A stretch of DNA of 64,000 nucleotides, from NCBI GenBank assembly GCA_020429915.1, contig JAGQKV010000018.1:69770-133769 (forward strand). The letters run 5' to 3'. This document shows, one piece after another, positions 1 through 64,000 of this stretch (positions are counted from its first letter, which is position 1; the number at the start of each line of letters is the position of its first letter). The DNA comes from Candidatus Omnitrophota bacterium (GTDB taxonomy: Bacteria; Omnitrophota; Gorgyraeia; Zapsychrales; Zapsychraceae). The translations under genes were made by a program, and so were the position numbers. The notes beneath the pieces were generated by a model. The model was not told where the DNA came from and did not search any database. It was given only the letters and a program-made list of their open reading frames with translations.

Positions 1-507
1 CCGCTCGCCGAAAAGACCGAGATAATGTGTGACCAGCCTGTCGGTGTCCACTCCGCCTGTCAGGCAGCCGTCCTCCGCCGCCTTGCTGACCGCCAGCACC
101 TTGTCGTACAAGTTATAAATATGCCGCGCCCAGGTCTTCCCTTTGTATTCCGGGATATTGTGGACCGAGCACAGCGTGCGCGCCACCCCCGCCCGCCGCG
201 CGAGCAACGGGATCCACATCTTGACAAAGCGTTCGGCAAAATGAGCATGCACTAAAACCGGCCGAACTTCACGCAGCACCTGACGCACGGTCGTATAAGC
301 GCCGAATACCGACAGCGGGACGGGCCTGACCAGGATCCGCGCGTCCAGTCGGCTTAAATCCTTCAAATAATCCGCGGACTGCGGCATCGATTCGTACTGC
401 AGGACTGTAAGATATCCCTTTTCACGGCAGTACTTGACCGACTCCCGGAAATATGCCTCCACGGCCCCGTATTTGGTCGAATGCATGCATGAAAATTGTA
501 ATATCAC
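1..507 (-). CDS. glycosyltransferase family 4, N-terminal portion (gene runs off left edge of window)
   Basis: Minus-strand open frame from ~507 (GTG) / 486 (ATG) to position 1 with no stop; absent from ORF track because it is incomplete. Translation ..KVILQFSCMHSTKYGAVEAYF..VRPVLVHAHFAERF..IPLLARRAGVARTLCSVHNI..YDKVLAVS.. resembles a GT4 N-terminal domain. Exact start uncertain. Confidence 0.45.
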   Translation of the reverse strand, partial: MILQFSCMHSTKYGAVEAYFRESVKYCREKGYLTVLQYESMPQSADYLKDLSRLDARILVRPVPLSVFGAYTTVRQVLREVRPVLVHAHFAERFVKMWIPLLARRAGVARTLCSVHNIPEYKGKTWARHIYNLYDKVLAVSKAAEDGCLTGGVDTDRLVTHYLGLFGER

Positions 508-547
508 CTTGTCCGTAGTCACGGCTTGAAAATTCCTTCTCAGTCGA

Positions 548-1699
548 TTATAACGACTTCAACAGCGTTACATAAATTTCCCGCAAAGCGGCCGCGTGGC
601 CGTCGATGCTGAACTTGTTCTTGGCGGAAAGGTAACCGCTGGCACCCAACTTGCGGCGCAGCTCTTCGTCCTTGAGTAGCCGGATGACCTTGTCCGCCAG
701 CGCGGACGGGTCCTCAGGCGGCACCAGAAATCCGCTCTTACCGTCCTCGATAGCCTCGACGTTTCCCGAGACGGCGGTAGCCACCATCGGCTTCTCCATA
801 TATTGCGATTCCACAATGACCCGGCCTAACCCTTCGGCAAGCGAGGCCAGGACACTGACGTCCATCAACTGCAGAAAGGCGTAAAAGTCTTTGCGAAACC
901 CCGTCAGCAGGACATCCTTTTCCAGTCCGTGTTCGGCAATGCTCCGGCGCAAATTCTCTTCGTACTCATCCCGATGGCTTTTGCCGATGATGAGAAACTT
1001 TGTTTTGGGCAGCGCCTGCTTGACCTCGCGCGCCATCTCGACAAAATACTCGCACCCCTTACGAGGGATCACTTCGGAAAGCTGGCCCACCACCTGATCA
1101 TCCTCGGCGATACCGAACTCGGCGCGCAGGACCGCGATCTGTTCGTCGGTGAACTTGTGCGTGTTTTCGGAAATCCCATCGTAGACGCAGTGGATATTCT
1201 CCGGCTTCAGGCCGGTCGCCAGCTCGGGGATGCCTTCCAAATGTTTTTTCGCGGCCAGTGAACAGGTAATCAGCAAATCGATCTTGGAAACAAAATTGGA
1301 ACTGATGTCATAGTCATTGTACACGGTCGTTGTCACCTGGCCGATGACCGGCACATCGCTCATTCGCGCCGCCGGCAGGCAGAATTGATTCGGATAAATA
1401 CCCGAACAATGCACCACATGAATACCGTCCGTCTGAATCAATTTCTTTACGGCAAACACCGTCTTCAAGTACGGGACCGGATTGAGCTTTTTCAAACGCG
1501 GCATGGGAATGTGCCGAACCGAAAAATCCTCCTTCTTCACCAAGGCACTGAAATCGCCCTCCTCGGGAAGCAAAAGGGCACACTCGGTCCCACCGATGCG
1601 GCGCAGACCGATCATCCGCTCCAACAGCGAGAATTCCTGCCCCGTCAGTTTGTTATTGGGATGGACAAACAGAACCTTAATGGGACTGGGGACCCTCAT
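548..1699 (-). CDS. glycosyltransferase family 4
   Basis: 383 aa; C-terminal GT4 signature ..ASLAEGLGRVIVESQYMEKPMVATAVSGNVEAIEDGKSGFLVPPEDP.. (EX7E-type motif); 4-nt overlap with upstream gene (operon). Confidence 0.8.
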   Translation of the reverse strand: MRVPSPIKVLFVHPNNKLTGQEFSLLERMIGLRRIGGTECALLLPEEGDFSALVKKEDFSVRHIPMPRLKKLNPVPYLKTVFAVKKLIQTDGIHVVHCSGIYPNQFCLPAARMSDVPVIGQVTTTVYNDYDISSNFVSKIDLLITCSLAAKKHLEGIPELATGLKPENIHCVYDGISENTHKFTDEQIAVLRAEFGIAEDDQVVGQLSEVIPRKGCEYFVEMAREVKQALPKTKFLIIGKSHRDEYEENLRRSIAEHGLEKDVLLTGFRKDFYAFLQLMDVSVLASLAEGLGRVIVESQYMEKPMVATAVSGNVEAIEDGKSGFLVPPEDPSALADKVIRLLKDEELRRKLGASGYLSAKNKFSIDGHAAALREIYVTLLKSL

Positions 1700-3168
1700 C
1701 CGGCGATGAGCTCCTTCCCTTGGTTACCTCCGAGCGACACCGGGGTCGCACGGAAAACCGACGCGACGCCGGTACGTTCGGGCAGTCGGCAGAACATGGC
1801 GACGGACACAATACCAGCAACGACTAGTGTCAGCGCAAGAAGAACACTCTGCAAATAGCGCTTACGGTATTCTGCATAGCTCATTTTGTTCTGTGTCGGA
1901 TCCGTTTCACCAACCACTTCACCGCTTTCCCCATTCGCATAAAAAGAATTTGCTGCCGCCAGCAAGGCCAGAACTATCCAGAAAGTACCCACCACATTGT
2001 CCCGAAAGAAATTCGCATAGAACATATTTACTACAACAAAACCTATCATCATCCCCACAGCACCAACACCTATATAATTGAAGTCCGTATTAATAAGTCG
2101 AAAGGCTTGCCATGTCACAGCAAATATTAACCATATAAACACCATGATTCCCAGGATACCCATTTCTGCCGCAATCAATACAAATCCATTATGCGGATCA
2201 TGTCCGAGTTGAAATTGCACCTGTCGAAATCCGATCCCGGTAAGAGGATGTGTAGTAAAAAAACTCAACCCCTGTCTCCATGCATGCATTCTCAACTGAG
2301 AACTTAAATCCAATACACTTTCACCGGTCTCATCCGTAAGTGATGCGTCTACAAACTCCATATCATCCTCATCAGCGACAATCGTCCCCTCAACCCGCGC
2401 AATAATCGATGGAGGAACCCAAGCCTTCCACATAACGCCACCGATTACCAGACCGATAAAAATAACTAAGAAGTTAATCTTTGAAGCTTTTGCCAACTGA
2501 CGTGACCCCACAAAAATCATTCCCAAACAGGCAAAAAGTAATGCCATCATTGAACCTCGGGAATATGTTGTCATTAGTCCCAAACCACACAATCCCACAC
2601 CGATAGCGCTTATGAATTTTAAAAGCGGTTTGCGAACAAAAAAGAAATAGGCAATCAATAAGGGCGTAAACGTGGCCAAAAATCCACCGGCGATGTCAGA
2701 TGCTCGCCAACCCCAGCCGAATGGACCACTTGAACGTTTATGCAGAGCGAAATTCGCGCCCGCCAACACACCGTTATAATACGTATTTTGACCGCAAAGC
2801 ATCAAGCAAAGTAAGACCCCAATTAAATAAATATAAAGCTCACGTTTGTCTGCAATACATCGGGAAATGATAAAATATACCCATGGCAATAAGAATAACC
2901 GTTTAAATTCACGGGCAATTTCCATGCGGGGCATCCCGTCTGTAAACATACATGCATAGATAAAAGACATGGTCCAAATTACAAGAAATATTATCAGCGG
3001 AGTCTCGAAGGCAGGCCGTTTGAAGCCGGGGTTGCGCGATGTAGCCATTACTCCTAACATGAACAGGGCAAGTATATTTATCGCTGGAAAATGTGGCCAG
3101 TTGGGAAGCTTTAATTGGAGTGGCAAATAAAAGATCAGGCTGAGAATCACTAAATATTTGAATTTCAT
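1696..3168 (-). CDS. O-antigen ligase / Wzy_C-family polysaccharide polymerase-like integral membrane protein
   Basis: 490 aa, ~10-12 hydrophobic segments; Wzy_C-like motifs TYSRGSMMALLFA and HPLTGIGF..HDPHNGFVLIAAEMGILG in a large periplasmic loop. Confidence 0.6.
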   Translation of the reverse strand: MKFKYLVILSLIFYLPLQLKLPNWPHFPAINILALFMLGVMATSRNPGFKRPAFETPLIIFLVIWTMSFIYACMFTDGMPRMEIAREFKRLFLLPWVYFIISRCIADKRELYIYLIGVLLCLMLCGQNTYYNGVLAGANFALHKRSSGPFGWGWRASDIAGGFLATFTPLLIAYFFFVRKPLLKFISAIGVGLCGLGLMTTYSRGSMMALLFACLGMIFVGSRQLAKASKINFLVIFIGLVIGGVMWKAWVPPSIIARVEGTIVADEDDMEFVDASLTDETGESVLDLSSQLRMHAWRQGLSFFTTHPLTGIGFRQVQFQLGHDPHNGFVLIAAEMGILGIMVFIWLIFAVTWQAFRLINTDFNYIGVGAVGMMIGFVVVNMFYANFFRDNVVGTFWIVLALLAAANSFYANGESGEVVGETDPTQNKMSYAEYRKRYLQSVLLALTLVVAGIVSVAMFCRLPERTGVASVFRATPVSLGGNQGKELIAG

Positions 3169-4280
3169 AATTTACCTTTTAGCAATGCCGTAAATAGTTT
3201 TTCTGTTTTCTTCGTACTATTCTGAATTGAAAATTCCCGCCCCACCACTTCGCGACCGCGCGCGCCCATGCTTTGGCCGCCGTCGGGCAGCCGCCGTAAA
3301 CGGAGTATAGCATCCTTCAGCGCCTCCGGCCGCCGCGGTGGTACGATAAAGGCGGTTTCACCGTCCACGGCCAGTTCGGCCGTTCCTCCGACATCGGTCG
3401 CGATGACCGGCCGGGCCGCGGCCATGGCTTCCAGCACACACAAAGGCAGCCCCTCGAATACGGACGGCAGGATCAGCGCGTCGACCAGTTGTAAAAGCGC
3501 AGGGATATCCGCGCGTTGCCCGGTGAATCGCAGCATCGGCATGATCCCGAGTTCATTGGCCATGGCTTCCAGGCGCGTCCTGTCTTCGCCTTCCCCCACA
3601 ATCAGAATCCTGAGTTCCGGCAGCGTGCCGGACAATTCTTTCATCGCCTGGAAGAGGTACGGATGCCCTTTCTGATGGTTCAGGCGTCCGACGCAGGCAA
3701 GAATGAAATCCTCGGCCCCGACCTCCAGTTCCTCATACAAATAACCGATGTCGCCCGGGTCCCGGTAACGCTCCACATCGATGGCGTTGGGGATGACCGT
3801 AATCTTTTCTTCCGGAAACCCCACGCAGTGATGATAATATTCCTTAACCGCCGCGGAAACCGCGATCAATTGATCGGTCCGGCCGGCCAGCCACCGGTCG
3901 ACGGCCCGGTGATGCCACTTCTTCCATACATCCACGTTCTGCGCGGTGGAGACAACGACCGGAATCCCGCACTGAAAAGCGGCAACCCGGCCCATCACGT
4001 CCGCGGCCCACAGGTGGGTGTTTACGATATGATATTCGCCTTCCTTAATTATATTCTTCAACCGGCGAAAGGCGTCCAGATCAAGCCCCCCCTTTTTTTC
4101 CAGGGCAATCACCTTAAGCCCCTTGGCCTCCAGCGGTGCCGCCCATTCCCCTTTCCAGTTCAGGCAGCATAAAGTCGGATCAAACTTGCTGCGATCGAGA
4201 TGTTCCAACAGTCCCGCCAGAAAACGCTCAGCCCCGCCGCGTTCGAGGCTCCAAATAACGAACAGGCATTTAATCCGCAC
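3165..4280 (-). CDS. glycosyltransferase family 4
   Basis: ORF track gives 3165..4382 but the first 34 codons overlap the upstream gene and look non-protein-like; GTG at 4280..4278 gives N-terminus M/V-RIKCLFVIWSLERGGAERFL typical of GT4. C-terminal ..FEGLPLCVLEAMAAARPVIATDVGGTAELAVDGETAFIVPP.. Confidence 0.75.
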   Translation of the reverse strand: MRIKCLFVIWSLERGGAERFLAGLLEHLDRSKFDPTLCCLNWKGEWAAPLEAKGLKVIALEKKGGLDLDAFRRLKNIIKEGEYHIVNTHLWAADVMGRVAAFQCGIPVVVSTAQNVDVWKKWHHRAVDRWLAGRTDQLIAVSAAVKEYYHHCVGFPEEKITVIPNAIDVERYRDPGDIGYLYEELEVGAEDFILACVGRLNHQKGHPYLFQAMKELSGTLPELRILIVGEGEDRTRLEAMANELGIMPMLRFTGQRADIPALLQLVDALILPSVFEGLPLCVLEAMAAARPVIATDVGGTAELAVDGETAFIVPPRRPEALKDAILRLRRLPDGGQSMGARGREVVGREFSIQNSTKKTEKLFTALLKGKL

Positions 4281-6414
4281 CTTTACTCCCCACGGACTCC
4301 GTGATTTCTTGACGCACCTGCAAATGCTGGCGGAATATCTTGGAGGAGTCCGACCAATCCCGCCCCACCAGGCCGGCGTCATCGGTGAACACGGAATTCC
4401 GGTCGTAACCGGTCAGTTTCTGCCACTGTTCGAAATTCTTGATCCCCTTATCGCTTCTGAAGGAATCGTGCCCCGGGAAAGAATAGATGTTGCGGTCGAC
4501 GTCCAGGACATCGAAATCGGTCCCGCGGATGTACACCAGATGATGTCGTCCGTCGGTATTATCCGCGCCGATCACCCGGTTGCGCCGGATCACCGTGCCG
4601 AAATCCACCCCCTTACGGGCCCGCAGTTGCATGCCGGCACTGTCCGAATAAAGCAACCAATCTCGATCCTGGGCCGTCATAAGGACAATGACGTTATCTT
4701 CAATAATATCGTCCGCGAATCCGGCGGTAGGAACTTCAAAATACCCGTTTATCCCATTCCAACAACCAATAACATTGTTATGATGTATATGATAGCCGCT
4801 TGGCATCGAATCAATCCCACCTTTTTCATAGGCAATTGTTATTCCATTGGGGTGCATTTTTACATAGTTACGTTGATATCCATTGTAGAAATCATCCAAA
4901 TAAAATCGGTCCAAAGCATCCGTAGGTCGGTATCCGGAAAATATAACATCATTGCCGGATATCTCATACCGCTCATTGTATCCGGCAATAGGACCAACGT
5001 ATACGTTCATGCTGTAATTGTCGGCCGTTATGTTGTCCTTGAAAACGGCAACATTGTGCATCCCCTCACCACCGCTATTCAGAATAATATTACCGATCAT
5101 TTCCGAATCTGCCGTCACAGCGTCACCGACGGCATCCGGCCACCCACCGGACCCACCCCAAGTCCTCCCGCGAGGCCAATTCAACATGACGGTTGCATAA
5201 AAGAAATTCTTTATCCATTTTACGGACTCTAGACCTTTTCCAAATTGGGTTGCCGCATGCTTTCCTGTAAATAGAAAACGACATTTCTCGAAAACAACAT
5301 TCTGTCCTTCGCCGACCGTCATCACTCCGATCGATGGAGCGCCGACAAAAGTTAAACCATAAAAATAGAAATTCTGACCTTGCAAATAAATGGGAATCTG
5401 GGCATTATCCCTGTCATCTCCATTGGCAATTAAATTTCTTTGACGAGGTTCCGCCTTTACCGATTTGATATAAAAAGTATTTCCGACATTGGCAAACCGC
5501 CCATCTAAATCCAACTGATAAACCGCATATTGGTCACCCGGATTAAAGACATTTTTTTGTCCTCCGGTTAACGGCGTCAAATTCAGCGTGTCGTTCTTTT
5601 TGTGCGAAGTGGCAACCGAGGTTACCTTGGCCCAGGATCCGTCGGTAATATTCCATACGGTGGCCCCGATAAAATCCGTCGGCCCTTTTCCGTGTTCCTT
5701 TTTATACTCCGTGAAATCTTTGGTTGAATCGACGAGCTGCGCCGTCCGGCCGCCCTTTTTGCCGTTATCGGTACCGTTATATCCTATGGCCTCACGACAG
5801 CAGCGATGGTTCCAGTCCATCACGGCCCAGTCGACATTGCTGGTCGGATGGGCAAACCAATTCTCATTGACCTTGGCCATCCATACGTCGCCGTCAAAAA
5901 CGGTGAATTCATCCAGGCCCCTGGTATCGCTGAGATCGAGGACCACTTCCCCATCGCCGTACGGAGCGAAAGTCGTCACATGATCTTCATCCACCGTTCC
6001 GGTCAGATTTCCCAGACCGAATCCCTCCCGGTAGTAGCCGCCGCGAATGAGCACACGCTCCCCGTGTTTGTGATTGTCGTATCGACCGGTCGCCTTGGAG
6101 ATGGTTTTGTAGGGGCCGTTGTCGCCGTGCGTGTGGCGGGGAAAAAGTCCGTTCCACTCATCGTTGCCGTTGGTACCGTCAATAAAATATGTCCGCTGAT
6201 CATTTGTATTCGGCGGCAGGGACAATCCATCTATCTCCGATGGATTGTAGTGGCGCTCGTCCATGTAGGACTTGATCTGCTCAGGAATCTCGATCTTGAT
6301 TAATTCTCCGTGGGCTGCCGGCACGGCCACAGCCAGCAGAACGACAAGAACGGGCAACGTGCAGCGCGCGGCGCACGGGAATAAATCGCGACGGAGTATA
6401 GATAGCAACATCAT
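4270..6414 (-). CDS. secreted right-handed parallel beta-helix repeat protein (pectate-lyase-fold; probable polysaccharide lyase/hydrolase/epimerase acting on the EPS)
   Basis: 714 aa; N-terminal signal peptide MMLLSILRRDLFPCAARCTLPVLVVLLAVAVPAAHG; repeated N-x-x-I/V-x-N-x beta-helix coils (NVVFEKCRFLF, IGNIILNSGGEGMHNVAVFKDNITADN, IHHNNVIGCWNGINGYF); embedded between glycosyltransferases. Confidence 0.5.
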   Translation of the reverse strand: MMLLSILRRDLFPCAARCTLPVLVVLLAVAVPAAHGELIKIEIPEQIKSYMDERHYNPSEIDGLSLPPNTNDQRTYFIDGTNGNDEWNGLFPRHTHGDNGPYKTISKATGRYDNHKHGERVLIRGGYYREGFGLGNLTGTVDEDHVTTFAPYGDGEVVLDLSDTRGLDEFTVFDGDVWMAKVNENWFAHPTSNVDWAVMDWNHRCCREAIGYNGTDNGKKGGRTAQLVDSTKDFTEYKKEHGKGPTDFIGATVWNITDGSWAKVTSVATSHKKNDTLNLTPLTGGQKNVFNPGDQYAVYQLDLDGRFANVGNTFYIKSVKAEPRQRNLIANGDDRDNAQIPIYLQGQNFYFYGLTFVGAPSIGVMTVGEGQNVVFEKCRFLFTGKHAATQFGKGLESVKWIKNFFYATVMLNWPRGRTWGGSGGWPDAVGDAVTADSEMIGNIILNSGGEGMHNVAVFKDNITADNYSMNVYVGPIAGYNERYEISGNDVIFSGYRPTDALDRFYLDDFYNGYQRNYVKMHPNGITIAYEKGGIDSMPSGYHIHHNNVIGCWNGINGYFEVPTAGFADDIIEDNVIVLMTAQDRDWLLYSDSAGMQLRARKGVDFGTVIRRNRVIGADNTDGRHHLVYIRGTDFDVLDVDRNIYSFPGHDSFRSDKGIKNFEQWQKLTGYDRNSVFTDDAGLVGRDWSDSSKIFRQHLQVRQEITESVGSKGAD

Positions 6415-6421
6415 GCCTGCC

Positions 6422-7627
6422 CTAAAAAAGTTTGGCCAGTTGTCTGGCGTTCTTGGCGATATCGAATTCTCTTTCTATCCGCTCCCGTCCCCGCGTCGCC
6501 AACCGCGCGCGCAGGTCTTTATCGGAAAGCAGATGCCGGATCTTGTCGGCCAGCACATCCACATCGCCGGGTTCGGCCAGCAATCCGGTCTGCCCGTCGA
6601 TCACGAGCTCAGGTATTCCCGAAATGCGTGAAGCCACCGCCGGCGTGCCTACCGCCAGGGCCTCCATCAGCACCAACGGGATACCGTCCTGGCCGTCGGC
6701 GTCGTCCCACACCGAAGGCACGGCGAAGATGTGCGCCTCCTTGATCCGTTTGCGGACCTCCGCGCTGTCGAGGACCCCTTCCAGGACGACGCGCCCCTCC
6801 AATCCGTATTCCGCGATCAGTTGCTCAAACCGGGGCCGCAGATCGCCGTCGCCTACGATATGACAGCGAAAGTCGTGCTCATTCTTGATCAGGTTCAAAG
6901 CATGGATAAGATTCTCAAACCCCTTCATCTGGGTCAACCGGCCTACGCACACGATAGACGGCGGATGATGCCCGTTGGGATGCGGATGGTAATCCCACTC
7001 GGACAGGTCCAGTCCGCAGTGGACGATATGGATTTTGGGAAGGATGTCTTCACCGCAATGTTCGGCCAGATAGCGCCGGTTGTATTGCGAAATCGTGGCA
7101 ACGGCCTTGGCCGCCTCAATCTTCTCGCGCAACAGGGTCTTGTCGAGAAAGATGTCGTGGGCGTGGGTGGTCAGCGTGTATTCGATCCCGGTGAGCTTGG
7201 ATATCACGGTGGCTACCAGGGCCGGATAAGTGGCGAAATGTGCATGGAGGTGCTTCAAATCCTCCTCCCGTGCCAGTTCGGCAAAGTAAGCGGCGACCAG
7301 CACACACCAGATATTCTTGTGAAATATACGAACATTGCCGAGACTGGCCGACATGACCTTGAGAGTCCACGGCACAAGCACCCCCGGTTTACGCAGCAGC
7401 CACCGGAAATAGGACAACACCATCCCACCTACCTTTATATAGTGCGTACGGGACAGGTAGGGTTTTGCCTTTTCCTGAGTGTATTTCTCCAAGTCATTAC
7501 GGATGGAGAAAATGGTGATGTCGTAGCCGGCCTTGCTCAGCTCGATGATTTCATTGAGAATAAAGGTTTCCGACCAGCAGGGAAACAGCGATACCACATA
7601 TCCGATTTTTTTCTTTTTTGCCTTCAT
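6422..7627 (-). CDS. glycosyltransferase family 4
   Basis: 401 aa; ..FAVPSVWDDADGQDGIPLVLMEALAVGTPAVASRISGIPELVIDGQTGLLAEPGDVDVLADKI.. Confidence 0.8.
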   Translation of the reverse strand: MKAKKKKIGYVVSLFPCWSETFILNEIIELSKAGYDITIFSIRNDLEKYTQEKAKPYLSRTHYIKVGGMVLSYFRWLLRKPGVLVPWTLKVMSASLGNVRIFHKNIWCVLVAAYFAELAREEDLKHLHAHFATYPALVATVISKLTGIEYTLTTHAHDIFLDKTLLREKIEAAKAVATISQYNRRYLAEHCGEDILPKIHIVHCGLDLSEWDYHPHPNGHHPPSIVCVGRLTQMKGFENLIHALNLIKNEHDFRCHIVGDGDLRPRFEQLIAEYGLEGRVVLEGVLDSAEVRKRIKEAHIFAVPSVWDDADGQDGIPLVLMEALAVGTPAVASRISGIPELVIDGQTGLLAEPGDVDVLADKIRHLLSDKDLRARLATRGRERIEREFDIAKNARQLAKLF

Positions 7628-8718
7628 TATCCGTTCAGGAGTTCATTGTAAAACGTTTTGTAGCGTTCGACCATATGTTTCAGTGTAAAATGCGCCTCGA
7701 TCTTGGCCCGGGCCCGCTCTCCCATCGCCCGCAAATCCGGACGGCGGGCGGCGTAGGCCAAGATCTGTCCGGACATCTGCGCCGTATTCCGGGGCTCGAC
7801 CAACATCCCGTTGACACCGTCATCTATGATCTCGAGATTTCCCTCCAGGGCATTGGCCAGGACGGGCACGCCCATCGCCATCGCCTCCAGCACGGCATTG
7901 GAAAACCCTTCTGTATGCGACGGCATGACAAATATGTCGAACTTGCGGACTTCGGAAGGCACGTCCGAGGATCGACCGCGAAAATCAACGACCGGCCGTA
8001 TTCCCTCCTGGTCCGCGAAGCGCTCCAGCTCCGGCCGCAAGTGCCCGTCACCCACGATAACAAAACGGATCTCCCTGTTCTTGCGGTAGACTTCGCGCGC
8101 CACCTGCAGAAAATCCATATGCCCCTTCTCCACGCGGTCCGCGGAAGCCACCATGCCCACCGTCAAAGCGCCTCCACGGGAAGCATCCCGCTGCGGCGCG
8201 GTCGGGACTTCCACCCCGCTGTACAACACCACGGCCTTGGCCGGGTCAAGGCCTTCGTTGGCCACGGTCTGCTGTTTGACGGCCTCGGACACGCACACCA
8301 CGCGGTGACAAAATTTGTTGGACCAGCGTTCCATGGCCGCGATGCGACGCGATCGGAAACGGCCCATATCACGTCGCGATGTCACGATGATCGGAACCTT
8401 TGACTGTCGTGCCGTATAGCCCCCGAAGACATTTGAAGTATTCAGATAGGTATGCACGATGTCGGGTTTGATGGCCCGCACCGCATGACGGACTTTTTGA
8501 TAACTGAGCCAGAAGCCGGGCTTCCAAATGCACATCATCGGGAAAACAGCCACACGGCGGGCACCGATAATCTGCATCAGACGCGGATGAGTGTCGCCCA
8601 GGGCTAAGACACGCAAATCAAAATCCTGGTCTCCCAGTCCGTGAACCAGCCGCGCCAGTTGCATTTGCGCGCCGCCGATCAACAGATTGTCCACCAGATA
8701 CAATATTTTCGGCCTCAT
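7627..8718 (-). CDS. glycosyltransferase family 4
   Basis: 363 aa; N-term MRPKILYLVDNLLIGGAQ; C-term ..PSHTEGFSNAVLEAMAMGVPVLANALEGNLEIIDDGVNGMLVEP.. Confidence 0.8.
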   Translation of the reverse strand: MRPKILYLVDNLLIGGAQMQLARLVHGLGDQDFDLRVLALGDTHPRLMQIIGARRVAVFPMMCIWKPGFWLSYQKVRHAVRAIKPDIVHTYLNTSNVFGGYTARQSKVPIIVTSRRDMGRFRSRRIAAMERWSNKFCHRVVCVSEAVKQQTVANEGLDPAKAVVLYSGVEVPTAPQRDASRGGALTVGMVASADRVEKGHMDFLQVAREVYRKNREIRFVIVGDGHLRPELERFADQEGIRPVVDFRGRSSDVPSEVRKFDIFVMPSHTEGFSNAVLEAMAMGVPVLANALEGNLEIIDDGVNGMLVEPRNTAQMSGQILAYAARRPDLRAMGERARAKIEAHFTLKHMVERYKTFYNELLNG

Positions 8719-9863
8719 GCGGTGAGCTCCGCCGTGTACATATCTTGCATGGTCTTGACCACCTGGCGTACGTCAAAACGCTCTGCGGCCCGCTGCCGTC
8801 CGCGCTCCCCCATTTGCCGGGCGAGTTCCGGATCATCCAGCAATCGCCGGATAGCAGCGGCGAGGGCGTCCACATCTCCCGGTGGGACAATATAGCCGGT
8901 CCGATCGTGATCGATGATCTCCGGCGGCCCGGGAATATCCGTCGCCACGGCCGGTTTGCCGAGGACCATAGCCTCGATGATCGAATTCGGCAACCCTTCG
9001 GGAAAAGTGGTGCTGGCCAGCACCAGTACGTCCAATCCGTGCATGATCTGTTTAACGTCGGTGCGCCACCCCGTAAGAATCACCTTGGATTGCAGATGTT
9101 CGCGGCGCACATAATTCTTCAGTTCTTCATAGTAGGCCGTATCGGAACCCTTGGCATCACCGACGATGAAGAAACAGGCGTCCCTGTGCCTTTTGCAGAC
9201 ATGTTTCGCCGCCTGCGCAAACTCCAATTGCCCCTTCCCTTCGACGATACGCCCGACCAGGCCGACCACCTTCATGCCTTCCAGGTTAAACTCTCCCCGA
9301 AAAGACTTGCTGGACAGCCCTTCAAATTCAGACAGATCAACACCGTCCGGGACCACATGCAGTTTAGCGGCGGGGATGTCCTTGCCGTAAATCTCCACGG
9401 CCGCCTGATTCAGGATAAAAAATTGATCGACCTTCGGCACCATCATTCGTTCGCGGCGGATAAGGGCACGGGATTCCCTGATGTAGCAGAAAACTTTCTT
9501 CCCCAGTTTGTTGGCGGCAAGGATCATGGGCATCCCCAAGGAAATATTGGTATTGATGTGGACCAGATCCACGGACTTTTCCTTTAGGAGCGCGGTCAAT
9601 CGCCGCACCAGCGGATTCAACGCCGTGAATCCCAACCGGATCAGTTTGAGCCCCCCGGCACAATTGAACGCGTCCATCCCTGCGTAAGGGATTTTTATGA
9701 CCTCCACCCCCAGCGACCGGATGCGTTCAAACTGATCGCCGTCTTTGTGGACGACCACGATTGGCCGGAACCGTTCCTTATCCAGCTGCCTGAGAATGTG
9801 GTACAGGTTCGAACTGGAACCGCCGAAACCCGAACTCGGTTCATAGTAACAAATCGTTTTCAT
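8715..9863 (-). CDS. glycosyltransferase family 4
   Basis: 382 aa; ..ASTTFPEGLPNSIIEAMVLGKPAVATDIPGPPEIIDHDRTGYIVPPGDVDALAAAIRRLL.. Confidence 0.8.
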   Translation of the reverse strand: MKTICYYEPSSGFGGSSSNLYHILRQLDKERFRPIVVVHKDGDQFERIRSLGVEVIKIPYAGMDAFNCAGGLKLIRLGFTALNPLVRRLTALLKEKSVDLVHINTNISLGMPMILAANKLGKKVFCYIRESRALIRRERMMVPKVDQFFILNQAAVEIYGKDIPAAKLHVVPDGVDLSEFEGLSSKSFRGEFNLEGMKVVGLVGRIVEGKGQLEFAQAAKHVCKRHRDACFFIVGDAKGSDTAYYEELKNYVRREHLQSKVILTGWRTDVKQIMHGLDVLVLASTTFPEGLPNSIIEAMVLGKPAVATDIPGPPEIIDHDRTGYIVPPGDVDALAAAIRRLLDDPELARQMGERGRQRAAERFDVRQVVKTMQDMYTAELTA

Positions 9864-9864
9864 G

Positions 9865-11343
9865 TCAGGATTTAATCACCATTTGCTTAATGTCCCAAAT
9901 GAACTCTTTTTCCTTGATCCAGATAACCGCCCCGAATGCCGCGCTGATGATCGTAGAATTAAGCAGGAATTTGACGATAGCGTGTGCTTCCAGGGCCATC
10001 ACGTACGGATTGGTTAGGGCAAAGGCGATTCCCATCGCGGCACAGGCCCACAATGTGGAGCTTAGAACTGCCAACACCTCGGACCACTTCACTTTTATGA
10101 GATTCAGTGTAATTGATTGTCCAATGAAAAACATGACAATGGTCAGAACTAAAATAAACCAGGATACGCCGACAATACCGTACGTTCTTGCGACCGGGAT
10201 CAAGGCGACAAACAGGATGACGGCCTTGATGCTCCCAAGAATAAATCCTATCTTCGGCTTATTCAAGCTCAGCAAAATAGGCCCTTTGGCATATCCCATT
10301 GCAGTAAACAGACCGCAAAACGCCAGAATCTGTAACAATGGTACGGCATCAATCCACTTCGATCCATATGCAACGACCAGAAAGTCGCCTCCGATAAGAA
10401 ATAGCCCTAAAGTTACCGGCGCACAAATCATAAACACCACTTTATAGACTCTCAAGAAAGCCATCTTCATATTATATAGGTTTCCCTGAAGCTTCGAGTA
10501 GGTAGGAAATAATACGTGACTCACTTTCACTCCAAGAAAAGCGGCTGGTATGCTAGCCAAATTGTTAGCAATCGAATAGACGCCCAGCGTGGATATATCG
10601 ATGACTTTGGGGATAATGATCTTGTCGAAACTCCTTTCCAAAAACCAGATCAATGAACTCAAGAAAACAAACTTTCCGAAATGAAGCATCTCTAAGGCAA
10701 CTTTTTTATCAAAAGTAAAAGACGGCCGCCAAGGTACCGCCCGCCAAAACAAAATGCATCGTATGCATTCCGTTGCCAAATAGGCAACGACCAGACTCCA
10801 CACACCGCAACCACTGAAAGCCAAAGTCAGTGCTGTAACGGAATAAAATACCTGTGAAACTACAGTTATTCTCGCAATGACATCGAACTTTATATCTTTT
10901 TCAAGTAAAGTTAATGGAACCTTACTTAAAGTAAAAATAACAAAGAACAGACCTAGGGCCCTCAATACCTCAGGTAAATCGATGGCCTCTGGATAAAAAC
11001 TCGCGACAAATGGAGTAATCACCCATAGGACTCCGTAGAGAACGATTCCCATTGGTGGTATGATGAGAAATGCCGTGTCGGTAGCCTTGTCCAGATCTTT
11101 AGTCCTCTGGATCAAGGCTTTATCGATACCGATACTCTTAAAGAGCCCTAAACCGTCGATGACGACAAACGCCAGGGCGTACAACCCGAAGTCTTCCTTA
11201 TCCAGCATGCGGGCCAGGAAAATCGTGACCACCATGCTGGAAATCTTCAGCACCACTTCCGCCATGGTCGTCCACTTGACGGAGCGGATCGCCTTCATCT
11301 TCAGACTCGGTTCTTCTTTGGGTATGTTCTCGGTATTGCCCAT
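9865..11343 (-). CDS. Wzx-type polysaccharide flippase (MOP/PST family)
   Basis: ORF track 9865..11460; first 39 codons overlap the upstream gene. ATG at 11343 lies 1 nt after that gene's stop and gives MGNTENIPKEEPSLKMKAIRSVKWTTMAEVVLKISSM.. followed by ~12-14 TM segments typical of PST flippases. Confidence 0.7.
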   Translation of the reverse strand: MGNTENIPKEEPSLKMKAIRSVKWTTMAEVVLKISSMVVTIFLARMLDKEDFGLYALAFVVIDGLGLFKSIGIDKALIQRTKDLDKATDTAFLIIPPMGIVLYGVLWVITPFVASFYPEAIDLPEVLRALGLFFVIFTLSKVPLTLLEKDIKFDVIARITVVSQVFYSVTALTLAFSGCGVWSLVVAYLATECIRCILFWRAVPWRPSFTFDKKVALEMLHFGKFVFLSSLIWFLERSFDKIIIPKVIDISTLGVYSIANNLASIPAAFLGVKVSHVLFPTYSKLQGNLYNMKMAFLRVYKVVFMICAPVTLGLFLIGGDFLVVAYGSKWIDAVPLLQILAFCGLFTAMGYAKGPILLSLNKPKIGFILGSIKAVILFVALIPVARTYGIVGVSWFILVLTIVMFFIGQSITLNLIKVKWSEVLAVLSSTLWACAAMGIAFALTNPYVMALEAHAIVKFLLNSTIISAAFGAVIWIKEKEFIWDIKQMVIKS

Positions 11344-11344
11344 T

Positions 11345-12460
11345 TTAAATCTTCCCGTTGACTCCCATGTGCTCCAAAAACCGGTCGGCAATTCGCGACC
11401 AGCGAAACGGTTCGGCATGCGCCACCACCGCGGCGCGGTCAAAGCGCACCTCACCGTCAAAAAACTGCCTTAGCCGGCGCCGGCAATTCTCGACGTTTGG
11501 TTCATCCACAAATATCCCACTGACGCCCTCCTTCACGGCGCTGCTCGACCCGTTGCCACGACTGGCCAGCACCGGAGTCCCGCTGGCGTTGGCCTCCAGA
11601 TACACCATACCGAAACCTTCCACATCAACCGACGTAGTATAGGGAACCAGCACGAATAAATCGGCGCTGCGGTAACACTGCTTCAATTCATCAAAGGCGA
11701 CGCGGCCTTTGATATGCACCCGTCCCTGCAAACCGGACTCCATGACCAATTCTTCCAGGGCCGGGCGCATCATGCCGTCCCCGATAACCGTATATTCAAA
11801 GGAATAGTCGTTCTTCAAGAATGCCAGGGCCTTGATCACACTGCCGATATTCTTGCGGGGATTGGTCAACCGCGCCACACTCATCAGGGAAAAGGTCCCG
11901 TTCGGCGCTGATTCGTGCTCCTGAAAGAAACTGGGATCCACACCGGGATTAATCACATGGACCTTGGGTTCCAGTTCGGGAAACATTTTGAGAAAACGGT
12001 CTCTGGTAAATTCACTGTTCGGAAAAATCCCGGTGACCTTGGGCAGATGTTTTCTGCGTACTGGCCGAAAAATAGTCTTTTCGATTTGAGGCCGCAGGCG
12101 CCAGATGCCGCGCTGATGAAGCCAGGGCAATTCGTACGTCACCCAAGGCGACAGAAAATCATTTCCGTGCGCACACACATAGACATTCGGTTTGTGCCGC
12201 GCCAGCATACTGTAAGAAGAATTAATCCCCAACCAGACATCCATGTCATGTCCGATCAATTGCGGCAAGTCATGATTCAGGTCCTTGGTCAGGACCTTAT
12301 GCGCGGTAACACCCGGGACAGGTTCACCCGTCGCTTTGATGAACAGGTGGACATCATGACCGCGGTCGCGGAAATTCTCCACCAGCTGCGCGGCATAGTT
12401 TTCCATTCCTCCGATCTCGGGAAAAAAATCTACGGCAATTACTCCGATTTTGCGGCCCAT
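11345..12460 (-). CDS. glycosyltransferase family 4
   Basis: ORF track 11345..12604; internal ATG at 12460 is preceded by AGAGAGGA Shine-Dalgarno and gives MGRKIGVIAVDFFPEIGGMENYAAQL..; C-terminal ..TTSVDVEGFGMVYLEANASGTPVLASRGNGSSSAVKEGVSGIFVDE.. Confidence 0.75.
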   Translation of the reverse strand: MGRKIGVIAVDFFPEIGGMENYAAQLVENFRDRGHDVHLFIKATGEPVPGVTAHKVLTKDLNHDLPQLIGHDMDVWLGINSSYSMLARHKPNVYVCAHGNDFLSPWVTYELPWLHQRGIWRLRPQIEKTIFRPVRRKHLPKVTGIFPNSEFTRDRFLKMFPELEPKVHVINPGVDPSFFQEHESAPNGTFSLMSVARLTNPRKNIGSVIKALAFLKNDYSFEYTVIGDGMMRPALEELVMESGLQGRVHIKGRVAFDELKQCYRSADLFVLVPYTTSVDVEGFGMVYLEANASGTPVLASRGNGSSSAVKEGVSGIFVDEPNVENCRRRLRQFFDGEVRFDRAAVVAHAEPFRWSRIADRFLEHMGVNGKI

Positions 12461-13407
12461 GCGCGCGTCCTCTCTTCTGTTCGTTGTGCTGTCTTTCTCG
12501 CTCCCTGACAATATCCGCTCATCCACATCAGTTTGCACCAGGACTCTAATCGTCTTTGACTGCTGAAACCGTTGACCATCAACCGCCCGCTGCGCTGCAG
12601 CCATTCCTTGACCAAATACGCCGGAACACCAGCGAACCGCCGCTCACAAAGCCGCAGACTGTCTTGATGCGACCGGGCAATGCTGTAGCCGTGGCGGAAA
12701 AACCAGTTCGTCACATAGCCGAATGTCATCCGGTGCGGCTGATGCAAATGCTCAACCACGGACCGCGCCGAATAATACACCCTGCCCTTGGCGGCAATAC
12801 GCCGGAACAAATCGGTATCCTCACCGCCGACCGGCGCGTCACTTCCCGGCCCCAAATCTTCGCTGAATCCGCCGACGCGCGTCACCATGTCCCGGCGGAC
12901 CGCCATGTTCGCGCCCACGAACGGCAGCATGTGCTCAGTGTAATACCGACTTTCGTCTCCCTCATCGCGGAAGACGATCGGGCCGTTTAAAAACTGCCGG
13001 TGTTCCTTGATCCAGGCCGGCGTCCCGGCGGGATAGACCGGCAGGACCTTGCCGCCAATCGCGTCACAGCCGGTCTGTTCGAATACATCATAAAGACCGC
13101 GGACCCATTCGCTCTGCGGCAGGACATCATCGTCGGTAAAACCGAGATAACGTCCGGTCGCAGCTTGGATGCCCGTATTGCGGGCCGCGGACAATGACGG
13201 AAGGCTTTCGGATAGAATCCGGACAGGCAGTCCCGTACGTGCGCGTACGCCTTCTGCGACGACCAGCGATTCATCCGTGCAGTTGTGGTCCACCAGGATG
13301 ACCTCCCAGTTCAGACCGGACAACCCCGTCTGACTACTGAGCGCGGTCAGCGACTGGCTCAGCAGGTGAGCCCGGTTAAAAGTCGCCATTATGATACTGA
13401 TATCCAT
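12439..13407 (-). CDS. glycosyltransferase family 2
   Basis: 322 aa; MDISIIMATFNRAHLL.. DxD region ..GFTDDDVLPQ..; classic GT2-A fold signature. Confidence 0.8.
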   Translation of the reverse strand: MDISIIMATFNRAHLLSQSLTALSSQTGLSGLNWEVILVDHNCTDESLVVAEGVRARTGLPVRILSESLPSLSAARNTGIQAATGRYLGFTDDDVLPQSEWVRGLYDVFEQTGCDAIGGKVLPVYPAGTPAWIKEHRQFLNGPIVFRDEGDESRYYTEHMLPFVGANMAVRRDMVTRVGGFSEDLGPGSDAPVGGEDTDLFRRIAAKGRVYYSARSVVEHLHQPHRMTFGYVTNWFFRHGYSIARSHQDSLRLCERRFAGVPAYLVKEWLQRSGRLMVNGFSSQRRLESWCKLMWMSGYCQGARKTAQRTEERTRAWAAKSE

Positions 13408-13521
13408 CGCAAAGGCTTAAAAAAAATCTCAGACCCTGCCCTCCGGCTCCGATGGACGGATGTCGCCTACACCTTTCACGGTGATGTCATCAAAGCCTGC
13501 TGAGAGAGTCTGAGATTGTGA

Positions 13522-14307
13522 TTAAAGGTAGCGGTAAATGTACTCCGGCAAATGATACTCGATATTTGTCAACACATGCCCCAAAATTTTGGAGTGTGAT
13601 TGAAACAGCAATTCTTCAGCCCGCTTGACGATCCCACGCTGGGTCCGCCCGGCCTGGATGACCAGGATAACACCGTCGGTTTGGGCTCCGACAATACCCG
13701 AGTCCGTAACCGAAATGATCGGCGGTGTATCGATGATGATGTGATCGAACTCGCCGCGCATCTGGTTCAAAAACCTTTTGAAGGAGTCCGACGCGAGCAG
13801 TTCGGAGGGATACTCCGGAACCTTACCCGACTGGATCAACGCCAGATTTTCGATGTCCACATGGAACAACGCGTCTTTGGCTTCGGCTTCACCCGAGAGA
13901 ACCTCGGACAGACCGATTGTCGGCTCGGTCCCCAGATACTTGGCGACCTTACCTTTTCGCAAATCCGCGTCCACTAACAGAACACGCGGCTTGTGGACGG
14001 CCTGCGCCAGTGACATCGCCAGGTTCAAGGACGTAATCGTCTTCCCTTCGGAATGGATCGAGCTGGTGATGACAAAGGTCTTGGGCGGCTTACCTTTATT
14101 CATGGACAAAACGTTGGTTCTAAGAATTTTGTACTGCTCGCTGATCAAGGCCTTGGGATCGAAATATGTGATGATACTGGGATCGACCTTCGATTCCCCG
14201 ATCTTCTTGACGATCAGTTTGTCCCGTTCCCGAATCTGTGAGACCTTTTCAATCCGTTGAATCCGTTCCTCAGCCGCTTTCTTCAATGCATTCGTAATCT
14301 TACCCAT
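13522..14307 (-). CDS. exopolysaccharide tyrosine autokinase, stand-alone BY-kinase ATPase domain (MinD/ParA-type P-loop; EpsG/CpsD-like)
   Basis: 261 aa; Walker A VITSSIHSEGKTITSLNLA, Walker A' LLVDADLRKG, Walker B HIIIDTPP; C-terminal Tyr-rich tail ..EYHLPEYIYRYL. Confidence 0.8.
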   Translation of the reverse strand: MGKITNALKKAAEERIQRIEKVSQIRERDKLIVKKIGESKVDPSIITYFDPKALISEQYKILRTNVLSMNKGKPPKTFVITSSIHSEGKTITSLNLAMSLAQAVHKPRVLLVDADLRKGKVAKYLGTEPTIGLSEVLSGEAEAKDALFHVDIENLALIQSGKVPEYPSELLASDSFKRFLNQMRGEFDHIIIDTPPIISVTDSGIVGAQTDGVILVIQAGRTQRGIVKRAEELLFQSHSKILGHVLTNIEYHLPEYIYRYL

Positions 14308-14416
14308 CCTTGATCATCTCCTATTCTCAAGATCGTCTCGGTGACGTCGTGTTAATCCAAGATTACCACAGCGGCTGGCCATCGGCCAGCCGCCTTGGTC
14401 CATTAGGTTCCCCAAC

Positions 14417-14827
14417 CTAATTCGCTTCCCGTCTTAAATACTCAAATCCCCCGAAAAGACAGAGTTTCTCGACCATACCCCGCCCTTCCTCAAACATTTT
14501 CTGAAAGTAATCCGCTGTCACGTAATTCCACTGCCTTGCGATGTACAGTTGGGCGATAGTTTCGTGGACCGCCTCCACGGCATTTCTCAAGCATGACTCC
14601 AGTGCGTGTTGGGACCGGCTGCGGGAGGCCTTGGCCACCCGATCGGCGATCCGGACGGAGGACGCCAGGATCTTATCTTTCAGACCGCGCTTGGCATCAT
14701 CCGGCATGGTGACGGCGACGCCGTTGATCCGGTTGATGAACTCGACCGCTTCCTTCCATACATCCAGGGTGTCCCGGCGAAGAGAGGGATCAAAACGGCT
14801 GAATTGTCGGTCGTTGATGGAGTACAT
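14417..14827 (-). CDS. hypothetical protein, possible four-helix-bundle protein
   Basis: ORF track 14417..14893; ATG at 14827 sits 1 nt after the stop (14829) of the upstream ATPase gene. All-helical prediction from composition; weak resemblance to TIGR02436-type four-helix-bundle proteins. Confidence 0.35.
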   Translation of the reverse strand: MYSINDRQFSRFDPSLRRDTLDVWKEAVEFINRINGVAVTMPDDAKRGLKDKILASSVRIADRVAKASRSRSQHALESCLRNAVEAVHETIAQLYIARQWNYVTADYFQKMFEEGRGMVEKLCLFGGFEYLRREAN

Positions 14828-14828
14828 G

Positions 14829-15695
14829 TTAGTTCCTTTGTATAAAGGGCATTTCTTCGGATGTCGCGTTCGGATTGACTTCGCCGATGACAACCATCGG
14901 TGATTCGTTAATAACTTCCATCATCAGCGTGGCGTTGATCAGCGGAACCTCGCGGATGTAGCCGGTCAACAACGCGCTGTCGCAAATTTGATTGATCAGG
15001 CGCGGTGTCCCCTTCGAAAAGCGGTAGACCAGCTCCAAGGCATCGGGCGTAAAATACTCCCGGTCACTGTTGCTCGCCACCTTAACACGGTGACGAATAT
15101 AATTGATGGTGTCTTCCCGGGTCAACGGCGTGAGGTGATAAAACACCGCGATCCGTTGCCGCAACTGTTCCAACCGCGGTAGCGCCAGCTTCTGACGTAA
15201 TTCCGGCTGACCGAGGAACAGGATCTGAATCAGTTTCTCGTTCTCGGTCTCCAGATTGGAGAGCATGCGGACCTCTTCCAAAACCGACGGCTTCAGGTTC
15301 TGGGCTTCATCAATGATCAAAACCACATTGTTGTCCATACGCAGCTCTTCAATCAAGTAATCGTTGAGCTGAGCAATAAGCCGGGATTTGGACCCGGGGA
15401 CAAAGTCCACTTCGAATTCTTCGAGAATGGAGGTCAGCAGATCCTTCCCGCTGATGTGAGTGTTGGTGATCAGCGCAGTTTTGGTATTCGGATCGAGCTG
15501 ATTCAACAGGGTTCGACAGACCGTGGTCTTTCCGGAACCGATATTCCCGCTGACGACCACGAATCCCTTACGCTCTTTAATGGCATAGAGCAATGTGCTC
15601 AGGGCCTCGGAGTGCTTCTCGCTTTCGAAGAAGAAGCGGGAATTCGGCGTCAAATTAAATGGCGCTTCAGCAAAACCGTAGTAGTTAAAATACAT
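14829..15695 (-). CDS. ExeA/GspA-like AAA ATPase (EPS/PEP-CTERM-locus secretion ATPase, EpsI-like)
   Basis: 288 aa; P-loop ..GFVVVSGNIGSGKTTVCRTLLNQL.., Walker B ..NVVLIIDEAQNL..; architecture matches ExeA-family ATPases found in exosortase-associated EPS loci. Confidence 0.7.
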   Translation of the reverse strand: MYFNYYGFAEAPFNLTPNSRFFFESEKHSEALSTLLYAIKERKGFVVVSGNIGSGKTTVCRTLLNQLDPNTKTALITNTHISGKDLLTSILEEFEVDFVPGSKSRLIAQLNDYLIEELRMDNNVVLIIDEAQNLKPSVLEEVRMLSNLETENEKLIQILFLGQPELRQKLALPRLEQLRQRIAVFYHLTPLTREDTINYIRHRVKVASNSDREYFTPDALELVYRFSKGTPRLINQICDSALLTGYIREVPLINATLMMEVINESPMVVIGEVNPNATSEEMPFIQRN

Positions 15696-15708
15696 ATCCG
15701 TCGCATCC

Positions 15709-17010
15709 TTAGATAATGGTGGTCAAGGCGGTCGTCACCACGATGGCGATAATCCCGCCGAGGATCACCAAACTGTATAACCAACTCAATCGTTCCCGTT
15801 CCTTACGCAAACTCGCATCCGTATTGATCTTGGAAATGGCGCCCAACAACGGTTGTCCAAAGAACTTGTTGGCGTCCTCCACATCGATAAACGACTTGTC
15901 CAGAAATTCCAGACCGAAGACCAGCACGATACCGAACATCGCGCCGGCAGCGGCACCGGCGATCCCGACCAACACTTTGTTCGGCCGGATCGGCTTCAAC
16001 GGCAGACGCGGGGGGTCCAGGATCGTATACTTGGTTCCTTCTTTGGAGGCCTGCAAACGCTGGGTAATCTTGGCCGTCTCGGCGCGTTGCAGCAACGTGT
16101 TGTAAATCTGATTGTTGACCTGGACATCGCGGGCCATGACGTTATCCAGCCTGTCCAACAACATCAGCTTGTAAGCGTCCTTCTGGATTTCATCGGCCTT
16201 ATTAGGCTGTCCGCTGGCCAGACTGATTCCCGCGACCGTGCCGCCGTCGATATTATCGAGGGCCTTGCGGATTTCATCGATAATCGGCCGGGTGGTGGAC
16301 ATGTCCAGCGCGGCCGCCTCGCTAAATTCGAGATTCTCGCGCTCGAGCTCCTGCTCCTTCGACTTGATTTGCTCCCGCAGCTCTCTCACCCGCGGATGCC
16401 GTTCGGTCGAATCAATCAGGAGCGCGTTCAACTGGTCCCGCAACTGAACGATCTCGGCGGATTTGATCTTGCCCCGATAGACCCGCAATTGCTCTTCGAT
16501 AAACTGGATGGCGTCGGCCGTTTCCCGGTTTTGAATATTCACGTTGCGTTCGATGAAGATCTCGGTGATATTCTTGACCACCGCCTGCGTTGTTTCCGGC
16601 GTCGCACCGACATAGGAAAGGTCGATGATGTTACGGCCTTTCAGATTGATGTCGATCTTATCCCGGATACCGAGGATGAGTTTTTCCAATTCCTGGGGTG
16701 TTTTGATTTCCTTATCCATTTCCAGGCGTTTGACCAGCTCCACCAAGCTGTTCCATCCCAGCATGGATTCCCGGATGGTGGCCAGGCGTTGATTCACGGT
16801 CGTGGATACGGCGATATTATTGAAGAGCGGATTGTCGCTCTTGCCGTCCTCTATCAGCAAAGTCGTCGAGGACTTGAACTTCTTGGGAAGAATGATCCCC
16901 GCGCAGATCCCCAGAATCAAGCCCGTGAAGACCGGGATAATGAAGTATTCCTTCCGGCGGAAGAAAATCTTCAGATAGTTCATAATGGATAGTTCAGCGT
17001 GTCGTGACAT
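15709..17010 (-). CDS. polysaccharide chain-length determinant (Wzz/GumC-like co-polymerase)
   Basis: 433 aa; N-terminal TM (IIPVFTGLILGICAGIILP), long coiled-coil periplasmic region, C-terminal TM (LSWLYSLVILGGIIAIVVTTALTTII); immediately upstream of the kinase as in Wzz + BY-kinase split systems. Confidence 0.7.
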   Translation of the reverse strand: MSRHAELSIMNYLKIFFRRKEYFIIPVFTGLILGICAGIILPKKFKSSTTLLIEDGKSDNPLFNNIAVSTTVNQRLATIRESMLGWNSLVELVKRLEMDKEIKTPQELEKLILGIRDKIDINLKGRNIIDLSYVGATPETTQAVVKNITEIFIERNVNIQNRETADAIQFIEEQLRVYRGKIKSAEIVQLRDQLNALLIDSTERHPRVRELREQIKSKEQELERENLEFSEAAALDMSTTRPIIDEIRKALDNIDGGTVAGISLASGQPNKADEIQKDAYKLMLLDRLDNVMARDVQVNNQIYNTLLQRAETAKITQRLQASKEGTKYTILDPPRLPLKPIRPNKVLVGIAGAAAGAMFGIVLVFGLEFLDKSFIDVEDANKFFGQPLLGAISKINTDASLRKERERLSWLYSLVILGGIIAIVVTTALTTII

Positions 17011-17047
17011 TTATGGCAACCTCTCCTCTATGATATTCTCACAAATT

Positions 17048-17848
17048 TTAGAATCCGCCCGTGGTAACGGTACGGCCTACTCCCGCTCCGGTAGTAATCG
17101 GCGCGGCCACCGGCTGAATCGTGCGCATGACCTTGGTCATAGCCGTCGGCGGTATAAACAACGTGTCGCCGGGTTTCATGACGAGATTCTCGCGCAAATC
17201 TCCTTTGTACAGCAGGCTCTTGACGTTCACTTTCTTTTGCTCGGGCACGCCATTGGCTGAGGGCGTGAACAATTTCGACTTCTCGACCTTGGCGGTCAGT
17301 AAGGGAAGTCCGGCCTGCAATAAAGCTTCCCGGACGGTGATCGTGTCCCCGCGCATAAAAATCTTTCCCGGTTGACCGACCTCGCCGATCACGTAGACCA
17401 CCTTGCTGTTGTAGCCAATGATCTTAACGGTCACTTCCGGTGAAATAATAAATTCGGTCAATTTCTCCTGCAGCGTATCCGTTACCTCATCCTTGGTTTG
17501 TCCGGCCACATGCACATCGCCGGCAAATTCGTACTGGATCTTGCCTTCCTGGTTGATGATGTACTGGCCGCTGACTTCCGGATGGCGCAGGACGGTCACT
17601 TCAATCACGTCGTTAACCCCCAGCGTGTAACGGCTGTCGCTCGGGACTTCCATATTAATGATGCCCGGATCAACCGGTTGGGCTCCCGCTTCGGCATATG
17701 TCTGCAAGACTTGCTGATTGATCAATTGCTGCTGTCGTTCCAGCTCTTCGGGAGTCATGGCTTGCTCCTTGGCGTGGGCCGGACCGGGGACCGCGATCAA
17801 CGCTGTCAAAAATACAATCATTTTATAGTGTCTCAGTAACTTCGTCAT
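17048..17848 (-). CDS. polysaccharide export protein (Wza/EpsE-like, poly_export + SLBB domains)
   Basis: 266 aa; signal peptide MTKLLRHYKMIVFLTALIAVPGPAHA; ..LGVNDVIEVTV.. and ..YVIGEVGQPGKIFMRGDTITVREALLQAGLP.. typical of Wza-type periplasmic export components. Confidence 0.7.
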   Translation of the reverse strand: MTKLLRHYKMIVFLTALIAVPGPAHAKEQAMTPEELERQQQLINQQVLQTYAEAGAQPVDPGIINMEVPSDSRYTLGVNDVIEVTVLRHPEVSGQYIINQEGKIQYEFAGDVHVAGQTKDEVTDTLQEKLTEFIISPEVTVKIIGYNSKVVYVIGEVGQPGKIFMRGDTITVREALLQAGLPLLTAKVEKSKLFTPSANGVPEQKKVNVKSLLYKGDLRENLVMKPGDTLFIPPTAMTKVMRTIQPVAAPITTGAGVGRTVTTGGF

Positions 17849-17882
17849 TTCTCAGACTCCCCTTGGTGTTAAATTTTGTCGC

Positions 17883-18056
17883 TTATACTTCGACAATGGT
17901 TTCGCGGAATTGCTTGATGCTCTCCAAATCGTCCTCATCATAAACGCGCCAACCGCGCCAGTCGCGTTTTGCCTTGCGGACTTTTCCGACCTTTTCCCAA
18001 CGAACGATCGTCTTTGGAGAAATGCCGACAATTTCAGCGACTTCGGTGATAGTCAT
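17883..18056 (-). CDS. small MerR/excisionase-type helix-turn-helix DNA-binding protein
   Basis: ORF track starts at a TTG (18173) that overlaps the sigma-54 promoter; first ATG at 18056 gives MTITEVAEIVGISPKTIVRWEKVGKVRKAKRDWRGWRVYDEDDLESIKQFRETIVEV (HTH_17/MerR-like). Confidence 0.45.
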   Translation of the reverse strand: MTITEVAEIVGISPKTIVRWEKVGKVRKAKRDWRGWRVYDEDDLESIKQFRETIVEV

Positions 18057-18169
18057 TCGTTTGTTCACTGTCTTCCTCCCTTTCGTTTTCCCTACATTAC
18101 TCGTGGCTTCATATCCGGTTGTTATCTCTGACCCCAAGGGGTCTGCGCTGCAATCACCTAAACTAGGGA

Positions 18170-18184
18170 GCAATTAGCGTGCCA
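18170..18184 (-). promoter_or_regulatory. sigma-54 (RpoN) -24/-12 promoter, perfect consensus TGGCAC-N5-TTGC on minus strand
   Basis: Plus strand reads GCAA-ttagc-GTGCCA at 18170-18184 (reverse complement TGGCACgctaaTTGC). ~115 nt upstream of the HTH gene ATG and at the head of the HTH-wza-wzz-ATPase-kinase-GT operon; rpoN is the next gene. Confidence 0.6.
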
Positions 18185-18524
18185 AACCCGGACAATGCCG
18201 GTCATCAAAATACTACGACTCATAAACATATGCAGTAGAAAGGTTTGTAAGGAAGGTTGAAACAAAAGCAGAAAAGATTGGACTTCACCTGTGTTTCTCG
18301 ATGTTTAAAAGAATAAACATTACAGTCCCGGACACACCCGGACACACTCGGAACGGCGTATTATATCAACAACTTACGGCAATGTCTATTTTTATCACCA
18401 TCCGCCGCCCCCTCCAGAATTGCAAGAAAAGGCATTTTAGAGCGATCCTGGCACTCCTGTCTAATATAGGTCTATAAATTAATAGAATTTGTAAATAATA
18501 ATCATTGTGGTATACTTTTTGCGT

Positions 18525-19898
18525 ATGGCACTTAACACCTCACAAATTCAGATCCAAAAGCAAATTCTGGCCCCGACCATGCAGCAATCGATCGAGGTCC
18601 TGATGCTCCCTATTATCGAGCTGAATACGGCCATCGACCTGGAGCTGCAGGAAAATCCCTGCCTGGAGATCGATGAAGAAAAGACCGCGCGCGAACGCAA
18701 GCAGCTGGACGATATCATCCAGAATGCCCTGCGCCACCGGGCGGACCGCGCCTACAGCACCAGTGATGAATCCGAGAATGTCGATGATGACCTGCCCGAT
18801 GAAAAGCCGATTCCCGGGGCGGTCCATATTGATGACCACCTGCTCAATCAGCTGCGCCTGGAGACCAACGACCCCCTGGCCGATGAAATCGGAGAACTGA
18901 TTATCGGCAGTCTGGATGAAGACGGCTATTTGACGGTTAGCTGTATGGATATCGCCCGCACGCTACGGCTGGATTCAGTCGAACCCGTGGAAGACGTCCT
19001 GCGGATGATTCAGGGTTTTGATCCGATCGGCATTGCCTCCCGCAACCTGCAGGAATGCCTGCTGGCACAGATCAATACTCAATTCAACGGGCATGCCGAC
19101 CTGGCCCGCGCGATCGTCACCGATTGTCTGGATGAGCTCGGGCGCCGCCGCTACCAGGATATCGCCCGAAAACTCAAGAGTTCGCTGGAAGACGTCAAAC
19201 ACGTAGCCAAATCGATATCGCATCTCGAACCCAAGCCGGCCCGCAAATACCAGCCTTATAACAGCAACATCTATGTCAAACCCGACATCATGATTACCAA
19301 GGACAAGGAAGAACAGTTCCAGGTCCAGGTGAATAACGAAAATGTCCCCAGCCTGCGTATCAGCGCCACCTATGAGAAAATTCTCAAGCAGCCCAACCGC
19401 TCGGCGGAGGAAACCGAGTTTATTCGGGAAAAAATCAAGAATGCGCTGATGTTCATTCGCAGCATCGAGCTGCGCCGGGAGACCCTGAAGAAGATCGCGG
19501 AGTACATCCTCAACCACCAAAGAGCCTTTTTCGTAAATGAACAGAATCCGCTGAAACCCATGATCCTCAAGGATGTCGCCCAAGCGGTGGAACGCAATGA
19601 ATCGACGGTCTGCCGGGCGATCAACAATAAGTATATCCAGACACCGCACGGCCTGTACCCCGTGAAATACTTCTTCTCCCAAGCGGTCAATGACAATGCC
19701 ACCGGCGAAAACGTGGCCAGCCGCAGCGTCAAGGAAGAAATCAAGAGCCTCATTGACGATGAGGACAAGACACACCCCCTCTCCGACCAGGCCATCCAGG
19801 CCCACTTCGAGAACAAAGGCATGAAGATCGCCCGCCGCACGATCAGCAAGTACCGGCAACAATTGAATATCCTGCCCTCGCATTTGCGCAAAATCTAA
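18525..19898 (+). CDS. rpoN: RNA polymerase sigma-54 factor RpoN
   Basis: MALNTSQIQIQKQILAPTMQQSIEVLMLPIIELNTAIDLELQENPCLE (region I), core-binding region, C-terminal HTH and RpoN box ..ARRTISKYRQQLNILPSHLRK. Track start 18507 is 6 codons upstream. Confidence 0.9.
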   Translation: MALNTSQIQIQKQILAPTMQQSIEVLMLPIIELNTAIDLELQENPCLEIDEEKTARERKQLDDIIQNALRHRADRAYSTSDESENVDDDLPDEKPIPGAVHIDDHLLNQLRLETNDPLADEIGELIIGSLDEDGYLTVSCMDIARTLRLDSVEPVEDVLRMIQGFDPIGIASRNLQECLLAQINTQFNGHADLARAIVTDCLDELGRRRYQDIARKLKSSLEDVKHVAKSISHLEPKPARKYQPYNSNIYVKPDIMITKDKEEQFQVQVNNENVPSLRISATYEKILKQPNRSAEETEFIREKIKNALMFIRSIELRRETLKKIAEYILNHQRAFFVNEQNPLKPMILKDVAQAVERNESTVCRAINNKYIQTPHGLYPVKYFFSQAVNDNATGENVASRSVKEEIKSLIDDEDKTHPLSDQAIQAHFENKGMKIARRTISKYRQQLNILPSHLRKI

Positions 19899-20163
19899 CG
19901 TCTCCCCTTGGACCGGAACCCATCAACAGCGGATAGTGTTCAGCGAACAGCGGCAAGTGCTCATGTTTGAGATACGCGTACCTCTGGCATTTAGCGGTGA
20001 GCGGCTGGCGGCGAGTGTTCAAGACGTACCTTCCGGGATTAGAATCGGGCGGATAGTCACCGGAGAAGAGTTTGGCGGCTAATTTCTCTATTCCCGGAGC
20101 CCACGACCATCTGACCGCTGATCCCTGTCTGGTCTCTAGCCGCTGGACGCTGTCCGCTGAATC

Positions 20164-21693
20164 TCAGCGATAAATCAGCACATCATCCAGCCACAACTTG
20201 TTGAGATTGCCATCGTGCGGCGGGATCACCAGCTCCAATTCCTTGATCGACTTGTTGGCACTCAGCAGGGACTGGATCTCGCCGATCACGTCGATTTGCA
20301 GTTGATGCCATTGGCCGTCATTGGACAGGGTCCGCATGGCGGGGATGCGGGGATGTTCGCAGAGAGCCCCCGTGGTCGCTCCCAGGCAGACCCATTCACC
20401 CAGCTGCGTCCTGGCGCGCAGAATCATGGGCTGGTCCGGCAGCATCTGGTAGGTGAATCTGAGCTTGGGATACGCGGTAAAGGGTTCGGGCGGGAGCTTG
20501 ATCGAAGCGTTGCGGATCGTCAGCCGGCCGCTCTCCAGCTGGTAACAGCGGCCGTGATCCGGCTTGAACACAATGGCGCGGTGCATGTCCGTGGCCACGG
20601 CCAGCCGGGTGTCGGTGTCTTCAAAATTCTCGTTGATAAAGACATCCTCGCCGGGCGGCAGCTGAAATGAGTCGCCAGGTTGCCCTTCTCCCGCCGCGCG
20701 CGCCGCCGCTCCGGGCGTAATCCGCTTTTGGACCATGGCAAACATCGGCCTGTGGTCGCCGCCCAGCTGCGGCCCGGGTTCGGCTTTCAGGACGGTCCAG
20801 GCGGGGTCCGTGAGGATATGATCTATCCGGACACCGTACCAGCGGGTAAACTTGCTGTGGCCGAATCCCTTGCCCATGACCAGGAAGGCGTTTTGCAGGT
20901 GCCCCCAATACTTTCGGTAAATCGGATTGTTAGCGGGCAGATTAAAATCGCCGGCGACGATGATGTTCTTCGAACGCGGAATGAGCGTCGAAGCGGTCGC
21001 CGATTCGTACAGCTGAACGTCGGTGGTGCCTTGCATGTCGTAACGGCCGATGATCCCCCGGTGAATCAGGGACTCCACCCCCTCCCGCGGGGTTTCCAGG
21101 TGGACACCGTAGATCATCAGGTCGCCGCCGTCGGTCGCTACCCGGGCACCGATCAGATAGTGCTCATGAAAATCGGTATCGATTACCGGAAATTTGGTCG
21201 CCAGAGCCAGCCCGTTGTTGGAAATGAACTCCCACCCGCTCTCCAGAAAATGCTGCGCAATAATCCCTTTGGCCACATCATCATAAAACTCCTGGAACAG
21301 GATCACATTGGCATCCATGCGGTCGGCATAACCGTAGAAGGCCTTTCCCGGGATCCCCTCCATGTTGACGGTGATCACCCGCAACGTCAGGGTGTCCCCG
21401 TACAACCGTTCCGGAGTCTTCAAAGGTATACGGAAATCCATCAGAAAATAGACAAAGAGGATAATAACAAAAGAATGAAAATAGACGCCCTTAATCGAAT
21501 TGACCCGGAATCCCATCACGAGGAGCAGGATCAAGGGGATCAGCAGGACCCACAACGGCGATATCAGGACCAGGTTCGGAATCCACCAGTATTTTTCCGG
21601 AAGATACTCCCCGAAGTACATCGCCGCCAGAAAAGCACCGTAGGCGAGGGACAAAAACCAGAATATAAATCGGGATACGGGTTTATCAGCCAT
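20164..21693 (-). CDS. endonuclease/exonuclease/phosphatase (EEP) family protein with N-terminal transmembrane region and C-terminal unknown beta-rich domain
   Basis: 509 aa; 3-4 N-terminal TM helices; EEP motifs ..VITVNMEG..ILFQEF.. ..GDFNLPANN.. ..RIDHILTD..; ~180-aa C-terminal extension without recognisable motifs. Confidence 0.55.
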   Translation of the reverse strand: MADKPVSRFIFWFLSLAYGAFLAAMYFGEYLPEKYWWIPNLVLISPLWVLLIPLILLLVMGFRVNSIKGVYFHSFVIILFVYFLMDFRIPLKTPERLYGDTLTLRVITVNMEGIPGKAFYGYADRMDANVILFQEFYDDVAKGIIAQHFLESGWEFISNNGLALATKFPVIDTDFHEHYLIGARVATDGGDLMIYGVHLETPREGVESLIHRGIIGRYDMQGTTDVQLYESATASTLIPRSKNIIVAGDFNLPANNPIYRKYWGHLQNAFLVMGKGFGHSKFTRWYGVRIDHILTDPAWTVLKAEPGPQLGGDHRPMFAMVQKRITPGAAARAAGEGQPGDSFQLPPGEDVFINENFEDTDTRLAVATDMHRAIVFKPDHGRCYQLESGRLTIRNASIKLPPEPFTAYPKLRFTYQMLPDQPMILRARTQLGEWVCLGATTGALCEHPRIPAMRTLSNDGQWHQLQIDVIGEIQSLLSANKSIKELELVIPPHDGNLNKLWLDDVLIYR

Positions 21694-21723
21694 GCGAATA
21701 GAAGGGATTGGGACGCCCGGCGA

Positions 21724-22098
21724 TTATATGCCCGGATCGCCCTGCCGCTGTCCGGCGTAGTCATCCTGAAGGCGTTCGATATCATCCTCGGAGAGCAGTT
21801 TGCCGCAGGCGACTTCGATAAAGACCAGTTTGACCGTACCGGTGTTGGCGATCCGGTGGACGGTGCCGACCGGCACATCAATCACCGAGCCGGCCTGTAC
21901 CTTGACGATCTTGTCGTCCAGCGTGACCTCACCGGAGCCGGTGACGACGTTCCATTTTTCTGAACGATGAAAGTGTTTCTGCAGACTGAGGCGGGCACCG
22001 GGCTTGACCTCCACACGCTTGACCCACACCCCTTCCTCCTCCAGAAACTTAATATAATGCCCCCAGGGGCGCTCCGTGACATTGATTTTGATATCCAT
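21724..22098 (-). CDS. cupin domain protein (mannose-6-phosphate isomerase type II C-terminal-like)
   Basis: 124 aa; ..RPWGHYIKFLEEEGVWVKRVEVKPGARLSLQKHFHRSEKWNVVTGSGEVTLDDKIVKVQAGSVIDVPVGTVHRIANTG.. matches the ManC C-terminal cupin pattern. Confidence 0.7.
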   Translation of the reverse strand: MDIKINVTERPWGHYIKFLEEEGVWVKRVEVKPGARLSLQKHFHRSEKWNVVTGSGEVTLDDKIVKVQAGSVIDVPVGTVHRIANTGTVKLVFIEVACGKLLSEDDIERLQDDYAGQRQGDPGI

Positions 22099-22133
22099 AC
22101 TGAAACCTCTCTACGTAATAAAACTACTCAAAT

Positions 22134-23054
22134 ATGGTAAACCATACCATATGCGGACTGAAGCTGTCCACCAAAGATTTGCATCCCTCACGCGGGCGTG
22201 ATAAACTCTTGGAAATTTACCCCTTTAATCTGTCGAACCGGGAGGCGCGCGTGCCCACGATTGACGAAAATAAAAAGAATTGGGAAGACTATCACTGGGA
22301 TACCCACGGCGACATATGGTCCGAGGGCTGGGGCACGGTAGATATGCAGTGGTACGGCACCTTGCTCCCCCGCCTGCATCAGTTTGTCCCGGCCGGAACG
22401 ATCCTGGAAATCGCTCCGGGTTATGGGCGCTGGACCCATTATCTGCAGAATTTAGGTGATAGTATTATCATCGTGGACCTCGTGCAAAAGTGTATCGAAT
22501 ATTGTCAGGAACGATTCCGGGAATCAAAAAATATATCCTATCATGTCAATGACGGAAAATCCCTGGCCATGATTCCAAACGGCAGCGTCGATCTAATCTT
22601 TAGTTTTGACTCACTTGTTCACGTCGAAGAAGATGTTATCCAGAATTACATAGGGGAGTTTGCTCGAGTCCTCAAGCCCGGTGGGTATGGCTTTATCCAT
22701 CATTCCAATCTTGGAGAGTATGCGGATTATTTCAAATTCGTGGATAAACTGGCATTTGCTCATGATGCCCTATACCGTTTGCGGCTAATAGATCATTACA
22801 AGCATTGGCGCGCCTCCAGCATGACGGCCGACAAATTCGACCGTTTCGCCTCAGAAGCGGGTCTGCAAGTCCTAACGCAAGAAAAAATCAATTGGGGCCG
22901 GTCTCTGCTGATTGATTGTATCAGCACTTTCACTACTAAAAATGCTCCCCACGCTCGAACACGACGGGTTATCGCCAATCCGCACTTTCGTCGCGAGTCC
23001 GACTATCTGAGGGACCTGAGCGGGGCGTATCAGCTTACCGACAAGCAGAAGTAA
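22134..23054 (+). CDS. class I SAM-dependent methyltransferase
   Basis: 306 aa; motif I ..ILEIAPGYGRW.., ..VLKPGGYGFIHHSN..; a GTG at ~22251 preceded by GGGAGG may be the true start. Confidence 0.65.
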   Translation: MVNHTICGLKLSTKDLHPSRGRDKLLEIYPFNLSNREARVPTIDENKKNWEDYHWDTHGDIWSEGWGTVDMQWYGTLLPRLHQFVPAGTILEIAPGYGRWTHYLQNLGDSIIIVDLVQKCIEYCQERFRESKNISYHVNDGKSLAMIPNGSVDLIFSFDSLVHVEEDVIQNYIGEFARVLKPGGYGFIHHSNLGEYADYFKFVDKLAFAHDALYRLRLIDHYKHWRASSMTADKFDRFASEAGLQVLTQEKINWGRSLLIDCISTFTTKNAPHARTRRVIANPHFRRESDYLRDLSGAYQLTDKQK

Positions 23055-23099
23055 CTACGTTCCGATTGATTTGCTCCCAGCATGAACGGCGACCTAACA

Positions 23100-23200
23100 G
23101 GGTGATGAGTGATGATCCGGTCCGTGTCCGGGGGATGATTCTTCCGGTGCGTGGAATGCACCAAATACGACCACTACTTACCGCCCATCACTCATCACCC
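23100..23200. repeat. palindromic repeat element copy A (15-bp perfect terminal inverted repeat GGGTGATGAGTGATG / CATCACTCATCACCC)
   Basis: Intergenic between convergent genes; arms 23100-23114 and 23186-23200 are exact reverse complements; related copies at 23262-23400 and 32672-32769. Confidence 0.6.
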
Positions 23201-23261
23201 TATAATCCTATTGCCCGTCAATATCCGATATTCTGGTGACTATGGGACTGGTCACAAGGGT

Positions 23262-23400
23262 GGTGAGTGCTGTAGCCGGGCAGTACACTTAGTGATGAGT
23301 GATGATCCAGTCCGCGTTTGGATGATGATCCCGATTGTGCTTGGAAAGCGCCTCATACGACCATCACTCACCTCCCATCACTCATCACCCTAATGTTCTC
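23262..23400. repeat. palindromic repeat element copy B (tandem to copy A)
   Basis: Shares GGTGAGTGCTG, AGTGATGAGTGATGATCC, CATACGACCATCACTCACC and CCCATCACTCATCACCC blocks with copies A and C; nested inverted repeats. Confidence 0.6.
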
Positions 23401-23407
23401 TTGCCAG

Positions 23408-24571
23408 TCACCATCCAATCAGCTGCCGGCTGCGGCGCGGGAAAGTCCTGCGAATCGCGGCGGCGATGAGAAAAGCGCCGGCACCGATCACCACCGTCCA
23501 TCCCCCCCACATCACGATACCCGGCAGCTGATGGAAAAGCGGCAGGTCCGTCAGGCCGGATTTCTTAACGGCCAGGATCAGTACCGGATGCAGAAAGTAC
23601 ACCGCGAAGCTGGCGGCGGCCAGGGTCTTCAACCACGGCCAGTTCCGGTACTCGAACCGGTTGAGAAATACGTAGAAAAACAGGCAGCCGAGCATCTTTT
23701 GCACGAGATTGATGTCCAGCCCGGCCCAGACCAGGGCCGGTTTGTGCATATTGGCATATTCTGGATACAGCATCACCTGCTCGAGGGACAACGCCAGCAT
23801 CATCAGGGCGATCACCCACTCCTTGCCGGTCAGGTGCTTGATCACCGCGGCCCGGTCCAACGACACGCACATCCCCAATAGATACACCGGCAGGTAATAG
23901 ACCACCGCCTGCACGATCGCGATATTATGCACCGGCCGGTGGATGAGCATGGCGATCAGCAGCGCCCCGCCCAGGCCCGCCAAACGCGCGCGGCGCGGCA
24001 GGGTCAGATAATTCAGGAACAACGGCGAGAGCGCGAAGACGATCATGATAAACGGAATGTACCAGTAGGCGTCGAAAAGCCGGCCGGTACTCAGATAATT
24101 CCACGCCGGCAACAGATAATCGGCGACCACCCCCGTCCCCGCCGTATACATCAAATCCGCATGCGGCCCGCCCTGGCGGATGCCGACGTAATAAATTACC
24201 AGCGGCGTGCAGACGACCAGGTACGGCATGAGGACGTTGCCGATCTTCTTTGACATAAAGCGCCGGTAGTTAAAATTGCGGCTGAAGATGTGGTGGAACA
24301 GGAATCCGGAGATAAAGACGAAGAACGCGGTCCCGCCCTTGACGAGGTTGACGATCACCTTTTCGTAGGCCGCGTCGGTGTGCCAGCCGGCCAAGGTAAA
24401 GGCATGCCCGGCAACGATAAAAAGAATCGCCAACCCGCGGAAGTAATTCAACGAATTAAGATAGACCGGCTTGCGGGATTGCGGTTCGGGGACCGAATCC
24501 ATCCGCTGCTGCACCGCCGGCGGAACGGGGTCCAGTGAAGACTGTTGGGTATTTTTGTGATCAGATTCCAT
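23408..24571 (-). CDS. acyltransferase family 3 membrane protein (O-acyltransferase, OpgC/OatA-like)
   Basis: 387 aa, ~10 TM; N-terminal ..LNSLNYFRGLAILFIVAGHAF.. typical of Acyl_transf_3. Confidence 0.6.
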   Translation of the reverse strand: MESDHKNTQQSSLDPVPPAVQQRMDSVPEPQSRKPVYLNSLNYFRGLAILFIVAGHAFTLAGWHTDAAYEKVIVNLVKGGTAFFVFISGFLFHHIFSRNFNYRRFMSKKIGNVLMPYLVVCTPLVIYYVGIRQGGPHADLMYTAGTGVVADYLLPAWNYLSTGRLFDAYWYIPFIMIVFALSPLFLNYLTLPRRARLAGLGGALLIAMLIHRPVHNIAIVQAVVYYLPVYLLGMCVSLDRAAVIKHLTGKEWVIALMMLALSLEQVMLYPEYANMHKPALVWAGLDINLVQKMLGCLFFYVFLNRFEYRNWPWLKTLAAASFAVYFLHPVLILAVKKSGLTDLPLFHQLPGIVMWGGWTVVIGAGAFLIAAAIRRTFPRRSRQLIGW

Positions 24572-24655
24572 GTGTAACGGGATAGCGTGTTAACGAAGCT
24601 TTTTAACACGGATACGCCGATGGGGCAATGGAATAATTCTGTGCGAGCATGGAAA

Positions 24656-25573
24656 TTATTGACTACCGGGCTGGCGTTTTCCGAACAGCGTGTGGCGGAC
24701 TTTGTACCACAGGCTGCGCATTAGGCACTGGATAAACAGCTGGCGGTCGGGATTCGGATGATGATGAATCTCGCGGGCGTAGTCCCAGAATTTGCGGGCG
24801 TAGAGTGCGTTGAGCGCCGGATCACGGCGGACGGCATCGGGCGCGTACTCGATCATGATCTTGTAGCCGCAGCGCAGGGCCTCCATGTAGCGCGTCTTGG
24901 TCACGCTGTCGAGCGTCTTGCGGTACAGCACCAGCGGCTCGTTGATAATCGCCAATTGATAACCGTTCTTGGCCAGACGCAGCCATAACTCATAATCCTG
25001 ACTGAGGCGCAGGTCCTCGCGGAACCCTCCCACGTTCAGCAAGGCCTCACGGGTCGCGGCCACGCGCGAAGCGCCGCCCAGATAATTGCCGACGATCAGG
25101 CTGTCATAGACGCTTAGTTCCCGGTTAAAGAGTTCGCGATGACGCTGAATATTCACGGTCTCGATGACTTCGTCGTGTTCGTTGCCGTCCGCGTCGACCG
25201 TGACCTTGCAGGCCGCAGTCACCGCCCACTGACAGCTTCCGTCGGCCAGGGCATTCACCACGCGCGTGACAAATTCCGGCGACCATTCATCATCCGAATC
25301 GAGAAAGGCAATGATCTCTCCCTTCGCCTCCCGGATCCCCCGGTTGCGCGCCGCTGCCGAACCCTGGTTTTCCTGATAATAGTAGCGGATCCGGTCGGGA
25401 TGTTCGTGAATGTGCTTCTCAACGACCGCACGCGTATCATCCTGTGACCCGTCATCGACAATGATCAACTCGAAGTCCGGATACGTCTGCGCAAATACCG
25501 TGCGTACCAGTCCTCCGATATACTGGCACCGGTTGTAGGTGGGGGTAACGATACTGACTTTAGGTGAACTCAT
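24656..25573 (-). CDS. glycosyltransferase family 2
   Basis: 305 aa; MSSPKVSIVTPTYNRCQYIGGLVRTVFAQTYPDFELIIVDDGSQDDT.. ..AFLDSDDEW.. Confidence 0.8.
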   Translation of the reverse strand: MSSPKVSIVTPTYNRCQYIGGLVRTVFAQTYPDFELIIVDDGSQDDTRAVVEKHIHEHPDRIRYYYQENQGSAAARNRGIREAKGEIIAFLDSDDEWSPEFVTRVVNALADGSCQWAVTAACKVTVDADGNEHDEVIETVNIQRHRELFNRELSVYDSLIVGNYLGGASRVAATREALLNVGGFREDLRLSQDYELWLRLAKNGYQLAIINEPLVLYRKTLDSVTKTRYMEALRCGYKIMIEYAPDAVRRDPALNALYARKFWDYAREIHHHPNPDRQLFIQCLMRSLWYKVRHTLFGKRQPGSQ

Positions 25574-25670
25574 TGATTCGGCTTGCCGGTACTAGTCCTT
25601 AAGGATTTCCTCAGGTTCAGGGGATTCGGTTGACGTTGACCGTTTTCGGAAAATAACGCAATGGCGCCGT

Positions 25671-26066
25671 TTATTCGGCAAGAATCTGTCCGTCCTTCTT
25701 CCACGGCCACAGCAGCATAGGGAGCCATTCGGGCTTGCGGGACTGAATGATGTGATAAGCGTAGGCGCGGGCCTCGGGCCGCAGGCGGGCAAAATCTTCC
25801 ACGGACGGGCATTCATCGAGGCCGGCCCAGACAATCCCCAGATCCTCGCCACACTCTTCCACCAGCTCCCTGGATTCGTCCGGATCACAGGCGACCCGCA
25901 GATACGCCGCGACCGTATCCGGGCCGAATTCCCGTTTGAGCAGGGCTTCGGCGGCCGCGTCGCGGTGGACATAGTCCAGGTTTTTGTCCAGAAGATTGCT
26001 GATATCGTTTTCCCTGGAACCGAAGATCAGATACGCGACTTTGTCGAGTATGGTCCCCATGTGCAA
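25671..26066 (-). CDS. hypothetical protein
   Basis: 131 aa acidic protein, no recognisable motif; codon usage consistent with neighbours; divergent from glnS. Confidence 0.35.
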   Translation of the reverse strand: MHMGTILDKVAYLIFGSRENDISNLLDKNLDYVHRDAAAEALLKREFGPDTVAAYLRVACDPDESRELVEECGEDLGIVWAGLDECPSVEDFARLRPEARAYAYHIIQSRKPEWLPMLLWPWKKDGQILAE

Positions 26067-26080
26067 TACGCCCCGTTGGG

Positions 26081-26111
26081 TTGACTTTTCTGTCCCATTT
26101 TATGCTATAAT
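26081..26111 (+). promoter_or_regulatory. candidate sigma-70 promoter of glnS (-35 TTGACT, extended -10 TGcTATAAT)
   Basis: TTGACT ~26081-26086, 19-bp spacer, TGCTATAAT ~26103-26111, ~75 nt upstream of glnS ATG. Confidence 0.4.
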
Positions 26112-26185
26112 AGCCTCCATTTCACGAAAAATTTCGGATCGGTGTCCCGGTCCGGTTTCTTTAATTCTCAAGAACTAGGTCGGTT

Positions 26186-27880
26186 ATGAACGAACCCAAC
26201 GTAGGCGAACCCAAGAAAGAATCGGTCGATTTCATCCGTCAGCAGATCAGTGCGGACGTCAAAAAGGGTAAACACGACGGCCGGGTGGTCACCCGCTTCC
26301 CACCGGAGCCCAACGGATTTCTACACATCGGGCACGCCAAGTCGATCTGCCTGAATTTCGGCGCCGCGCTGGAGTTCAGCGGCCGCTGCCACCTTCGCTT
26401 CGACGACACCAATCCCTGCAAGGAAGAAACCAAGTATGCCGAAGCTATAGAGGACAACGTCAAATGGCTGGGATTCTCCTGGGGAGATCACCTTTACTAT
26501 GCCTCGGACTATTATCAAAAGCTGTATGAGTACGCCGTTGATTTGATCACGCGCGGACTGGCTTATGTGGATGATCAGTCCCAGGAAGAGATCCGCGCCA
26601 ACCGCGGGACCCTCACAGAGCCCGGCGTCAACAGCCCGTTCCGGGACCGCAGTGTGGAGGAAAACCTGGCGCTGTTCGAGAAGATGAAAAACGGTGATTT
26701 CGAGGAAGGCCGTTGCGTGCTGCGCGCCAAGATCGACATGGCCTCCCCCACCATCGCCATGCGTGATCCCGCTATCTATCGCATTATCAAACGCGTGCAA
26801 CACCACCGCACGGGTGACCGCTGGTGCATCTATCCGATGTACGACTTCGCGCATTGCCTTTCCGACGCCATTGAAGGCATCACGCATTCGTTGTGCACGC
26901 TGGAGTTCGTCAATCACCGGCCGTTGTATGACTGGTTCCTGGAAAAACTCGAGGTCCCGCACCGTCCCCAGCAGATCGAGTTCGCGCGACTGAACCTGAA
27001 TTATACCGTAATGAGCAAACGCAAACTGCTCAAACTGGTCGAGGAGCATTATGTAGACGGCTGGGACGATCCGCGCATGCCGACCATTTCCGGTCTGCGC
27101 CGCCGCGGTTACACACCGGAGGCGATCCGTGCGTTTTGCGATATCATCGGCATCGCCAAGTTCGACAGCACCGTGGACATGGCCCTCTTAGAGCATTGCC
27201 TGCGTGACGACCTGAACCGGCGCGCCCAGCGTGTCATGGCCGTCCTGCGGCCGCTGAAGATCGTCATCACCAATTATCCCGAAGACAGCTTTGAAGAACT
27301 GGAATGCGTCAATAATCCGGAAGATCCCGAGGCGGGCTTCCGTTACGTCCCCTTCGCGCGCGAGTTGTACATCGAACAGGAAGACTTCATGGAAGAGCCG
27401 CCCAAGAAATTCTTCCGCCTTGCTCCGGGCCGTGAGGTGCGCCTGCGCTATGCGTATTACATCACGTGCCAGGAAGTGGTCAAGGATGCCGACGGCAACA
27501 TCACCGAGTTACGCTGCACCTACGATCCGCAGACCAAAGGCGGGCAATCGGCGGACAACCGCAAGGTCAAGGCGACCCTGCACTGGGTCAGCTGCCAGCA
27601 CGCGGTGCCGGCGACCATCCGCCTGTATGACAGGCTGTTCGTGAAGGAAAATCCGGACAAAACCGAAGACGGCAAGGAATTTACCGATTATCTCAATCCG
27701 GATTCAGTGGAAATCCTGGAGGAATGCCAACTCGAACCGAGCCTGAAGACGGCCACGCATTTCGAAAATTTTCAGTTTGAAAGGCTGGGATACTTCTGCG
27801 TCGACACGGATTCGAGCATGGAGAGCCTGGTCTTTAATCGCGCCGTGTCTCTGCGGGACCAGTGGGCGAAGTTTAAATAG
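26186..27880 (+). CDS. glnS: glutamine--tRNA ligase
   Basis: 564 aa; class I aaRS HIGH motif ..[16 protein letters not shown].., KMSKS-type ..VMSKRK..; GlnRS anticodon-binding beta-barrel region at C-terminus. Confidence 0.9.
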
Positions 27881-28001
27881 CAGCCAACAAAAAAACAGCG
27901 ACAGACGCCAATTACCCAAGGGAATCCATTTGTTAATTGGTATCTGTCCCTGTTTTCTTATCCCTGTCTCGTCTCTAACCGCTGGCCGTTTAGCGCTGCT
28001 T

Positions 28002-29471
28002 TTACCAACTGCACTCGCGCACCTCTCCTTTGGAAACGAGTTTGATAAACACGCACTTGCGGAACCAATACGGGTTGGTGTCCATCAACTCCGGGTTCCA
28101 GGCGGCGTCGTCAACGGTTTCGACTAGTCCGCCGCGCCGGTATTTCAGATAGATCCGCGCCCGGCTCGTGCGCACCCGGTCCTGCACCATTTGTTTCAGC
28201 ATGGTCCAGGCCACCAGCCTGTTTTCATAGACCAGTTTTTGTCGCCATTCCGGCACATTGGTGTCGATGATTTCCACCATGTCGTCCCCGTAGGGAAATA
28301 CCTTCCACCCGTTCCCCCGCAGGACCATATGATTATTCTCGCCGTTGAGGGTATTGAGATTGCTCCACATGGCCATGGTATCCACCGTCTTCAGCCCTAG
28401 ATAAGGCGCCAGACAATTCAGCATGAACACCGGCACGACCGCGTAGGCGGCGAACCACCTCGTGCGAAACAGTTGGTCGCGTTGAATGCGGTAATAGCCG
28501 TGACGGATCACAAAAAAGACCGTCATACCGAAGACGGCGGCCGCCAGAAGCCACCACACCCGCAACAGCGGCCACAGCGCGGATTGATCGGCGTAGGCCC
28601 CCCAGCGGTAATGTCCGATCTCCCGGCTGTAATCATGCAGAAAGGCCAAGACGGAGCCGAGCGTCATCACCACCGCCTGCAGGATCAGCGCACCGATCAC
28701 CCCGAAACTGTCCTGACTGATCCGACGGATCAATGTCTCGAACTTTTGCGTCAACGGTCTCGCCGCGCCCTTGGGTATAAAAAGAAAATACAGCGCGCAA
28801 ATCAGCACCGGAAAGTGCCGCATGATCAGACCGGTCATCAGGTGAAACCCGCCGCCCACGATCAGCGCGACAAACCACGTCCGCCGCATGGACAGCAGGA
28901 CCGGGATCGTCAATTCGATCAGCAATGTTCCATAGATCAGGAGGTGACGGAACCATAACGGCGGATCGGCGGGTAGCGGCAACATAAAACCGCCGGAGGC
29001 GATCTGTTCCCATATATGTACGGCGCAACTCACCTGCGGATCGAAGAAATCCGTGTTGAGCTTGTGAAAAACAGCCATGAAATACATCAATACCACCAGC
29101 AAGCGGATGACCGGAAAGACCTTCTTGGGATACTCCGTATCAATCGGAGCATTATTGAAGCGGTCGCGCACGATCTGCCACCCCAGGGTACACAGCAGCA
29201 GGCCGCTGAGGATCATGCTGAAAAACCAATGATTCGCCGTCACCGGCATATCCTTGAAGCAGGACAGCATCTGGAAAAGACAGACCGCGGCCATCACATA
29301 TTTGGAGCGGGCGAAAAACAGCCCGGTGTAGGCCGTCAGGATACTCAGGACGTGGTACGGAGAATCGCGCCAATTGAACATGTTGTCGTACTCGGCGATG
29401 ATCATCAGACACCACAGCATCATAAAAAGGGATGTGTAGCTGAGATTAGACCGGGTCTCAGAGGGGGTCAT
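28002..29471 (-). CDS. multi-pass integral membrane protein with C-terminal soluble domain (possibly HTTM/vitamin-K-carboxylase-like family)
   Basis: ORF track 28002..29768; ATG at 29471 preceded by AAGGA Shine-Dalgarno gives MTPSETRSNLSYTSLFMMLWCLMIIA..; ~9-10 TM segments then ~160-aa hydrophilic C-terminal domain. Family assignment tentative. Confidence 0.5.
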   Translation of the reverse strand: MTPSETRSNLSYTSLFMMLWCLMIIAEYDNMFNWRDSPYHVLSILTAYTGLFFARSKYVMAAVCLFQMLSCFKDMPVTANHWFFSMILSGLLLCTLGWQIVRDRFNNAPIDTEYPKKVFPVIRLLVVLMYFMAVFHKLNTDFFDPQVSCAVHIWEQIASGGFMLPLPADPPLWFRHLLIYGTLLIELTIPVLLSMRRTWFVALIVGGGFHLMTGLIMRHFPVLICALYFLFIPKGAARPLTQKFETLIRRISQDSFGVIGALILQAVVMTLGSVLAFLHDYSREIGHYRWGAYADQSALWPLLRVWWLLAAAVFGMTVFFVIRHGYYRIQRDQLFRTRWFAAYAVVPVFMLNCLAPYLGLKTVDTMAMWSNLNTLNGENNHMVLRGNGWKVFPYGDDMVEIIDTNVPEWRQKLVYENRLVAWTMLKQMVQDRVRTSRARIYLKYRRGGLVETVDDAAWNPELMDTNPYWFRKCVFIKLVSKGEVRECSW

Positions 29472-29643
29472 GGTTATCCTTATCGATTGTCCACGGACCG
29501 TTTGGCGAAGCCGGCCCGGATCGTATATACTTGAAGCGTCGTCTGTCGGGTCTTCTCCAGGCCGCCGACGCCGACCGTAAACGGTGGAGAACTTTCTCCA
29601 TTTTAACATCAACTTCCAGACGAAATGTGATAAGATTGGGATT

Positions 29644-30291
29644 ATGCATATGAAAATTCTATCTCTTTTCGCTGCCTTCCTGCTGCTCGCCTCCCCCGCT
29701 TGGGCGCGACCACCGTCGAAGATAACAGCACAGTACGACCAGTCCAAAGGGGTCCTGATGCTGGACATCTACCATCTGTCCCGGGACAACGTCAAAGAAT
29801 ACATCAAGCGGGTGGAAATCAGCAAGAACGGCGGCAGCCCGGTCGTCAAGCGGCCCCGCCAGCAGATCAATCCCAACGTCCAGTACGTTGACATCAGCCT
29901 GAAGGCCGAAAAAGGCGATGTCCTCACCATCACGGCCGAGTCCTCACTGGGCGGGGAATTGACGCAGGAACTTGAAATCACCGAAGAACTGCTCAAGGCC
30001 GAGATTCAGCCTCGCCAGGCCCCGCGCCGCGCCGTTTCCACGCATCCCGCGGACAAGAGCAAACTCAAGGCTGCGGTCCCGCGCAGAGACAGCGATGTGG
30101 TCACGGCGGCCGTACCGAAGGACCCGGACAAATATTCCTCTCCCCATCCCGCGGATGCCTCGAAATTGCGTCCTGCTGTTCCGCGCGGGTCAGATGTCAT
30201 GAAACCGGCCGTGAACCCCGAGGTCTCTACTTCCGCACATCCCGCGGACAAATCCAAATATAAACCGGCCAACGCCGGATATAACCGCTAA
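29644..30291 (+). CDS. secreted protein with N-terminal beta-sandwich-like domain and three C-terminal HPAD(K/A)SK(L/Y)(K/R)xAVPR repeats
   Basis: ORF track starts at 29584; ATG at 29644/29650 gives signal peptide M(HM)KILSLFAAFLLLASPAWA; repeats STHPADKSKLKAAVPR / SPHPADASKLRPAVPR / SAHPADKSKYKPANAG. Confidence 0.55.
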   Translation: MHMKILSLFAAFLLLASPAWARPPSKITAQYDQSKGVLMLDIYHLSRDNVKEYIKRVEISKNGGSPVVKRPRQQINPNVQYVDISLKAEKGDVLTITAESSLGGELTQELEITEELLKAEIQPRQAPRRAVSTHPADKSKLKAAVPRRDSDVVTAAVPKDPDKYSSPHPADASKLRPAVPRGSDVMKPAVNPEVSTSAHPADKSKYKPANAGYNR

Positions 30292-30395
30292 CATCGTCTA
30301 TTTGCGGACGAGGCTTGATAGAGGGCTCGCTAACACAATAACGTGCGCCCCGGGACAGATTCATTGGTACCAACGCGTGTGGCCTGTGCTCAGCT

Positions 30396-30438
30396 CAAAA
30401 AAAATCCCCTTGGTGAATCATCACCAAGGGGATTTTGC
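30396..30438. terminator. bidirectional rho-independent terminator (15-bp perfect stem AAATCCCCTTGGTGA / TCACCAAGGGGATTT, loop ATCA, flanked by A8 and T4)
   Basis: Between convergent genes 29644..30291(+) and 30467..31327(-); on the minus strand the hairpin is followed by an 8-U tract. Confidence 0.7.
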
Positions 30439-30466
30439 TGTCTATCTTTCGTAAGCCGTTTGAGAA

Positions 30467-31327
30467 TTACTTGCGACGGCGGCGCAATCCCATCATACCG
30501 GCGAATCCACTGCCCAGCAGCAGAAGTGATGCCGGTTCCGGAACCACGGTTTCATCCTGGGACAAACGGGAGATCAAAAAGATCGTATCGTTATAGTCGC
30601 CGTCGAAACCGGCCTGTGTCGCCGGACGGTCTTCCCAGCCGAACAGGAATGTGTTGGCACCGAAGGTGACGGTATCATCGGCGACGTTGTCTCCGTCCAA
30701 ATCGATGTCGATGCTCAGCCCGTTAAGTCCGGGCAGACCGAAAGCGAGGACGTGATCAACCAAATCCGAATTCAGCGTGGGATCGGAGTACCAGATATCG
30801 GTCGGGAATCCCGTAGGTTGCGATTGAAGCGCGAAGCCGAAATCGCCGGCGATGTTGATCACACCCCCAGGGAACGGGTTGCCGCCGGTTCCGAACAAGG
30901 TGAATCCGGTTTGTGCCGGGATGATATAGCTCACTGATCCGGGATCACCGAACGGAAAGACGCCCAACTGATTGGTGCGCGCGGCGCCGATCGCGATGAC
31001 CGCGACCTTGGACGGCGTCCCGCCACCCAATTGGCTCCAGTATCCGTTGCTTCCCAGAATTTGGCGACTGTCCGTCTGAGCGTTGTTGGCCAGAGGCGCG
31101 AAAGGCGCTCCGGTCACGTCCCAAATGTGGTTAATCGCTTCGTAAATTTGCGGATTGACATCCACCTGACAAGGTGTCGCAACTCCGGCAATCCCTCCAG
31201 GACCGGTTTCACAGCTGTCGGTCGCCATATCACCGGCATACGGTTGGGCAAACGCCAACGGAGCCGTTGCGAGTACAATGCCTCCCATCAAGAGCATCAT
31301 TCCAAACACGTTTCTTGCAGTCTTCAT
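30467..31327 (-). CDS. PEP-CTERM sorting-domain surface protein (exosortase substrate) with DUF4114-like region
   Basis: 286 aa; signal peptide MKTARNVFGMMLLMGGIVLATAPLAFA; C-terminus ..VPEPASLLLLGSGFAGMMGLRRRRK (PEP motif, TM helix, basic tail); ..FGWEDR..DGDYNDTIFLI.. preceding it. Confidence 0.85.
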   Translation of the reverse strand: MKTARNVFGMMLLMGGIVLATAPLAFAQPYAGDMATDSCETGPGGIAGVATPCQVDVNPQIYEAINHIWDVTGAPFAPLANNAQTDSRQILGSNGYWSQLGGGTPSKVAVIAIGAARTNQLGVFPFGDPGSVSYIIPAQTGFTLFGTGGNPFPGGVINIAGDFGFALQSQPTGFPTDIWYSDPTLNSDLVDHVLAFGLPGLNGLSIDIDLDGDNVADDTVTFGANTFLFGWEDRPATQAGFDGDYNDTIFLISRLSQDETVVPEPASLLLLGSGFAGMMGLRRRRK

Positions 31328-31578
31328 CGTAATTATCCTTTGTTGTTGGATTTTTGGCGGAGCGGTCTTCTTGAAGGGATTATTAAAAATTCCGTTCTCA
31401 GTAGCCTGCTACCGGAACCGAGCTTGTATTATGGATGTAGCGCCCGGTTCAAATTTCGCTAGATTATATAATATGGGGTAGCTTATTCAAGGAGAAATCT
31501 TGCATTAGAGTTGTAGTTTTTTGCTATTTGGTGTTTTTTGCCTGTCCGGGGTGAATGGCTCCGGGAACGGTCAATTAA

Positions 31579-32631
31579 TCAGCGCCATCCCCTCGCCTCC
31601 GCTTCCCGCAGCAGGCGCTCATACCCGGCCTTATTCCGGCCGTTTTCGTCCCGCAATCCCAGTGTTCCCAAAAATTCCCGGAAATGCGGCTGGTTCAGGC
31701 CGTAGTACTCCTCCCATACGTCCAGCTGAGATTCGGACTGGTCGTTCATCCAGGTGAATTCCATATACTCGATCCGGCCGGCGTAGCGATCCCACATGCG
31801 AAAGGCTTCACTGATAAATCGGGCCTGTGCGACCTGGGAACTGCCCAGCTCCGCCCCGGAGGGATAGCCGATTTCCATCACATAGACCGGCTTCTCCGGG
31901 TAGAGCGCGGTCAACTCGGCAAAGGCTTTATGAACCGTGTCCGGGGCTTCCACGCTAAAATCCTCATTGAGCGGATAATAGGTGACCATGACCACATCGG
32001 CGTGCCGGTTGATACGCTGGAATTCCGCGGCAAACCGTCCGGTCAATCCGGCCATCATTCCCTTGGTCCCGACACGCAGACCGGGCCAGAAACGGCGCGC
32101 GTATTCGGCGGTTGCCTTGAAGAATTTCTCATAGGCCGTCCATTCTTCCGGGCTTTTCAATACCCCGTCAATCTCATTACCGATGGTCAGCGAATTCAAT
32201 TCCAGCGCGCTGACTTCCATCAGGGCGAAATCGAGGAGCCGCTTGTAGCGCTCAATAACCTCGGGATCGTCCCAGGAACGGCCGCGCAAGTCCTCAGGCA
32301 GACGGACATTGACCGTATCGATCGGATTAATGCCCAGCGAAAGAATCAGGCCAGTGCCGACATAATAACGGTTCGCGATTTTGAGAAGATTCGGGCGCGG
32401 CCGGAAGACGCCGGGAGCGGTTTCGAGGTCATCCCAATTTTGCGAAAGACTGACGGCCATAATCCCCGCTTGCTGCGCGTCGGACAGGGCCTGATCGTAG
32501 CCGACGGCATCCGTTTCATTGACGGACACCGACAAGATACGTTTTCCGCGGAGAACCGGATTCTCGGCCCATACGGCCGAACCCGGAAGGACGGTCAAAA
32601 AGAGCAAGCTTATCAGCAGCTGCGGACGCAT
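31579..32631 (-). CDS. secreted glycoside hydrolase, clan GH-A TIM-barrel (GH5/GH113-like)
   Basis: 350 aa; signal peptide MRPQLLISLLFLTVLPGSAVWA; acid/base ..SLTIGNEID.. and nucleophile ..VYVMEIGYP.. motifs. Confidence 0.55.
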   Translation of the reverse strand: MRPQLLISLLFLTVLPGSAVWAENPVLRGKRILSVSVNETDAVGYDQALSDAQQAGIMAVSLSQNWDDLETAPGVFRPRPNLLKIANRYYVGTGLILSLGINPIDTVNVRLPEDLRGRSWDDPEVIERYKRLLDFALMEVSALELNSLTIGNEIDGVLKSPEEWTAYEKFFKATAEYARRFWPGLRVGTKGMMAGLTGRFAAEFQRINRHADVVMVTYYPLNEDFSVEAPDTVHKAFAELTALYPEKPVYVMEIGYPSGAELGSSQVAQARFISEAFRMWDRYAGRIEYMEFTWMNDQSESQLDVWEEYYGLNQPHFREFLGTLGLRDENGRNKAGYERLLREAEARGWR

Positions 32632-32671
32632 GATGGGATTATACCGGAAGCGCGGGCAGGGGGCAATAAAT

Positions 32672-32769
32672 GGGGATTGAGTGATGTGTGGTGAGTGCTG
32701 AGTGATGATCCGGAAAGGCGACCACCGTACGGAATACGATCATCACTCAGCATCCACCACTTAATCCCC
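32672..32769. repeat. palindromic repeat element copy C (same family as 23100-23400)
   Basis: GGGGATTGAGTGATGTGTGGTGAGTGCTGAGTGATGATCC ... GGAATACGATCATCACTCAGCATCCACCACTTAATCCCC; imperfect ~35-bp inverted arms around central CCGTACGG. Confidence 0.55.
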
Positions 32770-33162
32770 TCACGCGGGCAAGTACGGATTCAGAATATCA
32801 TAGACGCTCAGGACATACTCGATCACACGATGAGCCTGACGCGGAGTGATGCGATCCTCAACACAACCGGCCTTGATTCGGCAGTCATGCGCGATAATCA
32901 TACGGCTCAGACCTTCAACCACACCGTCGTCGATGTAGACGATTTCCTGCACTTTCTTCAACAAGGCCACGCTGCCCAGGTCATAGGGCTGGACATCGTA
33001 GAAGGCCAAGAAGCTCAAGGTCAACTCGTCCAGAGCCATCAGGCTTAACTTGTACACCACCTCGGGTGTCACCAGCTCCGTCCCGTTGTCTCCGTGGATC
33101 ATTCCGAGATAGCCGTTCACTTTTTTGTCGTGTTCATCCTGGTAGGTCATCTTGGTGTCCAT
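32770..33162 (-). CDS. hypothetical protein downstream of hoxH
   Basis: ORF track 32770..33339 overlaps hoxH; ATG at 33162 with AAGGAGG Shine-Dalgarno 6 nt upstream gives MDTKMTYQDEHDKKVNGYLGMIHG.. (130 aa); no recognisable family; not a HoxW-type protease. Confidence 0.4.
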   Translation of the reverse strand: MDTKMTYQDEHDKKVNGYLGMIHGDNGTELVTPEVVYKLSLMALDELTLSFLAFYDVQPYDLGSVALLKKVQEIVYIDDGVVEGLSRMIIAHDCRIKAGCVEDRITPRQAHRVIEYVLSVYDILNPYLPA

Positions 33163-33236
33163 GGCATGCCTCCTTGTCGGGACCGGCGTTATCCCTTTTG
33201 AGCGTAAAACCGGTCGGTGGGAGGACGCAAAAGGGA

Positions 33237-34679
33237 TTATCCGCCGCGGGCCAGTGTTCGGACAATTTTCCCGCGATGATCCTTCAACTCGATCAGCAGC
33301 GGCATCTGGCCAGCCGCATGGGTAGAACAGGATAGACACGGATCATAACAGCGGATCGCGCCTTCAACCCGGTTGAGCGCTCCTTCCTGCACGTCGTCAA
33401 GTCTGACGTATTTTTCGGCCACCTGCTTGATCGATGTATTCATCGCCGGATTGTTTTGCCCGGTGGCAATGAGGAGATTCACCTTAGTTAGCAGTCCGTT
33501 GTCGTCCGTCGTATAGTGATGGAACAGGATGCCGCGCGGGGCCTCGGTGCAACCGACCCCGTCGTGCTGGTTGCGTTCTCCGCGGGCCCAGGTTTCGGTC
33601 GACAGGATCTGGGGATCATTGAGAATGTCGCGGGCCTGCTCGACGGAACTCAGCATTTCTATCAACCGGGCGTAATGGAAATGGAAGGTCCCGTGGATCA
33701 CCTTTCCGTCTTCCAGCTGGCGGAATAGTTCAAACTCCTTTTGCGCCAACGGAGTGGGCATGCGTTCGGCGACATTGAGCCGCGCCAACGGGCCGACGCG
33801 ATAGAAGCCTTTTTCAAATCCGTACGGTTTGTAGTACGGGTACTTGAGATAGGACCAGGCGATGGGATGTTCGGCGATATACTGGGCGAAGTCCGCCGGA
33901 TTGAAGCCGTCCTCCACGATCTCCCCTTTTTCATCAACGAGGCGGACTTTGCCGTCGTAGAATTCATGTGTACCGTCGGCCTGCACGAGTCCCATGTACA
34001 TCGTTGGATGATACGCAAAGACATTGAGTTCTTCCTTATTCTTCTCGTAATAGCCTTTGTACAACTCAAGAGACATATCGAGAGTTTCCAGCGCCTCCGG
34101 GATCCACTTCAGCAGGGCTTCCCTTGCCTCTTCTTTGAGGGGGATGCTCATACCGCCGCACACCACGCCCATCGTGTGAATTTTCTTCCCGGTAATGTAC
34201 ATGCTGATTTCCTGTCCGAATTGCCGTAACCGGATTCCCCGGCGGACCAGATCGGGAAACTGTTCATACATCCCCACGATGTTGCGTTTGTCCGGGTCGC
34301 AATCCCAACCCATCAGCATGTCCGGCGAGGACAGGTGATAAAAACTCAGCGCGTGCGAAGATATCATTTGGCCGAGTTGGATCAACCGACGCAGCTGATC
34401 ACCGATGCGCGGCGGTTTGATGCGCATGATACCCTCGCCCGCCTTGGCACTGCAGACGGCGTGACTGACCGGACAGATCCCGCAGATGCGCGGGGTGATG
34501 GCCGGCATTTCCGTAAAATAGCGGCCTTCGCAGAACTTCTCGAACCCGCGGAATTCATTGACATGAAAGCGCGCTTCGTCGAGCTTGCCTTTGGCATCGT
34601 ATTGCAGCGTGATGCGGGCGTGGCCCTCGATCCGGGTCACCGGACTGATAGTGATTTTCTTGCCTTTGGTTTCAGCCAT
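33237..34679 (-). CDS. hoxH: [NiFe] hydrogenase large subunit, bidirectional NAD-linked type (HoxH-like, group 3)
   Basis: N-terminal Ni-binding ..RICGICPVSHAVCS.., C-terminal ..DPCLSCSTHAAG.. followed by a cleavable extension; probable start MAETKGKKITISPVTRIEGHA at 34679 overlapping hoxY stop by 8 nt (track start 34721). Confidence 0.85.
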   Translation of the reverse strand: MAETKGKKITISPVTRIEGHARITLQYDAKGKLDEARFHVNEFRGFEKFCEGRYFTEMPAITPRICGICPVSHAVCSAKAGEGIMRIKPPRIGDQLRRLIQLGQMISSHALSFYHLSSPDMLMGWDCDPDKRNIVGMYEQFPDLVRRGIRLRQFGQEISMYITGKKIHTMGVVCGGMSIPLKEEAREALLKWIPEALETLDMSLELYKGYYEKNKEELNVFAYHPTMYMGLVQADGTHEFYDGKVRLVDEKGEIVEDGFNPADFAQYIAEHPIAWSYLKYPYYKPYGFEKGFYRVGPLARLNVAERMPTPLAQKEFELFRQLEDGKVIHGTFHFHYARLIEMLSSVEQARDILNDPQILSTETWARGERNQHDGVGCTEAPRGILFHHYTTDDNGLLTKVNLLIATGQNNPAMNTSIKQVAEKYVRLDDVQEGALNRVEGAIRCYDPCLSCSTHAAGQMPLLIELKDHRGKIVRTLARGG

Positions 34680-35208
34680 TCTTGAGCCCTCCTTCCTTCT
34701 GCAAATCCGGCACACGGTCATTAAGGATTTCGTTGAGCACGTAGAATATCATATCCCCCGTCGGCGGACAGCCCGGGATGTAATAGTCCACCTTGACGAT
34801 GTCATGCAGCGGCACGACCTTCTTATCCAGCGTCAGGATATCCTCGCATCCGGGTATCTGCGGGGCATCGTTGGTGTCGCTGTCGGCATAGGAGCGCTCG
34901 AGCGCGTCCTGCACCGTGTAGAAATTGCGCATCGCCGAAATATTCCCGTTGATTGCGCAATCCCCAAGCGAAACCAGGACCTTCGACTGCTTGCGGATGT
35001 GTTTGATTTCCTCGATATGCTCATCGGCTCCCACCGCGCCTTCCACCACGGTGACATCCACCTCCGGCAGCTTTTTGCCATCGACGATCGGGCTTTTCAC
35101 GATGTCGGCCACCGCCAGCACGTCCAGGATCCGTTCGTCCATATCGAGCAGGGACATGTGGCATCCGGAGCAGCCGGCCAGCCATACGGTTGCAATCTTC
35201 TTTTTCAT
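34672..35208 (-). CDS. hoxY: [NiFe] hydrogenase small subunit (HoxY-like)
   Basis: 178 aa; MKKKIATVWLAGCSGCHMSLLDMDERILD.. proximal cluster Cys ligands ..GDCAINGN.. ..YYIPGCPP.. Confidence 0.85.
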   Translation of the reverse strand: MKKKIATVWLAGCSGCHMSLLDMDERILDVLAVADIVKSPIVDGKKLPEVDVTVVEGAVGADEHIEEIKHIRKQSKVLVSLGDCAINGNISAMRNFYTVQDALERSYADSDTNDAPQIPGCEDILTLDKKVVPLHDIVKVDYYIPGCPPTGDMIFYVLNEILNDRVPDLQKEGGLKNG

Positions 35209-35915
35209 CAGTGGATCCCCCTCTTTTCTATCAAATCGGTGATCTTCTCCGGAAACTTATCCAATTTTCCCTGCACCGATCCCTTCGCCCACAAGGCCCC
35301 GGTCGGACAGACGTTCAGGCACTTGCCGCATGACGTGCAGGTCTCCGACTCGCCCCACGGCTGGTCGAAGTCGGAAATGACCCTGGCATTATAGCCGCGG
35401 TTCTTCACGTCCCAATTATGCGCGCCTTCGACTTCGGAGCACACCCGGACACACCGCGTGCACATAATGCAACGGTTATGATCGATGACGTACTTGGGAT
35501 GCGAGGCATCAACTGCGCATTCCTGATTCAGAAACGGAAAACGCACATGCTGCATCCCCACTTCCGTGGCCATGTCCTGCAGTTCGCAGTTGGTATTGGC
35601 CACACAGATCGAACACATGTGATTACGTTCGGAGAAAAACATCTCCACAATCACCCGGCGGTACTCCTTCAACTTCTCGGTGTGAGTCTGTATCTCCATA
35701 TTCTCCGCTACCAGCGTGGTACAGGCGGGCAGCAGCTTGTTATAGCCTTTGACCTCGCAGAGACACAGTCGGCACGCGCCGACATCCGTCAGCCCCGGGA
35801 AATGGCACATGACCGGGATGTGGATGTCGTTCTCTTTACAGACGCTGAGGATGGATTTGCCCTCTTCTGTTTTGATCTCTGTTCCATTAATCGATATCGT
35901 GATCTTATCTGGCAT
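35208..35915 (-). CDS. hoxU: hydrogenase diaphorase subunit HoxU (2Fe-2S and 4Fe-4S ferredoxin, NuoG N-terminal-like)
   Basis: 235 aa; 2Fe-2S ..CHFPGLTDVGACRLCLCEV.., 4Fe-4S CxxCxxC ..CIMCTRCVRVC.. ..CTSCGKCLNVCP.. Confidence 0.8.
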   Translation of the reverse strand: MPDKITISINGTEIKTEEGKSILSVCKENDIHIPVMCHFPGLTDVGACRLCLCEVKGYNKLLPACTTLVAENMEIQTHTEKLKEYRRVIVEMFFSERNHMCSICVANTNCELQDMATEVGMQHVRFPFLNQECAVDASHPKYVIDHNRCIMCTRCVRVCSEVEGAHNWDVKNRGYNARVISDFDQPWGESETCTSCGKCLNVCPTGALWAKGSVQGKLDKFPEKITDLIEKRGIH

Positions 35916-35926
35916 GAAGGCCTCCT

Positions 35927-37579
35927 TTATACGTTAGCCAGCGCACTGTCCTTCAAATGCTGGATATAATCTTCCTTGAAAAACCGCAAAGTGCTCAACA
36001 GCGGATTGGGGGCGGACATGCCCAGTCCGCACAGGCTGGTGTCTTTGACCACATGCGCCAGCTGCTCCAGGGTGGCCAGATCGATGTCGGTCGCCCGCCC
36101 CTCATAGATCTTGGTCAACAGGTCAAACATCTGTTTGGTCCCGACGCGGCAGGGAATACACTTTCCGCACGACTCGTCGACGCAGAATTCCATGAAATAC
36201 CGGGCTACGTCGACCATATCCGAGGTCTCGTCCATAACGATCAACCCGCCGGACCCCATGATCGAACCGAGCTCCTGCAGGGATTCATAATCCACCGGAT
36301 GGTCGAGATGCTGTTCCGGGATACACCCGCCGGACGGTCCGCCGGTTTGCGCGGCCTTGAATTTATGGCCGCCGGGAATCCCCCCACCGATCTCAAAGAT
36401 GATGTCGCGCAGGTTAGTCCCCATCGGGACTTCGATTAATCCCGAAATTTGTACTTTGCCGGCTAAGGCGAATACCTTGGTCCCGGCGCTCTTGGGAGTC
36501 CCGACTTCACCGAAGGCTGTGCCGCCGCTGATAACGATCGGGGCGATATTCGCGAACGTCTCCACATTGTTGATCAGAGTCGGCTTTCCCCACAGGCCGC
36601 TTTCCGCAGGGTACGGCGGGCGCGGGCGCGGCGTACCGCGCTTGCCTTCGATGGACGCCAGCAACGCGGTCTCTTCGCCGCAGACGAACGCCCCGGCGCC
36701 GATACGGATCTCCACATCAAAGGAGAAGTCACTGCCCATAATACTGCGGCCCAGGAATCCTTTTTTCCTGGCCTGCTTGAGAGCTTCTTCAAATCGCTTG
36801 ATCGCCGCCGGATACTCCCCGCGGATGTAGGCATAGCCCTGTGTCGCGCCGATTGCGTAGCCGGCCAGGATCATTCCTTCGAGAACGCGGTGCGGGTCGC
36901 CCTCCAGGATACTGCGGTCCATAAACGCACCCGGATCCCCCTCATCGGCATTACACACGACATATTTCTGGTCGGCGACGTGACGGTACACGGTCTCCCA
37001 TTTGAAACCGGTCGGATACCCGGCCCCGCCGCGGCCGCGCAGCCGGCTGAGCTTGATCTCGCCGATAATATGCTCGGGGCTCGACCGGTGCAGCGCGTAG
37101 GCCAGCGCCTGATAGCCGTTGACGCCGATGTAATCCTCGATGCTTTCGGGATTGATGCGTCCGCAGTTCTCCAGTACGATCCGCTTCTGTCGCTTGAAAA
37201 AAGGATCTTCCCGGGAGTCGACAAAAGGTTTGTCGCGGTACTCACTGAACAGGAGCTTATCCTCCTGAGGCGTATCCTTCACGATGTGGTCGTCAACCAG
37301 CGCTTCGACGGCATCGCCGTCGAGCTTTTCATAGATGGTTTCCTCGGGCAGGATCTTCACCAGCGGCCCCTGGTTGCAGGGCCCCATGCACCCCGACGGG
37401 ATCACCTGAACCGTACTCTCCAGCCCCTTGTCTTTGATAGTCTGCTTCATCGACTCCAGAACGGCTTCACTTCCCGAAGACAGGCATCCGGCGCCGCAGC
37501 AGACGCAGACTTTCTTTTTGAATGCTTTACCTTCTTCGACGATCTTTTCGCTCAGCTCCTTGAGTTCATTGGTATTCAT
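35927..37579 (-). CDS. hoxF: hydrogenase diaphorase subunit HoxF (NuoF-like NAD(H)- and FMN-binding Fe-S subunit)
   Basis: ORF track start 37816 adds 79 Arg-rich junk codons overlapping hoxE; real start MNTNELKELSEKIVEEGKAFKKKVCVCCGAGC at 37579 (GGGGGA Shine-Dalgarno); NuoF motifs ..GRGGAGYPTGFKWE.., ..ESCGKCIPCRVG.. Confidence 0.85.
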   Translation of the reverse strand: MNTNELKELSEKIVEEGKAFKKKVCVCCGAGCLSSGSEAVLESMKQTIKDKGLESTVQVIPSGCMGPCNQGPLVKILPEETIYEKLDGDAVEALVDDHIVKDTPQEDKLLFSEYRDKPFVDSREDPFFKRQKRIVLENCGRINPESIEDYIGVNGYQALAYALHRSSPEHIIGEIKLSRLRGRGGAGYPTGFKWETVYRHVADQKYVVCNADEGDPGAFMDRSILEGDPHRVLEGMILAGYAIGATQGYAYIRGEYPAAIKRFEEALKQARKKGFLGRSIMGSDFSFDVEIRIGAGAFVCGEETALLASIEGKRGTPRPRPPYPAESGLWGKPTLINNVETFANIAPIVISGGTAFGEVGTPKSAGTKVFALAGKVQISGLIEVPMGTNLRDIIFEIGGGIPGGHKFKAAQTGGPSGGCIPEQHLDHPVDYESLQELGSIMGSGGLIVMDETSDMVDVARYFMEFCVDESCGKCIPCRVGTKQMFDLLTKIYEGRATDIDLATLEQLAHVVKDTSLCGLGMSAPNPLLSTLRFFKEDYIQHLKDSALANV

Positions 37580-37593
37580 ATCGGATCCCCCGC

Positions 37594-38088
37594 TTAAAAG
37601 GTCAGTTCTTTTTCCATTTGTTCCGGCGCTACTTTGCCGAGGACCCGGTCGTCGATCACGACGGCCGGCGCCAGACCGCAGGCACCAAGACAACGGGCCG
37701 TTTGCAGTCCGAGGCTTTCGTCGGCGGTGACTTCGCCCGGACGGATGCCGAACCTGTCGGCAATCGCGTCGAGCACCGCTTGCGCGCCCTTGACATAGCA
37801 TGCGGTACCGGTACAAACCATACAGGTATGATCTCCCTGCTTGTTGAGATTGAAGAAGTGATAGAACGTGATCACACCGTAAACACGGCTCGGCGGCAGG
37901 CGCAGCGCGTGGGTGATGTGACGGACCACGTCCATAGGCAGATAACCGTACATATTCTGCGCCACGTGCAGCACCTGGATGAGCGCGTCGGGTTGCGATT
38001 TGTTCTTCTTGATCGCTGCATTGATGAGTTTTAGACGCGGATCCGCCTTAACGTCTCCGCCTTTTTTATCTGCAACCGCTTGGGTCAT
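37594..38088 (-). CDS. hoxE: hydrogenase diaphorase subunit HoxE (NuoE-like thioredoxin-fold 2Fe-2S protein)
   Basis: 164 aa; ..LIQVLHVAQNMYGYLP.. ..CMVCTGTACYVKGA.. ..CLGACGLAPAVVID.. Confidence 0.8.
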   Translation of the reverse strand: MTQAVADKKGGDVKADPRLKLINAAIKKNKSQPDALIQVLHVAQNMYGYLPMDVVRHITHALRLPPSRVYGVITFYHFFNLNKQGDHTCMVCTGTACYVKGAQAVLDAIADRFGIRPGEVTADESLGLQTARCLGACGLAPAVVIDDRVLGKVAPEQMEKELTF

Positions 38089-38126
38089 GTTCCCATCCTC
38101 CGTTTGAGGTGTTCCCCATATAATAT

Positions 38127-38753
38127 TTATTCGTCCCTGGCATAGGCCTGCGCGAAGTAGTTCACCGTTTCCAACTCCAGCACGAGATTGATACTGTCGA
38201 CGAAGACCTCCTCGGGAGCCTTGAGTACCACCGGTGCGAAATTGAGGATCCCGCGGATGCCGGCCCCGACCATTTTGTCCATCACCTGCTGGGCCGCAGC
38301 GACCGGAACGGCGATGATCCCCGTTATGATGCCCTCCCGCCGGACGAAGGCGCTCATGTCGTCAAAAGGCAGGACGGGAATACCGGCGCCAGCATCGTGC
38401 CGGGCGGGATCAATATCAAAGGCAGCCACCAGCCGGATTCCCTCCCGTGAAAATCCGTCGTACTGCAAAAGAGCCCGGCCGATGTTTCCCGCGCCGACCA
38501 GGATGGCCTCCTGGGTTTCGTTCTTGCCGAGTTTGTTATTAAGCTGGTTGATGAGTTCCGCCACGACATAGCCGCCGCGCTTGTTACCGCTGATTGCAAA
38601 GAGCGAGAAATCCTTCCGGACCTGGACGGCCGTCACGCCGATGGCTTCGGCCAGATCATCAGAGTAGATCCGCACAAAGCCCAGTTTTTGCAGCCGGAAG
38701 AGCGCCTGCCGGTACTGATAGAGGCGCTTGATGAAGTGTTTGGGTGTCTTCAT
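38127..38753 (-). CDS. rex: redox-sensing transcriptional repressor Rex
   Basis: 208 aa; winged-helix ..YSDDLAEAIGVTAVQVRKDFSLFAISGNKRGGYVV.. and Rossmann NADH-binding ..ILVGAGNIGRALL..; heads the hoxEFUYH operon. Confidence 0.85.
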   Translation of the reverse strand: MKTPKHFIKRLYQYRQALFRLQKLGFVRIYSDDLAEAIGVTAVQVRKDFSLFAISGNKRGGYVVAELINQLNNKLGKNETQEAILVGAGNIGRALLQYDGFSREGIRLVAAFDIDPARHDAGAGIPVLPFDDMSAFVRREGIITGIIAVPVAAAQQVMDKMVGAGIRGILNFAPVVLKAPEEVFVDSINLVLELETVNYFAQAYARDE

Positions 38754-38820
38754 TTGTTGTTCTGAGCAGTCACAATATTTATGATTATTCTATTCTAATC
38801 ACATGTGATTGTCAATTATT

Positions 38821-38839
38821 ACGTGAATTTTATCACTTT
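38821..38839. promoter_or_regulatory. candidate Rex operator (ACGTGAA-TTTT-ATCACTT, near-match to TTGTGAA-N4-TTCACAA)
   Basis: Imperfect inverted repeat ~70-85 nt upstream of rex ATG; a second perfect 14-bp palindrome AATCACATGTGATT lies at ~38797-38810. Confidence 0.4.
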
Positions 38840-38927
38840 AAAACGCATTAAATCACACCATGAACAACGCATCGCAGTTTGGCAGGAATTTCTTTTTTAA
38901 GATTCAGGAGCGGTTATTCGACACGGA

Positions 38928-39599
38928 TCATTTACGCCGGTTTCGTTCAAACATGCTGCGGGCCTCGCCGATGTTACGGGGCTGCTTGGCTGCCTTCTTT
39001 CCGTTATCGTCATCATCGTCATCACCGCCGCGTAACTGCGTGGCACGTTCATGCGATTTGACAATCCCACCGGCACGGCCACGGCTGCTAAACTTAGGCT
39101 TGTTGCCCAGTTCGGATTTTCCTTCAAACGGCGGAATGCTGCGCGAACCGCGGCGAACGGTTTCTTCGACCGGCTCAACGACTTTGTCGGCCTTGGTCTT
39201 GGCGGTAGTTTTGGTAGTTTTCTCTTTGGGGGGAGCTTCTTCGTAATAATAGTTGTCGAGGTTACCCTTGCGGGCGGCCTCCTCATCCCGGAGCTTGGTA
39301 ACCTGTTCTTGATAGTCGTCGAGGATCATTTGCTTACGCTTGCGAAACTCCCGCTCGAGATCCTGCTTTTTCATCTGCAGGGTGAGATCGGCCGGCCCCG
39401 GATTCATCGCATTGATGCGGGCCGTGTAATCCTTCTCGACCTCCTTTTTCAGCTGGAGATAGTCTTCGCGCAACTGAGCGCGGAGCTGATCGTAGTCGGG
39501 CATCTCTTCTTCCACCGCGACCGGTTCCGCCGCGATATCTTCGGCGGCCGCGGGATTCACGGTCAAAAACAGAATGAACAACGGGAGGAAATAACGCAT
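38928..39599 (-). CDS. secreted Lys/Glu-rich coiled-coil protein, hypothetical
   Basis: ORF track start 39620; probable start MRYFLPLFILFLTVNPAAA (signal peptide); highly charged helical region, DDDDDD run, basic tail; directly downstream of giant gene. Confidence 0.5.
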   Translation of the reverse strand: MRYFLPLFILFLTVNPAAAEDIAAEPVAVEEEMPDYDQLRAQLREDYLQLKKEVEKDYTARINAMNPGPADLTLQMKKQDLEREFRKRKQMILDDYQEQVTKLRDEEAARKGNLDNYYYEEAPPKEKTTKTTAKTKADKVVEPVEETVRRGSRSIPPFEGKSELGNKPKFSSRGRAGGIVKSHERATQLRGGDDDDDDNGKKAAKQPRNIGEARSMFERNRRK

Positions 39600-39791
39600 A
39601 GCAATACTCCTTTTTGACACGGAAAATGGGCCCTCGCGGACCTCTTAAAGCATAACATCTTCTTCCCGTATTGCACTCATTAAATTGCGGTTTCGGGCCG
39701 ATAAAGTCATACGGGATGCAGTGTGCCGCGAATGTATTCGCGAAACATAGATATTCTTAAGATGCTGTAATTAATAACTTTATGATGTGAA

Positions 39792-42700
39792 CTAAAGAAG
39801 CGTGTCTTCTTCTCGTAAGGCACTGATCAGCTGGGGCTCTGAATCGTCTTCCGGCAATTCGGTATTGGCACCGAGCAGCAGCGGGAGATTGGTCGGCAGC
39901 ACGTTGAGGATGACCGGGTAAAACCCTTCCACGGGAATGGAATCAAGCGTGGTCGTATCCAGCGGAATGGCCGTAACGCCGTTATCACCGCTCACTTCCA
40001 GATCGATACGGTTGGGGTTCAGATCGATACCCCCGACCTCCCGGGAAGGTTGACTTAATACGGCGGAATCCGATCCCGGCTGTTGTTTTCGCTGACGGGC
40101 TGCGGTATCGACCTCGCGGATGAAGACCTCCATCTCCTCCGTCGAACGAGTGAATTCGGCCGTGAAATCACCGGTCAAACCGGTCAGAAAGGCGTCGATC
40201 GCACGGCCCATGCGAATACCGAAACGCTGATCATTACGCGGATCCAGACCTTCAATGTCCGTGTCATCATGATGGGTGTGATCGCCCGGTTCCTCAAACT
40301 GCGGCAAATGCTGGGACTCATGGAACAGCGTTTCCAGAAAATTCCACAGCTCGTTCCCGGCTTCGGCACTGGACAGAAAGACCTCCAGCTGCTCGGGATT
40401 GTTCCGTAACGCCAACAACTGGGCAAACACGCGCTCGTTATAAGCGAGATTCCACCGCATGCCGCCGACGCCGGAACTGGCCGAGGCGCTATCCAGCCGA
40501 TTGTAAAATTCAACGGCGGGCATGTCTTCTCCTACGACGGGCTGCAGGAAACGTCGGATAAGGTAATCCAAAAAGAGCCGACCGCCCGCCGGGAGTCGAT
40601 CCCACACTTCAGCCGGGTCGAGACGCCTGGATTGCGCGGCGGAGATAAACCCCTGCAATCGGCCTCCGGTGATACCCGCGGCGTAATCCGAAAGGTTGCC
40701 GATCGATTCCTCCAGGTCGGCGGCAAACTCGCCGCGCGGTTTGAAATCGGATTTGAGCCGGGTCCGCTCATCGATCTGCACCGCTCCCGCCGTCCGGGCA
40801 CGTATTTGGCTGCGCTCGATAAACCGTTCGCGGATTTCGTGCAAGGTCATTTCCCCGCTGTAGGCGTCCGACTCGAACGGCAGATAGGACAGCAACGCGA
40901 ACAAACGCGTGGGTGTCTCTAAGTATTCCGACAAGACTTGTTCATCAATCTCCCCGTAGCGTCCGGTGTACATCTTGCGGACCAGGTCCTGCGCATCTGC
41001 TCGCTCGATCTTTCGGAAGTTATCAAAATAATCGGCCGGCATCCCCGGGATTTTCCGGCCGTCGTCGACGTAATCACGCAGGACCGTCTTGAGTATGTTA
41101 TGCAGAACCGTCAGTTGCAATTCCTTGATGAATTTGTGCTCTTGCGAATACCCGGTGCGGGGAATGTTCAACTGGATGCTGCGCGGCAGGGCAATGTGCA
41201 GCCCTCCGCGGCGCTCAAAGGCCGCCAACAACCATGTCGGGACAAAACGCAATTCCTTTTGGTCCGGTTCCTTGATAAAGATGCCGTCCTGCATAACGCG
41301 CTTCTTGAAGCGTTCATCGGCGCGGCCCACACTGACCTCGCCCCATTGTTCTCCCATACTGGTGACGGCCACGGTATCGATTTCGTCCGTAAAAGTCTCG
41401 CCGTTGTAGTTAATGCGGACATCGCGCACATTCGGCGCTTCATCGCGGTTGGCGCGCTGTTCAGGCGACGTGATCCCGCCGGCAAAGCGTTGCAGCGCTT
41501 CCTGGATAAACAAACTTTCCAGCTGGGGATCACTCTTTTGATTGTTCTTGATCCGCCGGATCTCTGTTCCCCGCTCGACCCCGCTTAAGACCTCCCAGCT
41601 TTCGATGACCGGACCGCGACGCGCGTCCGGGACGATCTGCAGTTCGTGGATAACGCCGTCACCCGTCGAGGTTCGGATGAACACCCGGTCAAAATCGGCA
41701 AACAGCGTGTAGTTACCCTGCCCGAGATTCCCGGTGTCCGTAAGATAATCCTTGGATGACTGGTCCAGCGGGAAGAAATAGCGGATCAAATGGAACAGAT
41801 TCATCCCGGTCCCGCGGTCCCGCACAGCGAACACCCAGTCATTTCCTTCCATAAAATTACGGATCTCGATATCCCCGTCGGTGACGGCCAGTGTATTTTC
41901 CTCTCGGGCTCGCCGGGTAGCGTCACGGGCATTCTGGACGGCAATCTCCCGCACCCAAGCCCGCTGCGTCTTGTCTTGCCCTTCAATTGCGGAGCGGATA
42001 ATGCCGACATAGTCTTCCAAATTCCGTCCGCGCAACTGTTCCACCATGGCCAGAAATTCGGTGAAACCGATGTCGGGATTCTCCTGAATCGTTCGCGAGA
42101 AAGTTTCATACAGATTATTGAGCAGGGCCAATGACACCGGCTCGCTTAACCGGTCGGTCACCCGCCAGGCCGGATTACGGGGGGTGGCCTCCTCTTCCTC
42201 AAGAAGCGTGACGTCTTCCTCTCTTAGGAATCGTACGACGGCGCGCAGCAGTCCCGGCAGCCCGTCCAGCCGGTCCCGCGGATTCAGGGCGGCGAATCCG
42301 GTGCGCCGTTCGGTGGGATTGATCAGGTCCTCCATATCCCAGATGCGCATCACTCCGTCGGAGCCCGTCGTGGAAATCAGCCCTTCGGCCGCCGTGATAT
42401 CAAAGGCCTCCATAGTGCCGTCGTGCGGCTGCCACTCATGGATGATTTCGCCTGTAGCAATGTCACGGATGCTGAGTTGGTCCATAGCGGTGTTAACCAT
42501 AATTATATATTTATTATCCGGACTGATCTTGATCGCCCAGTGACCATCTTCAACGGTGTGCGCCAGACGGTTGTCAAACAGGTCCCAAACCTGCGTCGAC
42601 ATGTCCGTGGTGGTGTAAAGGAGAAACCGTCCGTCGTTGCTGACCCGCCAGGGGAACACGGAGCGCATCTCTTCCATCAAGGGCGGTCCGGTATCAAAAT

Positions 42701-45700
42701 CGTTCTCCGCGATTCCCGTCTCGAGGTCCACCACCTGAACATGCGGCTTATCCGACCGTTCCACCACGGCGACGGGCACATTAGGCAAAATCTCGGCGCG
42801 CAGCACCCCATCAAGAAGTTTGACCTGCCGTCTTTCCTTAAGGTCCCAGATCTCCCAGCGCGACACATTCATCCGTGATGGAAGCATCATAAAGCGACCG
42901 TCGCTGGACAGACGGAAATTGTCGTTGACGCTTATTTCCGCCGGGATGACATATGAGCCCGCATTACCGTCGACGTCAAAGATGACCGTGTCCCGCGTGC
43001 CGCGGTCGGTCACAAACACCAGTGTTTTACCGCCCGCGTCGGTGAGAAAACGCGGGATTTGCTCGGCGCTGAACCGTGACCTGACCCGCTGGTCATGCGT
43101 CGAGCGGAGCAGGATGTCTGCGCCTGCTTCGATGTAGTATTTGCCGTCGGACGAATACTGCATCAATTCCGGCCCCACACTGTGCCGCAACAGGGACGTA
43201 TTTCTGTCCCATACCTCCAGCGTATTGTCTTTGGAGTGAATCGCAATAGCGTCCTCAATAAATTTAACACTTCTAATATTGGACACCTCAATTTCCGAAC
43301 CGTGGATCATCGCGCTGATTTCTCCGGTCCGCACATTGCGGATCCGGATCGCCCCGTCCGCGTCCGCCGTGGCGATGTGATCTTTGTCCGCGCTGCCTAA
43401 ATAGTTTTGCTGTCCGTCACGTTCCGCCAACAGCTCGGTCAAGGGCTGAACCAGGTCCATCGGCCGATAAACATGCAGCAGATCCGCGTCCTCGTCTTCC
43501 GAATGAGACGCGGTGATGATCCATTCCCCTTTCGGACCGACAAACGTGGTTTGGGCCCGCTGGTCGGCGAGATCAAGGACCTGCTCCGGTTTATCGGTCG
43601 CGTCAAATCCGGTATCCTCACCTTCGGGCGGCCGCAGGTTCCAGATCTTGATTTTACTGTCGCTGCCGAGGGAAACCAGCTGCCGCCCGTCTCCCGTCAC
43701 CCCTAAATAATCGACTGTGTCCGTATGACCTTCATAAACATCCACGGCATCCAGGGTCGCCACATCAAACACGCCGATTTCATGAGTGCCCGCCATGATA
43801 TCGGTCATCGGCAGAACCAACCGCTTGCCGTCCGGTGTCAGGGTGGCCACATTGCGGGAGCTACCCCAACCCCGCATGTGCTTGATCTCACCGCCGGCAA
43901 ACAGCGGCAAGACCGTGACCTCCTCACCGATGCGTATGGCGAACCTCCCATCCGGCGTGGTCAGCAGTTGCCGCGACGTGGACGGTAAACTTTCCCGCGT
44001 CCCGGAGATGCGGTTCATTGTGTTGCCGGTCAAGTCGAACTGCCAGATTGAGGAGTCCGCGGTCATCACCAGAATCTGCTCCTCATGATCCGCATTCGCC
44101 TGCGCGAACACAATATCAGCCCTCCGGCCCGTGTCGGCAACGAGAACGTTCAGCAAAGTTCCGGTGCGCGCATCCCACATACGGACCGCGCCGTCAAACG
44201 TATGCGTCACCAGGACATTTCCGCTCGGATTGGCCTTCATCGAGAGCACAATCTGAGAATTTTCAAACTCGGTCGCGACGGTCCCGTCGGCCAAGTTCCA
44301 TTTCACAATACCGGTCCCGCGCACGGTCGTGTACAGGTATTGTCCGCCGGGCGCGATCTCCATCTGATCCCGGGATCGGACCGTGGCCAAACGAGGATCG
44401 CTCACGCTCAGCAGCGGGCGTCCGGTAGACGGATCGGAAACTGTCAACGTTTCGCCGTCGATACTGATCAGACGTTTGCCGTCCGGTGTTACCGTCGCCG
44501 CGCTGAACTGCGTCGTCCGGGCTAATTGAAAGTTCGTCACGGCGGGACCGAGATCCTCCTGCGTGGCGTAAACCTGTCCGAGACGGTCGGCAAAGGACTG
44601 CGCGGCCTTCGGGTCCTGGTCGTAGATCCGCAACCAACGGGAAATCACCCGTTTGATCCCGTCTCCCGAAACATACGGCACCGCTTCGTTGATAGCCGCA
44701 AAGGCCTCTTCCATACTCTCCAGGTTGCGGTTCCGGAAAATACGTCCGACAGTCTCCACCACCTCGGCGTCCACGGCCTCAAGCCCCATTTCATCAAGTT
44801 GGGACAACACGCGGTGAAAGTCCGCGTCGGATGCCTGTTCAACCAGCCCAGCGCCCAACAACAAATTTCCGAGATAGCGTTGCAGCCGTTGCGGATGATC
44901 CCGGTTGAGAAAATAAGCCGCGTTCACACTGAGAAACTCGGTATCCGGCGGCAGGATGCGTTCCAGATTTTCCAGCAGGTTCTCAAACAGCGCTCCCGAG
45001 TTCCCCTCCAGCGGAATGATCCACCGCCACTCGACACTGTCGCGCATATTTTCCGGGACCGCCGCGACAAAGGCATTGAGCCGGGCAAAGAGTTGTCTGA
45101 CCCGCTCCTCCGACGCATCGACCTCTTTGTTGACGGAGATGAATTTGGTTTTCATCGTCTCCCACCGGCGTTCCTCGTCGCTGAGAATAGCTTTATCTGT
45201 ATCTCCCCGCCCGATTTGCCGGGACAAAGCCTCAAATCTTTGTATGTCTTCCAATGTGACATTGGGAATTCGGCGTTCTCCGCGCTGGATCTGTTCGTAA
45301 AGTTCGGCCAGGGTGGGTTCCGACCGCTGCTTGAAGTACCGCTGCAACCAGCTCGCCTGGCCGGCGTTCACCACCGCGCTGAGCTCTTTAAACTCGTCCA
45401 GCATGGGCAGAACGTCAGCGGCCTCCGGCTGTTCGGCAGCTTCTGCCGTCGGCTGCAAAATCGTCCCCCGGGGAGATTGCCGCCGGCCGTAACCCCTGTA
45501 GTAATTCAGGCGAAGATTGAGCAGCATCGGTTGGTACTTGTACTTTTCGTACACCGCCCGGTTGATCAGCAGGTACGGCCCGGCCTCCAGGAATGTCACA
45601 TCCGCGCCGGTCTTAAACGGCACCACATAAGCCTTGCTGAATCGGCCGGGACGGAACGATTTTTCCAGCGACTCGGCCCCGGGGATCTGGTCCGGAGAAA

Positions 45701-48194
45701 TGCGATAAGTCAACTCCTCATGCAGGAAGAGTGTATCGGCGGGCACATCCATCTGCCGGAAAAGTTCATCGTTGGGTAAAATCAGCCCCTGCCTTTTCAT
45801 GATGAAAGGGATAAACACTTCCTTGGCCGTGTCGACCAGCGGCTGCAGCGCTTCGACGCGGGTATTGGATGCGTCCAGCAGTTGGACGGCCTCCATAAAT
45901 CCGTTCATCAAGGCGATCTGGTGTATCGGCTGACCTTCCACGATCTTGCGGGCCAAGGCCCGCACCGCGGTGTGTGTGCTTTCGTCGATCTCGATCTTAT
46001 CGCGGGATACCGTCAACTTAGTCGTCGAGGGCAGCTGAATGATCATCTCCCGCGGAAGTCCGTAGCCTTCAATTTCAGTGGCTTGAATATTAATCCCGCC
46101 AACCTGGAACACGACCCGCGTGTTGGACCGTTGCGCGGCCGACTGCGGCCCCTTGTAAAATACATGCACTTCCCGTCCGATCTCATCGGACGACTGGACC
46201 CGGGCGAAATCCTGATTCTCACCGCGACGCGGGATCAGGTACTTGTCCAATATGACACTGTCGCTCATACCGGATCCGCTGTCCTCCACGACAATCTGGT
46301 TCGTTCCGATTTGCACCCGCACTTCGGCGTTGGGGACATCATAGCGGACCTTGTCCCCGTTTAGAAATATATGATCGTCCAGCGGATTGATCATGATGCC
46401 GTTCAGTATGACCGGCATTTTGGTGAAAAGGTTGGTCCGTTCTTTAACGAAGGCGGTAATCAGCTCGCGGGTCGGGGCATCGAGTCCGCCGGGAAAGATA
46501 ATCCGCACGGCCGTTCCCGGGGTCGTCCGGGTACCGGCCAGAATGTTGAACTTGACATGTCCGTCCTCTCCCTTGAAAAACTGGATTTGACGGGCCGCTC
46601 CGTCAGACGTCTTGGTATCGACAACCACATGCGCCCCGGCACTCAACGCCGCATTGTTCTCATCAAGGACAAAGGCCAGCATCTGCAGGGCCCCCACCCC
46701 GAACCGGCCGATCGAAGTCGCACGGCCGGTGATCGCGTCGGCGGCGTTAGCGATCAGTTCCAAAACCGACTGCTGGATCGGCGCCTGGCGGGTGATCAGA
46801 AAATCGATCTTGGCCGGTTCGCGAGTGTCGCGTCCGGCGTTAACCAAGGACTGGAAGAGTTCCGGTTCCCCCACCGCGGGCAATGCATTGCGCCCTTGTT
46901 CGGCCCCCGATAGGAACAGTTTGCGGTACGTAATGAAATCACCCAAATCGACGGCGCTGGTGGTACTGAGAATGGCGGCGTCCCGCAGCGGTTGGGAAAC
47001 TTCCTCCGGTCTGACCGGATTCATATTGGTCGGCAGCGTCAACAGACTACCCCGCGTATCTGCCTGGGCCGCGAGGACCGCCCGGTCCGCGTTGACCTCC
47101 TCCACTTCCAGGACATCCGAGAATATATCCGCACCGAACCGCATCCCGCCGGAAAAGTATTTGCGCGGAATGACTTCCTGCAAGTCAGGATCAAATTCCT
47201 CGCGCACGAAATTGTACACACCTGTCCGGAAGGCCTCCAGGTATTGCCGGTAAATCCGCTCCTTGGCCGTCTTCTCGTCGATATCGATACCGTTAATCTT
47301 GTTTTCCCCGACATACACCTTCGCCAGGTAACTTTCGCGCAGATTTTGTTTAAACCATGTGGCCAGGATCAGCGAATGATAAATTTGTCGTAACGGGGCA
47401 AAATGTTCCCCTTTGTTGACTTCCTCCTCGATGACCGGAATCAGGACTTCTTTGATCATCTGCTCCGAAACATCCCGCATCTGCTCACTGCGTCCGCGCG
47501 CGGCCTCCTGTTCCCCGGGCTGATGTTCCAGCGCGTTATTCGCCAGGGCGAGATAGTCCTTTTCCATCATCACCTTCAGCCGGCTCTCCACGATAAAAGC
47601 CACGTCACCGCTGCGGTAGATCTTGGCCTTCTCAGGAACCACCCAAACCTTATTAAAAGTATCCACGGAGATATCGGTGTTGCCGAAGAGTTGCTGGGAT
47701 TTCCGATAAACACGGTCCCAGAAATCCTTGCCCAGCTTCTCCTCCGGATACATTATTGAGGCTGTCAGTTGTTTGAGAATATAGTCCTGCGCGAGCAGGT
47801 CTCGGCCCATGTCCGTGATGCCGAAGTTGTCGGGAATGATGCGGTCTTTTTCGTACGGCGAGAGATTCACCCACAACTCGTCATCCGGCACGGTGAGGGC
47901 GGTCAGAAAATACTTGATCAAAGTGGCGGCTTGCGGTTTAAGCGTGTCGGGGTCGGACTCGGCTGACCCGGTGTCCACGATGAAGTCAAACTGGAGCGGG
48001 TTGTCGGGATGAACGCGGATTCCCTTGACGATGACAGGATCGTACTCGGCGGAAGGGCGCACCATAGAGCCGGGCGCAGGAAGGGTTAGGCTTACGCTTT
48101 CCGAAGGAGTTTGAGCCAAGGCCGGAGCGGTCTGTTGTACCGCCAGCATAACGGCCAGTAATGTCGATAAAATGCGCCGCATAGAAATCCTCAA
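39792..48194 (-). CDS. giant secreted multidomain protein (2800 aa): two GHKL/Hsp90-sacsin-like ATPase motifs, PD40/WD40 beta-propeller repeats, HExxH motif
   Basis: Single uninterrupted ORF; signal peptide MRISMRRILSTLLAVMLAVQQTAPALAQTP; Bergerat N-box ELIANAADA + GRFGVGALQ..EDSGSGMS (aa ~478-645); blades ending VRMWD, IKIWN, IRIRN, LEVWD, EIWDL, TQVWD, MRIWD with TPDGKRL/SSDGRF/SNDGRF PD40-like motifs (aa ~1235-1960); second GHKL QNARDA..DRGTGMN..GNLGQGNYTLFADFDRVFIRT (aa ~2085-2180); FHESQHLPQFEEPGDHTHHDD (aa ~2624-2645). Confidence 0.75.
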   Translation of the reverse strand: MRISMRRILSTLLAVMLAVQQTAPALAQTPSESVSLTLPAPGSMVRPSAEYDPVIVKGIRVHPDNPLQFDFIVDTGSAESDPDTLKPQAATLIKYFLTALTVPDDELWVNLSPYEKDRIIPDNFGITDMGRDLLAQDYILKQLTASIMYPEEKLGKDFWDRVYRKSQQLFGNTDISVDTFNKVWVVPEKAKIYRSGDVAFIVESRLKVMMEKDYLALANNALEHQPGEQEAARGRSEQMRDVSEQMIKEVLIPVIEEEVNKGEHFAPLRQIYHSLILATWFKQNLRESYLAKVYVGENKINGIDIDEKTAKERIYRQYLEAFRTGVYNFVREEFDPDLQEVIPRKYFSGGMRFGADIFSDVLEVEEVNADRAVLAAQADTRGSLLTLPTNMNPVRPEEVSQPLRDAAILSTTSAVDLGDFITYRKLFLSGAEQGRNALPAVGEPELFQSLVNAGRDTREPAKIDFLITRQAPIQQSVLELIANAADAITGRATSIGRFGVGALQMLAFVLDENNAALSAGAHVVVDTKTSDGAARQIQFFKGEDGHVKFNILAGTRTTPGTAVRIIFPGGLDAPTRELITAFVKERTNLFTKMPVILNGIMINPLDDHIFLNGDKVRYDVPNAEVRVQIGTNQIVVEDSGSGMSDSVILDKYLIPRRGENQDFARVQSSDEIGREVHVFYKGPQSAAQRSNTRVVFQVGGINIQATEIEGYGLPREMIIQLPSTTKLTVSRDKIEIDESTHTAVRALARKIVEGQPIHQIALMNGFMEAVQLLDASNTRVEALQPLVDTAKEVFIPFIMKRQGLILPNDELFRQMDVPADTLFLHEELTYRISPDQIPGAESLEKSFRPGRFSKAYVVPFKTGADVTFLEAGPYLLINRAVYEKYKYQPMLLNLRLNYYRGYGRRQSPRGTILQPTAEAAEQPEAADVLPMLDEFKELSAVVNAGQASWLQRYFKQRSEPTLAELYEQIQRGERRIPNVTLEDIQRFEALSRQIGRGDTDKAILSDEERRWETMKTKFISVNKEVDASEERVRQLFARLNAFVAAVPENMRDSVEWRWIIPLEGNSGALFENLLENLERILPPDTEFLSVNAAYFLNRDHPQRLQRYLGNLLLGAGLVEQASDADFHRVLSQLDEMGLEAVDAEVVETVGRIFRNRNLESMEEAFAAINEAVPYVSGDGIKRVISRWLRIYDQDPKAAQSFADRLGQVYATQEDLGPAVTNFQLARTTQFSAATVTPDGKRLISIDGETLTVSDPSTGRPLLSVSDPRLATVRSRDQMEIAPGGQYLYTTVRGTGIVKWNLADGTVATEFENSQIVLSMKANPSGNVLVTHTFDGAVRMWDARTGTLLNVLVADTGRRADIVFAQANADHEEQILVMTADSSIWQFDLTGNTMNRISGTRESLPSTSRQLLTTPDGRFAIRIGEEVTVLPLFAGGEIKHMRGWGSSRNVATLTPDGKRLVLPMTDIMAGTHEIGVFDVATLDAVDVYEGHTDTVDYLGVTGDGRQLVSLGSDSKIKIWNLRPPEGEDTGFDATDKPEQVLDLADQRAQTTFVGPKGEWIITASHSEDEDADLLHVYRPMDLVQPLTELLAERDGQQNYLGSADKDHIATADADGAIRIRNVRTGEISAMIHGSEIEVSNIRSVKFIEDAIAIHSKDNTLEVWDRNTSLLRHSVGPELMQYSSDGKYYIEAGADILLRSTHDQRVRSRFSAEQIPRFLTDAGGKTLVFVTDRGTRDTVIFDVDGNAGSYVIPAEISVNDNFRLSSDGRFMMLPSRMNVSRWEIWDLKERRQVKLLDGVLRAEILPNVPVAVVERSDKPHVQVVDLETGIAENDFDTGPPLMEEMRSVFPWRVSNDGRFLLYTTTDMSTQVWDLFDNRLAHTVEDGHWAIKISPDNKYIIMVNTAMDQLSIRDIATGEIIHEWQPHDGTMEAFDITAAEGLISTTGSDGVMRIWDMEDLINPTERRTGFAALNPRDRLDGLPGLLRAVVRFLREEDVTLLEEEEATPRNPAWRVTDRLSEPVSLALLNNLYETFSRTIQENPDIGFTEFLAMVEQLRGRNLEDYVGIIRSAIEGQDKTQRAWVREIAVQNARDATRRAREENTLAVTDGDIEIRNFMEGNDWVFAVRDRGTGMNLFHLIRYFFPLDQSSKDYLTDTGNLGQGNYTLFADFDRVFIRTSTGDGVIHELQIVPDARRGPVIESWEVLSGVERGTEIRRIKNNQKSDPQLESLFIQEALQRFAGGITSPEQRANRDEAPNVRDVRINYNGETFTDEIDTVAVTSMGEQWGEVSVGRADERFKKRVMQDGIFIKEPDQKELRFVPTWLLAAFERRGGLHIALPRSIQLNIPRTGYSQEHKFIKELQLTVLHNILKTVLRDYVDDGRKIPGMPADYFDNFRKIERADAQDLVRKMYTGRYGEIDEQVLSEYLETPTRLFALLSYLPFESDAYSGEMTLHEIRERFIERSQIRARTAGAVQIDERTRLKSDFKPRGEFAADLEESIGNLSDYAAGITGGRLQGFISAAQSRRLDPAEVWDRLPAGGRLFLDYLIRRFLQPVVGEDMPAVEFYNRLDSASASSGVGGMRWNLAYNERVFAQLLALRNNPEQLEVFLSSAEAGNELWNFLETLFHESQHLPQFEEPGDHTHHDDTDIEGLDPRNDQRFGIRMGRAIDAFLTGLTGDFTAEFTRSTEEMEVFIREVDTAARQRKQQPGSDSAVLSQPSREVGGIDLNPNRIDLEVSGDNGVTAIPLDTTTLDSIPVEGFYPVILNVLPTNLPLLLGANTELPEDDSEPQLISALREEDTLL

Positions 48195-48355
48195 AACGGG
48201 AACAACGCGATCGGGGAAGCTTTTTAAGTATAGTATAAATACTATAATTGGTCAAAATATCATTACTCAATCAAAGCGGGTGTGTAACGGGCCAGGAGTA
48301 TAGCCACAAGCCTTTTTCTTACAATATGTTATGTGCCTACCGGTGAGATGGCTTA

Positions 48356-49480
48356 TCAGGAGTGATAAAGTTCAAGATAACGGGCGGCCATGGAGGAAAT
48401 GGAGAAATCTTTTTGCACATGGAGACGGGACTGGACGCCCATCTCTTTGGGGAGGGTCTTTATGGCGTTTAGGCGCATGATGGCCGAATCGATGCGTTCG
48501 GGAAATCCGCACGGCACCAGATAACCGGTCTGCCGCTCGAGAATCACTTCGGCATTGGCACCGATCTTGGTGGCGATGACCGGCGTCCCGGAGGCCATTG
48601 CCTCCAGCAGCGTGAACGGATAGGCCTCTTTGTGCGCACAGTGCACCAGGACATCGAAGAGTTGCAGAAACTCAACCCGCGACAGACGCCCGGCGAGGAA
48701 ATGCACGCGATCAGCGACCTTGTAAAGCTGAGCCTTTTTTTCCAAATCTTTGCGCAGCGGCCCTTCACCCGTAAAGATCAACTCCGCGTTCATCCCCTTG
48801 GCGCGCAGCTTGCGAAACGCCTTGAGCAGCGAAGCCTGGTCCTCCTCCTTCACCAGTGCCCCCGTATTTCCGAGGATAAAAGAATCCGCCTGCAAGCCGA
48901 GCTTTTCGCGGTTAACGTTTTCGGCATTGATTCCGAAATTCTGCATATACATCTGCTCGTCGATCCCGTCGTAGATGATCTTCATTTTCCTGTCCTGCAG
49001 GTATTGTTCCTTAAACAGCTTGCGCTGGACGAATTCGGAGGTGGTGACAATGTGATTGTTCAACGCGCGGACATAGCGCGACAGCGGTTTGGCGGTCAGC
49101 CAGTGACAGGAAAATATAGATTTGGCGCGGCCGATCTTGGCCGCGATCGCCGCATGGACGGCAATTTCGGGGCTGTGCGCGTGGACGATGTTAAAACCAT
49201 GGGAGCGGATAAACTTCCCTAGCTTGAACATCAACCGGATATCCGGCCCTTCGGCCTTGGTGTAGGTGTAGACGTTGATTCCGCGGATCTTCAAGACGTG
49301 GGCGATGTCGGTCTCGCGGACGACGTGAATAATCTCGGCCTCCGCCCCCTGTTCCTGCTGCTTGTAGATCAGAGCGGCAATGAGATCTTTCAGATCGGAG
49401 CGTGTGATGGAGTAGGCAATATGCGCGATTTTGTCCATGGCTGTCGGGTCCTGTTCCCCGGGGAACACACCTGCCAGCAA
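48356..49480 (-). CDS. glycosyltransferase family 4
   Basis: 374 aa (alternative ATG at 49438); ..KEAYPFTLLEAMASGTPVIATKIGANAEVILERQTGYLVP.. Confidence 0.75.
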   Translation of the reverse strand: MLAGVFPGEQDPTAMDKIAHIAYSITRSDLKDLIAALIYKQQEQGAEAEIIHVVRETDIAHVLKIRGINVYTYTKAEGPDIRLMFKLGKFIRSHGFNIVHAHSPEIAVHAAIAAKIGRAKSIFSCHWLTAKPLSRYVRALNNHIVTTSEFVQRKLFKEQYLQDRKMKIIYDGIDEQMYMQNFGINAENVNREKLGLQADSFILGNTGALVKEEDQASLLKAFRKLRAKGMNAELIFTGEGPLRKDLEKKAQLYKVADRVHFLAGRLSRVEFLQLFDVLVHCAHKEAYPFTLLEAMASGTPVIATKIGANAEVILERQTGYLVPCGFPERIDSAIMRLNAIKTLPKEMGVQSRLHVQKDFSISSMAARYLELYHS

Positions 49481-49483
49481 CGG

Positions 49484-50164
49484 TTACGCGTCAGGCAGGT
49501 ATTGTTGATGTTCGCGAATAAACTGGGCGGTATGTGCGGCCTCCACCCCGCCCGCCAGCACGTGGCCGCGGAACTTGAGCAGGGCCGCGATGGTATCGAT
49601 ATCTTCTTTCTCGGATAACAACGATACATTATGCTCGATTTGACGGACTTTTTCAAGCGTCTTGCTCAAAACCGTTGGTGTTCCCCAGTCGATATCCGCA
49701 AACGGCTCCGGCCGCAGGACATTCATGCCGATCAGATAGTATCCTCCGTCCGCCGAGGGCCCGACGCAATATTCCGTCCGTTCCAAATCAGCAAAAGCCT
49801 GCTTGATATCAACCCCTGTCACCTCCAGACAATCCGTTCCGATAATCGATACCCGACGGTAACCCAGGGCAAAGCAGTCGCCGGCAGCCCGGTACATCCG
49901 TGCGCCGAGGTCTTCTCCCTGCTGCGGGACGACCGGACACCGCGCGCGGAATTCCGATAAAAACGGCGGGTCGGCGTCGTCATCGGCAAAATAGAGGAAC
50001 GGGGACCAGTCGCCCGGCCGCAACGCCAGCGTCATCACGTCCTGAATAAAGGCGCGGTACAATCCGGTCACGAATCCCGTGTCAAGATCCGTCAAAAGCC
50101 GGGTCTTAACCTTGCCGGGTTTCGGTTCCCGGGCGAAGATGATCAACGCGTTGGAATGGGTCAT
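49484..50164 (-). CDS. DUF2064 family protein (TIGR04282-like nucleotidyltransferase-fold protein)
   Basis: ORF track start 50260 overlaps upstream GT2 by 155 nt; ATG at 50164 gives MTHSNALIIFAREPKPGKVKTRL.. characteristic of DUF2064. Confidence 0.55.
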   Translation of the reverse strand: MTHSNALIIFAREPKPGKVKTRLLTDLDTGFVTGLYRAFIQDVMTLALRPGDWSPFLYFADDDADPPFLSEFRARCPVVPQQGEDLGARMYRAAGDCFALGYRRVSIIGTDCLEVTGVDIKQAFADLERTEYCVGPSADGGYYLIGMNVLRPEPFADIDWGTPTVLSKTLEKVRQIEHNVSLLSEKEDIDTIAALLKFRGHVLAGGVEAAHTAQFIREHQQYLPDA

Positions 50165-50822
50165 AATTTTGATAACGGTCTTTGAAAAAAGGGATGCCGG
50201 TCCACAGCTGAAGATAGGCCAGTGAATACTGTCCGAAGGTGGCCATGAATCCGCGTTCATCCCACTTGCGGGCGGAAACCTCTATCCGGGAATTCAATAC
50301 GGTGATGGGATAATGCCGGCGCAACCGTTTGGAAAACACGATGTCGTCCATGATGATCAAACGGTCGAATCCGTGCAGCGCCTCGAAGACGTCACGCCGG
50401 ATGAACATACCGAGATCCGCATCAATGATGCCGTGACGGACGGCCCGGTGATTGACGACCCACTCATACAGCCGGAACATGGCTCCGGGGTGACGGATGT
50501 GCATGGTGTAACAGCCGGCCTGCGCGCCGTGACGGAAGGCGTCGGCGGTTTGGTGGATCATTTCTTCGGATATGAAGGAATCGACATTCAAAAACAACAG
50601 GAAATCGCCGTCGGTGACCTGCACGCCGTAGTTTTTCTGGTAGGCGCGACCCGGGCGGGTTTGCAGCACCTCGCCGAAGCGGCGGGCGCGCGTCACGGTC
50701 ATGTCGATACTTCCTCCGTCGACAAATACCAGGTTGGCGTTCCGGCCGAGCATCCGGTAATACGTCTGCCGTTCGTCCAGGATCATTTCTTCGTTCAGTA
50801 CGGGAATGATGATATCCAGCAT
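50106..50822 (-). CDS. glycosyltransferase family 2 (TIGR04283-like)
   Basis: Probable start MLDIIIPVLNEEMIL (track start 50852); ..LVFVDGGSIDMT.. ..FLNVDSF..; still overlaps DUF2064 gene start. Confidence 0.65.
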   Translation of the reverse strand: MLDIIIPVLNEEMILDERQTYYRMLGRNANLVFVDGGSIDMTVTRARRFGEVLQTRPGRAYQKNYGVQVTDGDFLLFLNVDSFISEEMIHQTADAFRHGAQAGCYTMHIRHPGAMFRLYEWVVNHRAVRHGIIDADLGMFIRRDVFEALHGFDRLIIMDDIVFSKRLRRHYPITVLNSRIEVSARKWDERGFMATFGQYSLAYLQLWTGIPFFKDRYQNYDPFQRVDHLRPGTETRQG

Positions 50823-50829
50823 ACGGGCG

Positions 50830-51879
50830 TCAGCAACACCCTCCGGCGGCATCTTCCTCGGCGGTGATCATCGGCGTCTCCCCGCAGCCGGCGAACAAAC
50901 CGAAGTGCTCTGAGGTATCCCCGTGGATGTCGAAGTGCTTGTGCAGCCGGGTGTCCTGCAGCATGAAGGCTGTGTTCGAACAGACCGGCAGCGGCCGGTT
51001 GCGTTCAAAGACATGATGATTGTCGAGCATAAAACGGTGCCGGCTCTCGGGGATTGTCCCTTTGTAGACCGCGGACTGGCCGTAATCTTCACAGGCCGTC
51101 TCCAGTTGCGGCAATTTGAATAAACGGTAGGTGATGGAATTGAAATTGGCGAAACCGATCTTGTCGATCGTCTCGGGATCAAGGAGATCGATTTTCGAGT
51201 TGGCAAAGACCCGCGGATCGATAAAACCGATGCGGTTGGCCAGCCGTTCGAAATCTTTCCAGTACAGCGCACCGCCCAGGCATTCGCCCAGCAGGACCTG
51301 ATCTTCCTTGGCCCAAGCGGGCAGGCGCCGGTCGACGTAAACGTCGGAAAAGAAGAATTCGCCGCCTTCTTTGAGGACTCGGTAGACTTCACCCAGCACC
51401 GCTTCTTTGTCCGGGGAGAGATTGACCACGCAATTGGAGACGACGATATCGAAATAATCGTCCGGCAAGCCGAGCGATTCGAGGTCTTCGATGTACCCCT
51501 TAATGAAGCGCACGTTGGGTTTTTGAAAACCGAACTTTTCCATCTGCACGGGAAGGTACTTGCTACCCACCTCAAGCTGTTCGTCGGTCATATCAATGCC
51601 GACGACCTCTCCCTCCTGCCCCACGAAGAAAGACAAAACAAAGCAGTCGCGTCCGGTACCGCAACCAAGGTCCAGCACCTTCATGCCCTCGAGCACAAGC
51701 GGGAACGGTGCGCCGCAGCCGTAAAACTTGGTCTGAATCTCATCCTCGATCAGCTTCAACGGTTCGCGGACATAATCCGGCACCTTGTCCAAGGCGCAAC
51801 AGGCGCTGGTTTTCAAATCGCGCTTTGTCTGCAGGACCTTACCGTAATACTCGCTCACTTTCTGATGAGTCAACGTGCT
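50830..51879 (-). CDS. AS3MT/ArsM-family SAM-dependent methyltransferase (arsenite methyltransferase homologue)
   Basis: Colinear with animal AS3MT: ..EYYGKVLQTKRDLKTSACCALDKVP..EIQTKFYGCGAP..VLDLGCGTGRDCFVLSFFVG..GIDMTDEQLEVGSKYL..VSNCVVNLSPDKEAVLGEVYRVLKEGGEFFFSDVY..WGECLGGALYWKDF.. and C-terminal ..AAGGCC; start at MSTLTHQ (51879), MKERP (51897) or 51957. Confidence 0.8.
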   Translation of the reverse strand, partial: STLTHQKVSEYYGKVLQTKRDLKTSACCALDKVPDYVREPLKLIEDEIQTKFYGCGAPFPLVLEGMKVLDLGCGTGRDCFVLSFFVGQEGEVVGIDMTDEQLEVGSKYLPVQMEKFGFQKPNVRFIKGYIEDLESLGLPDDYFDIVVSNCVVNLSPDKEAVLGEVYRVLKEGGEFFFSDVYVDRRLPAWAKEDQVLLGECLGGALYWKDFERLANRIGFIDPRVFANSKIDLLDPETIDKIGFANFNSITYRLFKLPQLETACEDYGQSAVYKGTIPESRHRFMLDNHHVFERNRPLPVCSNTAFMLQDTRLHKHFDIHGDTSEHFGLFAGCGETPMITAEEDAAGGCC

Positions 51880-52053
51880 CATGGGCCTCTCCTTCATGTT
51901 TGGCCGGACAGGGATGCCACGCTGCCGGGCAGCGTCGACGGCGATATTTGGCGACAAACGTCCCTAGTTTAGCCAATTTCATCGATAGTGTCAAAATTTT
52001 TCCGGACGTAAGGTCCGGACACATCCCGCTAACAGAAGCCCGCGTGCGAATAT

Positions 52054-53601
52054 TCAACGGACCTGTAAATAGTCAGGCCGGCGACGGACTTCCCACACCA
52101 AAACCAGAAAGAACGGCACATAAATAAAATAGCTGAGCGCCGGGATCCCCCACCAAATCCAGTCGACAAATGGATAGACGGATTGAAAGTTCAGATAACT
52201 GAGAATCAATGTCCCGGACAGCAAGATCCAGGAGCGGTAGGGAAACAGGCACAGGAACGGGATACACCAACAAAAGTACCACGGGTCTCCCACGGGATTG
52301 ATGAGGAAGAGTCCGGCCACGGCCAACAGGCAGCGATGCAACCGTTCCGTGGCACCGGCGCACGGCCGGACGCTGAGCCAGAGAATTCCGGCCCCATACA
52401 AGACCGCGGCCACGACTTTCGGCGGGATCAGGGTCCGCACCCAGTCCGCATTCATTTCTTCCATCACCCGGTAGATGACGGCAAACACACTCGAGTTGTA
52501 CGACCACTCCGCATTGTACGTGGACAACCCGCGGAAGATCTCCGTGAAACTAGCGTCATTCCACAACAAAAAAGGAACATAGGCAAAGGCGATCACGGCA
52601 AAAAAAGCCGGTATGCCGCGCCGGCGGCCCGCCCCGGCAAACAGCGGCAGCAAGACTACCGAGAAAAACTTCGACAATGTGGCCAATGCCAGGGCAACGA
52701 ACCCCTTTAATGCGCGATCGGTCACCAGCCAATAGACGGCCAGCAGCGTAAAGAATATGGCCACCGGATCAAAATGTCCCGCATTCGGAAATTCCTTGAG
52801 GACCAGCGGCGACCAGGCATAAATGATCACCATGGCCGGATTCCGTCCGCCGTGGCGCAGCAGCAAGACGGTCAGTGCGATGACGCCCAGATCAAACAGC
52901 ATAAAAATGAATTTCATAAAAATAAAAGAATCCGGCCGCAACCAGCTAATCATCGCGAATACCGCCTGCGCTACTGGCGGATAAATAGTAGGGACCTGCC
53001 AATGACCGATGCGGTCATAAAACAGACGGTTGGCGTCACGCAGCTCGAGCAACCGGTCCAGCCGGGTCATGTCCGCTCTCTCCCGTGTCCGCGCCGAAAG
53101 AACGACGCCGCCGATGTCGTCGTAATAGTCCTCGGTATAATGATATTCATGCATGAAAAGATCGCTGGGCGCGTACTTGTAGGGATTGATCCCGTGAACC
53201 GTCGCTTTACCGTCCCACAGGTAACGGTAAAAATCATTTTCATGAATGGGCTCACCCGGCAGGAGGATCAACCGGAACACAATGGCGAAAGCGAGTACTG
53301 TGCCGAACAGCCACGGATCGGCCTGCGACCGTTCGATGCGCAGCGTCAGATAGGCCACCAGCAGAAAGGCGATGAAAAACACGACCAGAAAGGCCGTGGT
53401 CGGCATGGCGTTATTGTCGACCTGATAGTAAAATCCGTTCTCCATGGCCATGACGGACGACGTAAACAGACCGCCGGTTGCCCGGTCGATGATTTGACAC
53501 CACAGTTTGGGCAGTCCCTTGGACATGGCCGTGACCGATCCCCACAGGCCGCACAGGATCACTCCGATCACGATCAGTTCGGCGCGCAGGCGTCTCAACA
53601 T
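52054..53601 (-). CDS. GT-C fold integral membrane glycosyltransferase (DUF2029 / PIG-M mannosyltransferase-like)
   Basis: 515 aa, ~11-13 TM; first periplasmic loop ..PGEPIHENDFYRYLWDGKATVHGINPYKYAPSDL.. typical of DUF2029/GT87-like enzymes. Confidence 0.5.
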   Translation of the reverse strand: MLRRLRAELIVIGVILCGLWGSVTAMSKGLPKLWCQIIDRATGGLFTSSVMAMENGFYYQVDNNAMPTTAFLVVFFIAFLLVAYLTLRIERSQADPWLFGTVLAFAIVFRLILLPGEPIHENDFYRYLWDGKATVHGINPYKYAPSDLFMHEYHYTEDYYDDIGGVVLSARTRERADMTRLDRLLELRDANRLFYDRIGHWQVPTIYPPVAQAVFAMISWLRPDSFIFMKFIFMLFDLGVIALTVLLLRHGGRNPAMVIIYAWSPLVLKEFPNAGHFDPVAIFFTLLAVYWLVTDRALKGFVALALATLSKFFSVVLLPLFAGAGRRRGIPAFFAVIAFAYVPFLLWNDASFTEIFRGLSTYNAEWSYNSSVFAVIYRVMEEMNADWVRTLIPPKVVAAVLYGAGILWLSVRPCAGATERLHRCLLAVAGLFLINPVGDPWYFCWCIPFLCLFPYRSWILLSGTLILSYLNFQSVYPFVDWIWWGIPALSYFIYVPFFLVLVWEVRRRPDYLQVR

Positions 53602-54344
53602 ACCCGGTCCGCCACGGAGGCCACGGGTCCGCGGCCCGGATGGCGGAAGAATTTGTATTTGAAAATCGTATGGAGAATTTTGTGCCCCGCCAGGATGGTT
53701 CCCGTCACGGTCCCTGATATTTTGGAGACACCTGTGCGGCGACGGTAATCGACGGGAACTTCCGTGGTGCGGACCCCCTTTTCGACGGCCCGAATCTGCA
53801 TCTCGATGGTCCAGCCGAAATCACGGTCGGTCATGCCGACCTGCTCCAAAGCACGGCGGGTTATGGCGCGAAAAGGGCCGAGATCGGTATAAACGGCCCC
53901 CCAGAATAGTTTCATCAGAAAACAGGCGAGCTTGTTTCCGTAATAAGCCTGCGGGGTCATGGCACCGCATTCCCTGTTTCCCAACGCTCGTGAACCGATG
54001 ACAAAATCGTGGCTACCGGAAAGAATCGGCTGAATCAGCCGTGGTAATTGATCCGGATGATCGCTGTAATCGCCGTCGACAAAGACCACGATATCGGCCG
54101 CCGGATCCAGCGCCGCAATCCCGGCCAGACAGGCTTGCCCGTAACCACGACGGTCCTCCCGGATAACGCGGCAGCCCAGCTTGGCTGCGACCGAGGCCGA
54201 CCCGTCGGTGCTGGCATTATCGACCACAATAATTTCGCGCAGGAGATTTTTCGGAAGATCGGCAATCACCTTCGGCAGGGACGCCTCTTCATTGAAGACG
54301 GGGATGATGACGGAGATCGTGTGCTGAGAATTGGGCATGGTCAT
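53595..54344 (-). CDS. polyprenol-phosphate sugar synthase-like GT2 (DPM1/ArnC-like)
   Basis: Probable start M(T)MPNSQHTISVIIPVFNEEASLPKVIADL.. ..VVFVDGDYSDHP.. ..FGWTIEMQIRAV..; 7-nt overlap with GT-C gene. Confidence 0.7.
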   Translation of the reverse strand: MTMPNSQHTISVIIPVFNEEASLPKVIADLPKNLLREIIVVDNASTDGSASVAAKLGCRVIREDRRGYGQACLAGIAALDPAADIVVFVDGDYSDHPDQLPRLIQPILSGSHDFVIGSRALGNRECGAMTPQAYYGNKLACFLMKLFWGAVYTDLGPFRAITRRALEQVGMTDRDFGWTIEMQIRAVEKGVRTTEVPVDYRRRTGVSKISGTVTGTILAGHKILHTIFKYKFFRHPGRGPVASVADRVC

Positions 54345-54426
54345 ATAACTGTGGTATCCCGATCGATATGGTTCCCGCTGAGCCGCCGTCCCCAACAGGT
54401 ACGGGTATGCCTTTATTCAAAGCCTT

Positions 54427-54819
54427 CTAGATCCGGGCGGCAATTGCGCGCTCAATGCGCAAAGATTCCGCCTCGTCCCCGAAGGTCCCCAGACGAATCT
54501 TGATCTTGGAAGCCTTAAGGGTCAGAGATTCGATCGTGATCTTGATGTGCCGGCCGTCGGGGTGTTTGGCGTTGATCTCGGATCCCTCCTGTCCCAGATC
54601 CTCACTGACGATCATCGCGCCGATATCCTGGCGCAATGCATCCAGGGCGGCACCGTGTAATTCGGCGTAGTGGGCGTCGACGTTCTGTTCCAGCGCACCG
54701 GTGACATACGCGTATCCGCCGACTCCGACGGCAGCACCGGCCACCAGCATGCAACCCTGAGCGCTGGCAACCGTCACCCCCAGTAAAACTGTCCTTACCC
54801 ATGAATTCGTGGATCGCAT
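54427..54819 (-). CDS. small secreted/lipoprotein, tandem paralogue 1 (glycine-zipper GxxxGxxxG)
   Basis: Start MRSTNSWVRTVLLGVTVASAQGCMLVAGAAVGVGGYAYVTGAL..; ~60% identical to downstream paralogue. Confidence 0.55.
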   Translation of the reverse strand: MRSTNSWVRTVLLGVTVASAQGCMLVAGAAVGVGGYAYVTGALEQNVDAHYAELHGAALDALRQDIGAMIVSEDLGQEGSEINAKHPDGRHIKITIESLTLKASKIKIRLGTFGDEAESLRIERAIAARI

Positions 54820-54854
54820 ACGGTATCCTTTCCGGGATGAGGCAGGCCGCATCC

Positions 54855-55244
54855 CTACAAGCGGTTCATGGTCGCGTTTAAGATGCGCAGAGACTCAGCT
54901 TCATTACCGAACGTCCCGTAACGGATCTTGATCTGTGCCGCCCGTTCCGTGAGGGCCTCGATATCGATCTTGATGGTCGTTCCGTCCTCACTCTCGGCAT
55001 GAATATCCGCGGACGACTGGCCGATCGATTCCTTGACCACAAATGCACCGATGTCACGCAGTCCGTCCAACGCCGCCGAATGAACGTCGGCATAATTCGC
55101 GTCCACGTTCTTGGCCAGCGCACCGGTGACATACGCGTATCCGCCGGCCCCCACCACCGCTCCGGCCACCAGCATACAACCTTGAGCGCACATAACGGTC
55201 AGGCTCAACAACGCCAACGACAACAAACTCGTAAATCTTTTCAT
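54855..55244 (-). CDS. small secreted/lipoprotein, tandem paralogue 2
   Basis: MKRFTSLLSLALLSLTVMCAQGCMLVAGAVVGAGGYAYVTGALAKNVDANYADVHSAALDGL..; same architecture as 54427..54819. Confidence 0.55.
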   Translation of the reverse strand: MKRFTSLLSLALLSLTVMCAQGCMLVAGAVVGAGGYAYVTGALAKNVDANYADVHSAALDGLRDIGAFVVKESIGQSSADIHAESEDGTTIKIDIEALTERAAQIKIRYGTFGNEAESLRILNATMNRL

Positions 55245-55266
55245 CGCCTCTCCCTTCGATAATCGG

Positions 55267-56565
55267 TCACGGCCGGAAAAACTCCTTCAAGGCGTCGGCC
55301 AGATTCTTGAGATCCTTTTTCGAATGCACACCGCTCACAAAGAAAGCCTCCAAATCGGCCGGGGGCCAGTAGATCCCGCGCGCCAACAAGTGGTGGAACA
55401 ACTCACCGTAGCGCTCGTGACCTTGAGCAGTTTGGGCATCGTGATAATTATAGACAGGATCCGACGAAAAACGAAGGCTCATCATGGAAAAATAATCACA
55501 GATATGAGCGGCAATGCCTTCGTCCCGGAAGAAGGTGTTCATTTCAGTGGCAAAAGCGTTGCACCGCGTATTCAGGGCCTGATAGAATTCGTCCGAGAGC
55601 AATTTGAGCTGGGCCAGTCCGGCGCGCATCACCACCGGGTTCCCTGAGAAGGTGCCGGCCTGGTAGACCGGCCCCAGCGGCGCCAGGTGATCCATAATCT
55701 CCGCCCGCCCGCCGTAGGCCCCGATCGGAAATCCGCCGCCGATGATCTTCCCCAAACAAGTCAGGTCGGGTGTGATGCCGACGTCGGCCTGCACCCCGCC
55801 GCGTTGCGGCCGGAATCCGCTCATGCACTCGTCGAAAATAAGTACCGTTCCGTGCCGGCTCGTCTCATCCCGCAGGCTCCGCAGAAACTCCAGCCGTGCC
55901 CGGATCACCCCCATGTTTCCCGCGACGGGTTCCAGAATGACGGCGGCAATCTGATCGCCCTGTTCGCCCATCACCTTTTCAAAAACGGCGGTGTCGTTAA
56001 ACGGCAGGCTGATGGTATTCTCGATATGGCTTTGCGGGATCCCCGCGGAAGATGATTCAGCCAGGGCCGCGACGCCGGACCCGGCCGTCGTCAACAAGTC
56101 ATCCACATGACCGTGATAACAGCCGTCGAACTTGATAATTTTGGCCCGGCTGGTGTAACCCCGCGCTAGCCGCAGCGCGCTCATCGTGGCCTCGGTCCCG
56201 GAATTGACGAAACGAATCTTCTCGATCGACGGCATGCTCTCCACAATAAACTCGGCAATTTCCACTTCGGCCCGTGTCGAGGCGCCGAAACTGATACCGC
56301 GTTCGGTCAGCTTCTTTGTCTGGAGAATGACATTGCGATGGGCGTGACCGGTAATTAGCGAACCCCATGACAGGCAGTAGTCGGTGTACTCATTGTCATC
56401 CTGGTCGGTCAGCGTGGCGCGGTGCGCCGACTTCATGACCAGCGGATGGCCGCCGACCCCCTTAAAGGAGCGTACCGGGGAATTGACGCCCCCGACCATC
56501 ACGGCGCACGCCCTCTCGTAAATTTTGTCGGAATTTGTCTGTTTGACCGTTGCGTGCTCAGCCAT
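55267..56565 (-). CDS. hemL: glutamate-1-semialdehyde 2,1-aminomutase
   Basis: 432 aa; ..YERACAVMVGGVNSPVRSFKGVGGHP.. aminotransferase class III, PLP-lysine region ..TPDLTCLGKIIGGGFPIGAYGG.. Confidence 0.9.
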   Translation of the reverse strand: MAEHATVKQTNSDKIYERACAVMVGGVNSPVRSFKGVGGHPLVMKSAHRATLTDQDDNEYTDYCLSWGSLITGHAHRNVILQTKKLTERGISFGASTRAEVEIAEFIVESMPSIEKIRFVNSGTEATMSALRLARGYTSRAKIIKFDGCYHGHVDDLLTTAGSGVAALAESSSAGIPQSHIENTISLPFNDTAVFEKVMGEQGDQIAAVILEPVAGNMGVIRARLEFLRSLRDETSRHGTVLIFDECMSGFRPQRGGVQADVGITPDLTCLGKIIGGGFPIGAYGGRAEIMDHLAPLGPVYQAGTFSGNPVVMRAGLAQLKLLSDEFYQALNTRCNAFATEMNTFFRDEGIAAHICDYFSMMSLRFSSDPVYNYHDAQTAQGHERYGELFHHLLARGIYWPPADLEAFFVSGVHSKKDLKNLADALKEFFRP

Positions 56566-58606
56566 AAATCATCATCTCGCTTTCGTAATTATGTTCCCGC
56601 AATGCCTGCTGCGTCACCGGACCTTTGCTGAGAATGGTCCAATCCGCCGGGATCGATTGATATTTGTCTAAAAAGCTATTCACCGTCGACGGGCTGGTAA
56701 AAATGATCTTATCCACTTGACCGGCGGGCAGCTCCGCCTTCGCAGTGGGCTCGTTGACGTAAACGGTCAGCTGGGTGACGTGCGCCCCCAGCTTTTCCAG
56801 TTCGGTTTTCAAATACGGATTGGGAAGATTGGAGCGCGGAAAGAGGATGCGTTTCCCCTGCACATCATACTTCTGCGTTAAAAGTCTGAACAGGCCGCGG
56901 GATGTTTCATCGGACGCCACATAACGAGGATGATAATCCGCGTCCATCAATGCCTGAGCCGTATCTTTGCCGATCACTACGATATCCTTCTCGGCCAGCA
57001 ATCCGCACATAGCCGGCCGGCGGCGCGCCAGTTCGAGAAAATGGACGACCGCAAAGCGGCTGGTCAGCAGAATGATGTCATACGCGGGGAAATCTGCGGC
57101 CAGCTGGTCGGCCTGCTCGCCGGTGATCTCGGCGGGTGAGATCTCGATCATCGGCAAATGGATAAGGCTGCCCATCGAGCGATATTTTTCCGGGTGGGTC
57201 CCCGTGTAAACAATCGTTTCCCGGTCCCGTTCGGGCCGATAAAATGTCACGACCTTGCCGATCACAATGAGTGCCGGCGGCTGGGCGTTCACCGCGCGGG
57301 CGCGGTCAACAATATTCTCGAGGTCGCCGGTCACGATCGTCTCATCATAACGGGTGCCCCGGGAAATGATCGCGACAGGCGTCGCGATGTCGCGCCCGGA
57401 GCCGCGCACAGCAAAGACGATCGCCTCCAGCTTGCTGAGCCCCATCAAAAATACCAGCGTGTCCACTCCCTGCGGGACATGAATCGCGTCGTTGCGGATG
57501 GATGTCTCCTCGGCCTGATGGGCGCTGAGAAACGCCACGGATGAGGAATAATCACGCGCCGTCAACGGCATCCCCAATCGCGACGGGATACCAGTGGCGG
57601 AGCTGACACCGGGGATGACATTGACACGCATATGATATTTGCGCAGATAACCGATTTCGTCGGCCCCGCGACCGAATATCAACGGATCGCCGCCCTTGAG
57701 CCGTACAACCTTCTTCCCCGCCATGGCCTGCTGACGGATCAACCGGCACAGCTCCTGCTGCAAAAGGGTGTGATCCCCTTTGCGTTTTCCGACATAGACC
57801 TTCTCGGCCTGCGGCGCATGCTCCAGAATGGCTTTATGGACGAGATAATCGTACATGACGCAATCCGCCGAGCGCAGGGCCTTCATCCCTTTTAAGGTGA
57901 TCAAATCCGGATCACCGGGACCGGCGCCGACCAAGGTGACTTCACCGTATTCGCGGCGCACGTCGAACGGTTCAAAAAACCGGCGCAACGCCCGGTTATC
58001 CCGGCGGCCGACCACGGCCAGCTGCCCTTGCAGCGGAAATCCTTCCCACGGCATGATGCCCGTAATCCGGTCTTCCAGGCCGAGGCGTTTCAGGGCCACG
58101 GTGGCGACGATCAAGCCGTCCAGTTCGCCGGCATCGATCTGAGCCAGCCGTTCTTCGATCGTGCCGCGCACGGCTACCAGTTCGCAGTCCGGTCGCAGAC
58201 GGGCGACCGACTCACGCCGCAAACCGCTGCTGGTACCGATGCGACTGCCCGCGGGGAGCCTGCCAAGGCTTTGCCGCCCGACGAAGGCGTCCGTCTCGTC
58301 GGGGCTGCGGGTCAGCGCGAGTATCATTAAATCAGCAGGCAGTTTTTCGGGAAGATCCTTGGCGCTGTGGACCGCCACGTCAATCAGGCCGTCCAGGACG
58401 GCCTGATCGAGAACATCGGTCCATAAATTGTCCTTTTTGTTCTGCATGAGCGACGTTTTTTTGTCGAGATCCCCGGCCGATTGAAACGTCTCATGCGTCA
58501 CGGAAATATCACGGCAGGCCTCGGCTATCATCGCCCGTAGCTCATCGACCTGAATAACGGCCAAGCGGCTGGCGCGCGAGCCGATATGTAGTTTTTGAAT
58601 AGGCAT
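56558..58606 (-). CDS. trifunctional fusion: porphobilinogen deaminase (HemC) + uroporphyrinogen-III C-methyltransferase (CobA/SUMT) + uroporphyrinogen-III synthase (HemD)
   Basis: 682 aa; N-terminal MPIQKLHIGSRASRLAVIQV.. (HemC), middle ..VTLVGAGPGDPDLITLKGMKALRSADCVMYDYLV.. (SUMT), C-terminal ~240 aa HemD-like; 8-nt overlap with hemL. Confidence 0.75.
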   Translation of the reverse strand: MPIQKLHIGSRASRLAVIQVDELRAMIAEACRDISVTHETFQSAGDLDKKTSLMQNKKDNLWTDVLDQAVLDGLIDVAVHSAKDLPEKLPADLMILALTRSPDETDAFVGRQSLGRLPAGSRIGTSSGLRRESVARLRPDCELVAVRGTIEERLAQIDAGELDGLIVATVALKRLGLEDRITGIMPWEGFPLQGQLAVVGRRDNRALRRFFEPFDVRREYGEVTLVGAGPGDPDLITLKGMKALRSADCVMYDYLVHKAILEHAPQAEKVYVGKRKGDHTLLQQELCRLIRQQAMAGKKVVRLKGGDPLIFGRGADEIGYLRKYHMRVNVIPGVSSATGIPSRLGMPLTARDYSSSVAFLSAHQAEETSIRNDAIHVPQGVDTLVFLMGLSKLEAIVFAVRGSGRDIATPVAIISRGTRYDETIVTGDLENIVDRARAVNAQPPALIVIGKVVTFYRPERDRETIVYTGTHPEKYRSMGSLIHLPMIEISPAEITGEQADQLAADFPAYDIILLTSRFAVVHFLELARRRPAMCGLLAEKDIVVIGKDTAQALMDADYHPRYVASDETSRGLFRLLTQKYDVQGKRILFPRSNLPNPYLKTELEKLGAHVTQLTVYVNEPTAKAELPAGQVDKIIFTSPSTVNSFLDKYQSIPADWTILSKGPVTQQALREHNYESEMMIYG

Positions 58607-58630
58607 GTGAAGGGAGATTGGTTGCGACGC

Positions 58631-59116
58631 TTACGGTTGCTGGTTATTCGGCATTATGTGCAGGAGATCGCCCACGGGGATATGTTTGATGTACGTCCGG
58701 ACCGGACGCTTAAAGTAAAACTGAATTCCCTGCAGGGTTTTTTGAACCCAATAAACCTCCCAGCGGTCCTGGCCGTAACTGTTGAGCTGTTCGGAAAGCT
58801 GTGCCTCGCTGCCGGCCGGCAGGGTGACGATCAGGTATTCCCAATCGCCGATACCCTTGATATCGTTAACGATCCAGTCTTTGCCTTTCTCACCCGCCTC
58901 ACGGGACTTGTCATACCAGGACTGAAAATCCTGCATCAATTGTTTCTGCTTTTCCGAAAACTTGTCCTCAAATTCCGCAAACGGATCCGCGGTCTTTTCC
59001 TGAGAGGCCTCGGCTGCGGATTCGGTATCTGCCTCACCGGCCGCTTTATCTTCAGCGGCTCCGACTGTGGTGATGAAAAAACCGACGATGAGTACGGTCA
59101 GCAGGGTCCTGTACAT
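58631..59116 (-). CDS. secreted DUF4177-like hypothetical protein
   Basis: ORF track start 59314; ATG at 59116 with AGGAG Shine-Dalgarno gives MYRTLLTVLIVGFFITTVGAAED.. (signal peptide), acidic linker, C-terminal ..DWEYLIVTLPAGSEAQLSEQLNSYGQDRWEVYWVQ.. Confidence 0.45.
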   Translation of the reverse strand: MYRTLLTVLIVGFFITTVGAAEDKAAGEADTESAAEASQEKTADPFAEFEDKFSEKQKQLMQDFQSWYDKSREAGEKGKDWIVNDIKGIGDWEYLIVTLPAGSEAQLSEQLNSYGQDRWEVYWVQKTLQGIQFYFKRPVRTYIKHIPVGDLLHIMPNNQQP

Positions 59117-59204
59117 CACAACTTCTCCTTGATACGGCGGATAATCTTGAGATGACATTATAGCAAATATTTGCGGGAAGGAAAATATCGTGAGTGTAAA
59201 GGTG

Positions 59205-62200
59205 TTACCAGCCGCCGCCGATCGACTTGATGAGCTGAACCGTGGCCAGCAGCCGCTGGGAAAGGATTTGCGTGGCCTGGAGTTCGGCATCCAACCGGGA
59301 CCGTTCGGCGTCAATAACCTCCAGGAATGTCACAAGCCCTTCCCGGTAGCGGGAAATGGAGAGTTTGGCCGTTTCCCGGGAGGACGTGAGGACACTGTAT
59401 TGAACCTTGGCCTGCTCCTGGTAATAATTGATATTGCTCATGGACGTCTCCACGTCACCGATCGCCTCCAGGACCGTCTGCCGGTAATCTTCGACTGTGC
59501 CGAGGTACTCGGACTCACTGGCATTGAGGTTGGCCTTATTGCGGCCGCCGCTGAAGATCGGCCACTCCACCTCCGGGCCGACCGCCCAGAAACGGCTTTC
59601 CCATTCGCCCAGATTGTCAAACTCAACGCTGCGCACTCCGCCGCTGGCGGACAAGGTCACCCGCGGAAAAAACGCGGCTTCCGCCACACCGATGCGCGCA
59701 TTGGCGGCGGCCACCTTGCGTTCGGCCATCGCGATATCCGGCCGTCTTTCCAGCAGATCCGACGGCAGGATCACCGGGACATCCGGGACGTCCTCTATCT
59801 TTAACGGCTTCTTGTCCACCTTGAAGTCGCCGGGCAGCTGTCCGCAGAGGACCGCCAGCGCGGTCTCGATTTCCCGGCGCCGGCGCATAATATCCACCCG
59901 GTCCGTCTTGGCCTTGGCTAGCTCGGTCTTGGCCCGGTTAAAATCGAGTTCACTGGTGACGCCTCCCTGGACCCGCTCCTGCACGACGTCCACCGCATAC
60001 TGACGGAGCTTTATAGCTTCATCAATAATATCGATCTGGCTGTCCAGCTGGCGCAGCTGAAAATAATTGGCCGCGACATCCGCTGTAAGAATCAGACGGA
60101 CGGAATAGAGTTCCGCCCGGGTTACCTCGGCCTCGGCCCGCGCGGATTCGAATCCGCGGCGCACACGCCCCCAAAAATCCAGTTCGTAACTGAGATCAAA
60201 GGGCGCACTGTAGAAACTGCTGGCAAAACTCTTCGTCCCGGCCGATGTGGAGTTGAAGCTGTTCTTGGTTGTCCGGGAACGTTCGTATTTCGGGTTGAAA
60301 TCTATCTCAGGATAGAATTCGCTTTGGGACACCCGCGCCAAAAACCGAGCGCGTTCGACATTCGCCACCGCGCTTTTCACATTATGATTGTTGGCCAGTG
60401 CCAATTCCTGCAGATCGTTGAGCCGCTCGTCCTTGTAGATTCTCCACCAGCGACCGCGGTCGGTATCGTCGCCCGGACTGGCGGCCTTCCAGCGGCCGCG
60501 CTCCGTCAGGCTCCAGTTGGAAGGAATAGTGAGTTCCGGACGCTGATAGTCCTTTCCGACCAGCGGTTGACATCCGCTCGCCGTCAGGCAAAGTATCAGA
60601 ATAACAGCAGCCGCGGCCTTAACCGGCGGGGTCGTCTGCTTGGCTGCAGGGGGGACATTCTTGGTCCGCCGGCGACGGTTCAGTAAGACGTACACGGCCG
60701 GTATAACAAGCAATGTCAAGAAGGTTCCCAGAGCGATCCCGCCCACGGCAGCCACGCCCAGCGGCCGGCGGCTCTCCGCCCCCGCGCCGAAACCGATAGC
60801 GATCGGCAATATTCCGGCAATCGTGGAAAAGGCGGTCATCAGGATCGGCCGGAAGCGCATCTTGCCGGCAGCCATCATGGCGCGCGCGGCATCCTTACCC
60901 TTATTCATTTCCTGATTGGCGAAGTCGACCAGCAGGATCCCGTTCTTGGTCACGATACCGATCAGCATGATCATCCCGATCTGACTGAAGAGATTGATGC
61001 CCATAGCCGGGATCCGCGGCCACGATGCCAGGAAAGATTCCGAACCTACCGCCGCCACAATCGCTGCGTCGAGCTTGGCCATCAGCCACAGCGAGCCCAG
61101 CGCTCCGAAAATCGACAACGGTAACGTGAACAGAATTACTAGCGGATCCTTCAGACTTTCGAACTGTGCGGCCAGCACCATGTAAATGATCAAGATCGCC
61201 AGCAAAATTACGAACAGCGTTTCGCTGCCGGCCTCGCGCAAATCTGCGGCCTCTCCGTTCCAGTCATACCTCAGCCCGCGCTCGTCAAGCTGGGCCAACA
61301 GAGCCTCTGTCCGAGTGATCGCCTCGCCCATCGGCACATCCCGGGGCGTGGCCTCGATCGTCGCCGAGCGCAGCCGATTAAAGTGATTGATCGTACTCGG
61401 GCCGCCGCCGGCTTCGTAGTCGATCAGATTAATCAGCTGGATCAATTTTCCTTCCTGATTGCGTATGTATATATCCTCCAAATCTGTCGGCGACAGACGT
61501 GATTTACGCTCCAGCTGGACGATCACATCATACTCCTTGCCTCCCAGGTTGACCCGGGCTAAATCGAGTCCACCGAACAGGATTTGCAGGACCTGGCTGA
61601 TGTCCCGCACCGACACTCCCAGCACAGCCGCCCGGTCGCGGTTGATACGGATCCGCAGTTCGGGTTTGTTCAGTTCAAAGGAGGAACGGACATTGGCGAG
61701 ATACCCCGCTTGACGGAGAGTCTGGCTGAACTCGGTGGCAATGCGGTTCAACTCATCCAGGTCCTGATGTTGCAGGACCAGCTGAAACGGCTGAGAAAAA
61801 CCGCGGCCGATCGCTTTCGGAATGATGGGGATGACCAGTGCGCCTTCGATGTTCATAAAGAATTGTCCGGCCAGCCCGGTCGGACCGTTGACGATGTCGC
61901 GAACGTGACGGTCACGGTTTTCCTTGAGACGGATAAAGGACAGCCCCTGCGAGGCTTGTCCGGGGCCGCCGCGCGCCAAGGCCACCGCCGAAAAGAATCC
62001 CTGAACTTCCGGCGTATTGCTGATAATGTCTTCCATTTTGCGCACCATGCGGTCGGTGTATTCACTGGTCGCCCCCTCCGGCGCGATGGCGATAATAAAC
62101 AATCTTCCCTTGTCTTCCTCAGGGAGAAATTCGCTGTCGAGATGATTATAAAAATAGAACGCTCCGGCGACCACGCCGACACAAAGCAACAAAATCAGGA

Positions 62201-63779
62201 AGGAATAACGCAACGTAAAGCCGAGCATTTTGACATAACCTTTGCGCCGCCGGTAGAGCCACTCTTCGAATCGGATCAGTAGGCCGCGTTTCTTGGTCTC
62301 GTGATGCGACTGCAAGATACGCGCGCACATCATCGGTGCCAGCGTCAGCGCAACGAATGTCGAGATGATGACGCTGAATGAAATGGCGACGGCAAATTCA
62401 ATGAACAGCCGACCGGTATCGCTTGTCTGAAAGGCCATCGGCAGAAAAACCGCGACCAGCGCCACGGTCGTCGCGATAACCGCGAAACCGATCTCCTTCA
62501 TCCCTTTGTACGCCGCTTCACGGGGCGGCATACCGTCTTCGATATGCCGGTGAATATTCTCTAAGACCACAATGGCATCGTCCACCACCAGTCCGATAGC
62601 CAGTACGAAGGCCAGCATGGTGATCACGTTGATCGAATAACCGAACATGTAGAGGATCCCGAAGGTGGCGGCAATGGACACCGGGATCGTGACCGCCGGA
62701 ATAAGCGTAGCGCGGAAATTGTGCAGAAAGATATAAATGACGAAGACCACCAGGAAGAAAGCCATCCCGAGCGTGATCCATACTTCCTTGATCGATTTCT
62801 CAATAAAGACCGACTCGTCGTAAGCGATATTGTAGTTGATCCCCTCCGGCATCAGCGGAATGATTTCCTCCATCTCCGCCTTGATGCCGTCGGCCACCTC
62901 AATGATATTGGCCTTGGACTGCTTAATGATCCCCAAACCGACGGCCGGTTCGGTATTGTAACGGGCCGCGGACCTCTCGTCCTCGACCCCCACTTCCGCA
63001 AAACCGATATCGCGCAAGCGCACCAGCTCATCACCCTGGCGCAGGATAACCATATTATCGTACTCCTCAGGGGTCTTGAGCTGAGCCTGGGTCTCGATGG
63101 CCAGTTCGCGCTGAAGGCTTTCAACACGCCCGCTGGGCAGCTCCACGCTTTGCTCGTTCAAGGCCCGCTGAACGTCCAACACGGTGACGCGGTGGGCCGC
63201 CATTTTGTCCGCATCCAGCCGGATGCGGATGGCAAAACGTTTGGATCCTCCCAAGATGACGGAACTCACCCCCGGCACGGTCTGCAGGCGGTCCTTGAAT
63301 AAATTCTCGCCGATGGTGGTCAACTCAAGAGTCGAGAATCGTTCGCTGTACAAGGCGACCCAGATGGAAGGACTCGCGTCGGCGTCTTGCTTGGACACGA
63401 TCGGCTCTTCAATATCGTCCGGCAACCTTCCCCGCACACGGGCCACGCGGTCACGCACGTCCTGGGCGGCGATGTCGACATCCTCTGACAGATCAAACTC
63501 GATGGTGATGGAACTCAGCTGCTCGCGACTTTCCGAAGTGATCTTCTTGATCCCCTCGACACTGGACAGGGCGTCCTCCAAAGGCTCGGTGATCTGGGTC
63601 TCGATGACCGCGGCATTCGCACCGGGATAAACCGTCTGCACGTTTACGATCGGCGGATCGATATCAGGCAGCTCGCGTACCGGCAGACGGGTCAATCCCA
63701 CCACACCGAACAACACCAGCAGGAGGCTCATCATCGTCGCCAGAACCGGACGTTCAATGCTGATCTCAGATAATTTCAT
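59205..63779 (-). CDS. RND efflux permease (AcrB/HAE1-like, ~1050 aa) continuous in-frame with an outer-membrane factor (NodT/TolC-family lipoprotein, ~470 aa)
   Basis: Single 1524-aa ORF. N-terminal part MKLSEISIERPVLATMMSLLLVLFGV.. with 12 TM and two large periplasmic loops; after ..VLLNRRRRTKNVPPAAKQTTPP the frame continues into VKAAAAVILILCLTASGCQPLVG.. (signal-like segment + lipobox Cys at ~60572) and two TolC-like coiled repeats. No in-frame ATG/GTG/TTG or stop at the junction (~60570-60700). Confidence 0.7.
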   Translation of the reverse strand: MKLSEISIERPVLATMMSLLLVLFGVVGLTRLPVRELPDIDPPIVNVQTVYPGANAAVIETQITEPLEDALSSVEGIKKITSESREQLSSITIEFDLSEDVDIAAQDVRDRVARVRGRLPDDIEEPIVSKQDADASPSIWVALYSERFSTLELTTIGENLFKDRLQTVPGVSSVILGGSKRFAIRIRLDADKMAAHRVTVLDVQRALNEQSVELPSGRVESLQRELAIETQAQLKTPEEYDNMVILRQGDELVRLRDIGFAEVGVEDERSAARYNTEPAVGLGIIKQSKANIIEVADGIKAEMEEIIPLMPEGINYNIAYDESVFIEKSIKEVWITLGMAFFLVVFVIYIFLHNFRATLIPAVTIPVSIAATFGILYMFGYSINVITMLAFVLAIGLVVDDAIVVLENIHRHIEDGMPPREAAYKGMKEIGFAVIATTVALVAVFLPMAFQTSDTGRLFIEFAVAISFSVIISTFVALTLAPMMCARILQSHHETKKRGLLIRFEEWLYRRRKGYVKMLGFTLRYSFLILLLCVGVVAGAFYFYNHLDSEFLPEEDKGRLFIIAIAPEGATSEYTDRMVRKMEDIISNTPEVQGFFSAVALARGGPGQASQGLSFIRLKENRDRHVRDIVNGPTGLAGQFFMNIEGALVIPIIPKAIGRGFSQPFQLVLQHQDLDELNRIATEFSQTLRQAGYLANVRSSFELNKPELRIRINRDRAAVLGVSVRDISQVLQILFGGLDLARVNLGGKEYDVIVQLERKSRLSPTDLEDIYIRNQEGKLIQLINLIDYEAGGGPSTINHFNRLRSATIEATPRDVPMGEAITRTEALLAQLDERGLRYDWNGEAADLREAGSETLFVILLAILIIYMVLAAQFESLKDPLVILFTLPLSIFGALGSLWLMAKLDAAIVAAVGSESFLASWPRIPAMGINLFSQIGMIMLIGIVTKNGILLVDFANQEMNKGKDAARAMMAAGKMRFRPILMTAFSTIAGILPIAIGFGAGAESRRPLGVAAVGGIALGTFLTLLVIPAVYVLLNRRRRTKNVPPAAKQTTPPVKAAAAVILILCLTASGCQPLVGKDYQRPELTIPSNWSLTERGRWKAASPGDDTDRGRWWRIYKDERLNDLQELALANNHNVKSAVANVERARFLARVSQSEFYPEIDFNPKYERSRTTKNSFNSTSAGTKSFASSFYSAPFDLSYELDFWGRVRRGFESARAEAEVTRAELYSVRLILTADVAANYFQLRQLDSQIDIIDEAIKLRQYAVDVVQERVQGGVTSELDFNRAKTELAKAKTDRVDIMRRRREIETALAVLCGQLPGDFKVDKKPLKIEDVPDVPVILPSDLLERRPDIAMAERKVAAANARIGVAEAAFFPRVTLSASGGVRSVEFDNLGEWESRFWAVGPEVEWPIFSGGRNKANLNASESEYLGTVEDYRQTVLEAIGDVETSMSNINYYQEQAKVQYSVLTSSRETAKLSISRYREGLVTFLEVIDAERSRLDAELQATQILSQRLLATVQLIKSIGGGW

Positions 63780-64000
63780 AGAATTTCTTTTCGCTAAGGT
63801 CTTCGAAACGGACGTTCACTTTGGATCCGGGGCCGATTTTTTGATAGCCTTCGGTCACCACAACCTCATCGGCCTCCAACCCGGTGACGATCTCCACCAT
63901 CCCCTCGCGGCGGGTCCCGACGGTTACCTGTTTCAGGGCCACGGTGTCATCTTCTCCGACCGTGTACACCGAGACACTATCCCCTTTAATAATCAGGGCG
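63766..64000 (-). CDS. RND efflux membrane fusion protein (periplasmic adaptor), C-terminal end; gene continues beyond right edge
   Basis: ..GDSVSVYTVGEDDTVALKQVTVGTRREGMVEIVTGLEADEVVVTEGYQKIGPGSKVNVRF.. typical MFP C-terminal beta-barrel/MP domain; 14-nt overlap with permease start. Confidence 0.65.
   Translation of the reverse strand, partial: ALIIKGDSVSVYTVGEDDTVALKQVTVGTRREGMVEIVTGLEADEVVVTEGYQKIGPGSKVNVRFEDLSEKKFYEII

Follow-up and report, generated by a model that had tools for sequence, protein, structure and literature searches.

Does the sigma-54 factor encoded beside an EPS export/assembly operon in an Omnitrophota bacterium control that operon and, if so, through which sites and which activator? 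The question is raised by a stretch of 64,000 nucleotides (the window), in which rpoN and the operon diverge from a common intergenic region and in which a sequence-only reading had placed a -24/-12 element with exact consensus and correct spacing at the head of the operon. Omnitrophota are uncultivated, the source genome is a MAG, and nothing on the transcriptional regulation of Omnitrophota was found in the searchable literature.

An exosortase-type EPS operon divergent from rpoN

The genes flanking the intergenic region were assigned as follows.

18525..19898, plus strand: rpoN, sigma-54, 457 aa (Pfam AID, CBD and DBD; TIGR02395; RpoN box)
17883..18068, minus strand: first gene of the operon, 61-aa MerR-type winged HTH (Pfam MerR_1; public protein P0001)
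548..17848, minus strand: body of the EPS export/assembly operon (domain searches), running past the window start and made up of the genes below, each assigned by domain search
17048-17848, minus strand: Wza (Poly_export)
15709-17010, minus strand: Wzz/GNVR
14829-15695, minus strand: AAA_22 ATPase
about 14417-14893, minus strand: 23S-IVP four-helix protein
13522-14307, minus strand: BY-kinase
between BY-kinase and MOP flippase, minus strand: GT2, then GT4
9865-11460, minus strand: MOP flippase
between flippase and Wzy, minus strand: three more GT4, a 714-aa protein without assigned function, and a GT4
1696-3168, minus strand: Wzy (Wzy_C)
548-1699, minus strand: GT4

The rpoN product is complete, with AID, CBD and DBD, exceeds the TIGR02395 cutoff of 277 with 402.7 bits and carries the RpoN box ARRTISKYR; its place as the very next gene, divergent and starting at 18525, is thus as the sequence-only reading had it, and rpoN is also a neighbour of the operon in most relatives. 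Among the 27 distinct related loci in our comparison set, mostly from Candidatus Omnitrophota and with 61-100% identity in the HTH protein, HTH-wza and rpoN are divergent in 23. Inside the operon, promoter-like and terminator-like sites are not above chance, which supports its reading as a single transcription unit.

The first product matches Pfam MerR_1 (5e-12) over residues 1-52 and has no coiled-coil or effector domain. Its start was previously given as ATG 18056; GTG 18068 is more likely, because it is preceded by the SD GGAGG at 18075-18079, 6 nt upstream, because both GTG and SD are kept in relatives, and because public gene calls also give 61 aa (P0001 is identical to the product). The TTG start at 18173 in the open reading frame list is an artificial extension, as had been suspected, and overlaps the -12 element described below. 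The leader and the intergenic region gave no matches to Rfam elements, and a GC hairpin at 18130-18143, considered as a leader RNA element, is not conserved in relatives.

The description of the locus as exosortase-type is correct, although only by virtue of genes outside the window. Past the window start, on the same strand of the same contig (a stretch here called L020), follow GT4, GT2, deacetylase, GT2, exosortase and EpsI genes. The exosortase (L020 15316-16146, 3.6 kb past the window start) reaches 180.9 bits with TIGR02602, where the cutoff is 105.6, and falls just under the cutoff of the XrtA-specific model (188 versus 208); EpsI clears the TIGR02914 cutoff of 42.8 bits with a score of 99.8. 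PEP-CTERM domains are encoded both in the window (30470-31327) and in L020 (18004-18861). We also scored the XrtA-type equivalogs for the export protein, chain-length determinant, ATPase and tyrosine kinase; these models were the best or near-best matches, all of them under their curated cutoffs (bits/cutoff: TIGR03027, 99.8/180; TIGR03007, 238.8/278.9; TIGR03015, 296.6/324.5; TIGR03018, 149.8/230.7). Judged by these scores, the locus is a divergent relative.

The -24/-12 element P1 and its conservation

The intergenic elements on the operon side were located at the following positions.

18170..18184, minus strand: P1, sigma-54 -24/-12 element TGGCAC-GCTAA-TTGC (direct read, PWM, orthologous sites)
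18301..18320, minus strand: site C, AT-rich dyad ATGTTTATTCTTTTAAACAT, consensus TGTTTAA-N4-TTAAACA (conservation)
18324..18334, minus strand: site B, dyad TGTCCGGGACT, consensus TGTC-N3-GACA (conservation)
18335..18344, minus strand: site A, TGTCCGGGTG (conserved TGTCCnGGT)
18360..18388, minus strand: P2, sigma-70-type TAGACA-17 nt-TGaTATAAT (promoter scan 11/12 plus extended -10 TG)

Direct reading confirmed the claimed consensus match: the minus strand at 18184-18170 is TGGCACGCTAATTGC (plus strand 18170-18184, gcaattagcgtgcca; minus-strand context, TTTGGCACGCTAATTGCTCCC), with GG at 18183/18182 and GC at 18171/18170 separated by 10 nt within TGGCAC-N5-TTGC. P1 is intergenic and faces the operon, whose genes were recovered as named by the domain searches, and it lies 90 nt ahead of GTG 18068, or 102 nt when counted from the -12 GC, with a predicted transcription start at ~18158. 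In the 64 kb window the exact pattern TGGCAC-N5-TTGC occurs twice versus 0.17 expected, the second copy being at 640-654 (plus strand) within a GT4 coding region. When one mismatch was allowed, 5 sites were observed versus 4.5 expected, and because this is no excess, P1 is only suggestive when the window is taken alone.

The comparison with related loci gave a much clearer picture. The pattern TGGCAY-N5-TTGCT is found in all 27 distinct loci, in the same orientation and 81-141 nt ahead of the HTH start (294 nt in one), which supports the earlier proposal that a sigma-54 promoter heads the EPS operon. The TGG, the A two bases on and the TGCT are invariant throughout, whereas the spacer is free to vary in sequence with its length kept; the family consensus of the orthologous sites is TGGCAYRnTAWTTGCT. 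With a PWM built from these orthologous sites, P1 scored 23.9 bits and no other match in the 64 kb reached 14 bits (runner-up, 13.7 bits), so that no other sigma-54 promoter was found there by PWM, including before the PEP-CTERM gene at 30467-31327. Furthermore, five loci absent from the building of the matrix scored 15-22 bits, and their observed scores were matched by at most 15 of 5000 shuffles, and by none in three of the five. On this comparative sequence evidence, which decides what the window alone did not, P1 is, almost beyond doubt, a genuine sigma-54 promoter preceded by a conserved enhancer.

A conserved upstream block shared with a second sigma-54 promoter

Tandem repeats at ~18322-18345 had been pointed out as a possible UAS. 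Two copies of CCCGGACACA make up this repeat (18327-18346). It forms part of an enhancer-like block, conserved over 18301-18344, which would fit a UAS and comprises sites A, B and C. Site A is the first unit of a 10-bp direct repeat and one half of the repeat 'CCCGGACACAC'; most loci with a linked rpoN keep it as TGTCCnGGT, ~140-165 nt before the -24 TGG. Site B follows 10 nt downstream of site A and is kept in 21/27 distinct loci under the strict pattern, and no part of the intergenic region is more strongly conserved than site C. Sites A-C are missing or unrecognisable in ~5 loci that still carry P1.

Motifs of this block recur in front of other sigma-54 promoters. On the same contig, 5.3 kb past the window start, a second sigma-54 promoter (TGGCACGCATATTGC) precedes a priming glycosyltransferase gene and a PEP-CTERM protein gene, and has upstream of it all three motifs: TGTCCGGG at -114, the site B equivalent TGTCTAGGAC and the site C copy ATGTTTAATTAATTGAACAT. 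The distance from the end of the block to the -24 TGG is 116 nt in the window and 98 nt in L020. In addition, CCCGGACA, a copy of TGTCCGGG, is located at -110 of the sigma-54 promoter that precedes a PEP-CTERM gene in another locus (L052). No conserved IHF site was found between the enhancer and P1.

The sigma-70-type promoter P2 is parallel to P1 and upstream of the enhancer, and from its predicted start at ~18353 it follows that sites A-C would occupy ~+10 to +53 of P2. A promoter with 11/12 matching positions is present at this relative position in 10 of the 27 distinct loci and is degenerate in the rest. The upstream block is kept at a fixed distance, also in loci with a degenerate P2, and this retention supports a function as a UAS rather than as a P2 operator. 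Because P2 (18388-18360) is a strong match, the mapping of a second transcription start upstream would not count against P1.

Search for the activator

No EBP gene was found in the window, the 10 kb flanking it at each end or the 527 kb of related loci, in agreement with the expectation that the cognate EBP would not be in the window. The search combined a GAFTGA-like motif plus Walker A, in all six frames of the window and the related loci, with domain searches. Beyond the other end of the window, the genes encode an RND pump and a receiver-domain protein of 1886 aa, and no EBP. The activator required by P1 therefore remains hypothetical. AtoS/ZraS-like kinases usually partner NtrC-type activators, and a histidine kinase with such a core is encoded near rpoN in one relative only (L017). 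As a lead it was rejected, since it is an orphan: no EBP is encoded close to it in L022, nor next to a homologue in L023. With 102 bits it also stays far below the PrsK cutoff of 300 and is not PrsK; the neighbouring TPR protein reaches 27.8 bits against the PrsT model (cutoff 312).

The sequence-only reading had also taken control by a PrsR-type regulator to be established for exosortase EPS loci. This was imprecise. Haft et al. 2006 predicted PrsK/PrsR together with sigma-54 sites before single PEP-CTERM genes, in Proteobacteria only, and Verrucomicrobium was reported without PrsK/R/T (PMC1569441), while transcription of the Aquincola EPS genes appears RpoN-independent (PMC9850573). Searches for PrsR (TIGR02915), PrsK (TIGR02916) and PrsT (TIGR02917) found none in the window, its 10-kb flanks or the related loci. 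Compared by description, PrsR motif 1 has 17 nt, a 3' end TTTACA and a distance of ~63 nt from the -24/-12 element, whereas the element here is 98-116 nt off, reads TGTCCnGG / TGTTTAA-N4-TTAAACA and does not fit motif 1. A PrsR-type activator for P1 is thus not supported.

Proposed mechanism and alternative explanations

From sequence, gene content and conservation we infer a model that we hold at a probability of about three in four: P1 would be a functional sigma-54 promoter with its activator encoded elsewhere in the genome, a common enhancer and a switch between P2 and P1. RpoN holoenzyme bound at P1 would start near 18158 and drive an operon of ~23 kb, from the 61-aa HTH gene through Wza, Wzz, ATPase and BY-kinase to glycosyltransferases, flippase and polymerase and, outside the window, to the XrtA-like exosortase and EpsI. 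The closed complex would open only upon ATP hydrolysis by an AAA+ enhancer-binding protein, as at all sigma-54 promoters. This activator would most likely bind 117-160 bp upstream of the -24, at the TGTCCnGGTnTGTCnnnGACA direct repeat/dyad plus TGTTTAA-N4-TTAAACA. Because the same motifs precede both sigma-54 promoters, the P1 unit and the second unit in L020 may form one regulon. Additionally, an activator bound at +10 to +53 of P2 could repress P2 while activating P1, in this genome and in about a third of its relatives. Against the model count the EBP search, which found none in the window, its flanks and the 527 kb of related loci, the strength of P2, which could be enough on its own to transcribe the operon, the lack of a conserved IHF site, the ~5 loci with P1 and no recognisable sites A-C, and the apparent RpoN independence of the EPS genes in Aquincola (PMC9850573).

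Other explanations were weighed against this model. Taken by itself, one exact match in 64 kb is no rarity, as the 0.17 expected and the copy within a gene indicate, and P1 could in principle be a coincidence or the site of an unrelated factor. However, the conservation in 27/27 loci has the pattern of a sigma-54 site (TGG, TGCT and their spacing fixed, the spacer sequence variable), and the held-out shuffles and the adjoining rpoN also speak against chance, so that this explanation is effectively refuted. It is improbable, too, that the operon is transcribed mainly from P2, with sites A-C as repressor operators, for example of its own MerR-type protein, and P1 silent or acting as a brake. The quality of P2 (11/12 positions, extended -10, same relative position in 10/27 loci), the typical operator position of sites A-C at +10 to +53, the DNA-binding protein encoded by the first operon gene according to the domain search, and the failure to find an EBP in the window, its flanks and 527 kb of related loci would all agree with it. 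Yet ~60% of the loci have a degenerate P2 and keep both P1 and sites A-C, consensus positions that are invariant in 27/27 loci would not be expected of a silent site, and the same upstream motifs accompany the second sigma-54 promoter. Also against it, the recognition helix and wing of the HTH are invariant even in loci missing sites A-C.

The same invariance of the DNA-contact regions counts against a further, unlikely explanation, in which P1 is real and the block is bound at least partly by the 61-aa MerR/BldC-like protein, which would shape the DNA or exert feedback through the 10-bp repeats. BldC molecules line up head to tail on direct repeats of 9-10 bp and distort the DNA (PMC5859096); the first product is likewise a stand-alone MerR-type wHTH of ~60 aa, the size of BldC, without a coiled coil, and in the PDB it matches N-terminal domains of MerR proteins as well as BldC (6amk/6ama, E ~5e-4). 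Sites A and B together form a 10-bp direct repeat, and the lack of a conserved IHF site between enhancer and P1 would also suit a factor of this kind. Nevertheless, the product fails the NCBIfam model HTH_BldC NF033787 (27 bits, below the cutoff of 77), and the BldC repeat consensus, AATTnnnn(C), is unlike TGTCCnGGTn.

Relation to known sigma-54 systems

The preferred model, of a sigma-54-dependent P1 with a distant activator, is a familiar kind of prediction; it is solid and reveals no new mechanism. A close parallel is the PrsK-PrsR-PrsT system (PMC1569441; Aquincola pepA, PMC9850573), which likewise belongs to exosortase/EpsI/PEP-CTERM EPS loci, has -24/-12 promoters preceded by an upstream motif common to several promoters, and has sigma-54 promoters before PEP-CTERM genes, as in L052 and L020 here. 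It differs in that the proteobacterial sites precede single PEP-CTERM genes and P1 precedes the EPS export/assembly operon, and in that the PEP-CTERM gene within the window has no sigma-54 site. The syp locus of Vibrio fischeri is also a large polysaccharide cluster whose -24/-12 promoters have a common enhancer motif. Its activator, SypG, is encoded inside the syp locus, unlike the activator expected here.

The possible switch between P2 and P1 resembles the glnAp1/glnAp2 promoters of E. coli, where NtrC sites lie at or just downstream of the sigma-70 start and NtrC represses p1 and activates p2. In both cases a sigma-70 promoter lies upstream of a sigma-54 promoter and one bound protein could switch between them; however, the predicted starts are ~195 nt apart here versus ~115 nt in glnA, the binding motif differs, and only about one in three related loci has P2.

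That sigma-54 is associated with EPS or the bacterial exterior is a well-recognised theme (Francke et al. 2011, PMC3162934). Our result is consistent with sigma-54 as a controller of the cell exterior and, as in that theme, the gene context of sigma-54 is conserved and envelope-linked. Here rpoN is a conserved divergent neighbour of its target operon, whereas its usual context is lptB-rpoN-hpf. The link between sigma-54 and PEP-CTERM is in this way carried past Proteobacteria and onto the EPS operon itself. The result is a testable prediction of high confidence, consisting of the consensus TGGCAYRnTAWTTGCT, a common enhancer motif and a regulon of EPS export, exosortase, priming transferase and PEP-CTERM genes. 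In complete genomes of Omnitrophota, the motifs could serve to locate the activator and the whole regulon. A more far-reaching and rather doubtful idea is that rpoN and the exosortase EPS operon of Omnitrophota are an inherited cassette, with sigma-54 physically coupled to, and mostly reserved for, its envelope/EPS regulon, a common control region of 460 bp serving as a sigma-70/sigma-54 switch, and the small MerR protein of the first gene (BldC/Xis-like) as a DNA-bending co-factor that would replace IHF and exert positive feedback at the enhancer.

The promoter of rpoN

The rpoN gene has its own predicted promoter.

18489..18524, plus strand: rpoN promoter (sigma-70; promoter scan, conservation)

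The promoter scan placed its -35 TTGTAA at 18489-18494 and its extended -10 TGGTATACT at 18508-18516. The TTTTGCGT that follows the -10 abuts ATG 18525 directly, and the mRNA from this predicted promoter would be nearly leaderless. The block TGGTATACTTYTTGCRT is kept in 12/12 rpoN loci, and its GG-N10-GC was considered as a basis for sigma-54 autoregulation. This idea was weakened by the finding that the identical 20-mer, located ahead of 22 further rpoN genes in metagenomes, also stands at the start of ~10 unrelated ORFs, and the 20-mer looks like a generic module made of an extended -10 and a near-leaderless start.

The predicted sigma-54 promoter of the EPS operon

A perfect sigma-54 match on the minus strand had been proposed for the head of the EPS operon by the sequence-only reading, and direct reading bore this out: the plus strand at 18170-18184 is gcaattagcgtgcca, which gives TGGCAC-GCTAA-TTGC on the minus strand (context TTTGGCACGCTAATTGCTCCC). 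This element (P1) reaches 23.9 bits by matrix, and the runner-up anywhere in the window 13.7 bits. Taken alone, the evidence from the window makes P1 only suggestive, because the exact pattern occurs twice in 64 kb against 0.17 expected, the second copy (640-654, plus strand) lies within a glycosyltransferase gene, and with one mismatch allowed the pattern shows no excess in the window (5 against 4.5 expected).

Features of the EPS operon and the rpoN-HTH intergenic region (window positions)
Minus strand: operon genes for a small MerR-type HTH protein, Wza (Poly_export/SLBB), Wzz/GNVR, an AAA_22 ATPase and a BY-kinase
Minus strand: further operon genes for GT2, several GT4, a MOP flippase and a Wzy_C polymerase
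18184-18170, minus: P1, sigma-54 -24/-12 element
18344-18301, minus: upstream block with sites A, B and C, TGTCCGGGTG / TGTCCGGGACT / gta / ATGTTTATTCTTTTAAACAT
18388-18360, minus: P2, sigma-70-type promoter, TAGACA-17-TGaTATAAT
18489-18524, plus: rpoN promoter, sigma-70, TTGTAA, extended -10 TGGTATACT, TTTTGCGT directly into the ATG

Stronger evidence came from relatives of the locus. Of the nine MAGs that hold the nearest Wza relatives, eight are assigned to Candidatus Omnitrophota or misassigned to 'Planctomycetales', and one is labelled 'Deltaproteobacteria'. In these genome loci wza is preceded by the HTH gene (9/9), the divergent neighbour is mostly rpoN (6/9), and TGGCA[CT]-N5-[TC]TGCT is found 94-134 nt before the HTH start (9/9). 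Five more loci, found via HTH homologues and left out of matrix building, each contained a site of 15-22 bits, a score that was reached 0, 0, 2, 0 and 15 times in 5000 shuffles of the respective intergenic region. After addition of loci from a metagenome scan and removal of duplicates, all 27 distinct loci (HTH identity 61-100%) carried the element. Its TGG, the A two bases after TGG and the TGCT are invariant, the C after GG and the first T of TTGC are each kept in 24 loci, and the five spacer positions are free to vary (family consensus TGGCAYRnTAWTTGCT). This pattern is the one expected of sigma-54 recognition and not of an arbitrary sequence that was kept, and P1 can be regarded as established as a sigma-54 promoter as far as sequence analysis reaches.

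Two further details were seen around P1. A third copy of TGTCCGGG abuts the -24 element at 18187-18194 on the minus strand (CATTGTCCGGGTTTGGCAC), in the window only, being absent from L001 and the other relatives' loci. The predicted 5' leader contains a GC-rich perfect hairpin (18130-18143, GACCCC-TT-GGGGTC on the minus strand), which is not conserved in relatives and has no Rfam match.

Upstream block and a predicted tandem sigma-70 promoter

Alignment of the rpoN-HTH intergenic regions showed little conservation except for a few blocks, the strongest being 18344-18301. Sites A and B form a 10-bp direct repeat whose second unit is the dyad TGTC-N3-GACA, and site C is the dyad TGTTTAA-N4-TTAAACA; the tandem repeat CCCGGACACAC noticed earlier corresponds to sites A and B on the plus strand and indeed falls within this conserved block. 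Measured from the -24 TGG, the block begins 117-165 nt further upstream, and its position hardly changes among the rpoN-linked loci. Furthermore, a second perfect sigma-54 site (TGGCACGCATATTGC; L020 16992-17006, plus strand) lies on the same contig about 5.3 kb beyond window position 1, between EpsI and the genes for a priming glycosyltransferase and a PEP-CTERM protein, and is preceded by ATGTTTAATTAATTGAACAT and TGTCTAGGAC-TGTCCGGGTA, that is, the motifs of sites A, B and C in changed order, 98-157 nt from the -24 element. Likewise, in the relative's locus L052 the sigma-54 promoter TGGCACAGTATTTGCT (3218-3233, plus strand), before a secreted PEP-CTERM protein gene (C-terminus VPEPATILLF...RR), has CCCGGACA at -110. 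The sharing of upstream motifs among several sigma-54 promoters that serve one functional system is a hallmark of an enhancer and points to a common activator. Between enhancer and promoter, no IHF site is conserved.

Upstream of this block, P2 agrees with the sigma-70 consensus at 11 of 12 positions, its -10 being extended. In 10 of the 27 distinct loci a promoter as good occupies the corresponding position; in the others it is degenerate. Its predicted start (~18353) places sites A-C at +10 to +53, a layout like that of glnAp1/glnAp2, in which bound NtrC represses the sigma-70 promoter that lies upstream and at the same time activates the sigma-54 promoter further down. Because P1 and sites A-C persist in loci with a decayed P2, we take the primary role of these sites to be that of a putative P1 enhancer and P2 to be a lineage-specific basal promoter. 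Given the presence of P2, a sigma-70 transcription start mapped upstream would not by itself overturn P1.

A 12-bp palindrome resembling the site B dyad (TGTCCCGGGACA, 29777-29788) was also observed just upstream of the ATG of a 588-aa ORF (28002-29768), and may lie inside coding sequence.

Candidate regulators

The putative activator was predicted to be encoded outside the window, by analogy with PrsR-type control of exosortase-type EPS loci. The predicted location holds, since neither the GAFTGA hallmark nor a Sigma54_activat domain, as expected of an AAA+ enhancer-binding protein (EBP), occurs in any protein encoded in the window; nor was either found in the 10 kb beyond each window end or in any fetched locus (527 kb in total). 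A PrsR-type activator is not supported: PrsK/R/T and their bipartite site were found by Haft et al. only in Proteobacteria, Verrucomicrobium lacks PrsK/R/T (PMC1569441), and EPS gene transcription in Aquincola is apparently RpoN-independent (PMC9850573). In addition, the Proteobacterial sites precede single PEP-CTERM genes and their motif 1 has a TTTACA end ~63 nt from the -24/-12 motif (PMC1569441), whereas here the target is the EPS operon and the enhancer motif is different. A histidine kinase with an AtoS/ZraS-like catalytic core adjoins rpoN, together with a TPR protein, in one relative (L017 1-1546, corresponding to L022 8001-9635); it is an orphan with no response regulator or EBP nearby, and is not PrsK.

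The first gene of the operon encodes a stand-alone MerR-type winged HTH protein. The 96-aa ORF from TTG 18173 is an artefact, as had been suspected of this extended start, and the start most likely is GTG 18068 instead of the ATG 18056 favoured before, because it is preceded at 6 nt by GGAGG, relatives keep the GTG and the N-terminal residues, and an identical public protein (P0001) is called at 61 aa. The annotation of a Candidatus Omnitrophica MAG contains this identical protein, which is also encoded on a 528-kb ENA contig. The product resembles MerR N-terminal domains and BldC; its 27 bits with the BldC family model fall short of the cutoff (77). Since BldC-like proteins bind head-to-tail on 9-10-bp direct repeats (PMC5859096), the product could conceivably bind sites A and B. 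Its recognition helix and wing (…PKT[IL]xRWEK…KRDWRGWRVY) are, however, invariant also in the five loci without recognisable sites A-C, which speaks mildly against such binding. For this protein, a role in feedback regulation would be the simplest assumption.

rpoN and its promoter

The divergent rpoN gene (18525-19898, plus strand) is complete, with AID, CBD and DBD, a TIGR02395 score of 402.7 bits and the RpoN box ARRTISKYR. Its promoter block is kept in 12 of 12 loci, including four with an ORF miscalled (extended) into it, in the family form TTGnnA -35, extended -10 TGGTATACT and TTYTTGCRT up to the ATG. Transcription likely starts at the purine two bases before the ATG, and the rpoN mRNA would therefore be nearly leaderless. 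Because the block contains GG-N10-GC, we considered autoregulation through sigma-54 binding; in Rhizobium leguminosarum, rpoN is known to be negatively autoregulated (work cited in PMC3538637). The 20-mer TGGTATACTTYTTGCRTATG occurs in 41 metagenome loci, starting rpoN in 23 and an unrelated real ORF in ~10, so that a generic promoter-plus-start module appears more likely, and autoregulation through GG-N10-GC is improbable. A TGGCAC on the rpoN-facing strand (18448-18453, plus), without GC at -12 (TGGCACTCCTGTCTA) and not kept in L001, is probably due to chance.

A divergent exosortase system

Domain assignments confirmed the gene content described for the operon, and promoter-like or terminator-like sites within it showed no excess over chance. 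The best match of the AAA_22 ATPase is the XrtA/PEP-CTERM-associated ATPase. Beyond the window start, the same strand encodes GT4, GT2, a deacetylase and a further GT2, and then an exosortase and EpsI. The exosortase scores 180.9 bits with TIGR02602 (cutoff 105.6) and 188 with the XrtA model (cutoff 208); EpsI scores 99.8 (cutoff 42.8). Next come the second sigma-54 promoter, the priming transferase (TIGR03025, 321 with a cutoff of 295.6) and the PEP-CTERM protein. XrtA-associated equivalogs are the best or near-best matches of the export-core proteins, all under curated cutoffs. The locus is thus a divergent exosortase system. A PEP-CTERM protein gene also lies in the window (30467-31327, minus strand), and the 251 nt upstream of it contain no sigma-54 site.

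It is an established theme that sigma-54 controls EPS and envelope functions, and likewise that rpoN has a conserved genomic context (PMC3162934), and sigma-54 sites with a shared enhancer have been known in exosortase systems since 2006 (PMC1569441). Nothing on sigma-54 in Omnitrophota was found in the literature searched, and the phylum is unmentioned in a 2025 survey of sigma-54 regulons across phyla. Particular to this locus are the phylum, the EPS export/assembly/exosortase operon itself as target, the differing enhancer motif, the tight, conserved linkage of rpoN to its target and the tandem sigma-70/sigma-54 arrangement. The locus is well supported and, with no mechanistic surprise, serves as an entry to regulation in an uncultivated phylum.

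Several other features were observed. A 23S-rRNA-intervening-sequence-type four-helix-bundle gene (14417-14893, minus strand) sits inside the EPS operon between ATPase and BY-kinase; this type also occurs at L017 9265-9672 and in several copies in L023, another Omnitrophota locus. A 714-aa operon gene (4270-6414, minus strand) has no Pfam or NCBIfam match. Downstream of the PEP-CTERM gene in the window there is a strong hairpin with a T-run resembling an intrinsic terminator (~30395-30440), and a 2800-aa ORF extends over 39792-48194 on the minus strand.

Follow-up and report, generated by a model that had tools for sequence, protein, structure and literature searches.

ERIC (or IRU) elements of enterobacteria are imperfect palindromes of ~100 to 130 bp that occur only in intergenic DNA that is transcribed, and many of them occupy orthologous sites. 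They are conserved more than expected for intergenic DNA, occur in low to moderate copy number, and have no known transposase. REP units are imperfect palindromes of 20 to 40 bp, two of which, inverted around a spacer, make up a REPIN, with tens to hundreds per genome. One end of the REP unit is marked by a conserved tetranucleotide, GTAG or CGTC (PMC3733652), and roles in mRNA stabilization and termination have been proposed for REP, BIME, and REPIN sequences (PMC3116915, PMC2817692, PMC3733652). Other repeats are built from heptamers: inverted heptamer arrays are known with the unit GGGAATC in Xanthomonas, GGGGA(C/T)T in Nostoc, and as STRR sequences in cyanobacteria (PMC4692102, PMC4679880), and TAACTGA repeats occur in Beggiatoaceae, Cyanobacteria, and Bacteroidetes (PMC4679880). 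[quoted passage not shown] Here we compare with these systems a set of intergenic palindromes in a stretch of 64,000 nucleotides (the window) from a Candidatus Omnitrophota bacterium.

One palindrome family with arms of tandem heptamers

Copies A, B, and C (Table 1) belong to a single family, that of imperfect palindromes with arms made of tandem heptamers. Each element consists of four 15-nt boxes, GGGTGATGAGTGATG, with two heptamers per box, ordered → → ← ← around a variable loop; the box itself is non-palindromic, and the loop between boxes ranges from 26 to 71 nt. The alignment of copy B with its orthologues from three other species is clean and runs from the outer-left box, GGGTGATGAGTGMTG, through a variable bulge of ~18 nt, the inner-left box, the variable loop, and ATACGA to the inner-right and outer-right boxes. 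Copy A is the counterpart of the inner half of B only, the outer-left box being absent, and its arms, AGGGTGATGAGTGATG (23099-23114) and CATCACTCATCACCCT (23186-23201), form a perfect inverted repeat of 16 bp. A and B make up a direct repeat whose period is 190 nt (23102-23229 versus 23292-23419), 77% identical over 128 nt, with identical arms (17/17 and 17/17) and an interior that matches at 46/67 positions. Copy C has an inverted repeat of 23 nt with 91% complementarity; the palindrome is built of five heptamers (GGGGATT GAGTGAT GTGTGGT GAGTGCT GAGTGAT) plus their complement and gives a lag-7 score of 17/21.

Table 1 Features of the window and orthologous copies in related genomes (contig named in the position cell where it is not the window)
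Feature	Position	Strand	Description
Element D	19927-20161	.	235-nt palindrome; arms of tandem CAGCGGN-type heptamers; lag-7 score 15/21
Copy A	23099-23201	.	103-nt palindrome; 16-bp terminal inverted repeat; two small internal hairpins
Right flank of copy A	23202-23241	-	Degenerate version of the right flank of B, including a pseudo acyltransferase 3' end
Copy B	23258-23392	.	Full-length form with nested symmetry; covariance model 109 bits
Copy B, outer-left box	23258-23272		
Copy B, 18-nt bulge	23273-23290		
Copy B, inner-left box	23291-23308		Followed by the variable loop
Copy B, conserved ATACGACC	23355-23362		
Copy B, inner-right box	23363-23372		
Copy B, outer-right box	23376-23390		
Canonical bidirectional terminators	27890-27950 and 30401-30436		At the other two convergent junctions
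Promoter-like TTGCCC-17-TATAAT of GH-like gene	32638-32666	-	Immediately downstream of copy C; context, outside the repeat
Copy C	32672-32769	.	98-nt palindrome, 9.3 kb from A/B
Copy B orthologue	L071 6330-6452		
Copy B orthologue	L073 2968-3088		
Copy B orthologue	L074 1630-1748		

All three copies (3/3) are intergenic and lie 0 to 44 nt from a stop codon. A and B, at locus 1, are flanked by convergent genes for a SAM methyltransferase (22134-23054, + strand) and an Acyl_transf_3 protein (23408-24571, - strand). Copy C, at locus 2, directly follows the TGA of a gene of 130 aa, itself downstream of hoxH, and its end is 5 nt from the -35 of the next gene's promoter. A protein sequence identical to the methyltransferase of locus 1 is present on a 527-kb ENA metagenome contig and in 75 assembly blocks. 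The window's GlnRS shares 99% identity with a protein of a Candidatus Omnitrophica MAG, and Omnitrophota proteins follow as the next relatives.

The relationship among the copies goes well beyond chance. A 17-mer core, allowed up to 3 mismatches, has 5 matches in the window against 0.23 expected, and 0/100 shuffles reach 5. The only three period-7 arrays reported by TRF in the 64 kb (23291-23305, 23362-23388, and 32678-32708) are all inside B and C. A, B, and C are connected by nhmmer, and a covariance model built from copy B and the three orthologues only, with A and C left out, finds copy C at 45.2 bits (E 2.6e-9) and copy A at 44.7 bits (E 3.6e-9). The same model gives no match besides A, B, and C in the 64-kb window and none beyond the orthologous site across ~77 kb from relatives. 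These results confirm the observations of a preliminary description of this DNA, which had reported two adjacent elements between convergent genes and a third copy at 32672-32769 as a palindromic intergenic repeat family with an internal heptamer direct repeat. The coordinates, sequence, and neighbors of the adjacent pair agree, B (23258-23392) contains every block that had been named, the third copy is recovered by the model, and the family occupies two separate loci. The inverted repeat of A, described as perfect and 15 bp long, is indeed perfect but one base longer.

The hairpin potential that had been proposed was also found on folding both strands, with energies from -47 to -54 kcal/mol for A, B, and C on either strand. 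The z-scores of A and C range from -4.1 to -7.3, the last value being that of copy C, and those of B from -1.8 to -2.3. The structure that RNAalifold predicts for the four orthologues has two coaxial helices (16 and 17 pairs) and a 2-pair helix in the loop; in copy C, 4 pairs of the outer helix are compensatory. Folds of single sequences come out equally well on either strand, with no consistent preference. In the consensus structure, which was derived on the + strand, G-U cells exceed A-C cells 17:1 on that strand, a bias that may reflect the way the consensus structure was picked.

Does the element encode something of its own? A structured noncoding RNA or small-peptide gene (an sRNA, a riboregulator, or an ORF of 32 to 44 aa) would fit the + strand bias of the consensus structure, an ATG-started frame that is open in A and B (MSDDPVRV...), and a TTACCG-17-TATAAT-like site over the right arm of A, seen by eye and not flagged on scanning the sequence. 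Followed by eye as well, the frame stays open through A, B, and L071 and is closed at codon 9 in L073, and L074 meets the ATACGA block in a different frame, which indicates that no peptide is conserved. We found no conserved promoter, and Rfam at the gathering threshold returned no match, its best subthreshold scores being 12.5 bits for sR28 (threshold, 39) and 22.5 for sR5 (threshold, 40). The C/D-box and miRNA hits in Rfam are chance-level matches caused by UGAUGA, and the K-turn RNAs that this motif would suggest also gave no match at the gathering score. We consider a gene of this kind very unlikely.

Several narrower identities were discarded as well. ACCTAAC to the left of A fits the RYYYAAC of an integron attC site, but it has no GTTRRRY partner and no cassette array. 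A SECIS after the TGA that abuts copy C would have no counterpart in A, B, or D, and the protein would gain no more than two codons from read-through. Mimicry of the 16S rRNA 3' end by TGATCCAG and CACCTCC in B was dropped since these sequences are not conserved in the orthologues. A link to the gene for a PF05635 four-helix-bundle protein (14417-14827) was dropped because the flanks of that gene have no heptamer arms.

Persistence, local duplication, and loss of copies

Copy B is the ancestral form of the element at locus 1. Its orthologues in three other species, one element each, lie just past the acyltransferase stop codon, and this common position in species whose acyltransferase is only 66 to 68% identical to that of the window (L071, L073, and L074) indicates vertical inheritance. 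The convergent neighbor in these species bears no relation to the methyltransferase gene of the window. The homology between A and B begins at the inner-left box of B and runs at least 27 nt past the inverted repeat, into a flank in which a pseudo acyltransferase C terminus and stop codon can still be read (SHQNIGY*, compared to SRQLIGW* at the real end). The two flanks are identical at 18/27 positions, and only 1 of 63,913 27-mers in the window is equally similar. Since the homology extends into this pseudo gene end, A is a segmental duplicate of B, and two separate insertions are ruled out. What is visible is a long evolutionary persistence of the copies at their sites and an increase through local segmental duplication (B giving rise to A) rather than through cut-or-copy transposition with defined ends.

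Persistence is accompanied by replacement and loss among relatives. The closest relative at locus 1, L070 (84% identity), is without both the methyltransferase and the element, and a cupin gene directly follows its acyltransferase. L072, the sister to L074 (77% protein identity), carries at the same site a palindrome with an inverted repeat of 26 nt, of which the left arm consists of GGGAYNN-type heptamers (GGGATGT GGGACGA GGGATTG GGGACGA) and the right arm of their complements. The arms stay complementary and heptad-periodic despite wholesale heptamer replacement. Re-insertion or gene conversion could account for such replacement at fixed sites. At locus 2, copy C is present in the identical strain (L077), is reduced to a degenerate, non-palindromic remnant in L075 (GH-like protein 73% identical), and is missing from L076 (69% identity), where the sequence is unrelated, meaning that the element is dispensable. 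The promoter of the GH-like gene is kept in L075, L076, and L077, with TATAAT conserved in L075 and L076. In L057 (91 to 95% DNA identity over aligned blocks), copy C was lost within a 1.5-kb deletion that took two genes too. Comparison of L057, L070, L075, and L076 yielded no clean empty site, since the indels of L057 and L070 span whole genes.

Is the family a mobile one nonetheless? The preliminary description had likened it to REP/BIME or MITE elements. In a non-autonomous element of the REPIN or MITE kind, a transposase encoded in trans (RAYT or other) would recognize the GTGATGA boxes, copy the hairpin into intergenic DNA, and keep the arms conserved. This would fit the two unlinked loci within 64 kb, arms that are conserved without covariation as at a protein recognition site, the graded state of locus 2 (intact in the window and L077, degenerate in L075, absent in L076), the different heptamer families at the same junction in related genomes, and similar GTGATGA hairpins in a Pirellulales MAG, a Lac Pavin MAG, and an IMG/VR viral contig. 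Terminal inverted repeats, as in MITEs, are present in A (16 bp, perfect) and C (23 nt, 91%), but the copies have no common discrete termini: A is without the outer-left box, C has different outer arms, and the A-B homology passes the inverted repeat into unique flank and the 3' end of a gene. Nor do the flanks of A, B, C, and the orthologues in L071, L073, and L074 share a direct repeat, so that the target-site duplications to be expected of insertion are lacking at all six copies. B is stably orthologous in four species, and the indels in L057 and L070, each spanning whole genes, do not expose a clean empty site. The repeating unit is a 15-nt non-palindromic box ordered → → ← ← rather than the palindromic unit of a REP, and a GTAG tag is found in only 2/6 copies (the outer-left box is followed by TGTAG in B and L071, the tag reads GTAC in L073 and GTAT in L074, and A and C are without it). 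A search for a cognate RAYT gene had been suggested; Pfam results from our own scans and from precomputed gene calls, which cover almost every one of the 47 long ORFs in the window, revealed no transposase or RAYT domain above threshold. Finally, 0/185,579 species representatives (the source genome is not among these, and the pattern is too strict for the orthologues) contain two or more exact 17-mer cores. Without shared termini or a consistent GTAG, with a non-palindromic box, and with B inherited vertically, the assignment to REP/BIME or MITE-like elements is not supported, and we regard a mobile element as unlikely, if still with an appreciable chance.

Searches outside the window gave little more. 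The exact 17-mer has 54 single matches in the 185,579 species-representative genomes, mostly coding, compared to ~70 expected by chance in a rough estimate. A pattern of the 17-mer with a gap and GATGA has 7 matches in JGI metagenomes, again coding for the most part and in no case from the source organism; both collections are without the source genome. These scans set no bound on copy number, because the patterns are so strict that orthologues with GTGATGGGTGATGAT would be missed. BLAST of the A-B region found no match in phage and plasmid collections.

Sequence constraint on the arms and heptamer palindromes elsewhere

Between species, the stem columns of the B orthologues are 83 to 93% identical and the unpaired columns of the element 26 to 57%. 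In the adjacent acyltransferase gene, codon position 3 is 47 to 57% identical and position 2 is 82 to 93% identical. The GTGATGA-family arm sequence is thus held as tightly as second codon positions. L071, L073, and L074 all carry GTGATGGGTGATGAT in place of the exact 17-mer core. Only 1/35 stem pairs covaries among the four orthologues, so structure alone is insufficient to explain the conservation of the stems. Near-invariant stems next to near-saturated third positions and loops imply that the arms are constrained in primary sequence and not by pairing alone. The likeliest cause of sequence conservation without covariation would be a trans-acting reader that recognizes the arms by sequence, a putative additional factor to which the alternative is family-wide gene conversion.

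Could the palindromes be a neutral by-product? Heptamer slippage and template-switch inverted duplication might make and homogenize functionless palindromes in permissive 3' intergenic DNA. This is consistent with a general enrichment of lag-7 arrays, both here and in all foreign contigs with a GTGATGA hairpin, with the wholesale replacement of heptamers at fixed positions, and with the similar behavior of the Xanthomonas and Nostoc heptamer repeats, for which no function has been found (PMC4692102). However, the arms are held like second codon positions next to third positions and loops of their own that are near saturation, and template switching evens out the arms within an element but cannot stop their joint drift between species. 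We consider such an origin distinctly unlikely.

Constraint on sequence could also arise at the DNA level, if the four-box array (→ → ← ←) were bound by a dimeric or tetrameric protein such as a regulator of exopolysaccharide genes or a nucleoid or replication-associated factor. Sequence conservation limited to the four 15-nt boxes with variable spacers would agree with this, as would folding that is equally good on both strands. Against it, the boxes are at gene 3' ends rather than promoters, their spacing spreads widely (loop of 26 to 71 nt), copy C lies in the unrelated context of a hydrogenase operon, and L072 swapped all boxes yet kept the palindrome. A DNA-binding array therefore has a slim chance in our judgment.

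Copies A to C are one instance of a wider phenomenon of heptamer-periodic palindromes in this lineage. Element D, between convergent sigma-54 and Exo_endo_phos genes, is of the same class as A to C and of a different sequence family, and at the same junction L070 has an AT-rich heptamer palindrome unrelated to D. Within the window, three intergenic regions stand out by their period-7 autocorrelation, namely, both the A/B and C loci and 19899-20163. Among 47 intergenic regions from the window and the loci of nine relatives, 7 have a lag-7 score of at least 14/21, compared to 0.43 in shuffles and 1 to 2 for each other lag from 4 to 11. GTGATGA hairpins also occur in the Pirellulales MAG, the Lac Pavin MAG, and the IMG/VR viral contig, and two Bacteroidia-like contigs (L031 and L068) have GTGATGA arrays as direct repeats around a small hairpin. 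Each of these five contigs (L009, L022, L031, L068, and L078) has further lag-7 arrays and none at lag 5, 6, or 8. A broader proposal is that GTGATGA heptad hairpins of Omnitrophota, Planctomycetota, other MAGs, and a viral contig represent an unrecognized, widespread class of cis-elements that a conserved sequence-specific factor reads, combining stops in all frames with a hairpin as insulators at gene ends, and that heptamer palindromes come from a dedicated generative mechanism, not passive slippage; we hold this to be quite improbable.

Possible role at gene 3' ends and relation to described repeats

What might the elements do where they stand? The window has four convergent junctions, of which two have heptamer palindromes and two have canonical terminators (A-run, hairpin, and T-run). 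The junction type, heptamer palindrome or terminator, is the same in the relatives L070 and L076. A scan for terminator-like sites called none in 19899-20163, 23055-23407, and 32632-32769, and the arms are not followed by a T-run on either side. These complementary junction types, the place of copy C between a stop codon and a promoter, and the high stability on both strands suggest that the most likely role of the elements would be that of bidirectional RNA hairpins at gene 3' ends without canonical terminators. Our overall explanation, an in-place family of heptamer palindromes that may act in this way, is a tentative one to which we give somewhat less than an even chance.

In either of the two converging transcripts, the element would fold to give a hairpin of about -45 to -55 kcal/mol, which may end or insulate transcription at junctions without a canonical hairpin-plus-U terminator and may shield the transcript against 3'-exonucleases there. 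The 5' arm would offer UGA codons from either side, in two frames with two heptamers and in all three with three. The arms themselves could be generated and homogenized by heptamer slippage and intramolecular template switching (quasipalindrome correction). The preliminary description had raised structured terminators or insulators between convergent genes; this part of it is plausible and is the reading favored here, whereas a canonical terminator with a U-tract is not what the elements are. Against a terminator or insulator role, the elements have no U-tract and are not flagged by a simple scan, and L070 and L076 do without the element at loci 1 and 2, respectively.

If bidirectional hairpins are indeed the role of the family, it would show how transcription is ended or insulated, at junctions without canonical terminators, in a candidate phylum that has no cultured model, and it would extend the heptamer-repeat phenomenon from cyanobacteria, Xanthomonas, Beggiatoaceae, and Bacteroidetes to the PVC-related Omnitrophota. 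Of most use as a lead is the tight conservation of the arms with almost no covariation, which points toward a putative trans-acting reader. The elements also mark indel-prone spots in a surface-polysaccharide locus, and sequences of this kind can mislead gene callers and repeat-based annotation of mobile elements.

How do the elements compare with known systems? They share with bidirectional intrinsic terminators the genomic niche and a stable hairpin on both strands but have no flanking A-run or T-run and, at 100 to 235 nt with internal bulges and side hairpins, are much longer. Like REP, BIME, and REPIN sequences, they are extragenic hairpin repeats at gene 3' ends, with long hairpins formed from inverted units (PMC3116915, PMC2817692, PMC3733652). 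Unlike REP and REPIN sequences, they have a non-palindromic box, no consistent GTAG or CGTC, an order of → → ← ← instead of paired palindromes, two loci found within 64 kb, and no RAYT in the window. The resemblance of A to C to ERIC/IRU lies in imperfect palindromes at intergenic and orthologous sites; there is no sequence relationship, and ERIC arms are not heptamer-periodic. With the heptameric arrays (PMC4692102, PMC4679880) they have in common tandem heptamer units, a strong intergenic bias next to an ORF, convergent inverted arms able to form stem-loops, and the same positions in relatives with varied sequence and length (L072 versus L074; element D versus L070). They differ from these arrays in having only ~2 to 5 heptamers per arm, a fixed four-box architecture with the conserved non-repeat core ATACGACC, an arm sequence conserved across species, and a host among the Omnitrophota. 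The GTGATGA-family heptamer cannot form a G-quadruplex, whereas the L072 variant could. The family is therefore new in sequence, in a poorly known phylum, and of a kind already described, that of heptamer-based, ERIC/REP-like intergenic palindromes.

Element D and the convergent junctions

A fourth palindrome of the window, element D, has heptamer-periodic arms (CAGCGGA TAGTGTT CAGCGAA CAGCGGC) that differ in sequence from those of the GTGATGA-heptamer copies A to C. The same junction in L070, a relative's locus, is occupied by an AT-rich heptamer palindrome (7211-7344) unrelated to element D. Upstream of the sigma-54 gene, the intergenic region between divergent genes contains a period-10 tandem repeat (CCCGGACACA, 2.6 copies, 18327-18352). 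Canonical bidirectional intrinsic terminators, consisting of an A-run, a long hairpin and a T-run, were found at the other two convergent junctions and in the relative's locus L076; the perfect 16-bp palindrome AAAATCCCCTTGGTGA/TCACCAAGGGGATTTT is one of these.

Features of the window and of other contigs, with their coordinates
Feature	Location	Strand	Remarks
PF05635 (23S rRNA IVP/four-helix-bundle) gene	14417-14827	minus	within exopolysaccharide cluster
Element D, 235 nt	19927-20161		between convergent sigma-54 and Exo_endo_phos genes
Bidirectional terminators	27890-27950; 30401-30436		other two convergent junctions
Bidirectional terminator	L076 5973-6031
ORF of 2800 aa	39792-48194	minus	several WD40/beta-propeller regions
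ORF of 682 aa	56558-58606	minus	porphobilinogen deaminase + tetrapyrrole methylase + uroporphyrinogen-III synthase
ORF of 1524 aa	59205-63779	minus	AcrB-type RND transporter (ACR_tran) + outer-membrane efflux protein (OEP) domain
Lag-7 (tandem period-7) arrays	L078 1853-1901, 2121-2210, 5201-5239, 5441-5476, 8415-8451
Heptamer arrays/motif	L031 3713-3901, 4881-4933 and elsewhere

Gene content and rearrangement

The exopolysaccharide locus is rearrangement-prone. L070, the closest relative with the acyltransferase found beside copy B, lacks the SAM methyltransferase gene (window 22134-23054; L070 5146-5252), and its contig instead has IS3-family transposase ORFs (HTH_Tnp_1 and rve) upstream. 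The PF05635 gene, which has an AAA ATPase gene on one side and a ParA-like gene on the other, is not flanked by heptamers.

Around copy C, comparison with L057, a close Omnitrophota MAG with 91 to 95% DNA identity in aligned blocks, revealed a 1.5-kb indel (window 31702-33233 versus L057 5520-5571), so that L057 lacks copy C, a 130-aa gene downstream of hoxH and the greater part of the 350-aa GH-like gene. The GH-like protein has an apparent N-terminal signal peptide. In the promoter of its gene (32631-32643, minus strand), just 6 nt separate TATAAT, conserved in three species (window, L075 and L076), from the ATG, suggesting from sequence that the mRNA is leaderless.

Elsewhere, the fusion of ACR_tran and OEP in a single ORF is unusual, and two further large ORFs encode a triple fusion of tetrapyrrole enzymes and a giant protein. 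A 145-nt direct repeat (54632-54776 and 55057-55201, 76% identical; region 54427-55244) is not a non-coding repeat but corresponds to two tandem DUF3568 paralogue genes.

Heptamer arrays outside the window

The putative viral contig L078 (IMG/VR) contains six lag-7 arrays within 10 kb, one of them a GTGATGA/GTTGTGA palindrome 4 nt beyond the stop codon of a gene and immediately ahead of the ribosome-binding site of the following gene. Several intergenic regions of L031, a Bacteroidia MAG, are filled with long tandem arrays of the heptamers GAGTTAC, GAATTAC, GAGTTAT and TCTTGAC, and its motif GTGATGA GTGATGA TCC/small hairpin/ATGAATGATGAG, which follows a stop codon, is shared with another Bacteroidia-like contig, L068. 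The arms of a variant element in the relative's locus L072 (1319-1470) hold four G3 tracts at 4-nt spacing, which could allow one strand to fold into a G-quadruplex; the heptamer repeats of Xanthomonas and Nostoc are likewise G-quadruplex-capable.

Follow-up and report, generated by a model that had tools for sequence, protein, structure and literature searches.

An Omnitrophota arsenite methyltransferase locus as a probable organoarsenical cluster with a putative polyprenyl-phosphate-dependent glycosyltransferase pair

A group of minus-strand genes from a Candidatus Omnitrophica genome, found within the 64-kb stretch of DNA analysed here (the window), probably represents the version found in Omnitrophota of a conserved cluster for organoarsenicals of arsenosugar type, with a periplasmic step that depends on polyprenyl phosphate. 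It would provide candidate genes for late, possibly lipid-linked steps toward sugar-bound arsenic compounds.

All five open reading frames of the initial annotation were confirmed, and their Pfam and NCBIfam identities agree with its description. Transcription begins with a DPM1/AglJ-like family-2 glycosyltransferase, a putative polyprenyl-phosphate hexose synthase (53595..54344, 249 aa), whose stop overlaps by 7 nt the start of a GT87/PIG-M-like GT-C integral-membrane glycosyltransferase (52054..53601, 515 aa, at least 9 hydrophobic segments). After a gap of 171 nt (51883..52053) follow an ArsM/AS3MT-type arsenite S-adenosylmethionine methyltransferase (50830..51882, 350 aa), a TIGR04283-like GT-A family-2 glycosyltransferase (GT2; 50106..50822, 238 aa), a TIGR04282/DUF2064 protein with a CofC/MobA-like nucleotide-diphospho-sugar-transferase fold (49484..50164, 226 aa) and, directly 3′ of the latter, a GT4 (GT-B) glycosyltransferase (48356..49438). 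The DPM1-like and GT-C genes, previously placed after the methyltransferase, both precede it. Overlapping stops and starts had been described from the methyltransferase through to the DUF2064 gene; this holds for GT2 and DUF2064 (59 nt), whereas the 23-nt overlap of methyltransferase and GT2 arises only with the upstream ATG 50852, the start chosen in public gene calls (248 aa). Alignment of homologues favours ATG 50822, 7 nt past the methyltransferase stop. The methyltransferase start was corrected from 51879 to ATG 51882, which carries a strong Shine-Dalgarno sequence (AAGGAG) just 5′ and gives a product identical to the public protein P0001. A sigma-70-like promoter candidate (TTGACA-17-TAAACT, 51966..51994) lies 5′ of this ATG. 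Six such sites were found in the region against 4.6 expected, which is not above chance, and the candidate is suggestive solely for its position in the only sizeable gap.

The methyltransferase is, judged by its sequence, a canonical ArsM/AS3MT. The colinearity with AS3MT noted initially is real: essentially the whole protein matches, in the PDB, Chlamydomonas ArsM 5evj (E 2e-107), Cyanidioschyzon CmArsM 4fr0/4kw7 (E 4e-93) and 8xt7 (E 2e-76), and the EYYG, paired-Cys, FYGCGAP, GCGTGRDC and C-terminal GGCC motifs are all present in the translation. It shares 49–52% identity with solved algal ArsM enzymes and 51–52% with the ArsM part of ArsS::ArsM fusions, and groups with these fused domains and with ArsM enzymes characterised biochemically. 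The alignment keeps each of the four cysteines that bind As(III), C28, C56, C151 and C201 corresponding to CmArsM C44, C72, C174 and C224. The protein scores 120 bits against Pfam Methyltransf_31 and falls under every NCBIfam ArsM cutoff; those models represent ArsM subtypes other than the window methyltransferase. The substrate had been left undecided between arsenic, a thiol and a sugar. Because the four cysteines are kept and the protein clusters with characterised ArsM, arsenic is by far the likeliest, and a thiol or sugar is unlikely.

The two genes downstream of ArsM change the earlier view that the methyltransferase is not next to ars genes. The DUF2064 protein exceeds the cutoff of NCBIfam TIGR04282 (173 bits against 134), scores 103 bits against Pfam DUF2064 and matches PDB 3cgx over residues 5–195, including the DGGYYLIG region (E 2e-26, 96 bits). 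The GT2 scores just below the cutoff of TIGR04283 (164 bits against 182) and falls in a divergent subgroup from Omnitrophota, only ~33% identical to the nearest canonical members. Its DGGSxD and xD motifs are conserved among homologues, and its AlphaFold model (pLDDT 89) has a GT-A fold with best matches to WrtF, AvpGT, TarS/TarP, GtrB and DPMS. Both families carry the NCBIfam name "arsenosugar biosynthesis glycosyltransferase", which rests on genomic context; in the searchable literature we found no experiment on TIGR04282, TIGR04283, DUF547 or the window-type GT-C. In PMC13598754 and 10.1101/2022.09.23.509062 (citing Xue et al. 2019), ArsS is described as a radical-SAM enzyme that adenosylates dimethylarsenite to 5′-deoxy-5′-dimethylarsinoyl-adenosine (DDMAA), with ArsM/ArsS chemistry demonstrated in Synechocystis. 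We surveyed the 10-kb neighbourhoods of 78 non-Omnitrophota TIGR04283 loci for the context of the pair. ArsS lay within 10 kb in 26 of the 78 (in one example TIGR04167 scored 457 bits against a cutoff of 300), most commonly in the order ArsS-GT2-DUF2064 and mostly with the pair directly downstream of ArsS; in the other 52 it was not adjacent. Recurrent neighbours were DUF547 (13 loci), purine nucleoside phosphorylase (12), rhodanese NF045521 (10) and the arsenosugar-type ArsM NF038099. The ArsM clade beside the pair varies by phylum, being of NF038099 type in L025 and L061 and of AS3MT type in L031.

The two genes upstream of the gap look like a polyprenyl-phosphate-sugar system, as first proposed. 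The DPM1-like protein scores 91 bits against Pfam Glycos_transf_2, and its best NCBIfam scores are AglJ (136 bits, cutoff 325) and dolichyl-phosphate hexose transferase (72 bits). Its PDB matches, at ~1e-11, are DPMS 5mlz, ArnC and GpgS, and no transmembrane anchor is predicted. The GT-C protein scores 40.6 bits against Pfam GT87 (formerly DUF2029; cutoff 25) and carries, past TM3, a motif H120-E121-x-D123 ... W129-D130 that is invariant in 32 homologues. Its AlphaFold model (pLDDT 92) matches GPI mannosyltransferase I with Dol-P-Man (9wno), PimE (9dm5), ALG6 and ALG3, the top matches all having probability 1.00 and TM 0.45–0.61; the predicted fold thus best matches enzymes that use Dol-P-Man or PPM. 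No GT-C system tied to ArsS or ArsM was reported in the literature searched.

This pair appears to be part of the arsenic cluster. We compared close GT-C relatives (scores of 340 bits or more, flanks of 3 kb or more) with distant ones (below 270 bits), counting as markers ArsS, ArsM, the ArsS::ArsM fusion, DUF547 and the TIGR04282/3 transferase pair. Markers lay near GT-C at 12 of 15 close loci and at none of 37 distant loci. In Scalindua, a second phylum, the DPM1-like gene (L090; 70% identity) and the GT-C gene (40%) are followed directly by ArsS (406 bits). In L096, L105, L107 and L108 the pair adjoins an ArsS::ArsM fusion of 680–694 aa, in clusters that also hold DUF547, DedA, Pyr_redox, PHO4, DUF2064 and GT2; L096 is Omnitrophota going by the NCBI name of its DPM1-like protein. 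The order of the pair varies by lineage, DPM1-like preceding GT-C in some and following it in others. GT-C is translationally coupled to DUF547 in relatives, and the signal or lipoprotein leaders of the DUF547 proteins fit a periplasmic step. L091 and L092, with GT-C relatives ~40% identical, show no arsenic context.

Within the phylum, the array is kept in related loci at 69–100% ArsM identity, and across this range ArsM, GT2 and DUF2064 are intact and tightly packed, with conserved catalytic motifs. Of the two outcomes that the initial annotation had named as contrary to its proposal, the first was observed in its phylogenetic part (the methyltransferase clusters with canonical ArsM) and the second was not observed, the neighbourhood being conserved. 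The GT-C/DPM1-like pair accompanies ArsM in L001, L006, L007, L086, L088 and L089; L002 and L087 keep GT-C and lack the DPM1-like gene, and the L003–L005 lineage has ArsM, GT2 and DUF2064 without the pair. Most relatives (L001, L007, L086, L087, L088 and L089) hold a DUF547 gene at the position of the GT-C/ArsM gap, where it is absent from the window and L006. The GT4 protein of the window scores 104 bits against Pfam Glycos_transf_1 and 150 bits against an stp2-like NCBIfam model (under the cutoff of 409); its homologues lie 3′ of DUF2064 in L006, L087, L088 and L089. Because synteny among Omnitrophota extends over the whole region, with hemL upstream and cupin and sigma-54 genes downstream, within-phylum conservation alone is weak evidence. 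ArsS, nucleoside phosphorylase, DedA and DUF547 genes are all absent from the 64-kb window, ArsS is absent within 7–10 kb in ten related Omnitrophota loci, and no classical ars gene (arsR, arsC, acr3) occurs among the annotated neighbours.

In the pathway that we propose, ArsM would bind As(III) through its four cysteines and use SAM to convert it to methyl- and dimethylarsenite, a step well supported by the sequence; all chemistry past methylation we infer. From context and fold, the TIGR04283-like GT-A enzyme and DUF2064 would be this lineage's versions of the pair found elsewhere 3′ of ArsS, presumably activating and transferring either the ribosyl unit that bears the arsenic or a sugar attached to this unit. 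The DPM1-like GT2 may then place a sugar on polyprenyl phosphate at the cytoplasmic face, and the GT87/PIG-M-like GT-C may move the polyprenyl-phosphate-borne sugar at the periplasmic face. Because the closest relatives of the pair are embedded with ArsS, ArsS::ArsM, DUF547 and DedA, the probable target of the periplasmic step is the organoarsenical or its acceptor, and not some envelope glycan unconnected with arsenic. ArsS would either lie at another place in the genome or be dispensed with in a shortened pathway.

It is possible but unlikely that two unrelated modules simply lie side by side through phylum-wide synteny, with ArsM serving stand-alone arsenic detoxification to volatile or less toxic species and the DPM1-like, GT-C and GT4 proteins taking part in ordinary glycosylation of the envelope or of exopolysaccharide. 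Polysaccharide genes abound in the window, with an EPS/PEP-CTERM-type cluster at 1–17.8 kb and, at 21–25 kb, genes for a GT2, an acyltransferase and a cupin, and the flanking hemL, DUF3568, cupin and sigma-54 genes are syntenic in relatives. The 171-nt gap with its promoter-like site, the absence of the pair from L003–L005 and the L091 and L092 relatives also favour such a separation and count against an organoarsenical cluster. Against coincidence, however, stand the restriction of arsenic markers to close GT-C relatives, the recurrence of the link in Scalindua and, with changed gene order, in the divergent Omnitrophota ArsS::ArsM form, and the coupling of GT-C to DUF547, which itself recurs in flavobacterial arsenosugar-type clusters.

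We consider it rather improbable that the locus is a truncated relic, whose lineage lost ArsS, DUF547, DedA and a transporter, kept arsenite methylation as its sole arsenic function and let the transferases drift to another substrate. Such a loss would fit the lack of ArsS in the window and the ten related loci, whereas the Omnitrophota locus L096 has ArsS::ArsM with the full set; it would also fit the divergent, sub-cutoff GT2 and the disappearance of DUF547 from the window and L006. The missing local ArsS and the sub-cutoff GT2 and ArsM scores count against the preferred reading too. The ArsM, GT2 and DUF2064 genes are nevertheless intact and closely packed in the related loci, and because ArsS is non-adjacent at two-thirds of canonical TIGR04283 loci, little can be concluded about the genome from its absence here. 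Highly improbable is methylation of a target other than arsenic, for example a thiol or, in the glycan built by the neighbours, a sugar hydroxyl, as the initial annotation allowed. The NCBIfam ArsM scores and the lack of arsR, arsC and acr3 would suit it, but the conserved cysteines, the full-length identity to characterised enzymes, the occurrence of the same methyltransferase clade fused to ArsS, and adjoining transferases with arsenosugar-family names that context ties to ArsS all point to arsenic.

The preferred reading, an organoarsenical cluster, can be set against known systems. The window methyltransferase resembles CmArsM (4fs8/4kw7) and Chlamydomonas ArsM 5evj in its full-length colinearity, including the C-terminal domain, in its SAM-binding motif and in the four cysteines; unlike ArsM/AS3MT enzymes of ars resistance operons, it sits among glycosyltransferases. 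The DUF2064 protein shares residues 5–195 with 3cgx, a structural-genomics entry for a putative nucleotide-diphospho-sugar transferase, and both remain putative in function. With arsenosugar neighbourhoods (ArsM, ArsS TIGR04167, TIGR04283 and TIGR04282) the locus shares ArsM and a tightly packed TIGR04283-like/TIGR04282 pair, and DUF547, recurrent there, is also carried by its relatives. It differs from them in having no local ArsS or nucleoside phosphorylase, in an ArsM of AS3MT rather than NF038099 'arsenosugar ArsM' type that takes the usual place of ArsS upstream of GT2, and in adding the DPM1-like/GT-C pair and GT4. Polyprenyl-phosphate-sugar synthase/GT-C pairs are known as Ppm1 with PimE/MptA in mycobacteria, DPM1 with PIG-M/ALG3 in eukaryotes, ArnC with ArnT, and GtrB with GtrC. 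As in these, a DPMS/ArnC/AglJ-like GT2 is paired, by translational coupling, with a multi-pass GT-C that carries an acidic motif in a loop; in contrast to them, the window GT2, whose role is putative, is predicted to have no transmembrane anchor, and genomic context links the GT-C subclade with ArsS and ArsM.

The proposed lipid-linked glycosylation cassette lies within a run of six ORFs, all on the minus strand (48356-54395), and the identity of each was confirmed with Pfam and NCBIfam. In transcription order these encode a DPM1/AglJ-like GT2 (53595-54344), a GT87-type GT-C glycosyltransferase (52054-53601) and, after a gap of 171 nt (51883-52053), the methyltransferase (50830-51882), a TIGR04283-like GT2 (50106-50822, or 50852 by public gene calls), a DUF2064/TIGR04282 protein (49484-50164) and a GT4 (48356-49438). 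The stop of the DPM1-like gene overlaps the start of the GT-C gene by 7 nt, and 59 nt are shared by the genes for the TIGR04283-like GT2 and DUF2064. The most likely start of this GT2 lies 7 nt past the methyltransferase stop; the upstream ATG of the public gene calls gives a 23-nt overlap. The methyltransferase itself begins at 51882 and not, as first annotated, at 51879, and its 350-aa product is identical to P0001, a public protein from a Candidatus Omnitrophica MAG that is present in many metagenomes. The gap before it contains an AAGGAG Shine-Dalgarno sequence and a promoter candidate, TTGACA-17-TAAACT (51966-51994). Since a promoter and terminator scan of the region found promoter-like sites no more frequent than in shuffles, this candidate is only a positional hint. 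Longer GT2 homologues share an apparently conserved C-terminal tail (LRPGTETR...), which alignment at 50106-50164 revealed to be the conserved N-terminus of DUF2064 (IFAREPKPGKVKTRL) read out of frame; its conservation thus stems from the gene overlap rather than from a functional motif.

The methyltransferase aligned over its whole length with arsenite methyltransferases in the PDB: the solved Chlamydomonas ArsM (5evj; E 2e-107, query residues 7-334), Cyanidioschyzon CmArsM (4fr0/4kw7; E 4e-93) and a further entry, 8xt7 (E 2e-76). It is colinear with characterised ArsM/AS3MT enzymes throughout the N-terminal, SAM-binding and C-terminal domains, and C28, C56, C151 and C201 align with the As(III)-binding cysteines C44, C72, C174 and C224 of CmArsM. 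In a neighbour-joining tree it clusters with the 5evj, CmArsM and 8xt7 enzymes (49-52% identity); the NF038099 ‘arsenosugar ArsM’ clade, at 28% identity, lies apart. It scored under every NCBIfam ArsM cutoff (PRK11873, 166 bits against 263; NF038099, 107 bits against 400), as might be expected of an enzyme acting on a non-arsenic substrate. The AS3MT-type ArsM of L031, a Steroidobacteraceae MAG locus, likewise scored below these cutoffs, and the models therefore seem to represent other subtypes. With the cysteines and the full-length alignment set beside the missed cutoffs, we regard a non-arsenic substrate as very improbable; judged from its sequence, the enzyme by far most likely acts on arsenite.

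Both families of the downstream pair, TIGR04282 and TIGR04283, bear the NCBIfam name ‘arsenosugar biosynthesis glycosyltransferase’. The window DUF2064 protein passes TIGR04282 (173 bits against a cutoff of 134) and Pfam DUF2064 (103 bits against 25.8), and matches PDB entry 3cgx (E 2e-26) with a CofC/MobA-like fold. Its GT2 partner falls narrowly under the TIGR04283 cutoff (164 bits against 182); it is one of a divergent subgroup from Omnitrophota, approximately 33% identical to canonical members. Invariant D35 and D81, of the acidic nucleotide-sugar/metal motifs, are present, and the TIGR04282 partner overlaps its 3′ end. A PDB sequence search with this GT2 gave no match, and its predicted model (pLDDT 89) adopts a generic GT-A fold that pinpoints neither donor nor acceptor. 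For arsenosugar glycosyltransferases, TIGR04282/TIGR04283/DUF2064 and DUF547, no experimental work appeared in the searchable literature, where these terms turned up only as annotations or in plant papers on other matters.

We surveyed 80 TIGR04283 loci, one genome per species, by scanning with profiles and the window proteins; 78 were non-Omnitrophota. A bona fide ArsS lay within 10 kb in 26 of these 78 (one example scored 457 bits against the TIGR04167 cutoff of 300), mostly in the order ArsS-GT2-DUF2064. Other neighbours in these loci were DUF2064 (58 loci), DUF547 (13), a purine nucleoside phosphorylase (12), the rhodanese NF045521 (10) and an ArsM-type methyltransferase (six). Among the six are an ArsM of NF038099 type in Flagellimonas (L025) and one of AS3MT type in L031. 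The Flagellimonas pacifica locus (L025:6698-10681) and similar flavobacterial loci form a compact array of DUF2064, purine nucleoside phosphorylase, NF038099 ArsM, DUF547 and TIGR04283, in that order, and lack an ArsS within 10 kb; the phosphorylase in such arrays suggests phosphorolysis of DDMAA (5′-deoxy-5′-dimethylarsinoyl-adenosine) to arsenoribose-1-phosphate. DUF547 proteins bear signal or lipoprotein leaders in the surveyed loci, and they adjoin TIGR04283/TIGR04282 in Flavobacteria and the GT-C in Omnitrophota (L001:9226-9990, L108:6613-7392, L025:9184-9990 and about 20 other loci). The five-gene pathway proposed in the initial annotation is supported, but the context in which it sits is one of arsenic.

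Ten related Omnitrophota loci (L001-L007, L086-L089) carry an ArsM 69-83% identical to that of the window; L002, a short contig, belongs to the L001 type, and L003-L005 duplicate a single form. MAGs with this cluster include GCA_020632515.1, GCA_030688425.1 and GCA_029261065.1. ArsM and the GT2 are kept in all of these that extend far enough. DUF2064 comes next except in L086 (9087-10497), where CheX follows the GT2, so that the pair is not strictly inseparable. The GT-C is kept in L001, L002, L006, L007, L086, L087, L088 and L089; of these, only L002 and L087 are without the accompanying DPM1-like gene. DUF547 usually lies between GT-C and ArsM, translationally coupled to the former in L087 and L088, and is absent from L006 and from the window (51883-52053). 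In L003-L005 a DedA/VTT gene (L003:9265-10014, directly upstream of ArsM) stands in place of the GT-C pair, and genes for an uncharacterised membrane protein and for a DegT aminotransferase are inserted. A 221-aa protein of L003, considered as a diverged DUF547, was rejected on testing. The same three loci match at the VTT gene the HMM of a single-linkage ‘pyr_redox’ cluster, which mixes DedA/VTT with oxidoreductase proteins and whose counts were left unused. The GT-C of L089 (Ga0535658_0009881), P0201, is labelled Lysobacterales by NCBI; because this locus has the full Omnitrophota-type array with flanking hemD, hemL, DUF3568 ... cupin and sigma-54, the label is doubtful and probably a binning error.

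No ArsS (TIGR04167) was found in the 64-kb window by six-frame HMM search or in the ten related Omnitrophota loci, and a CxxxCxxC motif scan of all six window frames likewise found no radical-SAM ArsS. This hints that in the window lineage ArsS is supplied in trans or that the route is independent of it. A truncated relic of a fuller cluster would also lack ArsS and DUF547; set against the retention of ArsM and the GT2 across the relatives, such decay appears quite unlikely to us.

Several other features surround the array. Just upstream of the DPM1-like gene, where relatives have a single DUF3568 copy, the window has a tandem pair of DUF3568 lipoprotein paralogues with 64% identity (54427-55244, minus strand). 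Porphobilinogen deaminase, a uroporphyrinogen methyltransferase-type TP_methylase and HemD are joined in one 682-aa protein (56558-58606, minus strand); this triple fusion is kept in L001, L003 and L086 and split in L087. A 1524-aa ORF (59205-63779, minus strand) fuses an entire RND pump of AcrB type (ACR_tran, 961 bits) to a C-terminal outer-membrane factor (OEP) domain. Directly after the GT4 comes an ORF of 2800 aa (39792-48194, minus strand) that has several WD40/beta-propeller regions and is absent at that position in related loci. Relative to L088 and L089, in which the cupin gene directly follows the GT4, the window has approximately 26 kb of extra genes (22099-48355), among them this WD40 giant, a Rex-like regulator, NuoF/NuoG-like and NiFe-hydrogenase subunits, a PEP-CTERM protein and a glutaminyl-tRNA-synthetase-like ORF, which places the ArsM array at a rearrangement-prone spot.

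The window GT-C scores 40.6 bits with Pfam GT87 (cutoff 25), has at least nine hydrophobic segments, and carries in the long loop after TM3 an HExD...WD motif that is invariant across 32 homologues. A PDB sequence search with the protein gave no match. The best matches to its AlphaFold model (pLDDT 92) were GPI mannosyltransferase I with Dol-P-Man, PimE, ALG6 and ALG3 (Foldseek matches 9wno, 9dm5, 6snh and 9s6r; probability 1.00, but with modest E-values of 1e-3 to 3e-2), all of which take polyprenyl- or dolichyl-phosphate monosaccharide donors. The DPM1-like GT2 scored best with NCBIfam AglJ (136 bits against a cutoff of 325), with DPMS, ArnC and GpgS at approximately 1e-11, and has no predicted transmembrane anchor; its coupling to the GT-C supports a role as a putative polyprenyl-phosphate glycosyltransferase.

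We gathered homologues of the GT-C and read their contexts; scanning metagenomes with an alignment of the GT-C contributed 80 more loci. Arsenic-cluster markers (at least one) were present in 12 of 15 loci whose GT-C reached 340 bits or more against the window protein and had at least 3 kb of flank, and in 0 of 37 loci of relatives below 270 bits, counts that include near-duplicate loci and so represent fewer independent lineages. Seven of the 15 close loci contain ArsS, seven ArsM and ten a DPM1-like partner. In Candidatus Scalindua sp. (L090:6289-9879; GCA_052827685.1), a DPM1-like GT2 and a GT-C, 70% and 40% identical to those of the window, lead straight into ArsS (406 bits against a cutoff of 300), after which come metal-handling genes (MerR, thioredoxin, MerC and HMA); no ArsM occurs within 7 kb. 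The full cluster of L108 consists of MsrB, GT2, DUF2064, a PHO4 transporter, a pyridine-nucleotide disulfide oxidoreductase, DedA, DUF547, a small secreted protein, GT-C, the DPM1-like gene and a 680-aa ArsS::ArsM fusion. That of L096, assigned to Omnitrophota by the NCBI name of its DPM1-like protein, resembles it, with a fusion of 694 aa. The genes added in these extended clusters (L108:3218-6613, L096:1917-5320) are those for the PHO4-family phosphate (perhaps arsenate) transporter, the oxidoreductase and the DedA/VTT protein, the last of which would fit carrier-lipid recycling as known from work on DedA/UptA. The small secreted ORFs upstream of the GT-C in both loci were rejected on testing as DUF3568, which lies upstream in the window. 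Fusions occur as single ORFs of 680-694 aa (L108:10548-12590, L096:10689-12773, also L105 and L107) that join a complete ArsS (Radical_SAM plus DUF3641) to an AS3MT-type ArsM, uniting the first two arsenosugar steps in one polypeptide; the 90%-identity cluster of the L096 fusion has 31 members from many assemblies.

These contexts bear on whether the genes are merely juxtaposed. The flanks of the array are also syntenic across the Omnitrophota relatives (hemCD, hemL, DUF3568, cupin, sigma-54), so conservation within the phylum is not decisive alone, and L091 and L092, GT-C relatives approximately 40% identical, have no arsenic context. Against this, the DPM1-like gene precedes the GT-C in the window type and Scalindua and follows it elsewhere, a shuffling that speaks for a functional link over an inherited order. 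We consider mere juxtaposition unlikely, and favour, with moderate confidence, a functional cluster that is a variant of the arsenosugar-type neighbourhood.

Established arsenosugar biosynthesis comprises only the first two steps, methylation by ArsM, which supplies methylarsenite, and adenosylation of DMAs(III) to DDMAA by ArsS (PMC13598754; Xue et al. 2019 via 10.1101/2022.09.23.509062). The searchable literature described no enzymes for later steps. We infer every chemical step after methylation: a nucleoside phosphorylase would release arsenoribose-1-phosphate from DDMAA, the DUF2064 protein, with its CofC/MobA-like fold, may activate it, and the GT-A enzyme could then transfer it. As a tentative extension, bacterial arsenosugar-type metabolism might include a previously unrecognised lipid-linked periplasmic branch, in which the DPM1-like GT and the dedicated GT87-like GT-C assemble a sugar-bound arsenical, or attach one, at the membrane's outer face, the window lineage using a free-standing AS3MT-type ArsM with no clustered ArsS. 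If so, the secreted DUF547 and the DedA carrier-recycling protein of the fuller clusters would help this branch, which might yield either an arsenosugar lipid or a conjugate of the envelope.

Arsenosugars and arsenosugar lipids figure among the major forms of arsenic in aquatic food webs. The loci described here offer a candidate gene set for the later steps of their synthesis, namely TIGR04283, TIGR04282, DUF547, the DPM1-like GT2, the dedicated GT-C and DedA, joined in some lineages by a nucleoside phosphorylase. The cluster family suggests that part of the pathway proceeds on the periplasmic face via a lipid carrier, and would place organoarsenical synthesis in Omnitrophota and Scalindua, uncultured or anaerobic bacteria, beyond the cyanobacteria and algae. 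Compared with the usual arsenosugar-type neighbourhood, the window locus is without a local ArsS, an AS3MT-type ArsM occupying the place that ArsS usually holds, and it possesses in addition a putative lipid-linked periplasmic glycosyl-transfer pair that the comparative data tie to both ArsS and ArsM.
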